A DNA stretch of 64,000 nucleotides from a virus. Lineage: Duplodnaviria; Caudoviricetes. The stretch covers positions 64,001-128,000 of the IMG/VR virus record IMGVR_UViG_3300028591_000098. One strand, 5' to 3'. Position numbers and translations under genes: made by a program. This document shows positions 1-64,000 of the stretch, one piece after another; positions within the stretch are counted from its first letter, which is position 1, and each line of letters opens with the position of its first letter. The notes below the pieces were generated by a model. The model was not told the DNA's origin, did not search any database, and saw only the letters and a list, made by a program, of their open reading frames with translations.

Positions 1-273
1 AGCTGATTTATTTAAACTATCATAATTAAATCTTTTAAGGAATCCTGTTTTCTTTGGACTTGATACTTCATTTATTAAGAGATTTTTAACTCTTTTATGA
101 AAATTATTTCGACAAGAAAACCAATGTTCTTTCGATATTTTTACATGATCATCTTTATGCTTATCTATCTCGATAAGCTCATCGGCCTTTTCATCAGATA
201 TACAAACTCCTAAATTTTTACTATAAGAAAGTTCCCACTGATCATATCTACGTTTTACTACTATTACTTCCAT
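1..273 (-). CDS. hypothetical protein, partial (runs off the left edge)
   Basis: Own translation: ATG at 273, MEVIVVKRRYDQWELS..., open to position 1. Confidence 0.7.
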   Translation of the reverse strand, partial: MEVIVVKRRYDQWELSYSKNLGVCISDEKADELIEIDKHKDDHVKISKEHWFSCRNNFHKRVKNLLINEVSSPKKTGFLKRFNYDSLNKSA

Positions 274-274
274 A

Positions 275-412
275 TTATTTCTTTTCTTTTGCGAATTCTA
301 TTAATGTTTCTATTGCTTCTGTGTCCTTACTGGATAATACATGCCAATCAGGATATTCATAAAAAGCATCTAAAAATCCTTCTAATATATGTATTGCTTC
401 TTCTTTTGTCAT
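275..412 (-). CDS. 45-aa hypothetical protein (MTKEEAIHILE...)
   Basis: Own translation; ATGA overlap with the stop of 409..696; fills the gap in the operon. Confidence 0.7.
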   Translation of the reverse strand: MTKEEAIHILEGFLDAFYEYPDWHVLSSKDTEAIETLIEFAKEKK

Positions 413-696
413 ACTTTACTTTTTATATAAGGTAAATTCATACTACTAATATTTAATTTGGTATTTTCCAAAAGTTCTTCTTTTGAATATGGAAAACTCC
501 CAACATTATTAAGATATGTATCTATAATATCTTCATGACATCTCCTTGCTCCACCAGGTTCACCAGATGCATAATATCGATTATAAAAATCTTTAGCATC
601 AAATACACAAAACCAACCAACACCAAGAAGTCCTTCAGATATTAATGTAACATATACTTCTTTTGTATTATTAATATATTCGGTTTTAAGTACCAT
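409..696 (-). CDS. hypothetical protein
   Basis: ORF track; tight operon packing. Confidence 0.7.
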   Translation of the reverse strand: MVLKTEYINNTKEVYVTLISEGLLGVGWFCVFDAKDFYNRYYASGEPGGARRCHEDIIDTYLNNVGSFPYSKEELLENTKLNISSMNLPYIKSKV

Positions 697-698
697 AA

Positions 699-1082
699 CT
701 AATCTATTTTACCATAATAATTTTCATAATTATTTTTTGCCGTTTCAATACTATTTTTATTTCTTCTAAGTGCAGTAACTAATGACCACGAAATCATTGG
801 ATAAGAAGTAGGACCTTTGAAAATCTTATCTAACTTAACCCATAAATTTTCATCAGTTAAATTAATTCTTGTACTATTCTTATAAAAGTTATGTTCATCA
901 AAATTCTCTATACATACATAATAGTCATTATCCTTATCAAATAATGCCTGAATTATACAGTCTTCCAATTCATCTATATGATTAACATAATCCACATATT
1001 CAATAGTTGAACATCCCTTTCTAACAGCCTTATATATTTTTAACTTTTGGGGAAAATCACTTAAACGTCTTTTTACTTTCAT
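699..1082 (-). CDS. hypothetical protein; probable start MKVKRR at 1082 rather than TTG at 1124
   Basis: ORF track; the upstream 14 codons copy the 3' end of 275..412. Confidence 0.65.
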   Translation of the reverse strand: MKVKRRLSDFPQKLKIYKAVRKGCSTIEYVDYVNHIDELEDCIIQALFDKDNDYYVCIENFDEHNFYKNSTRINLTDENLWVKLDKIFKGPTSYPMISWSLVTALRRNKNSIETAKNNYENYYGKID

Positions 1083-1130
1083 ATTATTTTTTTTTTCTTT
1101 TGCAAATTCAATTAATATTTCCAATTTATG

Positions 1131-1538
1131 TTATTTCATTATTTTTTCTAATATTTCAAAATCATCATTCAAAAGAATTTTAGTACCTTCATCCATTCCA
1201 TAAATTCTAATATGACCGATGTCAATATGATTTATAAAATTGGTTGAATAATCATATATTATTACAATTTCATCTATCTTTCTTATAGTATAAAATATTG
1301 TTCCAATTTCTACATCTGCATTGGTAATATTATCAACAATAAAATCGTTTTCAATAATATCATTACATAAATCAAAAACATGGTGAAATGCTGAACTATT
1401 ATTATTTTCCCAAGAAATTGTTACATTTGTTTTATCTATAGAAATATTTCCACCAACATTAGAAATATAAAATTTCCAATTATTTTTAATATCATCCAAT
1501 TTCCAATCTGGTAAATTTTTAAGAACTATATATTTCAT
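1131..1538 (-). CDS. hypothetical protein
   Basis: ORF track; first gene after the promoter motif. Confidence 0.7.
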   Translation of the reverse strand: MKYIVLKNLPDWKLDDIKNNWKFYISNVGGNISIDKTNVTISWENNNSSAFHHVFDLCNDIIENDFIVDNITNADVEIGTIFYTIRKIDEIVIIYDYSTNFINHIDIGHIRIYGMDEGTKILLNDDFEILEKIMK

Positions 1539-1562
1539 ATTTATTATTTATTTTACATATTA

Positions 1563-1591
1563 AATATAGAAATAAATTCAAAAAATTCAAA
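1563..1591 (-). promoter_or_regulatory. candidate early promoter TTTGAA-N16-18-TATATT
   Basis: TTTGAAT-16 nt-TATATT; the motif recurs ahead of several accessory operons. Confidence 0.65.
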
Positions 1592-1624
1592 TATAATATG
1601 TATTTCTTACATATAATGTAATAT

Positions 1625-1653
1625 AAAAGAGCACCAAATTAATGATGCTCTTT
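1625..1653 (-). terminator. intrinsic terminator
   Basis: AAAGAGCA...TGCTCTTT inverted repeat just downstream of 1660..2484. Confidence 0.6.
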
Positions 1654-1659
1654 AATATT

Positions 1660-2484
1660 TCATACTTCTTTTAATATTGACATTAATTTATATTCTATGA
1701 AATCACCGAAATCATAATGATCAATAACTTTCTTTACTCGGCAAAGATATTTCTTTGTTTTATCGAAATTGATACAATGATCATAAATATTTAATTTCAA
1801 ATAATCATCACCTTTAAATTTAATGTTTCCTGGGTTACATAACAATTCTCCAGATACTTCAACTTCTTCACAATCAAGAAGACTATCAGTACCAATAATA
1901 ACAGCTACATCTTGCCAATTCTTACCGTGAATCCAAGCTTCTGTTTTTTCAAATTCATCATCAGCAATTTCTTGCTCTTTATAATCAGGAAAATATTCAT
2001 TTATTTTATTGATAATATCACAATGCATATCAGCAAATGTGAAACTTGGCTCATTATTAGGTCTATATTGCCCATCAGAATAATATGCTTCATGATAATA
2101 TAATGGCAAAACATTTTCATTTGGCCTTACTAAAAGCTCATTAAAATATTCACTTTCAACATTTGCAATAATATTTCTATAATGAAGAATGATAGCATCA
2201 TTCATATTTAATCCTTCATGATAATACCATTCATCACGTCTTATAATATTATTTACTTCCTGCCAGAAGTATGTTAAATTTAGTTGATTCTTATATGGAA
2301 AATTCTCATCTTCTCGAAGTGAATCCATGCGATGCATACACCAATCTACAACATCATTTTTAGACCACAATGACCACCCATCGGCATTAATACAATGTAT
2401 CATATCCATCCACATATTCTTAACACTACCATCACGATGTTTATACCATCCCTTACAATAAAGAGCTACATTTCCAAATCTCAT
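1660..2484 (-). CDS. hypothetical protein
   Basis: ORF track, 274 aa. Confidence 0.75.
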   Translation of the reverse strand: MRFGNVALYCKGWYKHRDGSVKNMWMDMIHCINADGWSLWSKNDVVDWCMHRMDSLREDENFPYKNQLNLTYFWQEVNNIIRRDEWYYHEGLNMNDAIILHYRNIIANVESEYFNELLVRPNENVLPLYYHEAYYSDGQYRPNNEPSFTFADMHCDIINKINEYFPDYKEQEIADDEFEKTEAWIHGKNWQDVAVIIGTDSLLDCEEVEVSGELLCNPGNIKFKGDDYLKLNIYDHCINFDKTKKYLCRVKKVIDHYDFGDFIEYKLMSILKEV

Positions 2485-2518
2485 ATTAAAAATTATTTTA
2501 TATTAAAAAATATGTTTA

Positions 2519-2761
2519 TTATTTTTTACACTTACTACATATTGGACTATGATCCAAATCAGAACCTATACCATAATAAGTTTGCCATCTATGAAATAAA
2601 AAATCATGTCCTTCAATTACAATCTTTTCATACTTTACATCTCTTATTGTAATATATTCAACTCCTTCATATTTAACATTAGAAACTTTTGATGGCACAC
2701 TACTATTATCACAAGAAGTAAAAATCAATGTTCCAATAACAAACAAAAGTAATTTTTTCAT
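2519..2761 (-). CDS. small lipoprotein
   Basis: From the internal ATG: MKKLLLFVIGTLIFTSC|D, a signal peptide II with lipobox. Confidence 0.7.
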   Translation of the reverse strand: MKKLLLFVIGTLIFTSCDNSSVPSKVSNVKYEGVEYITIRDVKYEKIVIEGHDFLFHRWQTYYGIGSDLDHSPICSKCKK

Positions 2762-2762
2762 A

Positions 2763-3095
2763 TTAAATTTCATTTTTAAATTGTTCATACATATCTTCAT
2801 CCATTAAAAGAATAACATCGGCTACAAGCTTTTCATTCTTAAAGAAGTTATTAATATTTTCAACAGTTTCTGGTGTAGCTGAACCTTCATAAAGATAATC
2901 ACTAGAATCAATTCGTTGTATAATTCCGGCGAGATTTGTTTCTCCATTATGAAAATATTCAAAAATCATATCTCGAAGATATTCTTTACGCTCTTCAAAA
3001 GTTGAAGAAGCAACCTCCCAAAAATCAAAACAATCTTCGTTTATCAATTCTCCAAGAATTTGAAATGCTTTATTAAGTGATTCTGTACTTGTCAT
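2763..3095 (-). CDS. hypothetical protein
   Basis: ORF track. Confidence 0.7.
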   Translation of the reverse strand: MTSTESLNKAFQILGELINEDCFDFWEVASSTFEERKEYLRDMIFEYFHNGETNLAGIIQRIDSSDYLYEGSATPETVENINNFFKNEKLVADVILLMDEDMYEQFKNEI

Positions 3096-3214
3096 ATTAT
3101 TTATTTTATATATATAATGAAATTTCTTTGTTTAAACAAATCATTTCATAATGATTATGTTTTACAAATATATACATCTTTATGATGTAAATTTATATAT
3201 TAAAATACATATAT

Positions 3215-3243
3215 AATATAGAAATTCTTGTAAAAAATTCAAA
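3215..3243 (-). promoter_or_regulatory. candidate early promoter
   Basis: TTTGAAT-16 nt-TATATT. Confidence 0.6.
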
Positions 3244-3292
3244 CTATATTTAAAAAATTATAGGAATAATATAAAACAAATAAAATATGAAA

Positions 3293-3469
3293 TTATTTAT
3301 TTAATGCCACATAAATAAAACAAAATATGGTCCAAACTAATGAAGGTAAAAAAAACGTAAAAAATTTCAAATCATAACCATTTTTACCTAAATGATAACC
3401 ACAAATTATTGATACACCTAACATTGAAATAAATGTAAGTATAAAACAAACTAAATAAAACTTATTCAT
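3293..3469 (-). CDS. 58-aa membrane protein with two hydrophobic helices
   Basis: Own translation MNKFYLVCFILTFISMLGVSIICGYHLGKNGYDLKFFTFFLPSLVWTIFCFIYVALNK; starts 1 nt after the upstream stop. Confidence 0.65.
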   Translation of the reverse strand: MNKFYLVCFILTFISMLGVSIICGYHLGKNGYDLKFFTFFLPSLVWTIFCFIYVALNK

Positions 3470-3470
3470 A

Positions 3471-3812
3471 TTATCTATTTTTTGATTTTAAATATTTTCC
3501 AAACTTACGATTCCAAAAATTTTCAGATGTACCGGCAGATTTACGACCAAAATATGGATCATTAACATAAAAATCTTTATCTTCTTTCTTAATCAAATAT
3601 GTACCATCAGTTGGTTCACACAAAGAATTATGAATTGGTACTTCAGCAACTGGAATAAGATCTGCAACAGTATCAATATCATTATTTGCTATAAGGTTAC
3701 GAAGTGAATGACGATTCTTTGCACGGCATTTACGATTCATATTGCGATAATACTCAGTATTAGAACCAGTACAAATTCCGCACTTTACAGCTTTACGATA
3801 AGTTCTTGACAT
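3471..3812 (-). CDS. basic hypothetical protein
   Basis: ORF track; R/K-rich N-terminus. Confidence 0.7.
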   Translation of the reverse strand: MSRTYRKAVKCGICTGSNTEYYRNMNRKCRAKNRHSLRNLIANNDIDTVADLIPVAEVPIHNSLCEPTDGTYLIKKEDKDFYVNDPYFGRKSAGTSENFWNRKFGKYLKSKNR

Positions 3813-3817
3813 ATTAT

Positions 3818-3958
3818 TTATGCTTTAATTTTATTAGTGTATATTCGAAATCCATCTTGTAATATCAAAACAAATTGATGAAATGGAGAAGTAATTATTC
3901 GTTTAACACAACTATCATCAATAGTCATATAATTACCATATTGTGAAATATATTGCAT
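3818..3958 (-). CDS. 46-aa hypothetical protein
   Basis: Own translation MQYISQYGNY...; fills the operon gap. Confidence 0.5.
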   Translation of the reverse strand: MQYISQYGNYMTIDDSCVKRIITSPFHQFVLILQDGFRIYTNKIKA

Positions 3959-3960
3959 AA

Positions 3961-4239
3961 TTATTTATTCATTAATTTAAGAAGTTTCTTTTTAACAATT
4001 GGCTGATCTATCTTTTCACGAAAGACAAGTGAAACAACCTTATCAATATCTTCACCATTTTCAACAGCATCAATCATTGCATCGATATAATCATCAAATC
4101 TATCAAAGTCATATTTCATTGAGCCATCTTCAAAAAATATGAAATTCTTACATCTTTCTTTAATACGTTTACCATATTTGGCATCCATATATTCTTCCCA
4201 AGTATTATAAAAACTTCTTGCTGTATACATATTATTCAT
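3961..4239 (-). CDS. hypothetical protein
   Basis: ORF track. Confidence 0.7.
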   Translation of the reverse strand: MNNMYTARSFYNTWEEYMDAKYGKRIKERCKNFIFFEDGSMKYDFDRFDDYIDAMIDAVENGEDIDKVVSLVFREKIDQPIVKKKLLKLMNK

Positions 4240-4255
4240 ATTTATTTACATATAC

Positions 4256-4284
4256 AATATAGAAACAAATATGAAAAATTCAAA
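4256..4284 (-). promoter_or_regulatory. candidate early promoter
   Basis: TTTGAAT-16 nt-TATATT, 17 nt upstream of 4239. Confidence 0.65.
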
Positions 4285-4365
4285 TATAATTTAATTTTCT
4301 AAAGAAAATAAATGAATTTAGAATATAATTTAATTTTGTCAAATTAAATAATAAATAATATAAAA

Positions 4366-5646
4366 TTATTTTGCCCAATCAGGAATATATACATCTTCAC
4401 ACATTTCTAATAGGTGAAGTTTTTCATATACATGTGCAGTTTCATATGGATCTCCTTTAATCCATTTAGAATCATCTAATCCCAATTCTTCTAATCTATT
4501 ATGTATATCTTCATCATAAAATATTGAAGCTAATCTAACTCTTCTTTGAATATCGGAAATATTTCCTTGTCCATCTGAATCTGGAATTTCATTTTTATAT
4601 TGTGAATTATTACCATCAAATCGTTGAGCATAACAACAAATATGTATATGTGTAAATCGTGTTTTAAAAAATGTCCTAATTAATAATTCATAATCATCTG
4701 CTATACGCATATGTTGATTATGTCCTCCAATACTAAAATAAAGATTACGTTCCCAACATCTAAAATGATTAGGTACTCCAACGATATGTCTTATGGTTGC
4801 GTTGTTTATTGGACCTGATGAATCAGTTCTAATTGTTGTATTATCTGGTGTTTTTGATTGATAAGAATATCCATATCCTAATCCCCATGTATAATCTGGA
4901 CCAAATGCACATTCAGTAACATTATCATATTGATCTATTGTTGTATTATCTGAATATATAAATTTATTTTCTGGATATGCTTCAATTGCTTCATTAATTA
5001 CTTCTAAACACCAATAATTTAACATATCGTCATGATCTAATTCTATTAACCATCTTCCTTTAGACATACAACTAGCTCTCCATTTGGTTAGTCCTATATT
5101 TCCATTGGTTGGTTCAATTCTAAAATATTTTAATCTTACATCATATTGTTTATATATATAATTTCTAACATTAGTTAATTCTTCTGGGGAATCATCTAAT
5201 AATATCCATTCCCAATCATTAACTCTTTGATTACATAATGAATCATAACATTTTTTAAAATATTCTAAATTAGTATTATATAAAGATGTTATAAAAGAAA
5301 ATTTAGGAGTATTTGAATAAGATAATATTGATTTATTTATTTTTAAAGCCAAATCAATTCCATAATTATTATTTGCATCATAATAGTAAACTATTCTTTT
5401 ATAATAATCTGGAAGTAAATCAATATTATGTAATTCAGGTTTTTTGTTTTCAAATTGGACTACTATTGCATCCACTTCATTGTTATTTAATATAATATTT
5501 ATCAAATTATCATCATTTGGTATATTTATTATATCAAAATTTCTTTTTTCAAAACTATAATAAGTATCAAATGTTAATGTTATATTTTCATTATCTGTTA
5601 TTCTTATAACTTTATATGATGAATTTTTCGTAAAATTTATCTTCAT
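4366..5646 (-). CDS. glycosyltransferase family 2
   Basis: FSFITSLYNT, WEWILLDDSP, ELDHDD (DxD) and ADDYEL motifs of the GT-A fold. Confidence 0.85.
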   Translation of the reverse strand: MKINFTKNSSYKVIRITDNENITLTFDTYYSFEKRNFDIINIPNDDNLINIILNNNEVDAIVVQFENKKPELHNIDLLPDYYKRIVYYYDANNNYGIDLALKINKSILSYSNTPKFSFITSLYNTNLEYFKKCYDSLCNQRVNDWEWILLDDSPEELTNVRNYIYKQYDVRLKYFRIEPTNGNIGLTKWRASCMSKGRWLIELDHDDMLNYWCLEVINEAIEAYPENKFIYSDNTTIDQYDNVTECAFGPDYTWGLGYGYSYQSKTPDNTTIRTDSSGPINNATIRHIVGVPNHFRCWERNLYFSIGGHNQHMRIADDYELLIRTFFKTRFTHIHICCYAQRFDGNNSQYKNEIPDSDGQGNISDIQRRVRLASIFYDEDIHNRLEELGLDDSKWIKGDPYETAHVYEKLHLLEMCEDVYIPDWAK

Positions 5647-5648
5647 TA

Positions 5649-6983
5649 TTACTTATTTACTGCGTTTATTTCTGAAATTGAATTTATAATTAATTGTGGT
5701 GTTCCAATAAATTTATTTAATGTTAAACAATTAGTATATGACATAGCTGAACGTAAATAACTAATCATATTATCTACCCAACATTTAAGTGTATATTTTA
5801 CTGGTAAATATTTTGTAATTCCTTCAGCTGTCTTTGTTTTTGTACCATTTATAGATTTTTGACCATCGGCAGAAGCCATACCAAAGAATTTTACTTTTAT
5901 ATTTCCAAGATATTGTTGTTGTTTTAAATTTGCATACTTAACTATATAGTTTAATTTATTTAATTTATATTGATAGTTATTATTAAAATCTGTATCGAAA
6001 TATTCAGAATTTACTGTCATAAATTTTTCGTATTCATTTTTCTCATCTTTACATAACATATCTATATAATCATTTTTATATTGCGCATACCATTTATTAT
6101 CAATTATTTCAAAATTTTCATAATTATTCAAATCAATATCTTGAACTTCATTATTATCATTCTTTAATATTTTTTCACCTGCAGATTCTATACATTGTGA
6201 AAATAAACTACCAATCATAACATAATCTGCACCAAGAGCAAATGCTTTAATTACATGATCATAATTACGTATGCCACCATCAGCAACAATTTTTGGAAAT
6301 AATGATTCAACAAATTCTGGTTCACCTAAATTGTCTCGTAATGTTATTGCATTTTTCTTTTCTTTATAACATTCATCAATAAGAGATGCTTGTGGGTAAT
6401 GAATTGACACATTAGATGTAGTAATGCATCCAGAACCACCACCTATACCAACTCTTATATAGTCAATAACTCTACTCTTTGCCAAATAATTTAAATCACA
6501 AATCCATCTATATGTCTTAGGATTAGCAATATTTCCAGTCATTATAATTAATTTATATTTATTGGCAATTGCATTTTTCTTTGCATTATGACATATATCA
6601 TATAATGATTTCATATGTCCATTTGCAATATCGATACAAATATTATATGTGATATGTTTTTTTCTTTCATTTGCATTATCTATAAATAAATCAATAAATT
6701 CTTTCAATGATAACGCTACCCAAGCGTCATCTATTAACATTTCTTCTTTACGTATTTCTAAATCTATATTTCTTGGTAATATTGGTATAATTCCATTATG
6801 TAAAAAATCTACTATATTTTTATCATTAACTACACTTGCCATAGGTGCAGTAAATATTGGTAAAAATGAATCTGTATCTTCTAAAAATGGATCACATTCT
6901 AAACGTGAATTTATTGTAGTTATAGATTCCGGTATAATTGTTACGTCATTATATGAATAACCTGTTTTATTAATTAATCCCAT
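5649..6983 (-). CDS. guaC: GMP reductase / IMPDH-family protein with an insertion of about 90 aa
   Basis: YNDVTIIP, PIFTAPM, DIANGH, GIGGGSGCITT catalytic loop, ADGGI, GADYVMIGS, FFGMAS, AEG, LRSAMSY; no CBS domains. Confidence 0.8.
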   Translation of the reverse strand: MGLINKTGYSYNDVTIIPESITTINSRLECDPFLEDTDSFLPIFTAPMASVVNDKNIVDFLHNGIIPILPRNIDLEIRKEEMLIDDAWVALSLKEFIDLFIDNANERKKHITYNICIDIANGHMKSLYDICHNAKKNAIANKYKLIIMTGNIANPKTYRWICDLNYLAKSRVIDYIRVGIGGGSGCITTSNVSIHYPQASLIDECYKEKKNAITLRDNLGEPEFVESLFPKIVADGGIRNYDHVIKAFALGADYVMIGSLFSQCIESAGEKILKNDNNEVQDIDLNNYENFEIIDNKWYAQYKNDYIDMLCKDEKNEYEKFMTVNSEYFDTDFNNNYQYKLNKLNYIVKYANLKQQQYLGNIKVKFFGMASADGQKSINGTKTKTAEGITKYLPVKYTLKCWVDNMISYLRSAMSYTNCLTLNKFIGTPQLIINSISEINAVNK

Positions 6984-7021
6984 AAATATATTGATATATT
7001 TTTAAACTATTTTAACAATAT

Positions 7022-7051
7022 TAAATAGAAATAATACAATGGTTAATTCAA
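7022..7051 (-). promoter_or_regulatory. candidate early promoter (variant)
   Basis: TTGAAT-18 nt-TATTTA upstream of guaC. Confidence 0.45.
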
Positions 7052-7064
7052 TTTAACATAGAGA

Positions 7065-7132
7065 CACACGGTGTCACTTATAAACGTCATATATAGATTT
7101 ATATATTTTTGATTTATAAGTGACACCGTGTG
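7065..7132. repeat. perfect 20-bp inverted repeat with 28-bp spacer
   Basis: CACACGGTGTCACTTATAAA (7065-7084) and TTTATAAGTGACACCGTGTG (7113-7132). Confidence 0.95.
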
Positions 7133-7153
7133 CATTCTAGATATTAAAAAATG

Positions 7154-7804
7154 TTAAATATCTTCTACATCAACAATATCTTTTGAATTATCTTCTATAT
7201 TAATAAATTGAAAATCAAAATTTTGATATTTAAATTCTACCTGAAATGTTTCTGATTGTGCAACTGGTTGTGTAAAATTAAAGCTTAACATATCCATAGA
7301 ATTGATTAAAGGTTTCATTAACACAATTCTTGAATAAAATGAACCTTTTTCATTAAATATATCTACATTAAAATCATAATGTATATCTGCATAAGTTCTA
7401 TCTCTAGTATATTGATACCAAAAATTTTCAAACAATAAGAAATAATTCAAATAACCGAGTGTATGTCTAAAATGAATATTTATAGTTCTATCAATTAAGT
7501 CAATAGGAGATTTTTCTGATCTATAATAATGATCAGTTTCTGGAAACATAAATTTATTTTCATTTATTCTTTTTGAATCTATCATTGGTTCACCACTGGA
7601 TGATTGTCTTTGAATAGTAGTACCATTATTAAAACCTAATACTTCTACACTTTGTATTGATTCATTTAAAAAATCAATAGGTGTATAATAAAAAGAATGT
7701 TTAGAACGAATTATATTTGTATACTTTTCTTCTATTTCTTTACATATAAATTCTTTTGGTAATAATAATCTAAACGCATCCTGTCTTCCTTTTAATGCAA
7801 ACAT
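7154..7804 (-). CDS. tail tube / tube-initiator-like protein (T4 gp19/gp54-like fold)
   Basis: C-terminal pattern ...VLMKPLINSMDMLSFNF...ETFQVEFKY resembles tail-tube proteins; lies downstream of the tape-measure-like gene. Confidence 0.55.
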   Translation of the reverse strand: MFALKGRQDAFRLLLPKEFICKEIEEKYTNIIRSKHSFYYTPIDFLNESIQSVEVLGFNNGTTIQRQSSSGEPMIDSKRINENKFMFPETDHYYRSEKSPIDLIDRTINIHFRHTLGYLNYFLLFENFWYQYTRDRTYADIHYDFNVDIFNEKGSFYSRIVLMKPLINSMDMLSFNFTQPVAQSETFQVEFKYQNFDFQFINIEDNSKDIVDVEDI

Positions 7805-7822
7805 GTTAATATTTAAATATAT

Positions 7823-7999
7823 TTAAACAATTGTACAAACTCTGGTTATTAATTTGTTTGTTGGTATTTTTTCCATTTCACCTGTTATTGGATGTTTTTT
7901 ATAAATATAATCTTGTTTTAATACTTCTACTAATGTTTCTTTATTAATAGGAATATTGTTTATTCTTTTTGAATTATAATAAATATCATACGCCTTCAT
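7823..7999 (-). CDS. 58-aa hypothetical protein
   Basis: Own translation MKAYDIYYNSKRINNIPINKE...; fills the gap between two tail genes. Confidence 0.65.
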   Translation of the reverse strand: MKAYDIYYNSKRINNIPINKETLVEVLKQDYIYKKHPITGEMEKIPTNKLITRVCTIV

Positions 8000-8018
8000 A
8001 TATTATCTTAATATTAAT

Positions 8019-11000
8019 TTATGATTTATGTCTAATTGTCTTACCATCTATTTGCCATTTAGTTCCTTGTAATACTTGTTTCATTGCAATCATAATATCT
8101 TCTTCACCATATCTTGCATTTGCGCCAGATTTTTTAATTGGTGTTTTATTAGTATTAGTTGATTTTGACCATGGTGTTTCTATTACACCAGAAGTATTTT
8201 GATCTTTTACTATTGGTGTATAGTCTGAACCTCCAGTTTTGGTTGTTGATGGATTAGGTGTTGTAGAAGGATCACCACCAGTTTTAGTTGGGTCAGTTAA
8301 TGTATTATCATCTGTTACTTGTGCAATTTCAATACGTAATGATTGTCCTAATATTTCTTTAACATTATTAACTTGTTTTTCAATAATTTCTTGACGTTTC
8401 TTTTGAATTGTTTCTGCTTGATTTATAACATTCTTTGCATTTGTCAATTCTTTAGTCAATTTACTTAATTCTTCAGATAATTTATTTGCTATAGCATCTG
8501 TCAATCCATCAAGATTACCTAATTTATTTGCTAATATATTCATTGATTTAACAAATTCAGTAACCTTTGAAAGTTTAACTGTGTTTATTTTATTTACTAT
8601 ACCTGAAAATTCATCTAAGTCATCATTAAAATCTTCTAATTCATTATTTTGTTTAATTTGTGAAACTGCCTTATTTATATCAATAATACCATTGGAAAGT
8701 ACGTTAAAACCATTCTCTCCGACATCCTTAGCATTTTTTGCAGTATTTATAATGTTTTCTAATATTTTTCCTAATTCTTCAAAATCTGCAGTTATTGTTG
8801 AATTTTTTCCAAAAATAGAATCTATTAAATCAACATTTTTATCATTAAAATTACCAAAACCAATAATTGTTTTAATAACTTCTTTATATCCGTCTAATAA
8901 TCGTAAAATTTTTCCTTTTCCATTACCTTGTTCATCACCAAGACCAAATAAATCGTTGATTATTGTGCCATCACCTAATAATTTTTGTGTATTAACAAGT
9001 TGTTTAATAATATAATACATACTATTATTAAATGCTATACAATTATCTGTTCCCTTTTTAACAAAATTATAATTACTATTTATGAGTTTTACATAATTAG
9101 GTGATGAAATTAATTCAGAAATTGAATCTATTAAAGTTTTAAATACTAATAAAATATTATTTTTTGCAATAGTTGCAGTAACACTATTCCAAGGAATATA
9201 TACATATTTAGGTTTACCATTATTATCATAACCAGTTATAAGTGGGAATTGTCCTTTCGCATACATACCAATAATATATGCTAATGTTGTAATAGGTATA
9301 GATAATTTAGCTATTGCGTTTGCTGCTATCATTGCTGGTGCTTTAGATGCATCACCCGCAAATATTAATCCAGGTGCACCAAAAATATCTTTATTACCTT
9401 TAACTACACTGGTTATTGCATTACCAATACATGTTATTATCATATATATTCCTGCAGCTGCTCTACCAAAATCAACAGCAGTCATTAATCTATAACCCTT
9501 TCGTTTACCCGTTTTTTCATCATATATAGGTATTCTTAAAGATGCATAACTTTGAACAACACCAGCTAATAATGATAAAGGAGGAGCCATAGCCCCAATA
9601 GCTTTAGCTGCTAATATTGCAGGAGCTTTTGATACATCTCCACCAAATATTGAATCTGGTGCACCAAATACCTCTGTATTACCTTTAACAACATCAACTA
9701 TTGCATCACCTACTGTTGTAATAATTTGACCTATTCGATACTTTGCAGTTTCAAAATCAGTTTTTGACATTTTTTCAAAACCAACTATTAATCCATTTTT
9801 GTTGTATTTAGGAATTGTTAAAGTTGCATAGTTTTTAATAACGGTAGCCATATCGCTTAACATTTCAGACATAGCTGATAATGCTTTACTTACTTTTATT
9901 ATATCATCAGCTCTTTTAATCATTGGTGCAAATTCATCAACAATTGCAAATACAGCTTTCATTGAAGATACTAAACTACTTGCATCAAATGCTTTTATTT
10001 TAGATAATTTATCAATAGAATTAACAATTTTACCCATAGCATCGGCAACTACCCATATTGCGGCCGCACCTGCTAATACTACACCTATTGCGGCCATTAC
10101 TAATACAGATTGTGGGCCACCTAATGCTACACCTAATTGAAATAATCCAAAAGAAAGTATACCTAATACCGCAACTGCACCCACCACAACTCCTATAAAT
10201 GTACCAACACCGCCGGATTTACTTATTATTGCAGAAACTTTTGCAAAATTTTGAAATGCCTTTGATATAATCCAAATAGCACCTGCAACAACAAGTAATG
10301 CAAGTTCTCCTTTTTTAAGATCTTTTTCTGTTTTAGATAATTTATAAAGTATAAATGCAACACCACCAGTAAGGACTAATGTGGTTATAACAAAACTCCA
10401 AATATTACCTGACATATTTGGATCTTCTGACATCATATTACCAGCAAACAATAATACTCCACCAAGAACAAGAACTAATAATGTAAACTCTAAAGCTATC
10501 CATTTGTTTTTTTCAATTCCTTGTCCTGCTAACCATAATGCTATTCCAATACCAATTACAAATAATGCTAAAACAGCCGCAAATCCCCATACTGCACCTT
10601 TATCCAATTCATTATAGAATATTGATCCAAATAATAATACTATACCACACACTGCAACTAATGTACCAAATCCAGCAATTCCAACCATATTACCTTTCAT
10701 ATTTTTAGTTGCAATTTGTATAGCGAATGATATGCCAAGTATGAATAAGAATAATACAGCAGCAAAACCAAGTAATGAACCTTTATCTATATTTTTATAT
10801 AACATTGCACCAAAGATAAGTGTAAATCCTGAAAGAGCTATTAAAATACCAAATTCAGCCATTCCTACAGTAACCTTTTTCAATATTTGTGAAGCTGAAC
10901 CTTTTTCACCAAATATTTTTCCTGCTAGCAAGCATGAACCCCATAACGCTACGATCATTCCAAGTACAAATAATCCTAATGTTGTGGCAAATTCAACCAA

Positions 11001-13103
11001 TGATTCCCAAGGTATAAATTGATATAACATTGCACCAAAGATAAGTGTAACTCCACAAATAGCAATAAATGTACCGAATTCTTCCATTCCTTTTAATCCT
11101 ACTGAAATATTATCGGAATTAATACTAACAGCTTTTGTAGTTAACCAAATAAACGCACCTAATACTACCGCAAATAACGTAGCACCAACAATTAATTTTT
11201 GACTAGCCAATAATCCTGCCAATATAAGAATTACACCCGCACCTATAACTAATTCTGCCAAACCTCTTAATATTGGACCAGAATCTTTAATATCTCTAGA
11301 GTTTACTAATATTACCGATGTTATTCCACTAATAAGTACTCCTAACATTATAGTAAACTCAGTTATATTACCTAAAATTATAAATGATGATATAACACTT
11401 ACAAATAATAACATACTTGCACATGTAACAATTAAAAAGTTTAATTCACGTAATGAACTAAATAATAAATTAAAATTTTTATTATCTATTACAGGTAATT
11501 TATTATATAATGTAATAAGTGTTGATAATCCATTAAATAATTTTTCTAATAATTGTGTTTTAATTGTTGCAAGAAATAATATACCTATAGAAGGAAGTGA
11601 ATCAACAATAGTATTTATATATTTAACAAATAATACAAAATTATCCATTGTTTTCGAAATATCACCTAATGGAACATTATTATTTATTTTATTAAATATT
11701 TTTTCTAAGTTGTCAACAACATCTTCCATGAATTCAAAACTATCTATTACTTTAGATTGTTTTTTCTTATCAAAATCAACTAATTGAAATAATACATTAA
11801 TAAAGTTTCTTACATTATTTATTATTTTAGTTGATTTATTTACATCCGAACTTATTTCTTCTAATGAAGTAATTATTTCTTCAAAACCATATGTCAAATT
11901 ATTTGCCATTATATTAAAATTACGATGCATTCTAAATAATTCTAATAAACTAACGTCTGTTAATTTTAATATTGCATCAATAAATAATGACAATACAATA
12001 ATTGATTCTTGTTTTGATTTTTTTGATTCTACTGCCTGTTTATTTAATGTATCTAATAATTCACCTAAATCTGAATCAATAATATGATTTAATAATATTA
12101 TTTTAAATTTTGAATGTATTATATCTGAAAGTTTAACGGACGCAATTTTAGATATTGCATCAACAATATAATTTATTGATACAATGTTTTCATTAATAAT
12201 TTTTTTATCAATTTTAAACTGTTGTAATTTATTTAATAATTCATATAAAACATCAAAAGTTGATAACATTTCTCTAACGTTTTTAATAGAATCAGAAATA
12301 TTTTCCAAACTATTCATTGCAGAAAAAATGTCCTTTATAGATATTATTTTATCATCACCTCCAGCTATAACTTTTTTAATTGCTTCTAAACGAGCATACA
12401 TACTATTATCTATACCTGGTAAATCATTTAAATCATTATCTACAAAATTTTTGAAGTTTTCTATATTTTCACTACTTAATGATATAACATCCTTTTCTTT
12501 TAATTGTTCATTAATAGTATTAACTGCTTCAAATATATCATTAATATTATTTATTATTTTGTTTTTATCTAAATTTATATTATTAAATTCTTGTACACCA
12601 TTAGCCAATGAATTTATTACTGCCACAACTTCAGTAAAAAGTTCCAAATCACCAGGATTTTTAGGATCTGTAAATTTAATTAGTGATTCAAGCATTTTTG
12701 TCAAATCACTTGTATTAGATATAATTTCAATAATTAGTTTATTATTTACACCTTCTTGATTTTTTATATTATTTGTTTTATTGGTGATATTTACTTTTTT
12801 ATAATTTTTATTATCTTCAATAATTTGTTTTTTAATATCATCAATTGTATCTTTTATATTCTTAAAAATTCCACCAGAAATACCTTTTTTATCTTCTTTT
12901 AATTTTGACAGAACATTATTTTCATTTATATCTTGTCCAATTAATGTTCCATAAATTGCACATAATACGGCTAATTGATCAACTTGTATTTCTTCAGATT
13001 GATCATTACCTGCAGGAAGTTTAGGACCAAATTGTTTAGTATTTTTATTTATTTCTTTAACATTAGAATTTAAAGATGACAATATCTCGTTTTTTTTGGC
13101 CAT
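8019..13103 (-). CDS. tape-measure-like protein with a multi-helix hydrophobic centre
   Basis: 1694 aa, helical; central Gly/Ala-rich hydrophobic repeats (G.TLIFGAMLY); adjacent to the tube-like gene. Confidence 0.7.
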   Translation of the reverse strand: MAKKNEILSSLNSNVKEINKNTKQFGPKLPAGNDQSEEIQVDQLAVLCAIYGTLIGQDINENNVLSKLKEDKKGISGGIFKNIKDTIDDIKKQIIEDNKNYKKVNITNKTNNIKNQEGVNNKLIIEIISNTSDLTKMLESLIKFTDPKNPGDLELFTEVVAVINSLANGVQEFNNINLDKNKIINNINDIFEAVNTINEQLKEKDVISLSSENIENFKNFVDNDLNDLPGIDNSMYARLEAIKKVIAGGDDKIISIKDIFSAMNSLENISDSIKNVREMLSTFDVLYELLNKLQQFKIDKKIINENIVSINYIVDAISKIASVKLSDIIHSKFKIILLNHIIDSDLGELLDTLNKQAVESKKSKQESIIVLSLFIDAILKLTDVSLLELFRMHRNFNIMANNLTYGFEEIITSLEEISSDVNKSTKIINNVRNFINVLFQLVDFDKKKQSKVIDSFEFMEDVVDNLEKIFNKINNNVPLGDISKTMDNFVLFVKYINTIVDSLPSIGILFLATIKTQLLEKLFNGLSTLITLYNKLPVIDNKNFNLLFSSLRELNFLIVTCASMLLFVSVISSFIILGNITEFTIMLGVLISGITSVILVNSRDIKDSGPILRGLAELVIGAGVILILAGLLASQKLIVGATLFAVVLGAFIWLTTKAVSINSDNISVGLKGMEEFGTFIAICGVTLIFGAMLYQFIPWESLVEFATTLGLFVLGMIVALWGSCLLAGKIFGEKGSASQILKKVTVGMAEFGILIALSGFTLIFGAMLYKNIDKGSLLGFAAVLFLFILGISFAIQIATKNMKGNMVGIAGFGTLVAVCGIVLLFGSIFYNELDKGAVWGFAAVLALFVIGIGIALWLAGQGIEKNKWIALEFTLLVLVLGGVLLFAGNMMSEDPNMSGNIWSFVITTLVLTGGVAFILYKLSKTEKDLKKGELALLVVAGAIWIISKAFQNFAKVSAIISKSGGVGTFIGVVVGAVAVLGILSFGLFQLGVALGGPQSVLVMAAIGVVLAGAAAIWVVADAMGKIVNSIDKLSKIKAFDASSLVSSMKAVFAIVDEFAPMIKRADDIIKVSKALSAMSEMLSDMATVIKNYATLTIPKYNKNGLIVGFEKMSKTDFETAKYRIGQIITTVGDAIVDVVKGNTEVFGAPDSIFGGDVSKAPAILAAKAIGAMAPPLSLLAGVVQSYASLRIPIYDEKTGKRKGYRLMTAVDFGRAAAGIYMIITCIGNAITSVVKGNKDIFGAPGLIFAGDASKAPAMIAANAIAKLSIPITTLAYIIGMYAKGQFPLITGYDNNGKPKYVYIPWNSVTATIAKNNILLVFKTLIDSISELISSPNYVKLINSNYNFVKKGTDNCIAFNNSMYYIIKQLVNTQKLLGDGTIINDLFGLGDEQGNGKGKILRLLDGYKEVIKTIIGFGNFNDKNVDLIDSIFGKNSTITADFEELGKILENIINTAKNAKDVGENGFNVLSNGIIDINKAVSQIKQNNELEDFNDDLDEFSGIVNKINTVKLSKVTEFVKSMNILANKLGNLDGLTDAIANKLSEELSKLTKELTNAKNVINQAETIQKKRQEIIEKQVNNVKEILGQSLRIEIAQVTDDNTLTDPTKTGGDPSTTPNPSTTKTGGSDYTPIVKDQNTSGVIETPWSKSTNTNKTPIKKSGANARYGEEDIMIAMKQVLQGTKWQIDGKTIRHKS

Positions 13104-13136
13104 ATATTATTTTTACAAACATTTTTATTTCTTATA

Positions 13137-13145
13137 TAAAAATAA
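13137..13145 (-). promoter_or_regulatory. candidate late promoter motif TTATTTTTA
   Basis: About 34 nt upstream of the tape-measure-like gene; recurs at other structural operon heads. Confidence 0.5.
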
Positions 13146-13178
13146 AATAAATGCCTAATATTTCAAAGTTTTTCACAT

Positions 13179-13212
13179 AAAAAAATGACCAACTCTTACG
13201 AGCCAGTCATTT
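13179..13212 (-). terminator. intrinsic terminator after the OmpA gene
   Basis: AAATGAC...GTCATTT stem followed by a T-run on the minus strand. Confidence 0.6.
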
Positions 13213-13235
13213 AATGTTTCACCTTTTATAAACTG

Positions 13236-14360
13236 TTACTTATTTGTAACAACTGCTACTCTACCTGTTGTAGGACCAAATACTACTCCGAGACCTTCAA
13301 CAGTATCTACTCGTGCGCCTCTATCGCGAAGATATTGTGCAACAGCTTCAGCTCTCTTCAATGAAAGTGCCTTGTTATACTCTGTTGAACCTTCACTAGA
13401 TGCATATCCACGTACTACATAAACTCCATTTTGTCCGAGCTTATCAAGTGTTTCCTTGGCATTTGCATCAAGTTCAGCACTGTCAAATGCGAAGAATACA
13501 GTTTCCTTTACACCAAATCCTGTTGCTTCCTTTACTGCATTAGTTGCAGGTACTTCCTTAACAACTACCTTTTCAATTACCTTAGGCTTCTTAGCAAGTT
13601 CTGCATTCAAACGTTCATTTTCGGCAATCATATCACCAACATTATATGTCTTGAAATGATGTGTACCATTTGAAGTCTTAAAATGATAAGCATAACCAAC
13701 TATTAAACCAAGTTGTGCATAATTCTTGTTAAATTGAATATCACCTGTTTCACTAAGATTCCAATATACACCTGGAGATACTGTGATAGTATGTTCCTTA
13801 GCTTTACCTACATTAAATGCAAAATCTACTGCTGTCTTAGCAACCAATGCATTTTTATTACTTGTTACATACCAACCACCAAGGGGTGCCTTAGGTGAAT
13901 ATGTACCAAAATAATGCAACCAACCTAAACCTGTATTTGACTTAATTTCAAAGAAACGTGGAGTTCCTTGATATCCAAATAAAAGATTAGACCAATTGAT
14001 TACACCATTCAATCCAACAGTTGTGGCTTTAATAAATGTATTAACTTTACCAGCCTTATGTACATTAAATGAACCAAATGTTGGAATAGATGCATTTACA
14101 CCCTCACGATAGAAATTATCACCAAAAACTGCCATACCTTCAACTTCCAACCCAAATACTGGAGTGAGTTCCTTACCAGCCTTAATACCTACAACAGTAT
14201 TAATAGGGAACATCTTATTGAAGTTAAGAGGAGTTGTAGCACCAACTTCTACGCCAACATAAGTGTTATCAAACACCTTTGAATTCTCAGTAGCTACCTG
14301 AGCATTAGCTGTAAACATCATGGTCAATGCCATGACAATTGTCAAAATAAACTTTTTCAT
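13236..14360 (-). CDS. OmpA-family outer membrane protein (Bacteroidota type)
   Basis: Sec signal (MKKFIL...ANA|Q); beta-barrel-like N-domain ending YAYHF; coiled linker; OmpA C-domain (VFFAFDSAEL, GYASSEG, YNKALSLKRAEAV). Confidence 0.9.
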   Translation of the reverse strand: MKKFILTIVMALTMMFTANAQVATENSKVFDNTYVGVEVGATTPLNFNKMFPINTVVGIKAGKELTPVFGLEVEGMAVFGDNFYREGVNASIPTFGSFNVHKAGKVNTFIKATTVGLNGVINWSNLLFGYQGTPRFFEIKSNTGLGWLHYFGTYSPKAPLGGWYVTSNKNALVAKTAVDFAFNVGKAKEHTITVSPGVYWNLSETGDIQFNKNYAQLGLIVGYAYHFKTSNGTHHFKTYNVGDMIAENERLNAELAKKPKVIEKVVVKEVPATNAVKEATGFGVKETVFFAFDSAELDANAKETLDKLGQNGVYVVRGYASSEGSTEYNKALSLKRAEAVAQYLRDRGARVDTVEGLGVVFGPTTGRVAVVTNK

Positions 14361-14428
14361 TTTCTCGTTAAATTAAAAATTAATTAATATATTTTGGATA
14401 TAAGATATATAATCATTATATCAATTTT

Positions 14429-14458
14429 AATATAGATTTATTTTTTTATTTTTTTCAA
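14429..14458 (-). promoter_or_regulatory. candidate early promoter for the OmpA gene
   Basis: TTGAAA-18 nt-TATATT. Confidence 0.55.
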
Positions 14459-14473
14459 TATTTTTTAATTTTT

Positions 14474-15004
14474 TTAAAATATACGTGATAATTTATCTAC
14501 TTCTTTTAATGCAGTAGGTATTCTATATTTACCATGCATTTTAAATACATGCCAAGGAGCAACAATTGGTGCAGCTGTTGTTTGAACATATAATGGTTTT
14601 TTTGATTTACCTCTAAATACTTTACTAGATATTTTGTCACAATCACCAAAATTATTTTTTGCTACACCATATACAATTTTACTATGTCCATATTTAATTA
14701 AATAATTATGTAAATGATCACCTAATCCGCCCCATTCTTTATCCCCAACTTTTAAAGTAATATAACCATCTACAATAACTGCATGAATTTTGTCCCATAA
14801 TTCTAATTGTTCTTTAATAAATTTTTTAAGTATTTTCTTTATACCTGGAAGTTCCCTTTTATAAAACTCTCCTGGAACATAATCAAAAGTTACTTTGGTA
14901 TATATTGTATCTGAATAAATAATTTTATCATCTTCTAATTTAAATACAACCAATGATGTATTACATACATTATCTTTATAATAAGAATCTAATGCTAAAA
15001 ACAT
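14474..15004 (-). CDS. endonuclease V family protein
   Basis: LALDSYY, YVPGEFYKRELP, VDGY, GVAKN, RG.SKKPLYV and RIPT motifs. Confidence 0.85.
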   Translation of the reverse strand: MFLALDSYYKDNVCNTSLVVFKLEDDKIIYSDTIYTKVTFDYVPGEFYKRELPGIKKILKKFIKEQLELWDKIHAVIVDGYITLKVGDKEWGGLGDHLHNYLIKYGHSKIVYGVAKNNFGDCDKISSKVFRGKSKKPLYVQTTAAPIVAPWHVFKMHGKYRIPTALKEVDKLSRIF

Positions 15005-15006
15005 AA

Positions 15007-15234
15007 TTATATTTTATCAATTTTTTTAAAATATGCATCTGGATGATTTTTCTTAAATTCAGTATCTTTTATAACACCTTTAGATAGACACATACAATAT
15101 TCGATATTATTTAAATCATCTGCTAGTCTATCACAATCATCAGATAACTCACAACAATTACATGGATTTTTATCATTAACTCCCCAATCATCCAAATAAT
15201 AACCATTATATAACCTATTATTATCAATTTGCAT
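15007..15234 (-). CDS. Cys-rich hypothetical protein
   Basis: ORF track; CxxC and further Cys residues. Confidence 0.6.
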   Translation of the reverse strand: MQIDNNRLYNGYYLDDWGVNDKNPCNCCELSDDCDRLADDLNNIEYCMCLSKGVIKDTEFKKNHPDAYFKKIDKI

Positions 15235-15436
15235 AATTTTTTTTCCTATTATTTTTACTTTTTAATGATTGCTCATAAATTTTAGGTGAAGAATTATAAT
15301 TTTTAGGTATATTATTCGGTATTTTATATTTTTGAATTCCTCTATATTCTTGACCTTTAATAATCATCAATAATTCATTAACCTCTTTTACTGTTAAATT
15401 AACTAATTCTTCAGAAATTTCTTGAATACTACTCAT
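15224..15436 (-). CDS. ribosomal protein bL12 (L7/L12) N-terminal domain fused to a basic tail
   Basis: MSSIQEISEELVNLTVKEVNEL...K..EY.GI matches the Bacteroidota bL12 N-terminus as recalled (EELVNLTVKEVNELA..LK.EYGI); no hinge or C-terminal domain. Confidence 0.8.
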   Translation of the reverse strand: MSSIQEISEELVNLTVKEVNELLMIIKGQEYRGIQKYKIPNNIPKNYNSSPKIYEQSLKSKNNRKKNYAN

Positions 15437-15437
15437 A

Positions 15438-15785
15438 TTAAATTATTAAATGTGTTATTTTAATATTCCTGATTTTACCATTTTTTATTATTGGTTGATA
15501 ATCCATTTTCCACATCGTATTAATATGTGAATTTATAAATCTAAGTTTATTATCATCTATAAGACGACGAATATCATTACCTTCAAATATCCAATTTTGG
15601 TCAACCCATATTTTAAACCATTCTTGAATACAATCTTTCAAACATTTATGTAACAAAACATTTTCTGCAAAAATCCAATATAAATTTCGTTTCTGTTCAA
15701 ATTCTACATAGACATGGCGAAATTTTTTATTATCTTTTGTATATAATTCAAATAAAATTTCTGATTTTTTCCAAAATAAACTCAT
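15438..15785 (-). CDS. hypothetical protein
   Basis: ORF track. Confidence 0.65.
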   Translation of the reverse strand: MSLFWKKSEILFELYTKDNKKFRHVYVEFEQKRNLYWIFAENVLLHKCLKDCIQEWFKIWVDQNWIFEGNDIRRLIDDNKLRFINSHINTMWKMDYQPIIKNGKIRNIKITHLII

Positions 15786-15787
15786 AA

Positions 15788-16039
15788 TTATTTAACAATA
15801 ATTTCAATTTGTCCAATATTTGTATTATACCATTTTGATGTTACTCTAAATACCTTCCAATCATTATTGTACCAAAGTGTAATAAAATCACCAATATTAG
15901 GTATCATAAAATTTGGATATATTATAAGAGAAACATTACCAATAAATTCAAATGGATGTAAATGCCAAAATCCTTTATCTAAACTAAAATGAACATTATT
16001 CATTTTTTGACCACCCATCATTTTTTCAAAATATTCCAT
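15788..16039 (-). CDS. hypothetical protein (probable start MEYFEK)
   Basis: ORF track; ATG follows the upstream stop as TAATAATATG. Confidence 0.6.
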   Translation of the reverse strand: MEYFEKMMGGQKMNNVHFSLDKGFWHLHPFEFIGNVSLIIYPNFMIPNIGDFITLWYNNDWKVFRVTSKWYNTNIGQIEIIVK

Positions 16040-16043
16040 ATTA

Positions 16044-16367
16044 TTATCTATTTGCAATTTCTATAAGTTCATTTACTAAGTTTTCAACACCTTCATCATT
16101 ACCAAGAATATCATAATTATAAAGAATATCGTAAATAGACTTGGCAATACTTTTACGTACCTTTTCTCCATCTAATGAATATATTGCACAATAATGGGAA
16201 ATAGGAGTAGATTCAATCCCAAATTCATCCCTTTCAATACAGAAATAATCGTTTGTTAATTCTCGAATAGCTTTGAGTATCTTACCAAATTCATCGTTAT
16301 CACGAATTTCCCAAAGCTTCATTTCTTCATCAAGTGTCATCTTAGCCATATTATTCAAATTTTCCAT
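16044..16367 (-). CDS. hypothetical protein
   Basis: ORF track; start may be the internal ATG at 16349. Confidence 0.65.
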   Translation of the reverse strand: MENLNNMAKMTLDEEMKLWEIRDNDEFGKILKAIRELTNDYFCIERDEFGIESTPISHYCAIYSLDGEKVRKSIAKSIYDILYNYDILGNDEGVENLVNELIEIANR

Positions 16368-16698
16368 TAACGATTTTTGAAGGTAATTTATAAGCCCAAT
16401 TCAAATATTTCTTAAATGCTTCAAAATCAGTAAAATCTTTAGTCATAAAAGGATCAAATCTATCAATATCTATATCTGTATGTGTTGAAAAATGAATATA
16501 AATATTACCACTAAGAGAAGCAGATATTCCTACCAAAAGCCAAGAATTATCTTTATGAATCATATTTAAGGAATTGTCATATGCTAATCTATAATTGTCT
16601 TTTAAATAATTACGAACCTCTTCTGTGTTAGCTATAATTGGGCATTTAGGAAGAATTTTTCCTCCACAACTTTTGTAAGTATTAAATGGCGCTTTCAT
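16351..16698 (-). CDS. hypothetical protein
   Basis: ORF track. Confidence 0.65.
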   Translation of the reverse strand: MKAPFNTYKSCGGKILPKCPIIANTEEVRNYLKDNYRLAYDNSLNMIHKDNSWLLVGISASLSGNIYIHFSTHTDIDIDRFDPFMTKDFTDFEAFKKYLNWAYKLPSKIVNGKFE

Positions 16699-16727
16699 AT
16701 TAAATTCAATGTTTTATATACTAACTA

Positions 16728-16874
16728 TTATTTATTGTCATTAACACCCGCTTCATAAATCTTAGTAACCATTCTCTTAATTGCCTTCTTTCTATCAATA
16801 GGACTGGCATAATAAGCATTCAAAACTTGATGAAGCTCAGTAACTAAATTTCCAATTCTAACTGCTGTAGTCAT
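16728..16874 (-). CDS. 48-aa hypothetical protein
   Basis: Own translation MTTAVRIGNLVTELHQVLNAYY...; first ORF after the promoter motif. Confidence 0.65.
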   Translation of the reverse strand: MTTAVRIGNLVTELHQVLNAYYASPIDRKKAIKRMVTKIYEAGVNDNK

Positions 16875-16899
16875 ATTTAATTTAATTAATTACAAATAC

Positions 16900-16929
16900 A
16901 ATATAGAAATTTTTTAAAAAAAATTCAAA
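16900..16929 (-). promoter_or_regulatory. candidate early promoter
   Basis: TTTGAAT-17 nt-TATATT. Confidence 0.65.
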
Positions 16930-16937
16930 TATAATTA

Positions 16938-16965
16938 AAAAAAGGAGTAACTTAAATTACTCCTT
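16938..16965 (-). terminator. intrinsic terminator
   Basis: AAGGAGTAA...TTACTCCTT stem plus T-run on the minus strand. Confidence 0.7.
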
Positions 16966-17293
16966 ATTTCATAAATAAAATTTCTTTACCATAAACTTCT
17001 GCTGTAAATTTTTCTACTTTACAACCTCTAGAATTTTCCCACCCAGGACACATTAATATAGCATCACATAATATAACTTGTTCTATATCTCTTCCCATAT
17101 AATAAGCTGTCTTCTCAATTTGAAGATGATTACCTAATGCTTCATCATCAATATGATTAGCATCTATTGGAGAAATATAATCATATTTTGGGTATTTCAT
17201 CTGTAAATATGTCTTTGCACATTCATTGCGTTTATAAACAGTATCTTCTTGAAATGCTATTGGTAAAGATATGTAAATTTTCTTTTTATTCAT
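16964..17293 (-). CDS. DUF4406-like (nucleoside deoxyribosyltransferase fold) protein
   Basis: KIYISLPI ... YM..DI..V..CDAILMCPGWENSRGC.VE pattern. Confidence 0.75.
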   Translation of the reverse strand: MNKKKIYISLPIAFQEDTVYKRNECAKTYLQMKYPKYDYISPIDANHIDDEALGNHLQIEKTAYYMGRDIEQVILCDAILMCPGWENSRGCKVEKFTAEVYGKEILFMK

Positions 17294-17295
17294 AA

Positions 17296-18072
17296 TTAAT
17301 GTTTAATATCTTGACTACCAAAACCTTTATCACCTCTTTGTGAATTTGACATTACACTATTATATGTTTCTTCATCAGCATCAACATATTCATCATGGAA
17401 TATAGGAATAAGCATCATTTGTGTTAATTTATCTCCACAATAAACAATATTTTCTTTACTATGTTCTAATACTTCTTTAGTATAAGATACTGAAAGATGT
17501 ACAAATCCTGAATAATCCTCATCCACAAGACATGCACGTACATCCCAACCTTTATTTCCCATTCCTGATTTATTAACATATAAACCGGCAACACCAATTC
17601 CAAGTTTTCTTAAAAGAGATACTATATCTTGATCATTTTTATCTGACAAAACAGTATCTAATGCTATCTTAATACCAGAATTAATAAATAAAGTATCATT
17701 AGGACAAACTTTAATACCTACTTTATTATTTTCTTTATCATAAACTATAAATTCATCTACAAAACTATAAACACCTTGAATTAATGAATACTGTTTTGTT
17801 TCTTCTAAAATTGGATTATAAAAACCTAAAAATAAATGTATTAAATTAGGAATTTGATAATCAGGAATTTCTGGACGTAGTTCTTTTAATACAATATTAA
17901 AATATTCTATTAATTTTTGAATATCTTCTGTTGATTTCTTATAAGATTTTTCAAAAGCAATTAAAGCTTTACTAATTTGTTCATCTGTTTTTAAATTTGG
18001 AATATAATAATCAGAACCTGCAGATGTAAAACTGTTTGTTGGTTTTATACCAAATGCATTGTAACATTTCAT
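17296..18072 (-). CDS. dut: trimeric dUTPase with a large insertion
   Basis: Motifs SAGSDY, KSG, LVDEDYSG, KLTQM and RGDKGFGS. Confidence 0.85.
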   Translation of the reverse strand: MKCYNAFGIKPTNSFTSAGSDYYIPNLKTDEQISKALIAFEKSYKKSTEDIQKLIEYFNIVLKELRPEIPDYQIPNLIHLFLGFYNPILEETKQYSLIQGVYSFVDEFIVYDKENNKVGIKVCPNDTLFINSGIKIALDTVLSDKNDQDIVSLLRKLGIGVAGLYVNKSGMGNKGWDVRACLVDEDYSGFVHLSVSYTKEVLEHSKENIVYCGDKLTQMMLIPIFHDEYVDADEETYNSVMSNSQRGDKGFGSQDIKH

Positions 18073-18128
18073 TAAATTATGTTAAAATATATTTATATAC
18101 TAAAATAGAATTTTTTATAAATTAAATT

Positions 18129-19058
18129 CTATGTAATGTTATATGTTAAATTTGTAAAATTATTTGGATATAAAAAACTTAACATATAAGTATTGAATTT
18201 AGATAATTCATTAAACCCTGGATCATTACTTGTATGATTTAATAATACGGGTTTAAAATCCATAAGTGAACGTATATACATTGCCTTTAATATATTTCTA
18301 TTATCTTTAAATATTGGAAATAATTCGGCAATTGAATTTATCGTTCCAATTCTTGTTGTTAATGAATCTGATGTAATTATTGAATTAGGTACTTTATTAT
18401 AATTAATTTCTACGGATGGCATTATAACAATTTTATGTGCATTTGCTACCCATATTGGTATTGTATCAACATCTTCAAACGTACGTCTAATTGAATAAGG
18501 ATATGATACAGAAATACTTTGTTTGATTATTTTTGTCCATACATGAAATTTAATAAAATTATCTTTAAACAATAATATTTCTGCCCTTTCAACATCATCC
18601 TCAATTACAATTTTTTCTTTTGAATAATGTTTATAAGGACCAGATTTAATCAAATTTAGATATTGAACACCATATTCGACTATATCTGCATTATTCTCTA
18701 TAATATCATTAACTGCTCTATTAACAAAATCATTATTAATATAACTATCGTCTGCATCAACAAACATTAAATAATCACCTGTAGAATTGTCAATACCAAA
18801 TTTTCTGGCACCGCCACATCCTAAATTTTCTGGGGTATTTAATAATTTTATATTTATATTTTCATTATTATTTGTCAATATTAATTCATTAATAATACTT
18901 AAAGAATTATCTGTTGAACAATCATTTACTAATAAATATTCAACATAAATATTTTTGTCAATTTGTTGATTAATTACACTATTAAATGATTCCTTAATAT
19001 ATTGTTCTGTATTATAAAATGGTGTTATAATACTAACTGTTATTTTATCTTTGTTCAT
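18129..19058 (-). CDS. glycosyltransferase family 2
   Basis: VSIITPFYN, VNDCSTD, FVDADD and FED motifs. Confidence 0.9.
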   Translation of the reverse strand: MNKDKITVSIITPFYNTEQYIKESFNSVINQQIDKNIYVEYLLVNDCSTDNSLSIINELILTNNNENINIKLLNTPENLGCGGARKFGIDNSTGDYLMFVDADDSYINNDFVNRAVNDIIENNADIVEYGVQYLNLIKSGPYKHYSKEKIVIEDDVERAEILLFKDNFIKFHVWTKIIKQSISVSYPYSIRRTFEDVDTIPIWVANAHKIVIMPSVEINYNKVPNSIITSDSLTTRIGTINSIAELFPIFKDNRNILKAMYIRSLMDFKPVLLNHTSNDPGFNELSKFNTYMLSFLYPNNFTNLTYNIT

Positions 19059-19687
19059 TTTAAAAATATAACTATTGATTTTTCAGATAATCTTTGAAGT
19101 ACTTTAAATTTAACATTCTTATATTCGGAATTTGTTAATGGTACAGCAATACCTAAATTATCTGAGTTGTCATCTCTATTAATAGTACAATATTCTCCCG
19201 GAACACATTCACCATTATCTAAAACAATACACTTACCTAATAATGTTACAGTAATCCATGGTGCTCTATCTATTCTATTAACATATGGACGATTTTCATC
19301 ATATGATTCATTAATTACAGGTTTTGGATATCCTTCATTATATGTTGAAATAATTTCGAATACATCACCATTACCTTCATCAATATTAATTAGTCGTCCT
19401 TTTACTAACTCACCAGATGATTGATATATTGTTTCACCAGTTATTGACATATAATATTTACCTGGCCATACTTCCTGATTATTAGCTATATATGATGGAT
19501 TTGCACTAGTAACCCCTATATATTCAAAAGGTTTATTACATAATGTTATATGATCAAATGGTTCATTATTATCAAATTGCACAAACCTTCCATAAGGAGA
19601 TGTATTATATTTACTAAAATAATTTAAAGTTTCTTGATTTAATTCATATAATTCGGCATAACCAAATCTATTCGTTAAACTTATCAT
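19055..19687 (-). CDS. stand-alone peptidase G2 / intramolecular-chaperone-like domain
   Basis: YAELYE, GRFV, IGVTSANPSYIAN, Y..R..R..W..V.LLGK..V.DNG.C.PG.YC pattern. Confidence 0.6.
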   Translation of the reverse strand: MISLTNRFGYAELYELNQETLNYFSKYNTSPYGRFVQFDNNEPFDHITLCNKPFEYIGVTSANPSYIANNQEVWPGKYYMSITGETIYQSSGELVKGRLINIDEGNGDVFEIISTYNEGYPKPVINESYDENRPYVNRIDRAPWITVTLLGKCIVLDNGECVPGEYCTINRDDNSDNLGIAVPLTNSEYKNVKFKVLQRLSEKSIVIFLK

Positions 19688-19689
19688 AC

Positions 19690-20121
19690 TTATCTAATGT
19701 AATTTTTAGGATCATCTCCACTTAGTTCAATTTCCTTTTTGGTTTTAACAAATTCCAAATTCATTGCGTCATGATACCACATCATCATCTTACCAAAATT
19801 AAATTCATTTAAATATTCAGGTACAGAATTTATAATAATATCTGGATTATTCATTGAACGATTTTGTGCAACCTCATATGATGTTTGTTTGTCAATTATT
19901 GTGTCCTTAGGGTTTTGACGAGCAATACCTACATGCAAAATTGTATTTCCATATGTATCTCTCCAAACATTACCTACCATTGTAACTGCTTGTAATTTTC
20001 CCCATTTAGTATATGTACGTCCATTAATCACAACTTCTGCACATGATTCACGATTTTTTGTTATTGTTGTAAAACTAAATGAATTAACTAACTCCTTTGT
20101 CAAATAATCAAATTTTTTCAT
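19690..20121 (-). CDS. hypothetical protein
   Basis: ORF track. Confidence 0.7.
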   Translation of the reverse strand: MKKFDYLTKELVNSFSFTTITKNRESCAEVVINGRTYTKWGKLQAVTMVGNVWRDTYGNTILHVGIARQNPKDTIIDKQTSYEVAQNRSMNNPDIIINSVPEYLNEFNFGKMMMWYHDAMNLEFVKTKKEIELSGDDPKNYIR

Positions 20122-20160
20122 AGTTTAAAAAAGATATTTTTATAATAAATTTAATTAAAA

Positions 20161-20637
20161 TTACGAATATAATTTAACATTCGTATAAAATCTCTCTTTA
20201 GTATATTTAATACTCTCCTTTGGACATTCAGGTGTATTTACTGTTCTAAATGTTGTAGAGTCTGCATCATTAAATAAATCTAACAAAGAAATTTCGTTAA
20301 GTTCAACAATCTCGTCATCAAAATATGTGCAGTATAATTTTGATAGACCTTTACTATAAATCTCTAATTCTAATTTTTGTACTCGATATCCTAATTTATC
20401 TAATGCAAGAATATCTGCATAAGTCAATTTACATATACCAAATAAAAAATATTTAAAACAGTTAAGTGAATTAAATGCAAATTTAGATTTAGGATAATAA
20501 GGAACACAATGGGTCCATGGTCTTATTGTCTTTAATCTAGAATTTATTTTTTTAATTACTTCACTGTTAGATAAATTATCAATCCCAAAAATTATTTCAT
20601 TATTAGGATCAACATCTATTAATCTATAAGCTTCCAT
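20161..20637 (-). CDS. hypothetical protein
   Basis: ORF track. Confidence 0.7.
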   Translation of the reverse strand: MEAYRLIDVDPNNEIIFGIDNLSNSEVIKKINSRLKTIRPWTHCVPYYPKSKFAFNSLNCFKYFLFGICKLTYADILALDKLGYRVQKLELEIYSKGLSKLYCTYFDDEIVELNEISLLDLFNDADSTTFRTVNTPECPKESIKYTKERFYTNVKLYS

Positions 20638-20662
20638 AAATAATAATTTTTATTAAAAAAAT

Positions 20663-20698
20663 AAATGTCTATTATATCATAGATAAAATAGACACTTT
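20663..20698 (-). terminator. probable terminator
   Basis: TGTCTATT...AATAGACA inverted repeat with a T-run on the minus strand. Confidence 0.5.
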
Positions 20699-20720
20699 AC
20701 AAATAAAAATTTTAAATTTA

Positions 20721-21695
20721 TTAAATATTTAATTTGTTTCTAAAATATTCAATTGTTTTAATTAATCCTTCATGTAATTCAATTTTTGGTGTATATCCAA
20801 ACATTTTATATGCTTTAGATATATCTGCTTTACGTTGGAGAGGATCATCTTTAGGTAATTCCTTAAATACAATTTCTGATGTTGATTCTGGAATTAATTC
20901 TAAAACTAAATTAGCTAATTCATTTATTGTAAATTCTTCTGGATTACCTATATTTACTGGACCAAACTCATCATTTTTCATAAATTCGATCATCCCATGT
21001 ATTAAATCATCTATGTATTGAAATGATCTAGTTTGATTACCATCTCCATATATAGTTATTGGTTTATTAATTAATGCTTGACATACAAAATTAGATATTA
21101 CTCTTCCATCATCTGGATCCATATAAGGACCATATGTATTAAATATTCTAATTATTTTACAATTAACACCAAGTTTACGACATTCATATAATATTGTTTC
21201 TGCTATACGTTTACCTTCATCATAGCAAGATCTTGGACCAATAATATTTACATTTCCAAAATATGATTCATTTTGTGGATGATGATTTATATCTGGATTG
21301 CCATAAACTTCCGAAGTTGAAGCATGTAATAATTTTGCATCATAATATTTTGTCAATTTACAAATATCGTCAACTGCCAATGAAGCTTTAATTGTTTCTA
21401 TTGGGTATTTTAAATATTTTGGTGGTGATGCTGGACATGCCAAATTATAAATTTCATCAACAAAATTATAGAAAAAATCTTCTATAATATCTTTTAAAGC
21501 AATAAAAGTACCTTTATCAGTAATATCAGCCACCCAACAACAATAATTCTTATTACTTAAAAATTTATTTACATTTGATAATTTACCTGTATAAAAATTA
21601 TCTATACACATTATCTTATTTCCTTCTTCTAATAGTTTTTCGGTAAGATTTGTCCCAATAAAACCAGCGCCTCCAAATATTATTATATGTTTCAT
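20721..21695 (-). CDS. UDP-glucuronate decarboxylase (UDP-xylose synthase), extended SDR family
   Basis: GGAGFIG, YNLACPASP, ASTSEVYG, RSCYDEGKR, RIFNTYGP, DGRVISNF, QTRSFQY. Confidence 0.9.
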   Translation of the reverse strand: MKHIIIFGGAGFIGTNLTEKLLEEGNKIMCIDNFYTGKLSNVNKFLSNKNYCCWVADITDKGTFIALKDIIEDFFYNFVDEIYNLACPASPPKYLKYPIETIKASLAVDDICKLTKYYDAKLLHASTSEVYGNPDINHHPQNESYFGNVNIIGPRSCYDEGKRIAETILYECRKLGVNCKIIRIFNTYGPYMDPDDGRVISNFVCQALINKPITIYGDGNQTRSFQYIDDLIHGMIEFMKNDEFGPVNIGNPEEFTINELANLVLELIPESTSEIVFKELPKDDPLQRKADISKAYKMFGYTPKIELHEGLIKTIEYFRNKLNI

Positions 21696-21700
21696 ATTTA

Positions 21701-21892
21701 TTAATTATGTATATTACTTATTGGTTCTTTCTTTATATGAAGTCTAAATGCTGGGAATTTACTTTCTTGTTCATCCTTTTCTCTTTTAGCTTCTTCTTCT
21801 GTATTATAATAATTATACATTGTATTATCATCATAATATAATACATAAATATCTTGTGAATTTTCTAAAATAAAATTTTTAATATTTTTCAT
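21701..21892 (-). CDS. putative internal virion protein with leader MKNIKNFILE
   Basis: Shared N-terminal leader. Confidence 0.65.
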   Translation of the reverse strand: MKNIKNFILENSQDIYVLYYDDNTMYNYYNTEEEAKREKDEQESKFPAFRLHIKKEPISNIHN

Positions 21893-21913
21893 AAATTAAA
21901 TTATATTATATAT

Positions 21914-22303
21914 TTATTCTTTTACGACAATTACCATTATATTATTAGATTCTATCATATTAAGTATGTCATCATAACTATATGTATGTTCATCAGAATT
22001 AAAGAAATCATTATCTATATTATACACCTTAACTCTAAATTCTTCATTAGTATGACATACCCAAGTTGATTTATTTTTTAATTCTGCTAAAAATATATGT
22101 TTATCTTTCCAATATTCATCATTATGTTTTATTTTATCAATAAGTTTATCAAATGATTCCTTATCATATGCATATAATGTTGGTTCTATTTCTTCATTGG
22201 TTTGTTCACATCTTATTTTTATAGAATCAATTGTTCTACCTTCTAATAATGAAATTTTGGAAATTTCATAATTTTCCAATATAAAGTCTTTTAAATTTTT
22301 CAT
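21914..22303 (-). CDS. putative internal virion protein with leader MKNLKDFILE
   Basis: Shared N-terminal leader. Confidence 0.65.
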   Translation of the reverse strand: MKNLKDFILENYEISKISLLEGRTIDSIKIRCEQTNEEIEPTLYAYDKESFDKLIDKIKHNDEYWKDKHIFLAELKNKSTWVCHTNEEFRVKVYNIDNDFFNSDEHTYSYDDILNMIESNNIMVIVVKE

Positions 22304-22304
22304 A

Positions 22305-22769
22305 TTATTTATACCATTTAGGTGGATTTTTTTGTAGTGGACTTGCAGAAAACATATTTGTCATATCTTCAACATTTGATACATTCCATTTTGATAAATC
22401 TGAATTAAATTTCATACATTTATAAAACATATATTTCATATTTGTAACATTAGATACATCCCAATTAGACAAATTCGAATTGAAATTTTTACAGTTATAA
22501 AATATCCATTCCATAGTAGTAACATTAGATACATCCCATTTAGATATATCTATATTATGAGGATCTAAGTATTCAAATAAATCAGACATATCAGTTATTT
22601 CAGATGTATCAATATCATTTAGATCTGCATTGTTACCACGCTCATCTAATAATTGTTTTAATAATTTTTGAAGTTCATCTTTATCTTTTGGATAATAATT
22701 ATATCCACTAACTTTAGTTTTACTACCTATTTGAAGTTTTTCTTGTATTATATCTTGTAAGTTCTTCAT
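22305..22769 (-). CDS. DUF285 repeat protein with leader, paralog 1
   Basis: 25-aa W(D/N)VSNV..M..MF..C..FNSDLS repeats. Confidence 0.85.
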   Translation of the reverse strand: MKNLQDIIQEKLQIGSKTKVSGYNYYPKDKDELQKLLKQLLDERGNNADLNDIDTSEITDMSDLFEYLDPHNIDISKWDVSNVTTMEWIFYNCKNFNSNLSNWDVSNVTNMKYMFYKCMKFNSDLSKWNVSNVEDMTNMFSASPLQKNPPKWYK

Positions 22770-22774
22770 ATTAT

Positions 22775-23317
22775 TTATTCTTTATACCATTTAGGTGGAT
22801 TTTTTTCTATTCCACTTTTCCAAAACATTTTAAACATTGATTTAACTTTAGATACATTCCAGTTATTTAAATTTGCTTTGAAATTTTTACAATTATTAAA
22901 CATTTGTTCCATATTTGTAACGTTAGAAACATTCCAATTACTTATATCAGAATTAAAATTATAACAGTCGAAAAACATAGAATCCATATTTATATTATTT
23001 GACATATCCCAATTACTTAAATCAGAATTAAAATGCTTACAATCATAAAACATATTATAAGTATAAATAACGTTAGACATATCCCACTCCGATATATCTA
23101 TATTATGTGGATCTAATCCATCAAATAAATATGACATATCTGTTATTTTAGATGTATCAATATCATTTAGATCTGCATCTTTACCACGTTCTTTTAATAA
23201 TTTTTTTAATATTTCCAATAAATCATCAGTTGTATTGGGGTGATACTTATATTTAGTAATCTTAGATTTAGATCCTATTTGAAGTTTTTCTTGTATTATA
23301 TTTTTTAAATTTTTCAT
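22775..23317 (-). CDS. DUF285 repeat protein with leader, paralog 2
   Basis: Same architecture. Confidence 0.85.
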   Translation of the reverse strand: MKNLKNIIQEKLQIGSKSKITKYKYHPNTTDDLLEILKKLLKERGKDADLNDIDTSKITDMSYLFDGLDPHNIDISEWDMSNVIYTYNMFYDCKHFNSDLSNWDMSNNINMDSMFFDCYNFNSDISNWNVSNVTNMEQMFNNCKNFKANLNNWNVSKVKSMFKMFWKSGIEKNPPKWYKE

Positions 23318-23352
23318 TAGTTTGCAATATTGTACGATTTATTACATATATG

Positions 23353-24408
23353 TTATAATAAGTTATCATCATCACCGCGAGAATCATCATCTTCATCATC
23401 TTCATCATCAGAATTATTCTTATTATCATCTTCTTCTTTTTTATCTTTCTTATCATTTTCTTTATCTTCTTCATCATCTTCTTTCTTATCTTCTCTTTCT
23501 TTACGTTCTCCTGTTAATGAGAATATAGCTGGATCATCAGTTTTATCGGCTTCTAATAAATCAAGAATTGATTCAATAAGTTTCTTTACATCATCTGGTA
23601 ATTCTATTAAAGAATCTTCTGCAAAATCTTGTACCCATATAGCCTTTTCACCTTTACCAAAAATATGCATAAGTGAACGTGTGTTTTCAATAGATATTTC
23701 TTTAAATTCTCCTTCACCTTCTGCTTTACCAAATGGCATCTTCTTAGTATATTTCCAACGAAGTGCTATAGCTTCTTCACCACTCTTAAACTTAATTGCA
23801 GAGAAATAATATTCTCTTGGTAAAGATATTTCATTAGATACTAAAAGTTCAAGTTGTTTAGCAGCTTTAACTTTATCAGGACCATCAAGAAGTTCTAAAA
23901 CCTTTTCAACAGTTTCTGACTTCATTTCTTCTTCACCATCATCTTCTTTAATAATTTGAGTAAATTCAAATTCATTTAAAAATGATTCATTACATTCTCC
24001 TGGGCATGGACATATTGATTTAACCATTGTTGCAGGATTTTTAGCAGTAGCCACATCTTCAGGAGAAAAATATACAACCCAATACATACCAAGATTAATT
24101 TTAGTCATTTTAGTAAGACCTTGTTGCATAATATATCCAGCTAATGTAGTAAATCTATCTAATGGATTAAATAATACATTATTAATAGATTCTTCATTAA
24201 CAAATTTTGTACTATGTAATTTAATAGATACGTTATCTTCACCAACCGCAGCAACTACACCTAATCTTAAACAAAATAAATTATTAATATTTGTCAATAT
24301 ATTTTCTATAGGTGTATAATGATTAGTTACACCTGTTGTTGTCAATGCATTTCCAGGTTGTACATCGGCAGTTTTAGCTGATTCAACTATTTGTGTAAAT
24401 TTTCTCAT
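23353..24408 (-). CDS. acidic putative head/core protein with leader MRKFTQIVE
   Basis: Leader; D/E/K-rich C-terminal tail. Confidence 0.6.
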   Translation of the reverse strand: MRKFTQIVESAKTADVQPGNALTTTGVTNHYTPIENILTNINNLFCLRLGVVAAVGEDNVSIKLHSTKFVNEESINNVLFNPLDRFTTLAGYIMQQGLTKMTKINLGMYWVVYFSPEDVATAKNPATMVKSICPCPGECNESFLNEFEFTQIIKEDDGEEEMKSETVEKVLELLDGPDKVKAAKQLELLVSNEISLPREYYFSAIKFKSGEEAIALRWKYTKKMPFGKAEGEGEFKEISIENTRSLMHIFGKGEKAIWVQDFAEDSLIELPDDVKKLIESILDLLEADKTDDPAIFSLTGERKEREDKKEDDEEDKENDKKDKKEEDDNKNNSDDEDDEDDDSRGDDDNLL

Positions 24409-24436
24409 TTGTTATTATTATATTTATTTATTCATA

Positions 24437-25144
24437 TTATTCTTTATTAATATACCATTTTGGAGGATTTTTTTCTATTTCACTTTTCCAAAACATTTTT
24501 CTCATTTTTACATTTTTAGATACGTCCCATTTTGATAAATCTGAATTAAAATTTTCGCATCTATAGAACATATATGTCATATCGTTAACATTAGATACAT
24601 CCCAATTACTTAAATCTGAATTAAATTTTTCACACTGTGAAAACATACTAACAGTATTTGTAACTTTAGATACATCCCATTTACTTAAATCAGATTCAAA
24701 GTTTTCACAATCATAAAACATATCTTTCATATTTGTAACTTTAGATATATCCCAGTTAGACAAATCTGAATTAAAATTATGACAACCTTCAAATACACCT
24801 TTCATACTTCTAACATTAGACACATCCCATTTTGATAAATCCGAATTAAAGTTTGTACAATTCCAAAACATAAATTCCATGTTTTCTACATTAGACACAT
24901 TCCATTGCGATATATCTATATTATGTGGATCTAATCCATTAAATAAATCTGATAAATCTGACATATCAGTTATTTTAGATGTATCAATATCATTTAGATC
25001 AGCATCTTTACCACGTTCATCTAATAATTGTTCTATTAATTTTCCAAGTTCATCTTTATCTTTAGGATGATATTTATATGAACTAACTTTTGTTTTACTG
25101 CCAATTTGAAGTTTTTCTTGTATTATATCTTGTAAGTTTTTCAT
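24437..25144 (-). CDS. DUF285 repeat protein with leader, paralog 3
   Basis: Same architecture. Confidence 0.85.
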   Translation of the reverse strand: MKNLQDIIQEKLQIGSKTKVSSYKYHPKDKDELGKLIEQLLDERGKDADLNDIDTSKITDMSDLSDLFNGLDPHNIDISQWNVSNVENMEFMFWNCTNFNSDLSKWDVSNVRSMKGVFEGCHNFNSDLSNWDISKVTNMKDMFYDCENFESDLSKWDVSKVTNTVSMFSQCEKFNSDLSNWDVSNVNDMTYMFYRCENFNSDLSKWDVSKNVKMRKMFWKSEIEKNPPKWYINKE

Positions 25145-25145
25145 A

Positions 25146-25691
25146 TCAATTTTCCTTATACCATTTTGGTGGATTTTTTTCTAAAGGACACCCATTAAAT
25201 GCTCCTCTCATGTCTTTAATTTTAGATACATCCCAATTTGATAAATTTGACTTAAAATCATAACAACCATAAAATATATTTAATATATGTTCAACATTAG
25301 ATACATCCCATTTAGATAAATCAGAATTAAAATTATAACATTTATAAAACATCCATCCCATATTATTTACATTTGATACATTCCAATTTGATAAATCAGA
25401 ATTGAAATCATAACATTCGGCAAACATACCCCACATATCTTTAACATTAGATACATCCCATTTAGATATATCTATATTATGAGGATCTAAATTATCAAAT
25501 AACTCTGTCATATCAGTTATTTTAGATGTATCTATATCATTTAAATTAGCATCCTTACCACGTTCATCCAATAATTGGTTTAATAATTTTCTAAGTTCAT
25601 CTTTATCTTTAGGGTAATATTTATATGAACTAACTTTTGTTTTACTGCCAATTTGAAGTTTTTCTTGTATTATATATTGTAAGTTTTTCAT
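25146..25691 (-). CDS. DUF285 repeat protein with leader, paralog 4
   Basis: Same architecture. Confidence 0.85.
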   Translation of the reverse strand: MKNLQYIIQEKLQIGSKTKVSSYKYYPKDKDELRKLLNQLLDERGKDANLNDIDTSKITDMTELFDNLDPHNIDISKWDVSNVKDMWGMFAECYDFNSDLSNWNVSNVNNMGWMFYKCYNFNSDLSKWDVSNVEHILNIFYGCYDFKSNLSNWDVSKIKDMRGAFNGCPLEKNPPKWYKEN

Positions 25692-25724
25692 TATTATAAA
25701 TGTTTATGTATAATTAATAATAAA

Positions 25725-26390
25725 TTAAAATTGTCTCCAAAAGTGAAATATCTGTTGGAGAGTTGCTTTAGAAAAGTGTCCTTCAGTAAAACATGCGGTC
25801 GGTACTAATCTAGTAGGTAATACATATGATGCACCTCTTAATACTGGTATATACATTTTTATTCCAAAACCAATTTTTGCATTTACTTTCGCTAAATGTT
25901 TTATTTCAGAATAAGAAATCCACGTGTTTGGTTTACCTGTTACTTCATTAAAATTCTTATCAAAATAAGGTTTAAAATGTTTATATACCTCATTAATTAT
26001 TTTAGTTCTGGTAAATGGTGGATAATAATGTAAATTTATTCCAACCTCTCTAATATTACCATCATCTGTTCTTGTTATACCACAAAATAACGTTAATGGA
26101 GAAGCATCATAATACGCCAGTTCTTCTTTATATTTAGGTTGAGAATAATGAAATAAAACAATTTGACCAGGTAATAAATATTTCTTTGTAGGTTTTGTTA
26201 ATGATAATAATTCTTTATATGCTAATTTAGAACGAATAGATGTTGGACGTTTAGCTAATGGATGTTCATTAATTGACTCCAACATCTTAAAATATTTTAT
26301 TTCATCTTCATCATAAATCTTTCTATCTAAATCTTTAAGACTAAATATGTGACCTAATGTTGTTTTTTCTGGCTTATGTATTATTGGCAT
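25725..26390 (-). CDS. DNA end protector protein (T4 gp2-like)
   Basis: PG....F.Y..PKYKEEL.YYD..PL and GINLHY.PP motifs. Confidence 0.8.
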   Translation of the reverse strand: MPIIHKPEKTTLGHIFSLKDLDRKIYDEDEIKYFKMLESINEHPLAKRPTSIRSKLAYKELLSLTKPTKKYLLPGQIVLFHYSQPKYKEELAYYDASPLTLFCGITRTDDGNIREVGINLHYYPPFTRTKIINEVYKHFKPYFDKNFNEVTGKPNTWISYSEIKHLAKVNAKIGFGIKMYIPVLRGASYVLPTRLVPTACFTEGHFSKATLQQIFHFWRQF

Positions 26391-26404
26391 ATCAAAATAA
26401 AAAA

Positions 26405-26424
26405 TTATTTTTATTTAAAAATAA
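26405..26424. promoter_or_regulatory. divergent pair of candidate late promoter motifs
   Basis: TTATTTTTA on + (26405-26413) and on - (26416-26424) in a 43-bp divergent gap. Confidence 0.5.
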
Positions 26425-26433
26425 CTATATAAT

Positions 26434-27573
26434 ATGAATATACTTATTGTAGGCGCTGGATTATTTGGTGTTACTATAGCTAGACTATTAACTAATAAAG
26501 GTCATGTATGTACAATAATAGATCAACGAAATCATATTGGTGGTAATTGTTATGATGAACCATATTCAATTGATAATCATACAATGACTGTTCACAAATA
26601 TGGACCTCATGTATTTCATACAAGTAATCAACAAGTTTGGACTTTTGTTAATAAATATGCTAAATTTAATAATTTTAGAACTAATATATTAGCAAAAGAT
26701 GATAATAATAAGTTATATCATCTTCCATTTAATATGAATACATTTTACGATATATTTGGTATATTTAATATAGAAAAAGTTAAGAATATAATACAACAAG
26801 AAATTAAAGACGCAAATATAACCAAAATAACGAATCTTGAAGAAAAAGCAATTTCTATGGTAGGTACAACTGTTTATAATATATTAATAAAAAACTATAC
26901 AGAAAAACAATGGAATTGTAAATGTACTGAACTTTCTCCAGATATAATATCTAGATTACCTTTACGTTTTTATTTTGATAATAATTATTTTAATGATATT
27001 TATCAAGGTGTTCCTATAGGCGGATATACTAAATTAATAGAAAATATTATAAATGGAGTTGATAATGAAAAACCAATTAAATATATTTTAAATACTAAAT
27101 TTGATTTATCAATATATGACAACTATGATAAGATAATTTATTGTGGATCTATAGATGAATTATTAAATTACAAATTTGGATATTTAGAATATAGAAGTTT
27201 AAAATTTGAAAATACTGAATATATATTTGATTTTATAAATTCAAATGGTTGTGCTCATATAAATTTAGTAGGAACACAAAGAGGAACTAGAGAAATTGAA
27301 CATGTATATTATACTCCTGAAAGTTTAGAATATTTTATTGGTCAAAAATTAATTAAAACATTGGAAGTACCTGATGACTGGGATTTAACTAAAGAAAGAT
27401 TTTATAGTATTAATAACAATAAAAATAATGATTTATATGAAAAATATGTAAATTATTTAGAAAAAACATATCCAAATATTATATTGGGAGGTAGACTCGG
27501 TTTATATAAATATTTAGATATGGATGATGTTATATTGTTAGCTTTTGATAAATCAAATGTTATTAACATGTGA
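26434..27573 (+). CDS. glf: UDP-galactopyranose mutase
   Basis: IVGAGLFG, HIGGNCYD, HKYGPHVFHT, YTEKQW, YFNDIYQGVP, LEYRSL, GRLGLYKYLDMD. Confidence 0.92.
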   Translation: MNILIVGAGLFGVTIARLLTNKGHVCTIIDQRNHIGGNCYDEPYSIDNHTMTVHKYGPHVFHTSNQQVWTFVNKYAKFNNFRTNILAKDDNNKLYHLPFNMNTFYDIFGIFNIEKVKNIIQQEIKDANITKITNLEEKAISMVGTTVYNILIKNYTEKQWNCKCTELSPDIISRLPLRFYFDNNYFNDIYQGVPIGGYTKLIENIINGVDNEKPIKYILNTKFDLSIYDNYDKIIYCGSIDELLNYKFGYLEYRSLKFENTEYIFDFINSNGCAHINLVGTQRGTREIEHVYYTPESLEYFIGQKLIKTLEVPDDWDLTKERFYSINNNKNNDLYEKYVNYLEKTYPNIILGGRLGLYKYLDMDDVILLAFDKSNVINM

Positions 27574-28599
27574 ATTAATTAATTTATCATATACCAATGT
27601 TTTTTCAAAAGCATTAATAAATATTTTATTTTCTTTGAATATATTAAATGTAGATAATAATTTGGTAAAAAAATTAACATTACAATTAATAAATAAATTA
27701 ACTAACCATTCAATTGTATATCCAAAAAATCTCCAATTATTACAATATGTATTTAATCCATAATTTGTTTCAGGATTAAATATTTCTTTATAATATTTAA
27801 AATGTTGAAAATTTTGATAAAATAATTTATATTTATCTACAATTGAATGTTCGATATTATATATTATTTTATCAAAATTTTTTCTAAAATATTCAATAAG
27901 ATAAAAATTTACAAAATCCACACATTCATTATAATCGAATAAATTGTAGTGATATTTGTTTTCTAAATAATTTATATAACCATTTATAAATTTCATCATA
28001 TTTATAAACATTATTTTATTACATGTAAACATTGATCTTGCAATAAAATAATGTTCATATTTTTTTAATTCAAAACGTTTACATTTATTTATTATTTTAT
28101 ATTGGTCTATAATTGTTTGTTGTTTTAAATATTCTATTATATCTTCACAAATATATAAAGGATAACCCATGCTCATAAAATATTCGAATATATACCAATA
28201 ATTATTATATTCATATTCTATCTTATTTAATTCTTCATTTGATATGTGATTTAATTGTAATCCATCATGATGGAAATTTCTTTCATAATATTGTATTTCA
28301 TTACGATTAATTTTATATTCATTAATTAAATAAATATTAGGAATACGTCTATAATGGCCTAATGACACAGTATCATATTTTTCATATAATTTATTTTCAT
28401 AAATATAATATAATGTACAATACTCATTATATATATGATTTAAATTGTTTATATTTTTTAAATCAATTTGTTTATTTGTATTAAAAAAAATATAGTTTGA
28501 TGTTGCATCATCAAACAAATATTTTATTACATCTTCATAAACTTTATTATCTTCTTCACTTAAATGTGTTTGTAAAAAAATTCCATGATTTAAATCCAT
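27553..28599 (-). CDS. DUF4422-like putative glycosyltransferase
   Basis: NINNLN..YNEYC.LYYIY.N, GHYRR and R..GY..E motifs. Confidence 0.65.
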   Translation of the reverse strand: MDLNHGIFLQTHLSEEDNKVYEDVIKYLFDDATSNYIFFNTNKQIDLKNINNLNHIYNEYCTLYYIYENKLYEKYDTVSLGHYRRIPNIYLINEYKINRNEIQYYERNFHHDGLQLNHISNEELNKIEYEYNNYWYIFEYFMSMGYPLYICEDIIEYLKQQTIIDQYKIINKCKRFELKKYEHYFIARSMFTCNKIMFINMMKFINGYINYLENKYHYNLFDYNECVDFVNFYLIEYFRKNFDKIIYNIEHSIVDKYKLFYQNFQHFKYYKEIFNPETNYGLNTYCNNWRFFGYTIEWLVNLFINCNVNFFTKLLSTFNIFKENKIFINAFEKTLVYDKLINSHVNNI

Positions 28600-28601
28600 T
28601 T

Positions 28602-29051
28602 CTAATCATAATATTTTTGAATATATTGAAATACATCAGGAATACATTTAGTTTGCTTTTCTTTAATAGTTTCTTCATTAAACCATTTATATCTTGAATG
28701 TTCTCTCGATATTTTTACTTCTGGTTTTGTTTCTAAATTAACTATGAAATATTGTGTGTCTGAACCATTATCATGTACTTCTTTTCCAAAAGACTTCATA
28801 GAATGTTCTTCATTAAATGATAGTGTTATTCCAGTTTCTTCTTTAATTTCTCTAATTAAAGCATCTTTAGGCGATTTATCTTTTTCATCAATAGCACCAC
28901 CAACAAACCCCCATTTTCCACCAAATAGTTTAACATATCCAGCTCTTTGTAATAAAAGAATTTCATCAGTATCTTTACAAACTAAAATACCATCTACATA
29001 ATGTTTTATTTCTTCTTTGTTTTCCTTTATATATTTTAAAATAGATTTCAT
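28602..29051 (-). CDS. NUDIX hydrolase with leader MKSILKYIKE
   Basis: GG.IDE......ALIREIKEETG Nudix box; ILLLQR; EH..Y.W. Confidence 0.9.
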   Translation of the reverse strand: MKSILKYIKENKEEIKHYVDGILVCKDTDEILLLQRAGYVKLFGGKWGFVGGAIDEKDKSPKDALIREIKEETGITLSFNEEHSMKSFGKEVHDNGSDTQYFIVNLETKPEVKISREHSRYKWFNEETIKEKQTKCIPDVFQYIQKYYD

Positions 29052-29052
29052 A

Positions 29053-29610
29053 TTATATAAATTTTATTTTATATTTATACCATTTAGGTGGATTTTTTTG
29101 TAAAGGACAATTATAAAACATATTATTTATATTTTCAACATTAGATACATCCCATTTACTTAAATCTGAATTAAATTTCTCACACCCAGAAAACATATAA
29201 TACATATCTGTAACTTTGGATACGTCCCATTCATTTAAATCTGAATTGAAATTATAACAACATTCAAACATACATCTCATATTTGTAACATTAGATACAT
29301 CCCATTTTGATAAATCTGAATTAAAATCATAACAATTATAAAACATACATTTCATATTTTCAACATTCGATACGTCCCATTGTGATATATTTATATTATG
29401 AGGATTTAAATTATTAAATAAATATGCCATTTCTGTTATATTAGATGTATCAATATCATTTAGATTTGCATTTTTACCACGTTCTTTTAATAATTGTTTT
29501 AATAATACTCTAAGTTCATCCCAATTTTTCGGGTGATATTTATATCCACCAACTTTAGTTTTACTACCAATTTTAAGACCTTCTTTTATATAATTACTTA
29601 AAAACTTCAT
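29053..29610 (-). CDS. DUF285 repeat protein with leader, paralog 5
   Basis: Same architecture. Confidence 0.85.
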   Translation of the reverse strand: MKFLSNYIKEGLKIGSKTKVGGYKYHPKNWDELRVLLKQLLKERGKNANLNDIDTSNITEMAYLFNNLNPHNINISQWDVSNVENMKCMFYNCYDFNSDLSKWDVSNVTNMRCMFECCYNFNSDLNEWDVSKVTDMYYMFSGCEKFNSDLSKWDVSNVENINNMFYNCPLQKNPPKWYKYKIKFI

Positions 29611-30082
29611 TGTATTCTTCTTTTAAATATTGTTTTATTTGATTAAATCTTTTTAATAAATATTTATCACTTACTGATAATCGAGATGTTGGTAATTTAG
29701 ATATTTTTTTTGTTTTTTCTTCATAATATTTATAATAAAAAATTAAAAACTCTTTTGTTTCTTTATCAAAATATTCTTTAAGTTTATCATATTTTTCTGG
29801 AAGATTTAATCTAATAAAATCTATAACATCTTTATTATCAAATTCCTTTTTATTTTTTCTATTTTCTCTTAATAATTCAGAAATTTGAAGTTCTATTTCA
29901 TGTATTTTATTAGATTCTATTCCATATTTTCTTGCATAGTGTTGTTTTTCCTTTTTTTCTATTGCATAAGAAACATTATTATAATCATCCCTCATTTCTT
30001 CTTCAGAATAATTAAAATTATTTACCTTTGTATTACTTCCTATTTTAATACCTTCCTTTATATAATTAACTATGTATTTCAT
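29594..30082 (-). CDS. helical protein carrying the extended leader MKYIVNYIKEGIKIGSNTKV
   Basis: First 20 aa resemble 29053..29610; the rest is unrelated. Confidence 0.7.
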   Translation of the reverse strand: MKYIVNYIKEGIKIGSNTKVNNFNYSEEEMRDDYNNVSYAIEKKEKQHYARKYGIESNKIHEIELQISELLRENRKNKKEFDNKDVIDFIRLNLPEKYDKLKEYFDKETKEFLIFYYKYYEEKTKKISKLPTSRLSVSDKYLLKRFNQIKQYLKEEYNEVFK

Positions 30083-30091
30083 AAAAATAAA

Positions 30092-30712
30092 TTAAAAATT
30101 TTTATACCAATTTAGTTCATTACCTTCTAGTGGTGAATCCATAAACATATGATTTATATTACATAATTTACTAACTTTCCATTTTGATAAATCATTATTA
30201 AATATAATACTTCCTCTAAACATATACTCCATATTTTTAACATTAGATACATCCCAATTAGACAAATCTGAATTAAATTTCTCACACCCGTAAAACATAC
30301 AATACATATCTGTAACGTTAGATACATCCCAATTAGACAAATCAGAATTAAAATTATAACAACATTTAAATATACTTTTCATATCTGTAACTTTAGATAC
30401 ATTCCATTTACTTAAATCTGAATTAAAATCAAAACAATTATAAAACATATATTTCATATTTTTTACATTAGATACATTCCATTTAGATATATCTATATTA
30501 TGAGGATTCAAATTATTAAATAGAAGATCCATATCAGTTATTTTAGATGTATCAATATCGTTTAAATCTGCATCTTTACCACGTTCCTTTAATAATTGTT
30601 TTAATATTTTTCTAAGTTCATCGTTATCTTTTGGATAATAATTATATACTCTAACTTTTGTTTTACCGCCAATTTGAAGTTTTTCTTGTATTATATCTTG
30701 TAAATTTTTCAT
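30092..30712 (-). CDS. DUF285 repeat protein with leader, paralog 6
   Basis: Same architecture. Confidence 0.85.
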   Translation of the reverse strand: MKNLQDIIQEKLQIGGKTKVRVYNYYPKDNDELRKILKQLLKERGKDADLNDIDTSKITDMDLLFNNLNPHNIDISKWNVSNVKNMKYMFYNCFDFNSDLSKWNVSKVTDMKSIFKCCYNFNSDLSNWDVSNVTDMYCMFYGCEKFNSDLSNWDVSNVKNMEYMFRGSIIFNNDLSKWKVSKLCNINHMFMDSPLEGNELNWYKNF

Positions 30713-30714
30713 AT

Positions 30715-31410
30715 TTAATTTCCCTTATACCATTTTGGTGGATTTTTTTCTAATGGAGTATCATAAAACATATAGTCCATATCTCTAACTTTAGAAACGT
30801 TCCATTTATTAAGATCAGAATTAAAAATATGACAATATTCAAATACACCTTTCATATTTGTTACGTTAGATACATTCCATTTACTTAAATCTGAATTAAA
30901 GTTTTCACAATCTCTAAACATCCATGACATATCTGTAACTTTAGAAACGTTCCATTCATTAAGATCTGAATTAAAATTATGACAACTTTCAAATGTGCCT
31001 TTCATATTTGTTACGTTAGATACATCCCATGCACTTAAATCTGAATTAAATTGTTTACATTGAAAAAACGTACCAAACATATTTTTAGTATTAGACACAT
31101 CCCATTTTGATAAATCACAATTAAAATGTATACAATTAAAAAACATACCTTCCATTGTATTAACGTTAGACACATCCCATTGTGATATATCAATATTATG
31201 AGGATCTAAATATGCAAATAATCTTGACATATCAGTTATTTCAGACGTATCAATATCATTTAGATCTGCATCTTTACCACGTTCATTTAATAATTGTTTT
31301 AATAATTTTTTAAGTTTATCTTTATCTTTTGGATGATATTTATATGAACTAACTTTTGTTTTACCACCAATTTGAAGTTTCTCCAGTATTATGTCTTGTA
31401 AGTTTTTCAT
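30715..31410 (-). CDS. DUF285 repeat protein with leader, paralog 7
   Basis: Same architecture. Confidence 0.85.
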   Translation of the reverse strand: MKNLQDIILEKLQIGGKTKVSSYKYHPKDKDKLKKLLKQLLNERGKDADLNDIDTSEITDMSRLFAYLDPHNIDISQWDVSNVNTMEGMFFNCIHFNCDLSKWDVSNTKNMFGTFFQCKQFNSDLSAWDVSNVTNMKGTFESCHNFNSDLNEWNVSKVTDMSWMFRDCENFNSDLSKWNVSNVTNMKGVFEYCHIFNSDLNKWNVSKVRDMDYMFYDTPLEKNPPKWYKGN

Positions 31411-31413
31411 ATT

Positions 31414-31794
31414 TTACCAACCACATTTATCTGAATTAGCATAATCCCATTCAATTCTATAATCTTCTTCTTCCTTAGTTAAATTTAATTCACCTTCGTT
31501 TTCTACACCTTTAATTACACATGCAGTAACAAATTTAGTTAAACGTTTTCTATCTTCTCCAGTTAAATGTCCATTAACTTTACGAAGAATTATTTGACAT
31601 AATTTTGATATTACTGATGAATTTTCTAATTTTTCAATTTCAAATTCACCTTTTTTATATTTTTTAACTAAATTATCTATTAATGGTTTAAAATAATGTT
31701 TATATATATCTGAATTATTATCCAATTCCATACAAGCATCAAATATTATTTTATTTGCATTAGATTCCGTAATATATTCTTTAATGTTCTTCAT
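31414..31794 (-). CDS. putative internal virion protein with leader MKNIKEYITE
   Basis: Shared leader. Confidence 0.65.
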   Translation of the reverse strand: MKNIKEYITESNANKIIFDACMELDNNSDIYKHYFKPLIDNLVKKYKKGEFEIEKLENSSVISKLCQIILRKVNGHLTGEDRKRLTKFVTACVIKGVENEGELNLTKEEEDYRIEWDYANSDKCGW

Positions 31795-31807
31795 ATTTTT
31801 ATTAAAT

Positions 31808-32107
31808 TTATTTTTTTATTCTAACATATAAATTAATACCACCATCGGCATCATATATTTCTCCAATTTTTAATGCTTTAACAGCCTTTTCTCCAGTATC
31901 ATCACCTTCAAAATCTTTAGTCCATTGTTTTAAATCATCTTCAGTATAAGGTGTAATTATTTGACTATCAGTATTAATATATAACCATTTTACATCTTTA
32001 TTTTCAAGGCCAGATAATTTAATACCGGAATGACTTGGATCACTAACACTTGAAAGATATTCCCAAGCATTGGAACTTTCATTTATATAATTTTTAATGT
32101 TTTTCAT
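31808..32107 (-). CDS. putative internal virion protein with leader MKNIKNYINE
   Basis: Shared leader. Confidence 0.65.
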   Translation of the reverse strand: MKNIKNYINESSNAWEYLSSVSDPSHSGIKLSGLENKDVKWLYINTDSQIITPYTEDDLKQWTKDFEGDDTGEKAVKALKIGEIYDADGGINLYVRIKK

Positions 32108-32112
32108 AATTA

Positions 32113-32931
32113 TTAAATATTATTATTTTTTATTTTATTTACTTTAATTTGTTCTCTTACTTTATCAATATTAAATGTAAAAGTAATTACAAATGCATAA
32201 AGGTCATCAATATTATCAATAGAAACATCTAATACTTGCGTCCATTTAACATCAGCTCTTGATTCTAATTTACCAAGTATCTTAGCTATTTCTTCCAAAG
32301 ATGTTTTAATATTACCTTCTTTACCATTTGAACCTGTATGCTTAACTGCATAAACTTGTACTTCACCATTTATTTTTGTTTCAACCACAGGACATTTAAA
32401 ATCAAATGTACTTACAATATCATTAACCGCTTTATAGATCTTCTTATTTTGATAAGTTGCAACATCATAAAGTTGTTCTACAGATTCAGGGTCTGCTTCT
32501 TTTGTTGGCATATCACCATTTTGTCGTGCTACAACAGAAAATCCATAATTTTTATTACCAAAATAAAGAGGTTCTATATTTCCTTTTTTAATATCTGGTA
32601 TATGTAAAAATCTGGCAAATTGATTATGAATAGCCATAAGATCATTTACTTCTGGTGAACAATCTAATATGCTAATTATCTCTTGTTCTGAATTGAATTT
32701 ACCAAATTGATTAACTGGTGTTACTGGTATACCTCCAGTTAAAGTCGCATCACAAGTTTTATCACAAACTGTATTGGCACATGGGCAACATTCATCACCA
32801 CAACAACATCCACAATCACAACATTCATTTATTTCATAATTTTCAAGATTTTTAATCTTATCTTTAAGTGATTCATCTATACCTTCTAAAGAGATATAAC
32901 GATTATTTACGTAAGCTTCTAACTTTTTCAT
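32113..32931 (-). CDS. hypothetical protein with a Cys-rich segment
   Basis: CCDCGCCCGDECCPC...C...C segment. Confidence 0.7.
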   Translation of the reverse strand: MKKLEAYVNNRYISLEGIDESLKDKIKNLENYEINECCDCGCCCGDECCPCANTVCDKTCDATLTGGIPVTPVNQFGKFNSEQEIISILDCSPEVNDLMAIHNQFARFLHIPDIKKGNIEPLYFGNKNYGFSVVARQNGDMPTKEADPESVEQLYDVATYQNKKIYKAVNDIVSTFDFKCPVVETKINGEVQVYAVKHTGSNGKEGNIKTSLEEIAKILGKLESRADVKWTQVLDVSIDNIDDLYAFVITFTFNIDKVREQIKVNKIKNNNI

Positions 32932-32934
32932 AAC

Positions 32935-33210
32935 TTAAAATATACTTGGTATTTTTGATAAATCTGCGTTTGAAAAGTCAAGATGCCATTTGTCGATTGG
33001 ATCCTTTTTATGTTTTTCACAATATTCTAAAATTTTTTCAAATCCAACATTCATGATTTCCCAACCATCTTCATCAATTTCGGTTACATCAGATTGGTCT
33101 TTACCATTACCTTTCCAAATAAGAATTTCACGAACTCCATTTTCTTTATAATCCCAAAGACACCATTCACCTCCTGGTTTTGATTCTGTAATTTGTTTTA
33201 ATGTTTTCAT
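32935..33210 (-). CDS. putative internal virion protein with leader MKTLKQITE
   Basis: Shared leader. Confidence 0.65.
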   Translation of the reverse strand: MKTLKQITESKPGGEWCLWDYKENGVREILIWKGNGKDQSDVTEIDEDGWEIMNVGFEKILEYCEKHKKDPIDKWHLDFSNADLSKIPSIF

Positions 33211-33239
33211 TTTATATAATATAAATATTTTTTTATTTA

Positions 33240-33443
33240 TTAATATTCAACATGTCCACCTTCTGCATGAATAAATGCATCACCTTCTTGATTATTAAGC
33301 CAATCTTCAAATTCTTTAATATCATCTGAATTCACATAAATATCAACAGAAATCGGTAATTCGCCATTATTTTTACAATCTGCTAATGATACTCTATACT
33401 TACTTTGTTTATTTTCATTAATTATTTCACTAATTGTTTTCAT
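33240..33443 (-). CDS. putative internal virion protein with leader MKTISEIINE
   Basis: Shared leader. Confidence 0.65.
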   Translation of the reverse strand: MKTISEIINENKQSKYRVSLADCKNNGELPISVDIYVNSDDIKEFEDWLNNQEGDAFIHAEGGHVEY

Positions 33444-33447
33444 ATGT

Positions 33448-33939
33448 TTATTTATAAATATTTTTTATTTCTTTAATAATATCTTTTGTTTTTGTACTAT
33501 TAACTAATGGTACTAAATATTTTTCACAAGTTAAACGAACATTATCATATCTCCAAAATTTATCTGTACAAAAAACCAATAATTTACCAGATTCGGCATA
33601 TAAACCTAATTCAAGTAAACTTATTGGTGATTGTGATTTATCTGAAAATACCATAATTATTAAATCGGATTCATCTAAATGATCTTGTTCCCATTTAATT
33701 TGTTCCTCCATTAAATCTTTTGAAGGATTTTTAACCCAGTTTTTACGTCTTGGATTATATACTTCAAAATATGTATTACATTCAATTTCTATTTGTTCTA
33801 ATTCATTAATTAACTCTTGTTGCCAATCTTTAGAATTACCATTATCTATTGTTCCTGCTAAAAATATTTTACTTACCTTTGGATTTCCTAAAGATATTTG
33901 TAAAGCAGTTAATTCTTCGTCTGGATATATTATCTTCAT
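33448..33939 (-). CDS. nucleoside 2-deoxyribosyltransferase-like protein
   Basis: IFLAGTID.G...WQ, YNPRR, QIKWE, SPISLLELG, FWR..NV motifs. Confidence 0.8.
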   Translation of the reverse strand: MKIIYPDEELTALQISLGNPKVSKIFLAGTIDNGNSKDWQQELINELEQIEIECNTYFEVYNPRRKNWVKNPSKDLMEEQIKWEQDHLDESDLIIMVFSDKSQSPISLLELGLYAESGKLLVFCTDKFWRYDNVRLTCEKYLVPLVNSTKTKDIIKEIKNIYK

Positions 33940-33941
33940 AA

Positions 33942-34562
33942 TTATGCTTTATATAATAAATTTGATTTAAATACTTCTTTTCTATTAACATCTAATATTC
34001 TTGTAATTTGAATTGGTGCATCTAAATCTAATGTCAATTCATATTCATCTGGATCAATAATATTAGCGGCTATTGTTTCTCCCCAATTCACATCTTTAGG
34101 ATCAACTAATGCACAAATAGTTATATTGTTTCTCGAACTAGTTACGGCACCATGAGAATCCCCCATACCTTCCATAAATGTCCAATAAGTACCAATATTA
34201 CCTTTATAATCAGAAAATCCTGAGTTTAAAGAAATAACCCTTTCAATTTTTATTAAACCTCTTTCTAATTCTAATGTTAATTGATCGTCAACTATATCTT
34301 TAATATAATCTATAAAATTATCTTTATCATCTTCAACACAATCTAATTCATGTTCTTCACAATAATCTTCACCATATACAGTATTATTGATATTTAAAGA
34401 AAATTTAGAATTATCAAAAGGATCACATTCATTAAAATAATCATAGTAAGATTTATGATTAGTTTTTAATTCACCTTCTTTAGAATTATCTTTAATAAAT
34501 TCAATAAACTTTTCTAAATGTTCATTTGATGACTCTAAAATATAATCAGTAATTGATTTCAT
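33942..34562 (-). CDS. putative internal virion protein with leader MKSITDYILE
   Basis: Shared leader; acidic. Confidence 0.65.
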   Translation of the reverse strand: MKSITDYILESSNEHLEKFIEFIKDNSKEGELKTNHKSYYDYFNECDPFDNSKFSLNINNTVYGEDYCEEHELDCVEDDKDNFIDYIKDIVDDQLTLELERGLIKIERVISLNSGFSDYKGNIGTYWTFMEGMGDSHGAVTSSRNNITICALVDPKDVNWGETIAANIIDPDEYELTLDLDAPIQITRILDVNRKEVFKSNLLYKA

Positions 34563-34569
34563 ATATTAT

Positions 34570-35256
34570 TTAAAATTTTTTATTTAATCCAGTATATAAA
34601 TTAATCATATATACAAAACTATCTACTTGTTCTTTTGTACATAAACTTAATTCATAATGACCTGTTTCTCCTATTGTTTTATATTTTCCATGCCATAATA
34701 ATTCACCAAATTTATAAATATCAAAATTGGATTTTTCACAACAATCAATAAAAAAACTAGTTTTTACTACAAATATATTAGTATCAATAGTTTTACAAAT
34801 ATTATCATTATATTCTTTATAATATGTTAATCTATTATCATTTTCATCTAATATATATTTTGATATGTCTTTTTTATATGTAATAAAACACATAAAATCA
34901 TAATTATCATTTATATTAGATATACATCTATAAAAAGTGTCTTTAGAAAATTGAGATAGTTCTAAATTAATAAACCAATCATATTGTTCTTTACAATTAT
35001 TTAAATATTCATATATTGCACAAAATTCATTTTCTTTAGATATAACATCTAAAGTTTTGCATTTATATGAATTTTCAATATTTGATGAAAGTATTATTTG
35101 TTCATTTTCATCTCCTGTATATATATAAGTACAATTTCTATAAATACTATATACTTTTAAATATTCATCAAATACATTAATAAATAATTTGTTTTTATAT
35201 ATATTTAATTCTGTATTATTTGTTAATACTATAAAAATAGGTATTGTGACATTCAT
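34570..35256 (-). CDS. hypothetical protein, possibly a degenerate sugar nucleotidyltransferase fold
   Basis: ORF track; only a weak overall pattern. Confidence 0.4.
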   Translation of the reverse strand: MNVTIPIFIVLTNNTELNIYKNKLFINVFDEYLKVYSIYRNCTYIYTGDENEQIILSSNIENSYKCKTLDVISKENEFCAIYEYLNNCKEQYDWFINLELSQFSKDTFYRCISNINDNYDFMCFITYKKDISKYILDENDNRLTYYKEYNDNICKTIDTNIFVVKTSFFIDCCEKSNFDIYKFGELLWHGKYKTIGETGHYELSLCTKEQVDSFVYMINLYTGLNKKF

Positions 35257-35262
35257 ATTATA

Positions 35263-35727
35263 TTATTTAAAAAATTTTTCAGTAACTATTATAAATTTTG
35301 CGTTATGTTCATGTGCAAATTTCTCAGCATATTTCCATTTATCGGTATTTCTAACCCATTGTTCTTTTAACCAAGCAGAATCTTGCATTGCAGGTTTGAC
35401 TGTTTGATTTTCTGGTTTTACTTCAACAATAATATGAGTACCTTGTTCAGTTTCTAATACATAATCTGGATAATAATTACATTCTTTATTATCTAATCTA
35501 CTAAAATATTTTATTGCAATAGGTTCACTTGCCCATTTTTTTATTTTTGGATTATTTTCACAAAATTGTATAAATTGATATTCTAAACCTGAACGATAAA
35601 TAACTGGTTCATTTTTACATGAAGTAAAATATTTAGTTAAAAATCTTTGAGGAACTGTACCTTGATGATACTTAGAATCTCTTTTAGGTTTTAAATTTTT
35701 TATATTATTTGAAAATTTCTTTACCAT
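35263..35727 (-). CDS. head completion nuclease (T4 gp4-like, TnsA-type)
   Basis: YRSGLE..F...C..N..I..WASEP..I.Y, YYPD, VEVKP, N..KW..A, F.I.TE. Confidence 0.88.
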   Translation of the reverse strand: MVKKFSNNIKNLKPKRDSKYHQGTVPQRFLTKYFTSCKNEPVIYRSGLEYQFIQFCENNPKIKKWASEPIAIKYFSRLDNKECNYYPDYVLETEQGTHIIVEVKPENQTVKPAMQDSAWLKEQWVRNTDKWKYAEKFAHEHNAKFIIVTEKFFK

Positions 35728-35729
35728 AG

Positions 35730-35778
35730 TTGAAATATATGCCTCTTTTTTCTATATTTAAAAATAAAATTATTTTTA
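35730..35778. promoter_or_regulatory. divergent control region
   Basis: + strand TTGAAA-17 nt-TATATT (35730-35758); TTATTTTTA on - (35759-35767) and on + (35770-35778). Confidence 0.5.
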
Positions 35779-35783
35779 ATTAT

Positions 35784-35920
35784 ATTATAGGAAGCGTCCT
35801 ATAATTTAGCAACTAGATTTTCAAGAGTCAAATGAGTGACATTTGCATACAGAAGTTATGTAAAGTTTTGGCTAAGTCGAGTTTAAATATGTGACAGATA
35901 TTTATAACAAGGCGATAAAC
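35784..35920 (+). ncRNA. candidate structured leader RNA upstream of the lysin-like gene
   Basis: Unusually long, GC-elevated gap containing several inverted repeats. Confidence 0.35.
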
Positions 35921-35938
35921 TAAAAAATAAGTAATAAT

Positions 35939-36580
35939 ATGGAACAAACTAAATTCAAAAGATTCAAGAGAATCATTAAAAACCAATTGACAATAACTGT
36001 TATAATACTAATATTATGTTTATGCAGTTTAATGTTTGTAAATTGTAATAATGCAACAGCAAAACAATTACCAAAAACAACAAAAATAGAAACTGTACAA
36101 CAACAAAGGATTGATACTGCATCTATTAAAGATAGTTTACAAAATCAATTAATTAGTGAAGTATCAAAGTATGTAATGAGTCAAGCACCTAAGTCTCATA
36201 AATTCATACCTAAATATTTAGTAAAAGCAGGTTTGTCAAATAATATTGATATATGTTTTATGATGGCTCAAACACAAATTGAAACTTGTTATGGAACCAC
36301 TGGTGCAGGTCGTGAATCATCAAGACGTTCAATGTTTGGAATTATAAAGAGACATTATCCAACATATGAGGAAGCAATTAATCATTATTGCTCAGTATTA
36401 AAAAAATATTATTTAGTTAAAGGACGTACAGAACAACATTTATTGACTAAATATGTAACTGGTAGTGGTGGTAGATATGCAGGAAATCCTCATTATGAAA
36501 TGGAATTAAAATTAGCATATAACAATATTAAAAAGAGAACTAATATTCATTCATTACAAGAAGAATATAAGAAACTCTAA
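35939..36580 (+). CDS. membrane-anchored peptidoglycan hydrolase (glucosaminidase/lysozyme-like); candidate endolysin
   Basis: N-terminal hydrophobic helix; MAQTQIETCYGT.G, MFG and YA.NP.Y motifs. Confidence 0.7.
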   Translation: MEQTKFKRFKRIIKNQLTITVIILILCLCSLMFVNCNNATAKQLPKTTKIETVQQQRIDTASIKDSLQNQLISEVSKYVMSQAPKSHKFIPKYLVKAGLSNNIDICFMMAQTQIETCYGTTGAGRESSRRSMFGIIKRHYPTYEEAINHYCSVLKKYYLVKGRTEQHLLTKYVTGSGGRYAGNPHYEMELKLAYNNIKKRTNIHSLQEEYKKL

Positions 36581-36601
36581 TAAATATATTTAATAAGAAC
36601 A

Positions 36602-37402
36602 TTGAAACAACTTAAACAATTTTGGAAAAATTTTAAGACACATATTATTTATATATTAGTATTATGTTTATTAGTGTGTGCTTTTAGTATTTCTGTTAAT
36701 AAATGTTCAAATGTAAGCAGAGAATATAGAAATAACATTGAAGCCTTGAATGATACTATTAAGTATTATCAAGACAAACATGGAAATTTGGTTGCTACGA
36801 AACTTGCATTTGAATCAGATGTTAACACACTTAAATTATTAAATAGACATCTATATGATCAAATAGATAGTCTAAAATTAAATAAGAATAATATTGCGCA
36901 AATTGTTTATGTTGATGGACAAATAGAAAATCCTCAGAAAGACACTGCTTATAAAGTTTCTCATGATACAATAAGTAGAGGTTTTTCTAAGGATTTTAAT
37001 TTTAATGACAAATATCGTATTTTAGAAGGAAATGTTGCATATAAAAATGATTCGCTTAATTTAAATATTAATAAAGATATAGTTAATTTTGATTATACAG
37101 TAGCTATGGATAAAGATAATAGAATTTATATTAAGTCAACAAATCCTTATGTAAAATATAAAGAAATAACTGGTTTTACTATATCTAAAGAAAAAGAAAA
37201 ACATTGGGGATTAAATGCATTTACAAAGTTTGCATATGAACCAAAACATAATGATAGATTTTTAGATTTAGGTCTTTCAGTAGATTATACAATTAAAAGA
37301 TTTTCTATAGGACCAACGATATATTATAATTATGATTTTTTGAATAAAGATAAAACAGTTTATTTTGGAGCATCTGCTAAAATAAATATATTAAAGTGGT
37401 GA
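36602..37402 (+). CDS. candidate spanin-like envelope protein
   Basis: N-terminal hydrophobic helix, coiled coil, C-terminal amphipathic beta strands ending in W; directly follows the lysin-like gene. Confidence 0.5.
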   Translation: MKQLKQFWKNFKTHIIYILVLCLLVCAFSISVNKCSNVSREYRNNIEALNDTIKYYQDKHGNLVATKLAFESDVNTLKLLNRHLYDQIDSLKLNKNNIAQIVYVDGQIENPQKDTAYKVSHDTISRGFSKDFNFNDKYRILEGNVAYKNDSLNLNINKDIVNFDYTVAMDKDNRIYIKSTNPYVKYKEITGFTISKEKEKHWGLNAFTKFAYEPKHNDRFLDLGLSVDYTIKRFSIGPTIYYNYDFLNKDKTVYFGASAKINILKW

Positions 37403-37407
37403 ACAAC

Positions 37408-37438
37408 ATGGATAGATTTTTAAAATCTATCCATTTTT
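37408..37438 (+). terminator. intrinsic terminator
   Basis: ATGGATAGATTTT/AAAATCTATCCAT palindrome followed by a T-run. Confidence 0.75.
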
Positions 37439-37504
37439 CATAATTATTTTTTGTGAATAGATTTATTTTTAATAAATATTATAAATAAATTTAAATATAA
37501 AACA

Positions 37505-38932
37505 ATGGATATATTTTTTGGTCAATTCGCTGTGGTGTTAGAATATTTAACTTCACAAGAAAAACAATTAAATAAAGAAATAAAATTGTTAAATCGTCAA
37601 AAAAATAATTGTGAAATTTTACTTAATACATTAGATACAACCGATCCACAATATAATGATATTAGTAAAAATTACACTAAATTAGAAACTGAATTACATA
37701 CAAAAGAAAACGAATTAGAGGCTATTAATAATGAAATTAGTAGTTTTAAAGATAATGCATCTTATGGTGGAGCAGCTAAGATTATTACTTCCCCAAAATT
37801 TAATCGTAATTTAGTATATAATGGAACTCCACAACAATTAGTATCAAATATTGGATATGCTATTGGAGGAACAATACAATTTAGATTATCAACACAACAA
37901 GAATATAGTTCAGATATACCTACAGTAACAAATGCTGGATCATATTATGTATATTATAAAGCAATAGGTATTGATGGCAGAGAAGATTCAGAAGAAGTTG
38001 AAATAAATGTAAATATTTCAAAAGCAAATTTAACTATTATTCCACCTACAGGTATTGAAAATTTAGCTTATAATGGACAAGATCAAAAATTAATTAATCC
38101 AAATACTGGTCTTGTTAATGGTGAGCAATTAATAGAATATTCTATCGATAATAGTAGTACTTATAGTAGAAATATTCCAACCGGACAAAATGTAGGAAGT
38201 TATACTATATACTGGAGAATATATACAGCTGGAATAGATACCAATAATTATAATTATAGTGAAAATGATGATAATAGTGGTCAAATAAACGTTAATATTA
38301 ACAAAGGTAATTATAATATTACTGTAACTGTTGATGATTGTATCGTCGGTAGTACTCCTAATGTAATTATAGATGGATTAGAAAGATATGGTATAGAATC
38401 TTATACTGAGGAATATAAAAAAGTAACAGATCCAGATACTGAATATTCAACAGATGTACCTACTGAAATAGGTAGTTATATTGTTAAAGTACAGATTGCT
38501 GGTAATAATAATTATAATGATTTTGTAAAAACTGTACAATTTAGAATTATGTCAGAAAATACTGATGTTCGAGTTGATGAATATTATTGGTATATAGGTA
38601 TTGATAACCCTATGGATAGTGATTCCATTTCATCTGTAGTTAATTATGATTCAACATTACCTGGTTGGAGATATATTGGAAATACTTTAGGTACTTATGA
38701 TAAAAATACTAATAAATTATGGGATGGTGATAAAAACTCTATTATATTCCCTAAAAGGTCTAACTATTATATTGCATTACCATCAAATAAATTAAATTTA
38801 TATAATACTTTTGGTGCTAATGAAATGGAAAATTGCAACTTTATAGGAACTAAGAAAATAAACGGCAACATAGATTATTATATTTATCAACGTGCTGTAT
38901 CTGTAAAACAATTTAACTTTAATATATATTAG
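37505..38932 (+). CDS. virion surface protein with coiled coil and tandem Ig-like (MBG-type) domains
   Basis: Three repeats of L.YNG..Q.L ... YS.DIPT..N.GSY.VY.K. Confidence 0.7.
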   Translation: MDIFFGQFAVVLEYLTSQEKQLNKEIKLLNRQKNNCEILLNTLDTTDPQYNDISKNYTKLETELHTKENELEAINNEISSFKDNASYGGAAKIITSPKFNRNLVYNGTPQQLVSNIGYAIGGTIQFRLSTQQEYSSDIPTVTNAGSYYVYYKAIGIDGREDSEEVEINVNISKANLTIIPPTGIENLAYNGQDQKLINPNTGLVNGEQLIEYSIDNSSTYSRNIPTGQNVGSYTIYWRIYTAGIDTNNYNYSENDDNSGQINVNINKGNYNITVTVDDCIVGSTPNVIIDGLERYGIESYTEEYKKVTDPDTEYSTDVPTEIGSYIVKVQIAGNNNYNDFVKTVQFRIMSENTDVRVDEYYWYIGIDNPMDSDSISSVVNYDSTLPGWRYIGNTLGTYDKNTNKLWDGDKNSIIFPKRSNYYIALPSNKLNLYNTFGANEMENCNFIGTKKINGNIDYYIYQRAVSVKQFNFNIY

Positions 38933-38986
38933 TTCAAATACGTAAGAATAAATAAGAAAACCAATATAAAATAAAATTATAATAAT

Positions 38987-41179
38987 ATGGCTTATATAGA
39001 TAAAAAAAATAATATTGAATTTAATTCATTTGATGGTAATTTATTTCCATTTGGTAAAAAACTTGGTAATGAAATATATAACGGTGTAAATGTTGATGAT
39101 TTAATAGATATTTATGCAGATTATGGAAAATTACCTACAACATTTAATGGACTTGAAATTGATTGGAATGGTGCAACATTAAAAAATTTTCCACAACCAA
39201 ATGTAGACACCGAAATTAATACTACACCAGATTTAGTTAATGCAATTAAATCAACCAATAATTCAACATATAATTTTATTGGTGGATATGAGGGATATTA
39301 TACTAATAGTCAAGATTTTTCTTATATATCTGGAGAATTTTCAATATTTGGAGAAAAAGTAAATAATAATGATCATTATTATATTGGGTGTATTTTATAT
39401 TATGATACTCGAAGTAATAATGAATCCCACATAGTTAGATGTGTACAATATGATAAAATAATTGAAAATACCAAATATTATGCATGGTCTAATGTAAATA
39501 CTTATCAAGGAAATTTTTATATTGTTTATACTAAAAATGTTTGGAATTTAAAAGACAATATACAAAATCCTAATAATCCTGATAAAGTATATTATTGTTC
39601 AAAAAATAATGATATGTTTGAAACAGGATATATTGTTAACAGTTATGGTTTTAGCGATAATCGAATAAGATATACCCCTGAAGAAAATGCGTTACCACTG
39701 TTTTCAATATTCACAGATAAATCTGGAAAAGAATATGTTTATGATAATAAATTTGATGAAAATACAGGGTTCATACATTCTTTAAATAATGATAATGAAA
39801 ATCCTAGTGAAGTTGGTCCACAAGGTCCAAGAGGTTATCAAGGTTATCAAGGTAATAAAGGTGATACAGGTATTGGACAACAGGGTCCACAAGGTAACCA
39901 AGGTGTTAAAGGAGATACTGTAACTGGTCCACAAGGTAACCAAGGTGTTAAAGGAGATACTGTAACTGGTCCACAAGGTAACCAAGGTGTTAAAGGAGAT
40001 ACTATAACTGGTCCACAAGGTAACCAAGGTGTTAAAGGTGATACAGGTATTGGACAACAGGGTCCACAAGGTAACCAAGGTGTTAAAGGAGATACTGTAA
40101 CTGGTCCACAAGGTAACCAAGGTGTTAAAGGGGATGCAGGAAATGATGCAGTTACTTATGAAATACAATCATCCATTGAAAGTGTTAAGATTTTAAGCGA
40201 TCAAACATCTGTATCTAAATCTATAACTTTTAAATTTTACTCTAAGACAGGAAGTGCAGAAAAACAAAAATTTAATACCTATTTTACAATCTATACAAGA
40301 AATAGTGTTGGATTTTATTCCCTTGTTTATCCTCCTATATCTTCTGTGTATAATACTACTTCAGTATCACATACATTTGATAATATCACACAAAGTGTTA
40401 ATGCTATTGTTATTTATATTTGGGGTAATGACTCTTCTAATGTTCCAACTGAAAACCCTCAAAATTATCCTCCTGAAAATTATTCTTACCTTGCAAAAAA
40501 GGAAATTCCTATCTTAAAGGATGGCAATACTGGAGAGAAAGGAGATGCTGGTCCACAAGGTACCCAAGGTCAAAGAGGTCCTCAAGGTCCTAAAGGTGAA
40601 TCAGGTTTATCATTGGCATATCAACCATATAATTTCTTTGGTGTTGCATTACAAATCGGTATTCAAAATAAGGCGGCATATTTTAGAACAATGTATGATG
40701 TAGATACACCAGTTAAATATTATTTTGCCGAAATATCGATTCAGAACATTGGAATGGCAGTTAGATATGTACAATTTGATAAAACAATAGGAAACACTAA
40801 ATATTATGCATGGTGTTTACGTAATGATTCATTTAATGATATAAATGATAATTATCAAGATGCTAGTGAATATGTATATTATACCACAGAGGTTAAAAAT
40901 CTTACTGGTGCTTATGGTGATGTTGATGATCCAGTTGCATCACCAGTATATAGATATTCTGATATACTTGAAGATGAACCACAACCAGCATCTGTTGTTG
41001 ACGATAGTTATTTTAGTATAGAAGAATTGGATGGTTGTGCAGATGAAGATGCAGTACCATTATTTTCTATAATTTCGGATAAAAAAGGAACACGTTATAT
41101 TTATGATAATAATATTCGTGGAGATTTAGGTGTTGTACGTTCATTAAAAGATGATATAAACTATATTCTTAGTAATTAA
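38987..41179 (+). CDS. collagen-like tail fibre protein
   Basis: Gly-X-Y runs; a duplicated globular domain (VQ.DK.I.NTKYYAW...PLFSI..DK.G..Y.YDN). Confidence 0.8.
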   Translation: MAYIDKKNNIEFNSFDGNLFPFGKKLGNEIYNGVNVDDLIDIYADYGKLPTTFNGLEIDWNGATLKNFPQPNVDTEINTTPDLVNAIKSTNNSTYNFIGGYEGYYTNSQDFSYISGEFSIFGEKVNNNDHYYIGCILYYDTRSNNESHIVRCVQYDKIIENTKYYAWSNVNTYQGNFYIVYTKNVWNLKDNIQNPNNPDKVYYCSKNNDMFETGYIVNSYGFSDNRIRYTPEENALPLFSIFTDKSGKEYVYDNKFDENTGFIHSLNNDNENPSEVGPQGPRGYQGYQGNKGDTGIGQQGPQGNQGVKGDTVTGPQGNQGVKGDTVTGPQGNQGVKGDTITGPQGNQGVKGDTGIGQQGPQGNQGVKGDTVTGPQGNQGVKGDAGNDAVTYEIQSSIESVKILSDQTSVSKSITFKFYSKTGSAEKQKFNTYFTIYTRNSVGFYSLVYPPISSVYNTTSVSHTFDNITQSVNAIVIYIWGNDSSNVPTENPQNYPPENYSYLAKKEIPILKDGNTGEKGDAGPQGTQGQRGPQGPKGESGLSLAYQPYNFFGVALQIGIQNKAAYFRTMYDVDTPVKYYFAEISIQNIGMAVRYVQFDKTIGNTKYYAWCLRNDSFNDINDNYQDASEYVYYTTEVKNLTGAYGDVDDPVASPVYRYSDILEDEPQPASVVDDSYFSIEELDGCADEDAVPLFSIISDKKGTRYIYDNNIRGDLGVVRSLKDDINYILSN
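39814..40140 (+). repeat. collagen tandem repeat with 42-bp and 51-bp units
   Basis: GDTVTGPQGNQGVK-type unit x4 (one with ITG) and GDTGIGQQGPQGNQGVK x2, near-identical at the DNA level. Confidence 0.9.
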
Positions 41180-41211
41180 ATCATTTTATAAAATAAATAA
41201 TAAATTGAATT

Positions 41212-41577
41212 ATGGGATATACATATGATAATGTAGAATTTAAATCATTTGATGGTAATATATTTCCATTTGGTAAAAAACTTGGTAATGAAACATATAA
41301 TGGTGCAAATGCCAATGATTTATCAGATATTGTTACAGAAAATAATGGAAAATTGCCTACAACATTTAATGCCATTGAAATAGATTGGAATACTGCAACA
41401 CTTGATAAATCAGGAAAAAATATTAGTATTAAAACAACTCCAGAATTAATGGCATTATTAGAAAAAATGTTACAAAGTTACAAAAAAAAGAATGAATCTG
41501 ATAATAAATGGAGTTTATATTTAGGATATTTTCAACCTGATGAAAATAATCCAAATGAAGGAACATTGATATTGTAA
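41212..41577 (+). CDS. stand-alone copy of the N-terminal domain of 38987..41179
   Basis: EF.SFDGN.FPFGKKLGNE.YNG...GKLPTTFN..EIDWN.ATL shared. Confidence 0.75.
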   Translation: MGYTYDNVEFKSFDGNIFPFGKKLGNETYNGANANDLSDIVTENNGKLPTTFNAIEIDWNTATLDKSGKNISIKTTPELMALLEKMLQSYKKKNESDNKWSLYLGYFQPDENNPNEGTLIL

Positions 41578-41579
41578 AT

Positions 41580-41620
41580 AAAATAAAAAGTGGAAGTTTC
41601 GAAACTTCCACTTTTATTTT
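41580..41620. terminator. bidirectional terminator between convergent genes
   Basis: AAAATAAAA(A)GTGGAAGTTTC-GAAACTTCCACTTTTATTTT palindrome. Confidence 0.85.
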
Positions 41621-42705
41621 TATGCCAATTCAAATACTGGACGAGTATTACACTTAACAATATTTCCTCGTTTATTGATAACAAAAGGTTCTTTACCTTC
41701 CTGTACTTCAAATTCTTTAATCTTAACTTTTATCTTATTACCTGCTTTATAATCAAGTAAATCACTTGCATCTATAGGCATAAGACCAGTTATATATTTT
41801 CCATCCAATTCAATAAATACGCCTGTTTTCTTTTGTGAATTTATTATACCTGTAATTGTACCATCATATACTTCTGGAACATATGTAACATTTTCATTTT
41901 GACCAAGAAGATATTTATTATACATTTCAGAAAGATTATTCATACCCATAATTTGAAGTACTCTCTTTCTAGAACCAACCAATGAATTTTCAACTTCACC
42001 AGTTTTGAAATCTTTTCTAAACTCTACAAACTTTTGAGGAACAATAATAACATCCTTATCAATCCATTGTTCAAAATTATGCTCAATATTTAATACAATA
42101 TGAGAACCTGGAATAAATACTGAATGTGTATAATTCTTTCCAGTAAGATTATTAAGGGTTACAATAGGTGTATGACAAACAAATCCTCCTTCAACATTCT
42201 TATCAATATGAACTTCAATTCCTTCTTCCTTTTGAATTGCTTTATTAATATTAGCAACCCATGCTTTATAATATGCAGTTATTATAGAAACATAATATTT
42301 ATTATTTTTCTTTTCACGTACTTCAAAAATCAATTTGTTTCCATGATCCAAAAGATAGTTTTGAATATTATCAATACATGTTGTAAAGTTTTCCTTACAT
42401 ATAATTTCTTCTTTAACACCAGGTACATCAAATGTAATATAGTTCTTAGTAAGTTCTTTAACTGTACCTGAAATAATTTGACCAAGAGAAATTTGTGTTA
42501 CATTATTAATTGATTTATTGGTCTTTACATCTTGAGATATATCAATACCATAATATATCGCAAATGCTTTTGACAAAGGAATATTTTTATATGCTTCCTT
42601 TACATATTTAAGACGTTCTTTATCGTTCTTAAAAATTGGAAAGTCTTCATCCTTCATTATATCTGCATAGGTAAGAAGACGTTGTTTATTTGTATTATTT
42701 GCCAT
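41620..42705 (-). CDS. ribosomal protein bS1-like (three S1/OB domains)
   Basis: GQIISGTVKEL; GGFVC...VFIPGSHI...SRKRVL; GTITGI...GVFIELDG...GLMP....GNKIKVKI. Confidence 0.75.
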   Translation of the reverse strand: MANNTNKQRLLTYADIMKDEDFPIFKNDKERLKYVKEAYKNIPLSKAFAIYYGIDISQDVKTNKSINNVTQISLGQIISGTVKELTKNYITFDVPGVKEEIICKENFTTCIDNIQNYLLDHGNKLIFEVREKKNNKYYVSIITAYYKAWVANINKAIQKEEGIEVHIDKNVEGGFVCHTPIVTLNNLTGKNYTHSVFIPGSHIVLNIEHNFEQWIDKDVIIVPQKFVEFRKDFKTGEVENSLVGSRKRVLQIMGMNNLSEMYNKYLLGQNENVTYVPEVYDGTITGIINSQKKTGVFIELDGKYITGLMPIDASDLLDYKAGNKIKVKIKEFEVQEGKEPFVINKRGNIVKCNTRPVFELA

Positions 42706-42826
42706 TTATTTTTAGATTTTGTGGACTGCAAACTAGTCCGGGTTAAACATAAGTTAATTGTTAAAATTTGTTTTATAATTATAATATAGACTTTATATAT
42801 TTTAAAATTTAATAAAAATGTTAAAA

Positions 42827-43144
42827 TTAATCAGCTTTTACTAAATTATCTGAATCATCTGGTTTTTTAGGATTACCGCGTTGATCTAAAGCTTTTTGAC
42901 ATGTACCGTCATCTAACCATTCATATTCAAAAAGATCATCTTTAATTTTTACTTGACCATGAATAATATTTGGTACCTCTTTATAATCAACTTTGGTAAC
43001 TATAACTTGACGACCATCTTTAGTCATTACTGGTTTTTCATCTTGAATCCATTGATCATCTATAGGATCGCCTTTTTGTTCAAAAGCTTTTTTTAGATTT
43101 ACTTTAAATAGTTCTTCTTTAAGTAATGTTACTATATCTTTCAT
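42827..43144 (-). CDS. putative internal virion protein with leader MKDIVTLLKE
   Basis: Leader; own TTATTTTTA motif at 43166-43174. Confidence 0.6.
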   Translation of the reverse strand: MKDIVTLLKEELFKVNLKKAFEQKGDPIDDQWIQDEKPVMTKDGRQVIVTKVDYKEVPNIIHGQVKIKDDLFEYEWLDDGTCQKALDQRGNPKKPDDSDNLVKAD

Positions 43145-43179
43145 AATGATGATGAAATATTTATTTAAAAATAATTTAC

Positions 43180-43434
43180 TTATATTTTTATTGAGGTCTT
43201 ATAATCATCATTTTCCTCTTTTATCCAAACTTTACCAATAATTCCACCACGATTAATGGTATTCAAAAGATGATTTTTAAATTTTTCTTCATCATCAAAT
43301 TCTTCAATAAAATCCCAACATCCTATTTTCCATGGTTCTTCAATACAATTCCAGAATTCACAATTATTATTAAATTTATTATGAATATCTCGATCTTCTA
43401 ACCACCATTCTTCAATACAATAAATCTTCTTCAT
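43180..43434 (-). CDS. hypothetical protein
   Basis: ORF track. Confidence 0.65.
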   Translation of the reverse strand: MKKIYCIEEWWLEDRDIHNKFNNNCEFWNCIEEPWKIGCWDFIEEFDDEEKFKNHLLNTINRGGIIGKVWIKEENDDYKTSIKI

Positions 43435-43461
43435 ATTATTCTACTTCATCTATTGTAATTA

Positions 43462-43668
43462 TTAATTATTTAATGTATATTTCAAATATTCTCCTTTATT
43501 TAACCCATGTAAAAACCACCTAAAATCTTCTAAATCAGACCATTGTCCAGATGCCGAATAAAATCTACCATTTTTTTCTAAATGTGGTTCATCAAAATGT
43601 AAACAATATTTACCATCTAAATTTCTTACAATATAAACAGTTTGTGGTCTATCTAAATCTACGTCCAT
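43462..43668 (-). CDS. hypothetical protein
   Basis: ORF track. Confidence 0.65.
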   Translation of the reverse strand: MDVDLDRPQTVYIVRNLDGKYCLHFDEPHLEKNGRFYSASGQWSDLEDFRWFLHGLNKGEYLKYTLNN

Positions 43669-43685
43669 GATTATTTATTATTATA

Positions 43686-43859
43686 TTACCATTTATGTAT
43701 TAATTCGATATGTAAAGAAGGACATGTATTGCCATTTTCGTCTTTAAAACACCCACATAATTCTTTGTTAATTTCATATAATCCTTCATATGCATCAACA
43801 TAAACAACATCATTATCAGAATATTTACTTAAGAATTTTTTTATTTCTTTTATTGTCAT
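43686..43859 (-). CDS. 57-aa hypothetical protein
   Basis: Own translation MTIKEIKKFLSKYSDNDVVYV... Confidence 0.65.
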   Translation of the reverse strand: MTIKEIKKFLSKYSDNDVVYVDAYEGLYEINKELCGCFKDENGNTCPSLHIELIHKW

Positions 43860-43860
43860 A

Positions 43861-44127
43861 TTAATTAATTTTTATAAGTTTATGTGGTTGTCTTAATATG
43901 TATGGTCTTTCAACATAACTATATTTACCATTTTTATATATAAAACTTTTAGCCCAAAATTCATCTTGGTCCTTTTCATTAATTTGTATCTTAACAAAAC
44001 ATTCAGTAAATCCAATCACAGTACCTTTATGAAAACTTTCCCATCTACCATCATACCATTGGTGCATATAAACAACATTATCACCAATATTCAATTCATT
44101 ATTAAATGTATCTACCATAATTACCAA
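43861..44127 (-). CDS. small beta-rich protein, paralog of the C-terminal half of 48878..49321
   Basis: D.F.NE...GDNV...KG.V.GFT..FVKI...LR.P shared. Confidence 0.7.
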   Translation of the reverse strand: MVIMVDTFNNELNIGDNVVYMHQWYDGRWESFHKGTVIGFTECFVKIQINEKDQDEFWAKSFIYKNGKYSYVERPYILRQPHKLIKIN

Positions 44128-44309
44128 TTATTTTTCTTTTTTATTTTTTCCCAAACTTTATCATACTTTTCTTTTTCCGTCATTTTCCTTAAGAGTTCGG
44201 TAAAATCAATTTGCCAATGTTGACCTCCTTGTCTTAAAAATTCAATCTTCTTAACTTCATTCCATCTTTCAATATCAAAGGATGGATAATTTTTTGTTGT
44301 ATATGGCAT
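44121..44309 (-). CDS. hypothetical protein
   Basis: ORF track. Confidence 0.6.
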   Translation of the reverse strand: MPYTTKNYPSFDIERWNEVKKIEFLRQGGQHWQIDFTELLRKMTEKEKYDKVWEKIKKKNNW

Positions 44310-44311
44310 AT

Positions 44312-44848
44312 TTATAAAACTTTATTTTTGTAAAGACCTTCTTGTACAAACCATTCATCAATATATTTCCAATCACAAACTTTGCATTTTTCACCAAATT
44401 TGTTTTCAATTATAATATATTTCATTCCAACACTATGATCATCTATAAAATAATCAGCATATACTTTTCTGGAATTATCATTAGTACATTCTTCCCATAA
44501 CCCATTACAATTTATCCAATCTAACTTTATTCCATTATCTGTAAAAACTTTAATTGCAGGAGTTAATATATCTACAAATCCCATATTCATTCCATATTTA
44601 TCTATAGAATATTTATAAAGATCTTTACAACATATTGGGTACATATAGCTACGTTGGGTGTACAAACTCAATTTATGCCCTTCATATTGTAATTTTTTAA
44701 CGACTTCTATTGCGCCAGGAATTATTGGTCCAATGTAAGGCCATTCATCTAAACAAATAGTATTATCAAAATCAAGACATATATTTTTTGATTTTCCTAA
44801 AATTTTATAATATTTATCTGTACCGTATTCTGTATCAATCGTCTCCAT
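44312..44848 (-). CDS. HAD-superfamily hydrolase (cap-less type)
   Basis: LDFDNT motif I, YTQR motif II, RKVYADYFIDD motifs III/IV. Confidence 0.8.
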   Translation of the reverse strand: METIDTEYGTDKYYKILGKSKNICLDFDNTICLDEWPYIGPIIPGAIEVVKKLQYEGHKLSLYTQRSYMYPICCKDLYKYSIDKYGMNMGFVDILTPAIKVFTDNGIKLDWINCNGLWEECTNDNSRKVYADYFIDDHSVGMKYIIIENKFGEKCKVCDWKYIDEWFVQEGLYKNKVL

Positions 44849-45119
44849 TTACTTTATCAAATGTTTTTGCAAATAATTTAATACGTTCCTCTTCATCTAA
44901 AGATTTAAATTCAGGATATTTTTCATTAATTATCTCTGCAGCTTTAACCATGTTTTTCATTGACTCATTTTGTTTTCTGCAAGATTCATCCCATCTTTTT
45001 CTATCTTCTTCTTGTTTTTGTCGAACAATTTTGCGTCGTTTATTAAATACTGACATATCATTAATCGTTATTTTCTTTAAGCCATTTTTGAAAATACCAT
45101 AACTGTCCACATCCACCAC
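44835..45119 (-). CDS. hypothetical protein (start uncertain)
   Basis: ORF track. Confidence 0.55.
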   Translation of the reverse strand: MVDVDSYGIFKNGLKKITINDMSVFNKRRKIVRQKQEEDRKRWDESCRKQNESMKNMVKAAEIINEKYPEFKSLDEEERIKLFAKTFDKVNGDD

Positions 45120-45948
45120 CTATATCATCTTGACCAGCAGGATTAAATACTCTAATAGAAGCATTATGTGAAATCATATGTGATTTAAATTCATTAATAA
45201 TATCAAGTTGTCGTTGAATAGAATTAGCAACTGATTCATCCTTTTCACATATAACTGATAATGTAGTTTCCCATATATCAGGGTTAAATAGTTTGGTTAA
45301 TCTAACGGCATCTTCTTCTGTATTATTACCTTCATGAACACAATAATTATAAAAAGGTTTTCTACCAACAAATGCCGCCCACATATTACCTAATGAAGAT
45401 ATTTGTCTAAGTGTACAGGTATTGGTAGGAATAAGTTTCTTTCTATTTTCATCTAAAGATTCATGTACAGAAAATTGTAATCCAACTTTATCTATCTCTT
45501 TTGAAAGTATAATGAATTTTGAAAATATATTATCCATACCCTTAGGTGCAGATGTACTTACTAATAATTGTGCATTAGGATATTTTTCATGTAATAATCT
45601 AATTGCAATTTCCAAATTATCATAATTAAGCATTGGTTCACCCATGCTCATAAACATAATTTGAAATTTTTCTATATCTTTAGTATCACAATCGATAGTA
45701 TTAATACATGAATCCACCTGACTTACAATTTCTCCTCCTGTAAGATTTCTAATAAAAAATTTTCCGGTCCCGCAAAATGTACAACCAACAGGACAACCAC
45801 TCATTACAGAACAACAAATTACTGTTCTTTTTTGGTAAGAACCATATCTATAAAGAACAGCTTCAGCTATTCCTTTAGGTGAATCCCATTCAAAAACAAA
45901 TTTCTTAACATTTGTATCAGTACTTTCAAATATTTTTTCCTTAATCAT
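45061..45948 (-). CDS. RlmN/Cfr-family radical SAM RNA methyltransferase-like protein
   Basis: ICCSVMSGCPVGCTFCGTG, RNLT..EI..QV, MSMGEP..N, SVH, DIGGGCGQL. Confidence 0.88.
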   Translation of the reverse strand: MIKEKIFESTDTNVKKFVFEWDSPKGIAEAVLYRYGSYQKRTVICCSVMSGCPVGCTFCGTGKFFIRNLTGGEIVSQVDSCINTIDCDTKDIEKFQIMFMSMGEPMLNYDNLEIAIRLLHEKYPNAQLLVSTSAPKGMDNIFSKFIILSKEIDKVGLQFSVHESLDENRKKLIPTNTCTLRQISSLGNMWAAFVGRKPFYNYCVHEGNNTEEDAVRLTKLFNPDIWETTLSVICEKDESVANSIQRQLDIINEFKSHMISHNASIRVFNPAGQDDIGGGCGQLWYFQKWLKENND

Positions 45949-45984
45949 AATAAATTATTTTATCTCTATTATTTCTTATTATCT

Positions 45985-46647
45985 TCATTCTAATTTAAAT
46001 TTACTTCCAAATATTTCCATTAATGTATTAAATTCCCAAACATTATCAATATCTGCTGTACCTATAGTATCGCATGCATCATTATCTATATGTAAATGCC
46101 ATCTGGTTCCTCTATTAGTCCATCCATTATCAATAGTTAATTGTATTTGACTTGATTTTTTTATAGGAATCCATTTGCGAAATATTTTAAAATCAGTTAT
46201 TCCATAATTATTTTTTTGAACTTCACCAAGTAATTTTGTTTGATCATTTAATAATTCAAACCCATTTTCAACTAACATTTCTGATGTAATATTTGTAAAT
46301 CTGTCACATTCTGATTTTTCAGATTGTATATACTCCACAAATTTACACATATTGTCATAATCTTCATGTTGTTCTCTATATGTGGTTGAAGATATCAAAC
46401 GTATTTCATAATCATCTTGCAATAAATCAGAACAAGTTATATTTGTATCTTTCAATAAATCAGAAATTATATATTTATCTACATATCTTTTAAAATCTGT
46501 ATAGTATATAAATTCATAGTTTTTTCCAAATTCATATATACCATTATCGTCTTGATATCTTGCAAACATATCATTTACATCAAAGTCTGTAACTCTAATT
46601 GATGATATTATGTTATTCTTATTTACAAGTCCAAAAAATGTGCTCAT
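45985..46647 (-). CDS. hypothetical protein
   Basis: ORF track. Confidence 0.7.
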   Translation of the reverse strand: MSTFFGLVNKNNIISSIRVTDFDVNDMFARYQDDNGIYEFGKNYEFIYYTDFKRYVDKYIISDLLKDTNITCSDLLQDDYEIRLISSTTYREQHEDYDNMCKFVEYIQSEKSECDRFTNITSEMLVENGFELLNDQTKLLGEVQKNNYGITDFKIFRKWIPIKKSSQIQLTIDNGWTNRGTRWHLHIDNDACDTIGTADIDNVWEFNTLMEIFGSKFKLE

Positions 46648-46665
46648 TCTTTTAATAAAATTTAT

Positions 46666-47448
46666 TTATTGATTTTGAATATTCTTTAATCTTTCCTCCG
46701 TTTTAACTTCTTCATCTTTCCACTTTTTATCCCATATTTCTTTCCAATCTTCCCCATATTCTTCTTCCATTATTTCTTCAAATTCGTCTCCATAATAATC
46801 CTTTTCCCAAAACAATAATGGGTTCCTTTCTTCTATTTCTATATCAACATCATAATGATCTTTCCACCATTTCTTTACCGTTTCTGCATTTCCTGTAGGA
46901 GAACATTTCAAACAAACCGTATTTCTAAACTTTTGCTCATCAACATTAAACATATAAAAATTCTTACATGTATCTATGTCATCCATCACAATTTTTGTAA
47001 TAGCATTAGCAGCACCATTACATTGATCTTCATTATCAACCCATTTATATATTTCTTTAAGAATTAATTCTTTTAATGGTGGTACATCTTCATAACTGCG
47101 ATATCCTGGATGATGATCACCATTCTCATCTGTATAAGCATCAATATATTTATCTTTTGTTCCTCCTTCAGATAAATATTTTTCAACAACTTCTACATCT
47201 TCATTCCATTCAGAATTAATTCTATATGCTTTCATATACTTATTAAGTATATATGTAAATTCTGCATGTGACAAATAATGGCGGTCATAAATTGGACCAT
47301 CCTTTTCCTCATCAATTTTACCTGCTTTAACTTCTTCAATTATATTATCAAAATCTGCCGCTGGTTGTGCTTTTGCAAACATTTCACGAATACAATCGTC
47401 ATAAGCTTTACATAATACGTCTTCTCGTTCTAAATATTCTTTACTCAT
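46666..47448 (-). CDS. hypothetical acidic protein
   Basis: ORF track. Confidence 0.75.
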   Translation of the reverse strand: MSKEYLEREDVLCKAYDDCIREMFAKAQPAADFDNIIEEVKAGKIDEEKDGPIYDRHYLSHAEFTYILNKYMKAYRINSEWNEDVEVVEKYLSEGGTKDKYIDAYTDENGDHHPGYRSYEDVPPLKELILKEIYKWVDNEDQCNGAANAITKIVMDDIDTCKNFYMFNVDEQKFRNTVCLKCSPTGNAETVKKWWKDHYDVDIEIEERNPLLFWEKDYYGDEFEEIMEEEYGEDWKEIWDKKWKDEEVKTEERLKNIQNQ

Positions 47449-47524
47449 AATTATTTAATTAATTTATTTATAACAAAATAGAAATCTATTTTATTACAAA
47501 TTTATGATTTAAATTTTTTTAACA

Positions 47525-47797
47525 TTATCTAAAATTATTGGTTTTTAATTTGATATTATTACTTTTTGAATTTATAGAATAATCCTTATCACCAAAACAT
47601 TCTCCCTTTAATTTATCTTCAAATTCTGGGAATGCACATTCTTCCAACCAACCCTGAACATATTTTGAATATTCACTCATGACCCATTCTTTAAGAGCCG
47701 GTGTACCAACATCTTTCATGTAATTATGTATAAGACTGTATGCATTTTGCTTATCACAATCTAATTTATTATAAAATTCTTCTAAAATTGTATTCAT
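47525..47797 (-). CDS. hypothetical protein
   Basis: ORF track. Confidence 0.65.
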   Translation of the reverse strand: MNTILEEFYNKLDCDKQNAYSLIHNYMKDVGTPALKEWVMSEYSKYVQGWLEECAFPEFEDKLKGECFGDKDYSINSKSNNIKLKTNNFR

Positions 47798-47800
47798 TTA

Positions 47801-47878
47801 TTACCAAATAAAATTAACTAAAATAAAATACATTAAACCAAGTATAGCCCAGATACCTAATACCTGAGCTATTGCCAT
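47801..47878 (-). CDS. 25-aa single-helix membrane peptide
   Basis: Own translation MAIAQVLGIWAILGLMYFILVNFIW; fills the operon gap. Confidence 0.55.
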   Translation of the reverse strand: MAIAQVLGIWAILGLMYFILVNFIW

Positions 47879-47897
47879 TATATGAGTTTTATAGTTT

Positions 47898-48245
47898 TTA
47901 TTCATAAAAAACTTTCTTCATTAAATGTTCAAACTTATTCTTTGTCTTAGACTTGTAAGGATAAATTGAATGTCCATATGTACCTTCAAAAACATATCCT
48001 ATTTTTGTTGCATAATTATAGTCAATATATGTATACTTTTCACCATCGATACAAAAATACTCAGGAGTTGCATCATCAACTATAGGCTTATAATTTCCTT
48101 TTAAAATATCTGACCATTTTGTATTTTTATTTACTTTTGTTGTCAATACTACAGGATACCCATTAGAATAGTCAATAATAAAATTATTCTTTGGGTGCTT
48201 ACAAGTAAATACTTTATATTCTTTACAAATTAAAATATCTTCCAT
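47898..48245 (-). CDS. hypothetical protein
   Basis: ORF track. Confidence 0.65.
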   Translation of the reverse strand: MEDILICKEYKVFTCKHPKNNFIIDYSNGYPVVLTTKVNKNTKWSDILKGNYKPIVDDATPEYFCIDGEKYTYIDYNYATKIGYVFEGTYGHSIYPYKSKTKNKFEHLMKKVFYE

Positions 48246-48246
48246 A

Positions 48247-48855
48247 TTAACAAATTTTAGATTTTACACATTCAGCAATAAGCTTTCCATCAGCTCTCTC
48301 AAATGCCTTCTTAACTTCACCAATAACTTTACCCATTGACCTTTGTTCTACACCATTAGGATAGTACTCATTAAGATATTCTATAATGTCTTCTTTAGTG
48401 GCCTCCTTAGGTAAGAACTGTTCAATTATTTGTAATTCAAATGCTTCTTTACGAAGTATATCCTCATATCCAGGTTTGTTATAGTTGACAAGATTCTCTT
48501 TATGAGATTTTACCATCTTCTCAAGCACAGTTCTCTGAAACTGCTCAGGAAGATTATCAATTTGATAATCCATAGATTCATTGACTACAGTAACCTTAAT
48601 AATCTTACCATCTTTCTCTGCATCTTCTTGACGAGTGGTAATAAGTTTTTCTGCCAACATTACGGGGAAAACTTCCTTATTCTTTGTAATTTCCTCCATA
48701 AAAGCACCTTTAAGAATCTTATAAAGTTCAAGAGTAGTATTTAACTCAAAATACTTTTGAGTATCTTCTTTGGTTACTTCACTATTTAACATAATTTTTT
48801 TCTTAATAGGCATGTACTCCTTAGTTACTGCCTGAATCAATTCATTTATTTTCAT
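48247..48855 (-). CDS. GatB/YqeY-domain protein
   Basis: L.KMVK..KE....Y......D....E..EL.IIEQFLPK ... MGKVIGEVK....ADGK.IAECVK. Confidence 0.8.
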   Translation of the reverse strand: MKINELIQAVTKEYMPIKKKIMLNSEVTKEDTQKYFELNTTLELYKILKGAFMEEITKNKEVFPVMLAEKLITTRQEDAEKDGKIIKVTVVNESMDYQIDNLPEQFQRTVLEKMVKSHKENLVNYNKPGYEDILRKEAFELQIIEQFLPKEATKEDIIEYLNEYYPNGVEQRSMGKVIGEVKKAFERADGKLIAECVKSKIC

Positions 48856-48877
48856 ATTTAATATTTATAATTGGTTA

Positions 48878-49321
48878 TTAATCTTCTATCACAATAATTC
48901 TATATGGTTTTCTTAAAAATTCTAATTTAGTATGATCAAACCATAAATTCAATCTATCATGCTTAATTGGTTTAATTTTTACAAATTCCTTTGTAAATCC
49001 GGTAACTTCTCCTTTAACATATCCTCTAAATGAACCATCATAATAACAATCCATTATAAGTACATTATCACCTACAAATATTTCATTATCAAAAGCATCT
49101 TTAAAATTACTAACATAAATAGTTAACCACTTATTTTCGTCATAACTATATACTTCATTTGTTTTAATATACTTATTAAGCAAATGTGGTGTAGCTTTAC
49201 CTATTTTATGATCATACACAGATTTTCCAGATTCATCTGATCTGTAATTTGTTCCATGAACATGACCATACAAATAACCTTCTTTAACAAAATACAAAGG
49301 TGTTTCATCTATCATTGACAT
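48878..49321 (-). CDS. hypothetical protein
   Basis: ORF track; C-terminal domain shared with 43861..44127. Confidence 0.7.
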   Translation of the reverse strand: MSMIDETPLYFVKEGYLYGHVHGTNYRSDESGKSVYDHKIGKATPHLLNKYIKTNEVYSYDENKWLTIYVSNFKDAFDNEIFVGDNVLIMDCYYDGSFRGYVKGEVTGFTKEFVKIKPIKHDRLNLWFDHTKLEFLRKPYRIIVIED

Positions 49322-49323
49322 AA

Positions 49324-50061
49324 TTACTTAATATAATTTTTTATAAATTCTTTTGATTCTTTAGAAAAATTACATTTATCACTTATAGCCCATTTTAAAT
49401 ATTGTTGATCAACTTGTGATATAAATTCTAATGATAAGCTTTTATACTTACCTAACGTCATACAAGGTTTTACTTCTCCTCTAAATTCTTGATCTGTTAT
49501 AACATTATCCGGTCCATACATTTTTTCTGGTCCGTAAGGAGATATTTTTTGTTGGGCTACAAATATTGAATATGTAGCTTTAACATCTGATAATGCGTCA
49601 TGGGCAGTTAAACCAGATTCTATCATAGTTTTTCCTTTATAACGTTTATAAGTATTTTCCAAACTAATGCCATTTCTACGTTTTTCTTCCAAGAATGCAT
49701 CATAAACTGGACGATCCATTATGTTTAAATCAAATCCATATCTGTGTAATTCTTCTAATAGAAATGCAATATCGAAAGAATTTCCATTATAAGTTAATAT
49801 TGCACAATCATCTATAAAATCTATTAATTCTTGTGCAATATCTTTAAAATGAGGTTTATCTTTTAAAAAATCTGGAGTAAGTCCGTGTTTAAAATAAGCA
49901 CCATAACCAATAGTATAATTACCAATTGGTTGTACATATTTATTAAATTCTCCAAGTATTTCGTTTGTATCGGTATTTACCTTTAATGCACTAATTTGTA
50001 TAATTTGATCTTTTGTGCGATCTAACCCTGTAGTTTCTAAATCAAATATTACTAATTTCAT
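49324..50061 (-). CDS. DEDDh 3'-5' exonuclease (DNA polymerase III epsilon-like)
   Basis: FDLETTGL, YNGNSFD, AHDALSDV; C-terminal GKYK...YLKW. Confidence 0.9.
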   Translation of the reverse strand: MKLVIFDLETTGLDRTKDQIIQISALKVNTDTNEILGEFNKYVQPIGNYTIGYGAYFKHGLTPDFLKDKPHFKDIAQELIDFIDDCAILTYNGNSFDIAFLLEELHRYGFDLNIMDRPVYDAFLEEKRRNGISLENTYKRYKGKTMIESGLTAHDALSDVKATYSIFVAQQKISPYGPEKMYGPDNVITDQEFRGEVKPCMTLGKYKSLSLEFISQVDQQYLKWAISDKCNFSKESKEFIKNYIK

Positions 50062-50093
50062 TCGTTAATTTATTTAAGTTTAATTATAGATTT

Positions 50094-50123
50094 AATATAG
50101 AATGTAAATGTTTAATGTTCAAA
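50094..50123 (-). promoter_or_regulatory. candidate early promoter
   Basis: TTTGAAC-17 nt-TATATT upstream of 50061. Confidence 0.6.
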
Positions 50124-50185
50124 TACAGTTTATTTTTACAATTTTTGTTATTTTTAAATAAATGAATGTAAATTGATATTTATAG

Positions 50186-51880
50186 ATGAAACGCAAAACT
50201 AATCTTTTTTATACAGAAGGTCCTGATAGTAAATTTTTAACATTTAGTAACTATACAGAATCATTAACAGGTAATTTTTTAAGTACAGATACAAAATTAT
50301 ATCCTTCAGTGTTTTTATGTTTAAATGTTAATATTAATAAAGATAATAAAAAGAATTTTATAAATAATTATCTTACAGGATATTATGAAAATAAGTTAGC
50401 TGCATTAAGAGATTATTTTATCGAAAATAATAAAAAACCTGAGGATTATATGTCACCATTAGGTTATTTATTAGATACTATTAAAAAATTCGATTCAAAT
50501 TTTACAATTACATATGTAGGAGATATTACAGAACAGGATTATAATGGAACATATACTGATACTATATGTACAATAAGTTTTGCTAATTATTATAAAGGTA
50601 CATATTCGGCAGAAACACAAAGTGAATTAGATGATAATTATATTGATTATTCAGAAAATTCATTATATGGTTGGAAAGAAAATGAATTAGTAATGATACA
50701 AATAAATGACAATGAAATTATATGCAAATATCAAGGTAATGGTAATATACCTGTTAATTTATATCAAGATCTTCCTAATTTGGAATATATAAAAATAGAT
50801 AATAATTTATATAATATTAATAGTTCTAATAATCCATTTTATAAAGATAATGATGATAATGATAGATGTTATTGTATATTTAATGATTATAATAATCATA
50901 TAGTAAGATATATATTTAATAATAATGTAAATTCAATTGCCAGTGATGCATTTTATGAATCTCAACTTATTTCTATTATATTACCTACCTCAGTAACTTT
51001 AATTGGTCAAAATGCATTTAAAAATTGTATAAATCTTATTTCAATAACATGTAATACAATGACTGCACCAATTTTTGAATCTGGTCCTAATACATTTGGT
51101 AATATACAAAATAATGGTATTTTATATATACATGAAAATGCTATAGGATATAATACATGGATGGAACAATTAAGTAATGGTTGGAAAGAAAAAACTATGA
51201 AAGAAAAAATTCAACTTAATTTTGATAAAGAATATAATAAATATTGTATTAAATCAAATATTAATAAATTAAAAATAGAAAAAAATACAAATGATAATCC
51301 AATAAATTTTAATATTGTAATTCCGTTATTTGATGTTACAAATATTAATTATCATACTCAACATTATATAAATGAAAATAATGAAATTAATACATCTAAT
51401 GAAACAATTGAAATTGATTTAAATAATGTTACAAGTAATGATTTATATAGAAAATATGTTCCACTTGGTATATGGTTTGCTGATGAAATAATAACACTTA
51501 AAAAAGATTCTAATAATATATTTTCACAATCATGGTCATTATTAATTAGTTCACAATTCAAACCATTCCCTTATTCAAATGCAAATGTAAATACAATTAA
51601 TGAAAATTCTGTATCAAATGCATATCCAACGTTTGCAATGGTATTATCAAGACAAAACGATATATTGAATAAGTTTAATGAAATAAATAAACAATTAAAA
51701 AACCAACAAGAAATAATAAAAAACATAAAAATAGATCTAAATAATACTTCATCAGTAAGTATTGATAAATTAAATTCAAAAATTATTAATATTGAAAAAA
51801 ATGTGAATGAAAGAATTGATAACTTACAAAATACAATGAAAGAATTCATGAATAATTTCATATGGAATACTTCACGATAA
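50186..51880 (+). CDS. putative virion structural protein with an inserted BspA-type LRR module
   Basis: LISIILPTSVTLIGQNAFKNCINLISITC...AP; C-terminal coiled coil. Confidence 0.65.
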   Translation: MKRKTNLFYTEGPDSKFLTFSNYTESLTGNFLSTDTKLYPSVFLCLNVNINKDNKKNFINNYLTGYYENKLAALRDYFIENNKKPEDYMSPLGYLLDTIKKFDSNFTITYVGDITEQDYNGTYTDTICTISFANYYKGTYSAETQSELDDNYIDYSENSLYGWKENELVMIQINDNEIICKYQGNGNIPVNLYQDLPNLEYIKIDNNLYNINSSNNPFYKDNDDNDRCYCIFNDYNNHIVRYIFNNNVNSIASDAFYESQLISIILPTSVTLIGQNAFKNCINLISITCNTMTAPIFESGPNTFGNIQNNGILYIHENAIGYNTWMEQLSNGWKEKTMKEKIQLNFDKEYNKYCIKSNINKLKIEKNTNDNPINFNIVIPLFDVTNINYHTQHYINENNEINTSNETIEIDLNNVTSNDLYRKYVPLGIWFADEIITLKKDSNNIFSQSWSLLISSQFKPFPYSNANVNTINENSVSNAYPTFAMVLSRQNDILNKFNEINKQLKNQQEIIKNIKIDLNNTSSVSIDKLNSKIINIEKNVNERIDNLQNTMKEFMNNFIWNTSR

Positions 51881-51899
51881 ATAATATATAAAAAAGTTT

Positions 51900-54800
51900 A
51901 TGAAAGAAAGTACTATAAAAGAATTATATATAAAATTACAAGAATTATATAGTAATATATTAAATGTATTAACAGCTATTAATCAAAGTTTTCAAACTAC
52001 ATCATCGGAAATTACTGTTAATATAATGGATAGTGATGATATACAACAAACATTACGTATTCCATCATTTTTATATTTAGAAAGTAAAATTGAACAAATT
52101 GATAGTAATTTAAATAATTTGTTTAATATGCCTAAATCTGGTGAAGCCTGGTTTAGTAAATCATCAGATATGTATAAATTAGAATTGGTTAAATCAAATA
52201 ATGCGCCAGTTTCACCTAAATTATCTGATGATAAATTATATGCATATTCTAAAGATACATATATATTTAAAGATTTAGTTAATCCAAAAACTTATTTAAA
52301 ATTAGGAATTGATAACTTACCTGATAACATTCAAAAAATGTTTGTTAAAAAGATGGTATTTTATAATGCAGATACATATTCTAAAATTTTAAGCAGTGGA
52401 TATACTAAATATGATGAGATTAAAGCATTATTATATAATTTAAATGAAGGAATTGATTATGAAGAATATGATTCTGTAATTGATTTACCAATTAAACATG
52501 ATGAATATGTTTCTGATTTTAAAATTTTAGATATACCACAAGGAGAACAAGAAAATCCATATTTTAATACAGAAAGTGAAAATAATAATAATTTAATATA
52601 TAAAGTTATATTAGATACATTAATTTATTCTCCCGAAGAAGATACAGCAATAGAATATACATTACAACCTGGACAATATCTATGTTTAGATAATGAGTAT
52701 GTTATTTATAAAGTACTTTCAATAAATACAATTATTAATAACAATAATGAAAATATTAAACAACATGAGGTTACATTAGAAGAAATATCTGGGCATATAG
52801 CTTTACAAAAGTATGAAGAAAATTCATCAATGATATTGCATATTTATAATAAAGATTATTCTAAATATCATTATGTTGAATTACCTCTTGAAGAAAATCC
52901 TTTTGTTGCATTCTTTGTAAGTACAATATATAATAATACTCGTAGTGTATTATCAGATGCATTATTATTGAATCTTAATAATATATTAATGGTTAATTCT
53001 GATGGTACACCAATGTTGGTAAATGGTAAGGAAATTTCATATATAGATTATTACAATCATTTTTGTTCAAATGTTGGAGATATGCTTTTAGGTATATCTA
53101 ATATTGCGTATTCACAAATGAGCAATTACAGTAATGAACAAATTAATGAATTGTTAAATAGTGATGCTATACAAAGTCATGTATCGATGACTATTAATGA
53201 TGAATTGTTTAAAGTTCAACGTATTAATGCTCACTTAATTAATGATGAATATTCTACAAAGATAATTAATTTACATACTAAACGTAATGAGTTAACTTCA
53301 GATATTAATTCTTTACAAGCAAATATAGATACAATATATAATCAATTGGTAACTACAGATTTCGCATCTGATGTAACGCAAACTCAATTATCATTAAAAA
53401 ACCAATTAGATAATTTATATAGTCAACGTATACTTCTTCAAAAGGAATTAATTTCTATTGTTGACAATATTAATTCATTAAAAATATATGTATCAGGTTT
53501 AAGTGACTCAAAATATAGAGTTAGGGGTACAACATCAGTAAGTGAATTGGAATCATTTATTGATGAATTATATCCTAAATGTAAAATTATTAAGATGGAA
53601 GTTGAATATAAATATAAGTCAACAAATCTTGATACAACACAAGTTCAAAATATAAATTCTAATATATTTACAGATTGGAATAAACTTGATACAATAGTTC
53701 GTGAAAGAAAACCTAAATTTAATAATATAAATAATTCTTATACTATCGAATTTGAAAATTATGATAATATAGATAATATAATTAAATGGAATCAAATTGA
53801 TATACCTATTACATCTGGTGAAGATGTTGTAATTCGTGTTCGTTATTTATATTCAATAGGACAACCATTTATTAACTTATATTCGCCATGGTCTAATGAA
53901 ATAACTGTTGCATTTCCAGTAGAATTATCAGATAGTTCAGAAATATCTTCAATTATGGCACAAAATAAAGAAGATGAAATTGATGCACGTTTCAATAAGA
54001 CTTTATTAAATGATGGTTATCAAGAACATATAGCAAATAAAATTATTGATAATTCTCAGGTATATTTCCATATGCCAGAAAACATATATTCTGGATTTAA
54101 TACTCCTGAAAATAAATTCATTAACCTTAAAGATAAATTACAAGAATTAACTAATGAAATTAATAGTTATAAAGATTTAATATTAGGAGATGCTACATCA
54201 TCATATTCTTTATATCTGGTATTTGATAATAAACAAATTGAATTATTTTCAGAATCAACTAATGATATTACAATTAATGAAAATGCACTTATTTCATCAG
54301 ATACAATCATAACTAAAAATATGAAATTAGTGTTAAAGAATACTGGTTCAGAACCATTAAAATTATATAGTTTATTCCCAGGTAATAAAAGTAAATGTCT
54401 TATACAATTAGATGATCAATATGCTCGTACATATGAAAGTATGAATTATGAAAGAGTACCTATATTACTTGAAACTGATGGTCCTGAAAATTTACGAGTT
54501 AATGATACAGTAAGATGGCAAACATTAGGACAATGGATTTACTTTAGACAAAATTCAGTATTTAATACTACATCATACTATATAGATAATAAATATGATT
54601 ATATAGATACATTAATTCAAAATGTTAATGAGGAAAAAACTTCATTTAATATAGAAAATAAATATAAATTAGAAGATTATATTAGTACTATTCAACAACC
54701 ATTATTACCAAATAGATTAAGATATTGGGATATTCTTGGTGGTTATAATTTAAATGGTATCATATATAATAATTCATATATTTATAGTGGCGGAAATTAT

Positions 54801-55367
54801 AATATTTTACCAACACAAAATTTAACAAATACAAATGAATTAAATAAATATTATTCAAAAATTGATAATGCAAATAATGATTTCAAATATATAGATAGTG
54901 AAGATAATAATTTCATATTAAGATATGAACATATTTGGGGTAAAAATACATCGAATAAAAATATACAAATACGAGATAATTATTCTATTACTGAATTATT
55001 AGAAAATAATACATTTGAAATAAAAACAAATAATGAAACTAATCGTTTAAAGTCAACAGATATTATTGGTGGATTTTTAATACCTACTTTAACATCAGAA
55101 AATCAAATAATGTGTAATGAAAATAATAATAGTTGTATTACATTAGCTGTTAGTGATTCATTAACTATTCCTATAACATTCCAATATTATTTAGGTAATG
55201 GTAATAATAATGATGATGAAAACAATAAAAATACTAAAGTTGAAAAATATTTAAGTTTCGATATTAAAAAATCATTATTGCAAAATCCGAAAAACTATGT
55301 TATTCATTTAATTGCTAACTATAATGTTAATTCTGATATTAATATTTCAACAGTTTCTTCAAATTAA
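51900..55367 (+). CDS. large putative virion (baseplate/tail) protein
   Basis: 1155 aa; coiled coils; fibronectin-III-like IRVRY...SPWSN segment; structural operon context. Confidence 0.55.
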   Translation: MKESTIKELYIKLQELYSNILNVLTAINQSFQTTSSEITVNIMDSDDIQQTLRIPSFLYLESKIEQIDSNLNNLFNMPKSGEAWFSKSSDMYKLELVKSNNAPVSPKLSDDKLYAYSKDTYIFKDLVNPKTYLKLGIDNLPDNIQKMFVKKMVFYNADTYSKILSSGYTKYDEIKALLYNLNEGIDYEEYDSVIDLPIKHDEYVSDFKILDIPQGEQENPYFNTESENNNNLIYKVILDTLIYSPEEDTAIEYTLQPGQYLCLDNEYVIYKVLSINTIINNNNENIKQHEVTLEEISGHIALQKYEENSSMILHIYNKDYSKYHYVELPLEENPFVAFFVSTIYNNTRSVLSDALLLNLNNILMVNSDGTPMLVNGKEISYIDYYNHFCSNVGDMLLGISNIAYSQMSNYSNEQINELLNSDAIQSHVSMTINDELFKVQRINAHLINDEYSTKIINLHTKRNELTSDINSLQANIDTIYNQLVTTDFASDVTQTQLSLKNQLDNLYSQRILLQKELISIVDNINSLKIYVSGLSDSKYRVRGTTSVSELESFIDELYPKCKIIKMEVEYKYKSTNLDTTQVQNINSNIFTDWNKLDTIVRERKPKFNNINNSYTIEFENYDNIDNIIKWNQIDIPITSGEDVVIRVRYLYSIGQPFINLYSPWSNEITVAFPVELSDSSEISSIMAQNKEDEIDARFNKTLLNDGYQEHIANKIIDNSQVYFHMPENIYSGFNTPENKFINLKDKLQELTNEINSYKDLILGDATSSYSLYLVFDNKQIELFSESTNDITINENALISSDTIITKNMKLVLKNTGSEPLKLYSLFPGNKSKCLIQLDDQYARTYESMNYERVPILLETDGPENLRVNDTVRWQTLGQWIYFRQNSVFNTTSYYIDNKYDYIDTLIQNVNEEKTSFNIENKYKLEDYISTIQQPLLPNRLRYWDILGGYNLNGIIYNNSYIYSGGNYNILPTQNLTNTNELNKYYSKIDNANNDFKYIDSEDNNFILRYEHIWGKNTSNKNIQIRDNYSITELLENNTFEIKTNNETNRLKSTDIIGGFLIPTLTSENQIMCNENNNSCITLAVSDSLTIPITFQYYLGNGNNNDDENNKNTKVEKYLSFDIKKSLLQNPKNYVIHLIANYNVNSDINISTVSSN

Positions 55368-55387
55368 AATATAAATAATTAAATATT

Positions 55388-56878
55388 ATGGATAATAAAT
55401 TATTAAAACTTAATAATGAATATGTAAAATTGTATATTACAACAAATAAAAATTTACCTGAATTATTAAAAAACTCAGGTTCATTAATAGTGTATCATGA
55501 TAAAACTTCGGATATTATTGGTACTAATTATTTATATTTAGGTAATGAAGTGTTGGCTAGTGGATGGGGATTTAATACTAAACAACAAAAAAATAAGATA
55601 ATTAATTATTTAGACGAATTACCAACAAAGATAACCACTATTCAAGAAGACTTAGATAATATTAAAAAAGGTATAACTAGTAATGAAAATTTATATATAA
55701 CAAAAAATTCTGATTTAGGTAACTATAAAGATTTATATATATCTAAAAATTATTTTCCATCAAATATAATTAATGGAAATAATAACGATAACAATAATAT
55801 TAAAATAAAGGATTTACCTCAATTATTAAATAAAGCTACATATAAAGAAGAAGAAATTACTAGTGTAGAATATTCTATAGAAAATATTAATGGTACTAAA
55901 ATTAATTTTAAAAAGGATGATTTAAATAAATATTTTTATGTACCTTATAATAGTGATATAAAATTTAAAATTACAATTAACTATAAAACTAATGATACAG
56001 GTGGTGCAGTCAAAAATATTAAGTTTAATGATGAAAATTTAATATCTGAAATCCCCGATAATACTAATGGAGATGAATATACATTAATTATAACAAAAGA
56101 TTTATATAATATTAATGAAATAATTGATCCAGATATTTATATTACATTTAAAGAAACACCATCAGAAAAATATAAATTTTATAATAAATTAAATAAAGAA
56201 ACTGAATCTTCAATCGATAATACTTTATATTCTATTGAAAACATTATTCCAGAACATACAGTAAGAATTAATAATTTATTTGAGAGATATAAAATTATTC
56301 CTACATATGAAATTTGTTATAGTACAACATTATTAGAAAATAGTTTTGTTAATAATATACCCGATTATGATCAACAATGGACATATATAGGAAATTTACA
56401 AAATTTTAATATGCCTTCATTAAATAATTTTAAAAAAGTATTGATAATTAATGAAAATAACATAACATTTAATCTCGAAATAAAAAATGACAGATATTTA
56501 TTAATATTTATGATTCCTACATTATATAATATAAATAAAATAATGTTATGTTCATCAGATAATAAAATCAAAAAAAATATATTGGGTGAATTTAAAATTT
56601 TATATAATTATAATTTTAGTAATATTATTTATACAATACTAGATTTTGATGATAATAATTATTATTTGAAATTTGAACTTTCAAAAAATAATATAAATAA
56701 TGAAACTACCATTAAAGCTACTAATGCATTATCTGGAATTAATTTATTAGATACGAATATTATTAATAACACATATTATTTAACTAATGATGATTTTGAT
56801 GGTTCACATTGGTATAATGGACCTGAAAATAATTATATATTAAATGAGGTTATTCCTAATATTTTATTACATATCTAA
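55388..56878 (+). CDS. putative virion structural protein
   Basis: ORF track; Asn-rich; operon context. Confidence 0.55.
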   Translation: MDNKLLKLNNEYVKLYITTNKNLPELLKNSGSLIVYHDKTSDIIGTNYLYLGNEVLASGWGFNTKQQKNKIINYLDELPTKITTIQEDLDNIKKGITSNENLYITKNSDLGNYKDLYISKNYFPSNIINGNNNDNNNIKIKDLPQLLNKATYKEEEITSVEYSIENINGTKINFKKDDLNKYFYVPYNSDIKFKITINYKTNDTGGAVKNIKFNDENLISEIPDNTNGDEYTLIITKDLYNINEIIDPDIYITFKETPSEKYKFYNKLNKETESSIDNTLYSIENIIPEHTVRINNLFERYKIIPTYEICYSTTLLENSFVNNIPDYDQQWTYIGNLQNFNMPSLNNFKKVLIINENNITFNLEIKNDRYLLIFMIPTLYNINKIMLCSSDNKIKKNILGEFKILYNYNFSNIIYTILDFDDNNYYLKFELSKNNINNETTIKATNALSGINLLDTNIINNTYYLTNDDFDGSHWYNGPENNYILNEVIPNILLHI

Positions 56879-56988
56879 ATAAAGAACAAAATAATTTAAC
56901 TATGAATAATTATAAAAATAAAATCAAAAATAGATTTTATTCTATAAATAGTGAAGCATTATTACAAACATTATAATTGTAAATTATT

Positions 56989-59900
56989 ATGACTAATAAA
57001 TCAGATAGAGAAAAAATAACATTTATACAAGGATTTAACGATAGTGATTCAAAAACATTATCCGAAAATTATCCTAATATTATTGTCTTTTCAGAAGATG
57101 GAAAAAATATTTATAAAAATGGTGTTTCATATACATCAACACAAAATATAAATTCAAAAAATAATAGTTTTATATTTGACGATAATATTATATCGTTAGA
57201 CTTAGATAATGATGATATTTTGTTAAGTTTACATAAAAATTCAATTGATACAAAACGATATTTTTATACTGGAATTAATGTTCCTAATTTAGAATGGAAA
57301 ACTAATAAATTAAATCATTATAATATAAAAAATAAAAGTATAAAAAACTTTAAAACTATTAATGATTTTTTAGATAATTCTACTATTTATGAATCAGCTT
57401 ATAATTATTGTTTATTTATAGAGTCTTTGGAAGATAATAATGAAATAATTTTTATTAAAATAAATAATGATGATGATGCAAGTATAACATATAAAAAAAT
57501 TGGAGATAATGATTTTACAATATTATCATTATCAAGTAATATACAATATGATGTTACATTAGGAAAAGGTGAAAGATTATATATTAGTGAAGTTAAAAAT
57601 GTTAATATTACATCAACAACTACATCAGGTACATTTAATATATCTGGTGATTTAAATTTTACAGATGAAGATAATAATAAATTTGATGGATCAAATTTAT
57701 CTAGTTTATTTAAAGATTCTAAGGTTGTTGATGCATCTAAATTAATATTACATAACACATTAACTAAAGGTTGTTATAAATCAATGTTTGAAGGTTGTAA
57801 AGAATTATTATATCCACCAAAATTACCTATAACAAAATTAGAACAATCATGTTATGAATCAATGTTTAAAGGTTGTACATCATTAACGACTGCACCAGAA
57901 TTACCTGCAACAACATTAAAAACTAATTGTTATGCACATATGTTTGAAGGTTGTAGTAAACTTAATTATATTAAAGCATTATTTACAACCGATATTAAAG
58001 ATGAAACAAATAATTATCCTTATACAGAAAAATGGGTTGATGGTGTATATACAACAGGTACATTTATTAAAAGTAATGATTGGAATATATACGATAAAAA
58101 TGATACTATTAAAGACGGTATATTAGGTATTAATGGTATTCCAGAATTATGGAACGATAAAAATGGTTATAGATATAGAGATAATTTTTATAATATGTAT
58201 TTAACCATTGAATGTTTATCTGAACCTGTAATACTTCAGTGGCCAAGTAATGATTATGATAGAATAGATTATAATAACAATAATAATTATGCAACATTAG
58301 AATATTCTTATGATAGAAAGAATTGGGAAACAATATCTTCTAATACTATAAATAAAATACAATTAAATATAAATAATAATCATAATAAAGTTTATTTAAG
58401 AGGTAATAATAACTCATATGAACAATTATCATTAGGAGATTATTCAAATATAATTGAATGTGTATATGATGTAACTTCTACTACAGAAAATACTAAATTG
58501 TTTAATGAAACTAATAATACTGCATCTATATTTAGTTTAATAGAAATAGATGATGTAGAACTTAATAAAGTAGTTAATACATATACATTTAATACCACTG
58601 GAGAACATACAGTTAGATTTACATTAAATGATTTTATTGATAATGAAGATAAGATAAAAACAATTCCGGATAATACATTTTCTGGATGTACTGATCTTAT
58701 TTCTATTATTATTCCAAATCGTGTAAAATTAATGGGAGATAATGTCTTTAATGGTTGTGATAAGCTTACTTCTATAACATGTGATTCATTAATAGCTCCC
58801 GAAATTAGTTCTGAAACATTTAACAATATAGATACGGAAAATAAAGTAAAATTATATATACCAAGTGGATGGGATTTGAATAATATTAATGTACCAGAAT
58901 TTGTAGATTTTGGATTACCTTCAAGAACACTTTGGGCAACAAAAAATCTTGGTGCACAAACTGAAGATGAATATGGATATTATTATCAATGGGCAAGTAC
59001 ATATAATAATTATATTAAAGAAGGAAATAATTTTTCCCCAGCACAATATAATAATACAGATGCTGCAAACTTAAAAGCAAATATAATACCTGGAGGTATT
59101 TATGATACTGCAACATCATTTGATAAAAATTATCAAATGCCATCACATGAAAATTTTCATGAGTTATTTTATAATTCAAAAAATAGTTATAAATGGTGTG
59201 AACATATTAAAGATACATTTGGATATAAAATATACAATAACAATGACCCTAATAATTATATTTTTTTACCTGCCGCAGGAAATTATAATTATGATCAAAA
59301 CTACAATAGGTATGTATTGTCGTACTATAATAATCTTGGTAGATATGGTAGATATTGGGTTACTGAAATTCATTTTAATAATAATTATGCAATAAATCTT
59401 TATTTTGGTGAATATCATATGTATACATTAAATGCACTTGAACGTTTTAATGGATGTTCTATTCGTCCAATAATAAAAAGAACAAATGATGTGAATAAAT
59501 ATTTATGGAAAAAAATATTTAAAAATATAGAAACAAATAAAAATATAAATGATAATAAAGGAACATTTAAAGTTTATGGTAATATAATGTCATTATTTTA
59601 TGGAGATGATTTTAAGAATAAAACAGAAATTCCAAATAATATTTCAGATAATTTACATAATTTTTTTAATAATACAAATATTGTTGATATATCCGATTTA
59701 ATATTACCTGAAGATCTATTAAATAAAGGTTGGGATAAATTAATTGAATTAATGTTTAAAGATTGTAATCATTTAAATTTAGAAAATTTACCACAAAATA
59801 ATTTAGAAATAACTCCAACATATAATGAAAATGAGGAAGAAACTTTTGAATTAAATTTAACAAATGATAATATTTATCGTAAGTATATTTTTGAAAATGA

Positions 59901-60111
59901 AAATGGTTATCAATGTTTTATACTTATACCTGTAGAATGGGAAAATCATTTAATAGTAAATTTTGATGATGAAAAATGGGGAAATGTTTTTAATATTCCA
60001 GAAATTAGTAAAATAAAACAAAATATTATATTAAATGATGGTTGTAAATATAATTTATATGAAACAAAATTTAATTGTAAAAATATAGTTTATAAAATGA
60101 GCTCAATATAG
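56989..60111 (+). CDS. modular adhesin/fibre protein: LRR, BspA and lectin-like (VDFGLPS) domains
   Basis: APELPATTL..CY..MF.GC repeats; BspA LRR; VDFGLPSRTLWATKNLGA...FLPAAG...G.SIRP domain. Confidence 0.75.
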   Translation: MTNKSDREKITFIQGFNDSDSKTLSENYPNIIVFSEDGKNIYKNGVSYTSTQNINSKNNSFIFDDNIISLDLDNDDILLSLHKNSIDTKRYFYTGINVPNLEWKTNKLNHYNIKNKSIKNFKTINDFLDNSTIYESAYNYCLFIESLEDNNEIIFIKINNDDDASITYKKIGDNDFTILSLSSNIQYDVTLGKGERLYISEVKNVNITSTTTSGTFNISGDLNFTDEDNNKFDGSNLSSLFKDSKVVDASKLILHNTLTKGCYKSMFEGCKELLYPPKLPITKLEQSCYESMFKGCTSLTTAPELPATTLKTNCYAHMFEGCSKLNYIKALFTTDIKDETNNYPYTEKWVDGVYTTGTFIKSNDWNIYDKNDTIKDGILGINGIPELWNDKNGYRYRDNFYNMYLTIECLSEPVILQWPSNDYDRIDYNNNNNYATLEYSYDRKNWETISSNTINKIQLNINNNHNKVYLRGNNNSYEQLSLGDYSNIIECVYDVTSTTENTKLFNETNNTASIFSLIEIDDVELNKVVNTYTFNTTGEHTVRFTLNDFIDNEDKIKTIPDNTFSGCTDLISIIIPNRVKLMGDNVFNGCDKLTSITCDSLIAPEISSETFNNIDTENKVKLYIPSGWDLNNINVPEFVDFGLPSRTLWATKNLGAQTEDEYGYYYQWASTYNNYIKEGNNFSPAQYNNTDAANLKANIIPGGIYDTATSFDKNYQMPSHENFHELFYNSKNSYKWCEHIKDTFGYKIYNNNDPNNYIFLPAAGNYNYDQNYNRYVLSYYNNLGRYGRYWVTEIHFNNNYAINLYFGEYHMYTLNALERFNGCSIRPIIKRTNDVNKYLWKKIFKNIETNKNINDNKGTFKVYGNIMSLFYGDDFKNKTEIPNNISDNLHNFFNNTNIVDISDLILPEDLLNKGWDKLIELMFKDCNHLNLENLPQNNLEITPTYNENEEETFELNLTNDNIYRKYIFENENGYQCFILIPVEWENHLIVNFDDEKWGNVFNIPEISKIKQNIILNDGCKYNLYETKFNCKNIVYKMSSI

Positions 60112-60122
60112 AGCTCATTTTT
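60094..60122 (+). terminator. intrinsic terminator
   Basis: AAAATGAGCTC-AATATA-GAGCTCATTTT. Confidence 0.75.
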
Positions 60123-60156
60123 ATTTATTTTTAATTAAATAATTTAATTAATTGTT

Positions 60157-60840
60157 GTGAGTAATAAATACGATAGAGAAAAAATAACATTTATACAGGG
60201 ATTTAATAACGAAGATTCTAAAAAAATATCTAGAAAATGTCCTAATGCTATTGTTTTTTCAGAACCAAAAAAATATAAAGGTATAATATATATAAAAAAT
60301 ATTTATAAAAACAATATACCATATATATCAATACAAGGAATAGATCCGGATAATAATAAATTTATTTTTAATGACAATATTATTTCTTTAGATTTAGATA
60401 ATAAAAATAGTTTATTGAATTTAAATAAAAATGAAATTGAAGTAAAATATTTTTATATTGGATTTGGAGATAGAAAAATATTTTCTAAAGAATCATCTAT
60501 TATTGAGTTTTTTGGATATTATATTTCAAATAATGATAAATATGTAGATGGTGGAAATGAATATCAATTATTTAAAAACAAATTAAATAATTTATTTGAT
60601 AATAAAGAAGATAAAAATAGTATTATATTTTATCCAGCAGTTCCACCCACATATTTAATTATACCAGTAGAATGGGAAAATCATTTAAAAATATATTGTA
60701 ATAATATAAATATTGGTAAATATATTTTTGAAATAGAAAATGTTGAACAAATACAACGAAATATAATATTACAAGATTGTAAATATAATATATATGAATT
60801 GTCTAATTATAATACAATAAAAATTGAGAAGAGTTTTTAA
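60157..60840 (+). CDS. scaffold-only paralog of 56989..60111
   Basis: Shares the N-terminal DREKITFIQGFN and C-terminal IPVEWENHL...CKYN.YE segments; lacks all LRR and lectin modules. Confidence 0.75.
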   Translation: MSNKYDREKITFIQGFNNEDSKKISRKCPNAIVFSEPKKYKGIIYIKNIYKNNIPYISIQGIDPDNNKFIFNDNIISLDLDNKNSLLNLNKNEIEVKYFYIGFGDRKIFSKESSIIEFFGYYISNNDKYVDGGNEYQLFKNKLNNLFDNKEDKNSIIFYPAVPPTYLIIPVEWENHLKIYCNNINIGKYIFEIENVEQIQRNIILQDCKYNIYELSNYNTIKIEKSF

Positions 60841-60855
60841 TTAAACTCTTCTTTT
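60828..60855 (+). terminator. probable terminator
   Basis: GAAGAGTTT...AAACTCTTC followed by a T-run. Confidence 0.6.
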
Positions 60856-60905
60856 ATTATTAAATGTTATTTTTAATAAATAAAAAATGGATTTAATTAA
60901 ATAAT

Positions 60906-63900
60906 ATGAATAATGATAAAAATAAATATGATAGAGAAAAAATAACATTTATACAAGGATTTAATGATAATGATTCAAAAACATTATCTGAAAATTATCC
61001 TAATGCTATTGTCTTTTCAAAACCAAAAAAATATAAAGATATATATATAAAAAATATTTATAAAAATGGTTTTTCATATAATAAAATACAAGGCATAAAT
61101 TCTAATAATATTATACTTGATGATAATAAAATTTCATTAGGTATTGATGATCATGATCTTTTAAATATAAATAAAAATCTAATTATACCAAGATATTTTT
61201 ATACTGGTGCATATAATCCATTTTTTAAAAAATATTTAACATTAAACACAGAAAAATTAAATCATTATAATATAAATAATATTGAAAATTTTAATAATAT
61301 TGATGATGATTTTTTGTGTGAGGAAACAAATGAACAAAATAAATTAAATGAAAATAATTATCTTATAATTGAATCAATAGATAATTATAATAAAATAATT
61401 ATATCAAAAATTGATGAATCTCAACTATCATTAATATCTTATAAAAAAATAGATGATGATAAATTTATAAAACAAAATTTATCTGATGAAAAAATTATAA
61501 TTTTATTAGATAAATATGAAAGATTATATATTAGTAAAGTTGAAAATGTTAATATTAAATCAAGTGGTAAATTTAACGTATTTGGTAATTTAAATAATAA
61601 AAATAATAATGATCAATATTATTTTGAATCACAAAATTTATCTGGTTTATTTAAAGATTCTAAAGTTGTTGATGCATCTAGTTTAATATTGCATAACACA
61701 TTAACTGAAGGTTGTTATAAATCAATGTTTAAAGGTTGTACAGAATTAGAAAAGGCGCCAGAGTTACCAGCAACAACATTAGTAAATAATTGTTATAAAG
61801 AAATATTTTATGGGTGTAGTAAACTTAATTATATTAAAACACAATTTAAACAAAGAAAAAATAATGAAAATAATTTTGAGGATTTAGATGGAACTAATCT
61901 TCCATTATATACATTAAATTGGGTTAAGAATGTAGCTGAAATAGGTACATTTATTAATATATTTATTAAAAGTAATGATTGGAATATATATGATGAAAAT
62001 AATAATATTAAAGATGGTATATTAGGTGTTAATGGTATTCCCAAATTATGGGTTGATGATGAAGAACGCCCATATGATATAAATTTTGGTGGTCCTTATA
62101 TTAAACAATATTTAACTATTGAAAATGTGTCGGATGATATCGCTTCTATTATATTACCAATAGGAGTTTCTTATCGTAAATCAAAAGATATTACTTGGAC
62201 TAAGATTGAATCATCTTCAGAACCTTCAGATAGTATAATTGAATTAAATAATGAAGATAATAAAGTTTATTTAAAAGGTAATTTTAATTCGAATTCATAT
62301 GAAAATGGGAAATTATATCAATCTAATAGTTTTGGAAAATTTATTGTTTATGGTAATATAATGTCATTATGTAATGGTGATGGTTTTAAAGATTCATATA
62401 ATGAAATTAGTTCCAATAATTGTTTTAAAAATTTTTTTAGTAATTTAAACATTATAGATGCAGCTAATTTAATATTACCTGCAACAACAATAACAGATAG
62501 TTGTTATGCATATATGTTTGCTGGTTGTAAAGAGTTAATTACATCACCAGAATTACCAGCAACAACATTAAAAGAATCATGTTATGAATCAATGTTTAAA
62601 GATTGTGAAAATTTAAAAAATGCACCAAAATTAATCGCCACATCATTAGCAAATAATTGTTATAAATCAATGTTTGAAGGTTGTAAAAATTTAAAAAATA
62701 CACCAGAATTAATCGCCACATCATTAGTAAATAATTGTTATGAATCAATGTTTAAAGATTGTACTTCATTAATAAATGCACCAATATTACCCGCAACAAA
62801 TTTAAGTTATGAAGAAAATGGAGAAATAAAAACTGCAGATAATTGTTATACACATATGTTTGAAGGTTGTACTTCATTAACAATTGCACCAGATTTACCT
62901 GCAACAATATTAGTTAATGGTTGTTATATGCATATGTTTGAAGGTTGTACATCATTAACAAGTGCTCCATATTTAACAATAAATGAATTAAGTACTAATT
63001 GTTTTAATTCAATGTTTAATGGTTGTACATCATTAGATTATATAAAATATAATGGATCATATAAAAATGATAATAATCAATTTACAAATTGGCTTAATGG
63101 TGTTGCCGAATCAGGTACATTTGTAAATATAAAAGATGATAATAATATAATAACAGGTTCAGTAGATGGAATTCCTGAAGGTTGGACAAAATATGATTCA
63201 TCATCTAAGCGTCTTATAATCGACCCATTAGAATTAGGTCAATTATTTATAAATAAAGGAACATATGTAAATAATCAAAAAATTAATTATTTAAAGAATA
63301 ATAAAAATATACAATATGAAAGTGATAATAATCATTTAGAAATAAATCTAACCAAACGTGACATAATTATAATTAAATCAATAACAGAAGATCTAAATAC
63401 ACAATTAAATAATATAATTAATGATGAAAATAGTCTTGTTCATATTAGTTCAAATATAAAATTTAATTTGTTTGGAGATCTTAGTTCATATGATTTAATT
63501 AAATTAAATAATTCAAATTATAATTTATTATTATATTTATTTATAAATTCACTTGTATTTGATGCATCTAAATTATGTTTAAAAGAAGGTACTTTAAATG
63601 TAGATACTGATAAATATTGTTATTATAAAATGTTTAAAGGGTGTACCTTATTAACAAATGCACCAAAATTACCCGCAACAACATTAACTGAAGGTTGTTA
63701 TCAATCAATGTTTGAAGGTTGTACATTATTAGAAAAGGCACCAGAGTTACCTGCAATAACATTGGTAAATAATTGTTATCAATCAATGTTTGAAAATTGT
63801 AGTAAACTTAATTATATTAAAGCATTATTTGAAGATATTAAAGAAAATAATAATTATCCTTATACCAAAAACTGGGTTAAAAATGTAGCAGTAAATGGTC

Positions 63901-64000
63901 AATTTATTAAGAGTGATAATTGGAATATTAGTGAAAATAATATTATCAAAGATGGAATATTAGGAGTTAATGGTATTCCAGAATTATGGGTTGATGAACA
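60906..64000 (+). CDS. third paralog of the modular LRR adhesin/fibre family, partial (>1030 aa, runs off the right edge)
   Basis: Not in the ORF track because it has no stop in the window. ATG at 60906 (MNNDKNKYDREKITFIQGFN); same frame at the window end (DGILGVNGIPELWVDE); three LRR modules. Confidence 0.85.
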   Translation, partial: MNNDKNKYDREKITFIQGFNDNDSKTLSENYPNAIVFSKPKKYKDIYIKNIYKNGFSYNKIQGINSNNIILDDNKISLGIDDHDLLNINKNLIIPRYFYTGAYNPFFKKYLTLNTEKLNHYNINNIENFNNIDDDFLCEETNEQNKLNENNYLIIESIDNYNKIIISKIDESQLSLISYKKIDDDKFIKQNLSDEKIIILLDKYERLYISKVENVNIKSSGKFNVFGNLNNKNNNDQYYFESQNLSGLFKDSKVVDASSLILHNTLTEGCYKSMFKGCTELEKAPELPATTLVNNCYKEIFYGCSKLNYIKTQFKQRKNNENNFEDLDGTNLPLYTLNWVKNVAEIGTFINIFIKSNDWNIYDENNNIKDGILGVNGIPKLWVDDEERPYDINFGGPYIKQYLTIENVSDDIASIILPIGVSYRKSKDITWTKIESSSEPSDSIIELNNEDNKVYLKGNFNSNSYENGKLYQSNSFGKFIVYGNIMSLCNGDGFKDSYNEISSNNCFKNFFSNLNIIDAANLILPATTITDSCYAYMFAGCKELITSPELPATTLKESCYESMFKDCENLKNAPKLIATSLANNCYKSMFEGCKNLKNTPELIATSLVNNCYESMFKDCTSLINAPILPATNLSYEENGEIKTADNCYTHMFEGCTSLTIAPDLPATILVNGCYMHMFEGCTSLTSAPYLTINELSTNCFNSMFNGCTSLDYIKYNGSYKNDNNQFTNWLNGVAESGTFVNIKDDNNIITGSVDGIPEGWTKYDSSSKRLIIDPLELGQLFINKGTYVNNQKINYLKNNKNIQYESDNNHLEINLTKRDIIIIKSITEDLNTQLNNIINDENSLVHISSNIKFNLFGDLSSYDLIKLNNSNYNLLLYLFINSLVFDASKLCLKEGTLNVDTDKYCYYKMFKGCTLLTNAPKLPATTLTEGCYQSMFEGCTLLEKAPELPAITLVNNCYQSMFENCSKLNYIKALFEDIKENNNYPYTKNWVKNVAVNGQFIKSDNWNISENNIIKDGILGVNGIPELWVDE

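Follow-up and report, generated by a model that had tools for sequence, protein, structure and literature searches.

A Small Phage Protein Family with a bL12-like N-Terminal Hairpin and a Conserved Basic Tail: A Candidate Anchor on the Host Ribosomal Stalk

Introduction

The locus considered here raises the question of what a phage could do with the N-terminal end of the ribosomal stalk protein bL12 alone. In bacteria, that domain forms the bL12 dimer and attaches to 10-residue segments of the helix at the C-terminus of uL10, and a positively charged site, located on two helices of the C-terminal domain, serves to recruit IF2, EF-Tu, EF-G and RF3 (PMC6753160, PMC4592705, PMC1635324, PMC3299993). 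Cells whose ribosomes carry one bL12 dimer instead of two grow at half the rate, and those ribosomes are slower in initiation and elongation (PMC3299993).

A first-pass annotation of this DNA, made from its letters alone, had described a bL12 N-terminal domain with a replaced tail and noted that some phages carry full bL12 genes. Phage bL12 genes have indeed been published, but they were identified with the Ribosomal_L12 model, which is that of the C-terminal domain, and the match is often embedded in a larger protein (Mizuno et al. 2019, PMC6375957). The phage bL12 domain carries the residues that contact uL11, EF-G and EF-Tu; one phage bL12 protein was seen in ribosome fractions by mass spectrometry, and a tagged version gave no affinity purification of ribosomes (PMC6375957). 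An entry "L7/L12" is also listed, without domain detail, among the genes of huge phages (Al-Shayeb et al. 2020, PMC7162821). Our search of the literature, which covered open-access text, found no description of a bL12 family consisting of the anchor only.

The Gene and Its Surroundings

The window, meaning the whole stretch of 64,000 nucleotides that was analysed, is part of a 163,395-bp IMG/VR virus record, from a large gut or rumen phage, of 25% GC with a CheckV completeness estimate of 64%. The features needed below are as follows.

15224..15436, minus strand: open reading frame with only the bL12 N-terminal domain and a new tail; 70 aa plus TGA stop, ATG start (ORF list and sequence)
15350..15436, minus strand: bL12-like two-helix hairpin, residues 1–29 (PF16320, identity to Prevotella bL12, AlphaFold2, family conservation, dN/dS)
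15290..15349, minus strand: variable, probably flexible linker, residues 30–49 (low pLDDT, no family consensus)
15227..15289, minus strand: motif (S/T)PKxYG, here SPKIYE, and predicted basic helix, residues 50–70 (34-sequence conservation, AlphaFold2)
15438..15785, minus strand: upstream neighbour, 115 aa, no function assigned (ORF list, Pfam, PHROGs)
15007..15234, minus strand: downstream neighbour, 75 aa, Cys-rich, no Pfam or PHROG family (ORF list, Pfam, PHROGs)

The bL12-like gene belongs to a tight run of small minus-strand genes that extends from about 16874 to 14474. A single nucleotide separates its ATG from the stop codon of the upstream gene (15438–15440), and the ATG of the downstream gene (15232–15234) overlaps its 3' end by 11 nt. 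The run, together with an OmpA-like gene, is flanked by terminator-like hairpins at 16942–16965 (minus) and 13183–13212 (minus), which suggests that these two mark the boundaries of a transcription unit, the number of such hairpins exceeding the shuffle mean by no more than about 1 sd. Scans for promoters of the sigma-70 type and for the Bacteroides −33/−7 pattern gave matches that were not above chance. The earlier description of a tightly packed early-type operon thus holds for the packing, the small minus-strand genes being closely spaced and flanked by the two terminator-like hairpins, and the word "early" is dropped.

The neighbours in the locus include genes resembling DUF4406/nucleoside deoxyribosyltransferase, dUTPase and endonuclease V. 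The endonuclease-V-like protein (14474–15004, minus, 176 aa) matches the N-terminal part of its profile only. The dUTPase-like protein (17296–18072, minus, 258 aa) has its dUTPase match within the C-terminal 110 residues, and about 145 N-terminal residues are without assignment. The upstream 115-aa neighbour is 97% identical in a close relative, L002, and is absent from the other gene contexts compared. The downstream 75-aa protein has a cysteine cluster, CNCC...C...C.C, and is 89% identical over a 53-aa stretch in L002.

Family and Distribution

A word-indexed search of a 5.8-billion-protein collection returned the exact window protein and seven homologues of 62–67 aa. Searched with a profile, 1.84 billion representatives yielded 525 proteins at E ≤ 0.001; those matching the profile over its full length are all of 60–74 aa, and the remainder match positions 1–34 only and are bacterial bL12 N-termini. 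Filtering the profile matches for the tail motif gave 34 clusters at the 50%-identity level. The family therefore has at least 34 clusters of 60–74 aa with one layout, namely the hairpin, a linker of 14–28 aa, (S/T)PKxYG and a K/R-rich helix. Publicly, its members are annotated as "hypothetical" and once, automatically, as "ribosomal protein L7/L12". PHROGs holds no family for the window protein, and the ESM Atlas yielded nothing beyond its own viral cluster except unrelated entries.

Relatives are carried by IMG/VR phage contigs that are 111.7, 122.6, 129.7, 158.3 and 376.3 kb long, of which four are rated 98–100% complete. The GC content of the loci ranges over 24–56%, and that of the gene itself (0.20–0.53) moves in step with its own phage. 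The window phage has a close relative in L002, where the neighbouring proteins are 77–97% identical (one weak match of 35% aside) and the bL12-like protein is 82% identical. L003, L004, L009 and L010 have few genes in common with the window phage, and the high-GC phages L008, L011 and L012 almost none. The bL12-like gene is found in at least five distinct gene neighbourhoods, so no conserved partner gene is evident.

One candidate partner was considered. In L004 (4303–5004), L009 (8851–9597) and L010 (9309–10004), a gene of 231–248 aa with a weak, sub-cut-off match to dual-specificity phosphatases (21–22 bits) lies upstream. In L004 and L010 the last 4 nt of this gene are shared with the start of the bL12-like gene, and in L009 a gap of about 400 nt separates the two. 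Being upstream in these three loci and absent from the genome of the window, it was set aside as an obligatory neighbour. The same three loci have a conserved gene of about 50 aa on the 3' side of the bL12-like gene, and the genome of the window lacks the whole block. The conserved (S/T)P of the tail could be a phospho-site.

Protein databases contain many short entries with a bL12 N-terminus and an unrelated tail, which can be mistaken for truncated bL12 genes. Four such entries (P0085, P0039, P0116 and P0100; L093–L096) were rejected as independent captures. They lie on contigs of 0.5–1.4 kb, with P0085 and P0039 directly after rplJ, and their likeliest origin is an assembly error or a frameshift artefact. 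The sole match in INPHARED, MT836236, was likewise rejected as a phage relative. MT836236.1 (L001, locus 1458–4740) is labelled "Bacteriophage sp." in GenBank and comes from human faeces; the stretch is a Bacteroidales-type rplA-rplJ-rplL-rpoB arrangement, and the record, or its rplA-rpoB part, is probably bacterial rather than phage.

Similarity of the Hairpin to the bL12 N-Terminal Domain

The Pfam model Ribosomal_L12_N (PF16320) matches residues 4–26 of the window protein with E = 0.0018 and 18.4 bits, under the gathering threshold of 25 bits. The same model matches 32 of the 34 family members at E ≤ 0.01, at best 5e-7. Residues 1–29 are identical at 19 of 29 positions (65%) to the bL12 of a rumen Prevotella (L016), including an unbroken stretch of 14 residues, EELVNLTVKEVNEL. 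When that bL12 is compared by tblastn to the 163-kb phage record, this gene is the single matching spot (E = 1.5e-6). In the opposite direction, the family profile recovers Bacteroidota bL12 N-termini from among 1.84 billion proteins at about 1e-8 to 1e-6, a profile match that is far beyond chance. The first-pass annotation had extended the N-terminal match over residues 1–35; it is strong over residues 1–27 or 1–29 and does not reach 35.

An AlphaFold2 model built on the family alignment places helices at residues 4–12 and 16–29 (pLDDT 90–94). These boundaries are those of the bL12 hairpin in an alignment with Thermotoga maritima, so that the likeness to bacterial bL12 (PF16320; T. maritima 1DD3/1DD4 and the uL10–NTD complex) consists of a homologous hairpin at residues 1–29 with matching helix ends. 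Searches that start from the structure are uninformative because a helical model of 70 residues holds too little information: Foldseek of the AlphaFold2 model against the PDB gave no match, and a wide VIA-align search gave generic coiled coils only (Z ≤ 3.2). The family profile run against PDB sequences gave spurious designed TIM barrels, and the T. maritima L7/L12 N-terminal domain only at E = 0.89.

The end of the host domain is less well kept. Most family members have an eroded DEYGIEP segment, the aromatic residue conserved at position 30 included, and in the window copy EYGIEP is only vestigial, as EYRGI within the linker. This erosion could weaken or change dimerisation or docking on uL10 and is the main caveat to assuming that docking is unchanged. 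A few members retain EYGIEPA(A), with which the host hinge begins, and these mark descent from a full bL12. By its sequence, the hairpin was probably derived from a Bacteroidota host gene.

Absence of the Factor-Binding Domain and of uL10

The model of the bL12 C-terminal domain (PF00542, Ribosomal_L12) has no match in the window protein or anywhere in the 163-kb record, and nothing above the Pfam cut-off in the four relatives rated 98–100% complete. The uL10 model (PF00466) has no match in the 163-kb record and none above the cut-off in those same four relatives. The tblastn comparison with Prevotella bL12 found nothing in the record for the hinge or the C-terminal domain, and uL10 was likewise not found. 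In the comparison of the two Pfam models that the first-pass annotation had proposed, Ribosomal_L12_N is matched below its cut-off and Ribosomal_L12 is without a match, and the description of an architecture limited to the N-terminal domain is borne out. It had also considered that the missing domain might be encoded in another frame just downstream, and there is none there or elsewhere in the 163-kb record. The downstream 75-aa gene was specifically discarded as a source of the head, having no family match; tblastn with host bL12 finds only the N-terminal domain. The bL12-like gene sits among phage genes and outside any rplKAJL-rpoBC cluster.

Linker and Tail

After the hairpin, residues 30–49 are polar (N, K, Y, P, I) without an alanine run, so there is no Ala/Pro/Gly-rich hinge. 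AlphaFold2 assigns them no secondary structure (pLDDT about 58). Measured from position 29 to the motif, the linker is 14–28 aa across the family with a median of 18 and no consensus; the hinge of host bL12 is about 25 aa, a length of the same order.

The tail that follows is conserved. In the 34-sequence alignment, P51, Y54 and G55 are each conserved at 90% or more, and the motif is equally conserved in phages of 24% and 55% GC. It is followed by an L-containing basic helix with K/R runs at its end, predicted at residues 51–69 in the window protein (pLDDT about 82), and the last 20 residues have a median of 7 K+R across the family. The window copy reads SPKIYE, with E replacing the conserved G, and has a slightly longer tail; its residues 30–70 have a pI of 10.1 with 10 K+R against 2 D+E, and the whole protein has a pI of 9.6 against 4.7 for host bL12. 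The motif occurs once in the genome. As judged by this pattern of conservation, the tail is functional. The first-pass annotation had the hinge and C-terminal domain replaced by a 35-aa basic tail; replacement and basic character stand, and the tail is better described as residues 30–70 and as carrying a family-wide motif and helix rather than being arbitrary.

Comparison by hhalign of a tail profile with uL10 and bL12 profiles gave nothing significant, and a weak alignment of KEYGI with DEYGIE (E = 0.077) was set aside as non-significant.

The differences from bacterial bL12 are thus that the phage protein lacks the Ala/Pro-rich hinge, the C-terminal factor-binding domain and the rplJ–rplL context, has EYGIEP eroded, and has gained a new linker, (S/T)PKxYG and a basic helix.

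Selection and Host Tracking

Over nine loci, the Nei–Gojobori dN/dS of the hairpin is 0.08–0.69 and mostly 0.1–0.5, and the remainder of the protein is near neutral overall (0.25–1.2) with the exception of the invariant motif; the values are rough, the sequences being very short, and dS is saturated between distant members. The first-pass annotation had asked whether relatives keep the same truncated architecture under purifying selection, and in the hairpin they do.

Across 77 Bacteroidota genomes, the bL12 N-terminal domain hardly varies. Family positions 8–22 have a mean identity of 87% to the Bacteroidota consensus, including the polar positions A8, E10, N13, K17 and N20, and the Bacteroidota-specific polar residues are retained at 76–97%, over a divergence in which tails and codon usage have become scrambled. 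Thermotoga bL12, which has the same fold, differs at these polar positions and is identical at only 7 of 15 over positions 8–22 (a manual count on the alignment). The constraint therefore exceeds what the fold requires. We read this, from the sequences, as constraint coming from a host partner, bL12 and/or the uL10 helix, and not from the fold alone. There are also consistent phage-specific changes, K5Q, A6E and T24M, in addition to the erosion of DEYGIEP. From the bL12 N-terminal domain, the host cannot be narrowed below Bacteroidota.

Proposed Function and Alternatives

The reading that we prefer, with a probability of roughly 45%, is that the phage protein is a stalk anchor derived from the host, which would form dimers on uL10, either of its own kind or together with host bL12, and tether the new basic helix near the factor-binding site. 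The dimer would take bL12 sites on uL10, and there would thereby be fewer factor-recruiting bL12 heads per ribosome. The flexible linker, of about hinge length, would hold the conserved basic amphipathic helix next to the GTPase-associated centre, where it might bind rRNA, tRNA or acidic surfaces of the translational GTPases (the G-domain, normally contacted by the bL12 head). Host translation would in this way be retuned during infection. A single-headed L7/L12 dimer reportedly supports protein synthesis, going by the title of a 1998 report by Oleinikov. When two copies of the phage protein were co-folded with residues 115–172 of Prevotella uL10 (alignment A2), the score was 0.08, with the mark at 0.32, a result that weighs neither for nor against docking.

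The first-pass annotation had suggested a dominant-negative or stalk-docking effector. A pure decoy leaves the P51/Y54/G55 motif and the basic helix unexplained, whereas an effector or adaptor tethered by the anchor would account for the conserved hairpin and the conserved tail alike. To us, the protein is better described as a modifier of the stalk than as a plain decoy.

The basic tail can equally well be taken to mean that the hairpin acts away from the ribosome and serves only to dimerise a small histone-like or regulator-like basic protein, which would contact DNA or RNA of phage or host through its K/R/Y-rich tail. The strong basicity (pI 10.1 for the tail, 9.6 for the protein), the eroded end of the host domain and the position of the gene among nucleotide-metabolism genes would all suit such a protein, and the (S/T)PK beside basic residues recalls SPKK-type motifs, which bind nucleic acid. 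We nevertheless consider it unlikely, since dimerisation needs only a hydrophobic core, yet the Bacteroidota-specific polar residues are kept at 76–97% in spite of saturated dS, and since the motif is (S/T)PKxYG rather than SPKK and is held equally at both extremes of GC content. Those polar residues fit equally well with a protein that acts off the ribosome, trapping new host bL12 in heterodimers, or free uL10, and so blocking the assembly of stalks on new ribosomes or disturbing the autoregulation of rplJ–rplL mRNA. The homology and the host tracking are the same evidence for such titration as for the stalk anchor, and the uL10–bL12 complex is a known repressor of rplJL translation (PMC10931766). 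Titration leaves the conserved tail motif and helix unexplained, and the phage protein would have to be made in stoichiometric quantity relative to a target that is among the most abundant proteins of the cell; we think its chances are low.

Much less credible is a decaying rplL fragment, which the first-pass annotation had named as fatal to its proposal, or a mis-called ORF, in either case without function. The protein is short, its Pfam score is below threshold and it has no PHROG family. Against this, at least 34 clusters are intact, with one architecture and one conserved tail motif, in phages of 112–376 kb and 24–56% GC and in at least five contexts, and the hairpin is under purifying selection. 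The family data, which are of sequences, have effectively refuted this alternative.

The stalk anchor can be taken a step further by supposing that phages of Bacteroidota re-equip the host stalk, keeping the bL12 anchor and swapping the head for a tethered basic helix, so that factors or tRNAs are recruited, excluded or re-weighted. This is speculative, and we give it little weight. One possibility within it is that termination is biased against read-through in a phage with its own UAG-reading tRNA. ARAGORN finds nine tRNA genes clustered at G000:C1:158655-163330, beyond the window, one of which has a CUA anticodon (called "Pyl", UAG-reading). This investment of the genome in translation is compatible with the stalk anchor and is not evidence for it.

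Phage genes derived from ribosomal proteins are already known, and the bL12 cases described so far all copy the factor-binding head. A conserved family with the anchor alone and a tail of its own would represent another strategy, namely entry into the multi-copy, exchangeable host stalk so as to alter what the stalk presents to translation factors. Because the stalk sets initiation and elongation rates (PMC3299993), such a protein could show viruses tuning host translation rather than shutting it off. The phage anchor could also be a natural tool for delivering peptides to the GTPase-associated centre. If the stalk were indeed re-equipped, the protein would be a virus-made, ribosome-resident specialisation subunit and not a simple inhibitor.

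Comparison with Related Systems

The closest precedent in design is the bL9 homologue of Mycobacterium phage 32HC, which retains the N-terminal domain that binds the ribosome and rRNA and has a non-homologous replacement for its C-terminal domain (PMC6375957). The present family has that design in common with it, a ribosome-binding N-terminal domain kept and a C-terminal domain swapped. It differs in that bL9 is another ribosomal protein at another site, binding 23S rRNA directly, and in that the 32HC case is from a single cultivated phage with no conserved replacement motif described.

The archaeal aP1 and eukaryotic P1/P2 stalk proteins have an analogous layout, with an N-terminal dimerisation domain on the helix of uL10/P0, a flexible linker and a short conserved working peptide at the C-terminus. 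There is no sequence homology, and the P-protein tail is acidic and hydrophobic and binds translational GTPases, whereas the phage tail is basic (pI 10.1). A re-equipped stalk, if true, would be the bacterial-virus counterpart of the P-protein design.

The published phage proteins with a bL12 domain likewise come from phage genes taken from host stalk bL12; these genes occur in a variety of gene contexts, and an action on host ribosomes is supposed. They keep the head (PF00542), whereas the present family keeps the opposite end, the anchor, without the head. The only trace resembling the bL12 C-terminal domain in this record and the four relatives rated 98–100% complete comes from the 376-kb phage, as a weak match within a 707-aa ORF (L097, G002:C1:38357-38515; 13.9 bits, E = 0.023). 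It may be an embedded copy of the head of the published type, in which case this genome would have both a head copy and an anchor-only gene.

What the first reader, a model, noticed from the sequence alone, without database searches (positions are those of the whole stretch)
21701..34562. Virion-cargo island: 18 genes share a T4-like capsid-targeting leader on diverse payloads
Seen: 17 proteins in this interval start with the same 9-10 aa pattern, M-K-x-(L/I)-x-x-(Y/F/I)-I-x-E. They are MKNIKNFILE (start 21892), MKNLKDFILE (22303), MKNLQDIIQE (22769, 25144, 30712), MKNLKNIIQE (23317), MRKFTQIVE (24408), MKNLQYIIQE (25691), MKSILKYIKE (29051), MKFLSNYIKE (29610), MKYIVNYIKE (30082), MKNLQDIILE (31410), MKNIKEYITE (31794), MKNIKNYINE (32107), MKTLKQITE (33210), MKTISEIINE (33443) and MKSITDYILE (34562). 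One more, MKDIVTLLKE, starts at 43144. After the Glu the payloads fall into about 12 unrelated types. The accessory operons at 1-4 kb, 14-17 kb and 43-50 kb lack this leader. The island is co-oriented with, and downstream of, gp4-like and gp2-like head genes. Established: T4 internal proteins IPII/IPIII carry the 10-aa capsid-targeting sequence MKTYQEFIAE, removed by prohead protease gp21 after (I/L)-x-E; IPI* is injected with the DNA and blocks the GmrSD restriction enzyme. Inference: this phage uses a portable packaging tag to load a large, modular set of proteins into its head for delivery at infection. T4 has only three IP proteins.
Basis: partly seen in the sequence, partly recalled or inferred. 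Interest (0 to 1): 0.92.

Follow-up and report, generated by a model that had tools for sequence, protein, structure and literature searches.

The report
T4-style capsid-loading tag, hugely expanded
About one gene in seven of this uncultivated giant phage begins with a ten-residue peptide that matches, position for position, the tag phage T4 uses to load proteins into its head and then clip off, so the phage probably packs an unusually large and varied protein cargo, though nothing has been shown at the bench.

Summary
All 18 listed genes start as described. Across the 163-kb contig, 35 of 240 ORFs carry the strict leader M-[KR]-x-[LI]-x-x-[YFI]-[IL]-x-E, against about 0.04 expected from composition. 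Four more carry variants. The payloads are 12 DUF285 paralogs plus about 24 unrelated proteins, including a NUDIX hydrolase and a ferritin-like protein. Codons and upstream DNA differ, so selection acts on the peptide.

The conserved positions (4, 7, 8, 10) are those that direct targeting and cleavage in the T4 capsid-targeting sequence. Two relatives carry the tag on 25 and 80 genes. Cultured Sphingomonas phage PAU has its own 9-residue version on 19 genes around its head genes, and its GenBank record calls two of them "internal capsid protein" and one "scaffolding".

Two caveats apply. This contig is about 64% complete and holds only a serine-less paralog of the prohead protease. Packaging, cleavage and injection are all untested.

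My verdict is a new variant of a known kind: a T4-type capsid-targeting tag on an unprecedented scale. The scan already reached the same reading on another window of this genome (e1-5779779).

The parts
21701..21892 (-). Leader-tagged orphan, 63 aa
   Evidence: Strict 10-residue leader. No Pfam family. The G001 ortholog keeps the leader.
21914..22303 (-). Leader-tagged orphan, 129 aa
   Evidence: Strict leader. No Pfam or PHROG family.
22305..22769 (-). Leader-tagged DUF285 repeat protein, 154 aa
   Evidence: Strict leader. Pfam DUF285 2e-34 from residue 46. Member of the 12-paralog cluster.
22775..23317 (-). Leader-tagged DUF285 paralog, 180 aa
   Evidence: Strict leader. In the DUF285 BLAST cluster.
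23353..24408 (-). Tagged 351-aa conserved protein with a 9-residue leader variant and an acidic tail
   Evidence: The leader ends I-V-E at residues 7-9. There are 89 cluster representatives elsewhere, with N-termini ending [IL]-x-E. In the AF2 model residues 1-22 are disordered and two folded domains follow. No fold match was found.
24437..25144 (-). Leader-tagged DUF285 paralog, 235 aa
   Evidence: Strict leader. In the DUF285 cluster.
25146..25691 (-). Leader-tagged DUF285 paralog, 181 aa
   Evidence: Strict leader. In the DUF285 cluster.
25725..26390 (-). Context gene without leader: gp2-like DNA end protector
   Evidence: phrog_429 'DNA end protector', 5.3e-18. Homologs occur in G001, G002, PTm1 and PAU.
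28602..29051 (-). Leader-tagged NUDIX hydrolase, 149 aa
   Evidence: Strict leader. The Pfam NUDIX domain (1.2e-17) begins at residue 19. Of the 120 metagenomic homologs listed (53-92% identity), 111 start M-K/R with Glu at position 10.
29053..29610 (-). Leader-tagged DUF285 paralog, 185 aa
   Evidence: Strict leader. In the DUF285 cluster.
29594..30082 (-). Leader-tagged non-DUF285 protein, 162 aa, sharing the second element after the Glu
   Evidence: Strict leader followed by the same short G-I-K-I-G-S-type element as the DUF285 set. The payload is a singleton in G000. The G001 ortholog is tagged.
30092..30712 (-). Leader-tagged DUF285 paralog, 206 aa
   Evidence: Strict leader. In the DUF285 cluster.
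30715..31410 (-). Leader-tagged DUF285 paralog, 231 aa
   Evidence: Strict leader. In the DUF285 cluster.
31414..31794 (-). Leader-tagged orphan, 126 aa
   Evidence: Strict leader. No Pfam or PHROG family.
31808..32107 (-). Leader-tagged orphan, 99 aa
   Evidence: Strict leader. The G002 ortholog (55% identity) is tagged and lies in the leader cluster next to that phage's protease gene.
32935..33210 (-). Tagged orphan, 91 aa, with a 9-residue leader variant
   Evidence: The N-terminus ends I-T-E at residues 7-9. No Pfam family.
33240..33443 (-). Leader-tagged orphan, 67 aa
   Evidence: Strict leader. No Pfam family.
33942..34562 (-). Leader-tagged orphan, 206 aa
   Evidence: Strict leader. No Pfam or PHROG family.
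35263..35727 (-). Context gene without leader: gp4-like head closure protein at the head of the co-oriented block
   Evidence: phrog_218 'head closure', 2.3e-33. Pfam TnsA-like N-terminal domain, 1.1e-17.
42827..43144 (-). Isolated leader-tagged orphan, 105 aa
   Evidence: Strict leader. No Pfam family. The G002 ortholog has a leader variant.

Best explanation
The shared N-terminus is a capsid-targeting sequence of the T4 type.

Proposed mechanism:
- The first ten residues, with a hydrophobic residue at 4 and an aromatic or aliphatic residue at 7, dock the newly made protein onto the scaffolding core of the assembling prohead.
- After the shell closes, the S77 (gp21-family) prohead protease cuts after Glu10 at an [I/L]-x-E site.
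- The mature protein stays inside the head with the DNA.

Because the tag is short and self-contained, it has been placed on many unrelated genes. These include a 12-member DUF285 repeat family, a NUDIX hydrolase, a ferritin-like protein and about twenty orphans. The result is a large, fast-changing packaged proteome.

Shown here:
- the tag, its statistics and its conservation at the peptide level;
- its register with the T4 CTS;
- its presence in relatives;
- matching sites in head proteins of relatives.

Inferred:
- docking to the core;
- cleavage;
- residence in the head;
- ejection into the host, which is the least certain step.
For: 1. Statistics. 35 of 240 ORFs carry the strict leader against 0.04-1.4 expected. 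Leader genes are clustered, with 22 adjacent pairs against 5 expected.

2. Modularity. After the Glu there are 28 BLAST-unrelated payload clusters with different Pfam domains: DUF285 and NUDIX, and ferritin-like. In relative G002 a HAD hydrolase is tagged.

3. Selection on the peptide. Codons vary at each conserved position and the upstream DNA is unrelated. Orthologs in G001 and G002, and 111 of 120 NUDIX homologs, keep positions 2, 4, 7, 8 and 10 while positions 3, 5, 6 and 9 drift.

4. Register with T4. ipII and ipIII of T4 start M-K-T-Y-Q-E-F-I-A-E. Mutagenesis mapped targeting to residues 4 and 7 and processing to residues 8 and 10 (PMC9026906). These are the positions conserved here.

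5. Head machinery of the right kind. The portal is Pfam Portal_T4, 3.8e-84. Relatives G002, PAU and PTm1 encode S77 proteases next to gp23-type capsid genes. The G002 protease aligns with T4 gp21 across the His and Ser motifs.

6. Matching sites in known protease substrates of the clade.
- A conserved L-T-E lies near residue 17 of the capsid protein.
- A conserved [VI]-x-E-S lies near residue 22 of the protease.
- Five W-I-[TN]-E-E repeats lie in the G002 scaffold part.
- The mature N-terminus of the PAU capsid protein, found by N-terminal sequencing, falls within one residue of L62-M63-E64 (PMC5646251).

7. PAU parallel. 19 of 291 PAU ORFs start with M-K-[TS]-[LI]-x-x-L-[YF]-E. Thirteen of them flank the portal, protease and capsid genes. 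The GenBank record names two 'internal capsid protein' and one 'scaffolding'.

8. Context. The window island is co-oriented with gp4-like and gp2-like head genes. In G002, leader genes run straight into the protease and capsid genes.

9. Accessibility. The leader region is disordered in the AF2 model of the 351-aa protein, and the NUDIX fold starts only at residue 19.
Against: - No experiment exists for this phage or its close relatives.
- The contig is about 64% complete. It has no gp23-type capsid gene.
- Its only S77 homolog is a 143-aa paralog in which the catalytic Ser position reads N-P. The enzyme that would cut the tag is therefore inferred from relatives.
- The cargo is mostly acidic, with a median pI of 5.2. 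T4 internal proteins are basic.
- 35-80 different cargo species per genome is far more than any T4-like phage is known to package.
- In other jumbo phages DUF285 repeats sit in very large tail-side proteins. An internal location for the small tagged ones is therefore not the default expectation.
- The basis of the PAU 'internal capsid protein' annotations is not stated in the record.
- The PAU capsid cut site fits L-M-E only to within one residue.
- [IL]-x-E is a short motif, and its enrichment in the G002 scaffold is modest (Poisson 0.006).
Confidence: 0.7

Rival explanations
1. The leader is a prohead-core docking and cleavage tag, but most tagged proteins are assembly components. They would be core, scaffold or inner-body parts, or DNA-organising or protective proteins that act inside the head. 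They would not be effectors delivered to the host. Many might be degraded or expelled at maturation.
For: - In PAU the protein annotated as scaffolding carries the leader.
- The 351-aa tagged protein is widely conserved and has a long acidic tail, like the G002 scaffold part and the portal tail.
- A ferritin-like cargo could act inside the capsid.
- The mostly acidic cargo resembles scaffolds more than the basic injected proteins of T4.
Against: - Enzymes such as NUDIX and HAD hydrolases have no obvious role in assembly.
- The tagged set turns over quickly between relatives and is rich in orphans and expanding paralog families. That is the pattern of arms-race genes, not of core assembly parts.
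- T4 precedent shows that CTS cargo remains in the head and is injected (PMC3012670).
Confidence: 0.15
2. The leader is a functional N-terminal tag for something other than the capsid. It might be an uncleaved docking helix for another phage complex. It might be a recognition site that lets a protease activate or time these proteins in the cytoplasm.
For: - No direct evidence ties these proteins to the head.
- The contig itself encodes a diverged, probably inactive S77 paralog that could act as a binding partner rather than an enzyme.
- The number of tagged genes is very large for a packaged set.
Against: - The exact match in length and in functionally mapped positions to the T4 CTS.
- The PAU annotations and the clustering of tagged genes round head genes.
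- The adjacency of tagged genes to the protease and capsid genes in G002.
- The co-orientation with gp4- and gp2-like genes.
Confidence: 0.1
3. There is no functional tag. The shared start would be a by-product of AT-rich codon usage and translation-initiation preferences, or of common descent of the genes (paralogy), or of recombination at a conserved DNA cassette.
For: - The genome is 25% G+C.
- Lys or Arg at position 2 is common even in untagged genes, 57 of 205.
- Twelve tagged genes are true paralogs.
Against: - Expectation from composition is 0.04 hits against 35 observed.
- Only 10 of 205 untagged ORFs have Glu at position 10.
- Equally AT-rich relatives PTm1 and PAU give 0 and 1 hits.
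- There is 1 hit in 77 genes of the neighbouring block.
- About 24 payloads are unrelated and carry different Pfam folds.
- Codons and upstream DNA are not conserved.
Confidence: 0.03

Closest known systems
Phage T4 capsid targeting sequence (CTS) of internal proteins IPII and IPIII, removed by prohead protease gp21 (Mullaney and Black 1996, as reviewed in PMC9026906 and PMC3012670)
   Same: - A ten-residue N-terminal leader beginning M-K and ending I-x-E.
- A hydrophobic or aromatic residue at positions 4 and 7.
- Attachment to unrelated mature proteins.
- A phage with a T4-type portal, and relatives with S77 protease and gp23-type capsid genes.
- Some leaders here share 6 of 10 residues with the T4 sequence.
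   Different: - Scale: T4 has 3 hits to the same expression (ipII, ipIII, gp61.1), against 35 here and 80 in a relative.
- Lineage: a distant PAU/PTm1-like jumbo phage group from metagenomes.
- Cargo: mostly acidic, and it includes enzymes and a repeat-protein family rather than small basic proteins.
- Cleavage and packaging are untested.
Sphingomonas phage PAU head gene region (GenBank JQ362498: gp142 and gp154 'internal capsid protein', gp152 'scaffolding', gp151 protease)
   Same: - A related terminase (about 30% identity) and a T4-type head module.
- 19 genes share a short N-terminal leader ending L-[YF]-E, often followed by a second K-L-N-E site that also occurs in the capsid propeptide.
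   Different: - The leader is 9 residues long with a different consensus.
- Tagged genes are fewer and concentrated round the head genes.
- No payload orthologs are shared with this phage.
- I found no paper that describes the PAU leader set.
Propeptide-bearing ejection and inner-body proteins of phiKZ-like giant phages (SPN3US, phiKZ, 201phi2-1; PMC5694885)
   Same: - Many head-internal proteins, including paralog families.
- Processing by a gp21-related protease after a Glu.
- Conserved N-termini among paralogs.
- A diverged second protease paralog in the genome.
   Different: - Their propeptides are mostly over 100 residues, with an [S/A]-x-E motif. Only 8 of about 50 SPN3US head proteins are processed.
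- Here the tag is a uniform 10-residue leader.
- No homology of payloads was seen.
Encapsulin cargo-loading peptides
   Same: A short portable peptide directs diverse cargo, notably ferritin-like proteins, into an HK97-fold shell. A ferritin-like protein is among the tagged cargo here.
   Different: Encapsulin targeting peptides are usually C-terminal and are not removed. There is no protease and no DNA. This is an analogy only, recalled from general knowledge and not tested.

Membership tests
T4-type CTS-bearing head-internal proteins | N-terminal leader of about 10 residues with hydrophobic residues at 4 and 7, I/L at 8 and Glu at 10 | tested here: met
   Position-specific counts in three genomes. 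T4 ipII and ipIII sequences were read from NC_000866. The roles of the positions come from PMC9026906.
T4-type CTS-bearing head-internal proteins | Leader is portable: attached to unrelated mature proteins | tested here: met
   28 payload clusters by BLAST and different Pfam folds.
T4-type CTS-bearing head-internal proteins | Genome encodes an active gp21-family (Peptidase_S77) prohead protease | tested here: inconclusive
   This contig, about 64% complete, has only a 143-aa S77 homolog (33.5 bits; phrog_207, 2.5e-20) with the catalytic Ser position replaced. Relatives G002, PAU and PTm1 have full proteases next to the capsid gene.
T4-type CTS-bearing head-internal proteins | T4-type head module (gp20 portal, gp23 capsid protein) | tested here: inconclusive
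   Portal_T4 at 3.8e-84. There is no Gp23 hit on this contig. gp23-type capsid genes are present in G002, PAU and PTm1 (PMC5646251).
T4-type CTS-bearing head-internal proteins | Leader removed by cleavage after the Glu during head maturation | not testable with these tools
   Only indirect evidence: conserved [IL]-x-E sites in the capsid and protease propeptides and in the scaffold of relatives, and a PAU capsid N-terminus within one residue of L-M-E.
T4-type CTS-bearing head-internal proteins | Protein physically present inside the mature head and injected | not testable with these tools
   The only hint is the PAU record, which names two leader-bearing proteins 'internal capsid protein'. The basis of that annotation is unknown.
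T4-type CTS-bearing head-internal proteins | Small basic proteins (as IPI-III) | tested here: not met
   Median pI of the mature parts is 5.2, and 71% are below pI 6. This is a property of the T4 examples rather than of the targeting mechanism.
Pfam DUF285 (PF03382) repeat proteins | Match to the family model above the curated cut-off | tested here: met
   118.3 bits against a cut-off of 25 for window 22305-22769. The six other window paralogs are joined to it by BLAST.
NUDIX hydrolases (PF00293) | Match to the family model above the curated cut-off | tested here: met
   64.6 bits against a cut-off of 21.1, residues 19-132 of window 28602-29051. Catalytic residues were not examined.

The most novel reading that the evidence does not exclude
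This phage lineage uses the tag to pre-load dozens of different proteins and inject them with the DNA as a ready-made host-takeover and counter-defence kit. The load would include nucleotide-cleaving enzymes and a rapidly diversifying family of DUF285 repeat binders. It would be by far the largest and most modular injected proteome known for a T4-type head. New cargo would be recruited simply by acquiring ten codons.
Probability: 0.35. Interest if true: 0.85.

Novelty: new variant of a known kind. Interest (0 to 1): 0.72.

Why it matters
If the tag works as in T4, the first ten codons alone would predict which genes of these uncultivated gut and rumen jumbo phages end up inside the virion. That would assign a location to dozens of orphan genes per genome at once.

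It would show that capsid loading can scale from three proteins to a sixth of the gene content. It would also point to a rich pool of candidate pre-packaged effectors, such as NUDIX, HAD, ferritin-like and repeat binders, that act before any phage gene is expressed.

Cultured phage PAU carries its own version of the tag. The idea is therefore directly testable by virion mass spectrometry. The tags could also serve as natural packaging handles for loading foreign proteins into large capsids.

Tried and rejected
- Chance and composition were rejected by composition, column-shuffle, internal-Met, reversed-pattern and cross-genome controls.
- Paralogy as the source of the shared start was rejected by payload clustering and Pfam.
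- A DNA cassette or promoter as the source was rejected, because upstream DNA and codons differ.
- The search for the capsid gene on this contig found none.
- The search for an active protease on this contig found only a Ser-less paralog.
- Testing leader swapping on orthologous cargo between lineages failed. No payload here has an ortholog in PAU or PTm1. PAU's only DUF285 protein is an untagged 1857-aa protein.
- Function of the 351-aa tagged protein was not resolved. The ESM Atlas gave nothing. The AF2 model is fair (pLDDT 74.5). Foldseek against PDB and BFVD gave nothing at E <= 0.001. VIA-align gave only generic alpha/beta matches with Z <= 6.5.
- Pfam and PHROGs found nothing for most orphan cargo.
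- The tag is not obviously expanded in a 635-kb huge phage, the best TerL hit, which has 1 pattern match. A Lak-A2 DUF285 protein has a non-canonical start.
- Two loose matches (genome 83690 and 112247) were dropped, because their orthologs lack the pattern.
- Literature searches found no paper linking a capsid-targeting tag to PAU, Lak, Jug or other huge phages. The library lacks most subscription journals.
- ORF calls are my own crude ones (ATG starts, at least 40 aa, TAG as stop), so the counts are approximate.

Full report
**What is there.** The window is bases 64001-128000 of a single 163,395-bp viral contig with 25% G+C. IMG/VR classes it as linear, and CheckV rates it about 64% complete. 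Fifteen genes between 21701 and 34562 match M-[KR]-x-[LIVFM]-x-x-[YFILV]-[ILV]-x-E. Two more (starts 24408 and 33210) carry a one-residue-shorter form ending I-x-E. One further strict match starts at 43144. The genes are tightly packed on one strand. Interspersed with them are a few untagged genes, including a gp2-like DNA end protector (25725-26390, phrog_429, 5e-18). The co-oriented block is headed by a gp4-like head closure gene (35263-35727, phrog_218, 2e-33).

**The tag is genome-wide.** My own ORF call on the whole contig (ATG starts, at least 40 aa) gives 240 ORFs, and 35 have the strict leader. Four more have close variants, one of them the small gene directly after the portal gene. 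The tagged genes lie in at least eight co-oriented clusters on both strands, so the "island" is only the largest cluster.

**Chance is excluded.**
- Proteome composition predicts 0.04 hits. Shuffling residues within each N-terminal column predicts 1.4, with a maximum of 7. Only one hit follows any of 954 internal methionines.
- A back-translated DNA pattern finds 14 sites in this contig and none for the reversed control.
- The same protein expression finds 0 of 311 ORFs in Tenacibaculum phage PTm1 and 1 of 291 in Sphingomonas phage PAU, both about 30% G+C.
- A slightly widened expression, which also allows Y or W at position 4 and W at position 7, finds 3 of 265 ORFs in T4.
- Within the contig, the long block of small genes next to the island has 1 tagged gene in 77, against 15 of 23 in the island (Fisher 3e-11).
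- Tagged genes are adjacent to each other 22 times, against 5 expected.

**The tag is a peptide module, not shared ancestry or shared DNA.** After the Glu the proteins fall into 28 BLAST-unrelated groups: one family of 12 DUF285 repeat proteins and singletons. Two of those singletons were later dropped as chance matches. Pfam identifies DUF285 and a NUDIX hydrolase in the window, and a ferritin-like protein elsewhere on the contig. A HAD hydrolase is tagged in a relative. Most of the rest are orphans. The DNA upstream of the start codons is unrelated, and each conserved position uses several codons.

Orthologs in two related contigs keep the pattern while the free positions change. Of the 120 metagenomic homologs listed for the NUDIX protein (53-92% identical), 111 start M-K/R with Glu at position 10. 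Among them, K2, a hydrophobic residue at 4, I8 and E10 are almost invariant, and positions 3, 5, 6 and 9 drift. The NUDIX fold begins only at residue 19. In an AlphaFold model of the 351-aa tagged protein the first 22 residues are disordered. The leader is therefore an exposed extension.

**What kind of phage this is.**
- The portal is a clear T4-type portal (Pfam Portal_T4, 3.8e-84).
- The large terminase is closest, at about 30% identity, to an uncultured 635-kb phage, to Sphingomonas phage PAU and to Tenacibaculum phages PTm1, PTm5 and pT24.
- It is thus a distant relative of T4 within the PAU/PTm1-like jumbo phages. Other notes of this scan call it Lak-related and assign it to gut or rumen Bacteroidales. 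I did not test that beyond seeing DUF285 matches to Lak phages.
- No gp23-type capsid gene is on the contig.
- A Peptidase_S77 (T4 gp21 family) match exists at genome 58644-59075 (33.5 bits; phrog_207 head maturation protease, 2.5e-20). It is only 143 aa long. In alignment with the proteases of PAU, PTm1 and a relative it keeps the His motif but has N-P where the catalytic Ser lies.
- I read it as an inactive paralog, like the diverged protease paralogs described in SPN3US-like phages (PMC5694885). The working protease and the capsid gene are presumably in the missing third of the genome.

**Relatives.** The portal retrieves 28 IMG/VR loci. G001 (236 kb, 78% portal identity) has 25 strict leaders among 325 ORFs. 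G002 (410 kb, 71% portal identity, first 400 kb read) has 80 among 512. In G002 a run of tagged genes leads directly into a protease-scaffold fusion gene, followed by a gp23-type capsid gene.

The known substrates of such proteases carry matching sites across the clade.
- A conserved L-T-E lies near residue 17 of the capsid protein. It aligns with K-L-N-E in PAU and I-T-E in PTm1.
- A conserved [VI]-x-E-S lies near residue 22 of the protease.
- Five W-I-[TN]-E-E repeats lie in the scaffold part of the G002 fusion, about four times the proteome density (Poisson 0.006).

**PAU gives the most tangible support.** This cultured phage has its own 9-residue leader, M-K-[TS]-[LI]-x-x-L-[YF]-E, on 19 of 291 ORFs. 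Thirteen of them lie around its portal, protease and capsid genes. Seven of the 19 have K-L-N-E directly after the leader Glu, and one has R-L-N-E. The K-L-N-E motif recurs at residues 20-23 of the capsid propeptide. The GenBank record names two of these genes "internal capsid protein" and one "scaffolding", but the record does not say on what basis. N-terminal sequencing put the mature PAU capsid protein at 520 of 585 residues (PMC5646251). That is within one residue of a cut after L62-M63-E64.

**Comparison with T4.** T4 ipII and ipIII, read from NC_000866 and annotated as internal virion proteins, both start M-K-T-Y-Q-E-F-I-A-E. According to the review PMC9026906, the first ten residues suffice for packaging. 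Residues 4 and 7 matter for targeting, residues 8 and 10 for processing, and Asp at 10 blocks cleavage but not targeting. The positions conserved here are 2, 4, 7, 8 and 10, in the same register, and individual leaders share up to six residues with the T4 sequence. The same review already suggests that the CTS may be an evolutionary device for loading varied proteins. T-even phages are known to carry diverse internal proteins that share only the CTS (PMC3012670). The mechanism class is therefore known. What is new is the scale (7-16% of ORFs against about 1% in T4), the distant lineage and the cargo types.

**Mechanism and confidence.**
- I put 0.7 on the reading that the leader docks proteins to the prohead core and is then cut after the Glu by the S77 protease, leaving the mature proteins in the head.
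- Delivery into the host is a further inference from T4, and I hold it with lower confidence.
- The main rival (0.15) accepts the tag but sees most cargo as assembly or intracapsid components. In its favour are the tagged PAU scaffold, the acidic nature of the cargo (median pI 5.2) and the acidic tail of the conserved 351-aa protein.
- A different, non-capsid role for the tag (0.1) cannot be excluded without experiments.
- Artefact or paralogy (0.03) is contradicted by the controls.

**Points that weigh against the favoured reading.**
- No active protease or capsid gene lies on this contig.
- The number of distinct cargo species is very large.
- In other jumbo phages DUF285 repeats belong to very large proteins beside baseplate genes (Aeromonas phage LAh10, PAU gp103).
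- [IL]-x-E is short, so its occurrences in head proteins are only suggestive.

**Novelty.** I found no paper that describes this leader set in PAU, Lak, Jug or other huge phages, within a library that lacks most subscription journals. The scan itself reached the same reading on another window of this genome (note e1-5779779). I treated that as a lead and tested the claim independently here. I class the finding as a new variant of a known kind.

Noticed in passing
L003:18644-19075 (genome 58644-59075, minus strand; outside the window): A 143-aa Peptidase_S77 / phrog_207 homolog keeps the His motif but has N-P at the catalytic Ser position. It is probably an inactive paralog of the prohead protease and sits among small genes far from any head gene.
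   Followed up: partly
window 32113-32931 (minus strand): An untagged 272-aa gene inside the island starts with a near-leader that has Asn instead of Glu at position 10. It also contains a very Cys-rich stretch with runs of C-C and C-x-C. In T4, a non-Glu residue at position 10 allows targeting without cleavage. No Pfam or PHROG family was found.
   Followed up: partly
window 22305-31410 and genome-wide; also G001 and G002: Many tagged proteins share a second short element right after the Glu, of the form [KG]-[LF]-x-[IL]-x-[SK]-x-[TN]. These are all the DUF285 paralogs and a few unrelated payloads. In locus L104 some DUF285 proteins begin directly with this element and have no leader. Its role is unknown.
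   Followed up: partly
L061:10947-11741 (-), L055:19330-19908 (-), L063:12831-13712 (-) (relative G002): Three DUF285 proteins carry two leaders in tandem: a full leader, a spacer of about 10 residues, then a second Y-I-T-E followed by the usual second element. It looks as if a tag was added upstream of an existing tag.
   Followed up: no
NC_000866 (phage T4) 18966-19130, minus strand, gene 61.1: The hypothetical 54-aa T4 protein gp61.1 starts with a CTS-like decapeptide that matches the same expression as ipII and ipIII. I do not know whether this has been noted before.
   Followed up: no
L001:8497-9000 (genome 8497-9000, plus strand): A ferritin-like / rubrerythrin-like protein (Pfam Ferritin, 6e-18) carries the leader. 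This recalls the ferritin-like cargo of encapsulins. The G001 ortholog is also tagged.
   Followed up: partly
window 56989-60111 and 60157-60840 (plus strand): A 1040-aa ORF ends in TAG and is followed by about 800 bases holding only a GTG-start ORF. Other notes report an amber-suppressor tRNA in this genome, so read-through is worth checking. TAG ends 20 of my 240 ORFs.
   Followed up: no
L122:2818-4203 (Prevotella phage Lak-A2): With TAG read as Gln, a Lak-A2 DUF285 protein is 461 aa long and starts with a non-canonical decapeptide that still ends L-L-E at residues 8-10, followed by an acidic run. It may be a divergent form of the tag.
   Followed up: no
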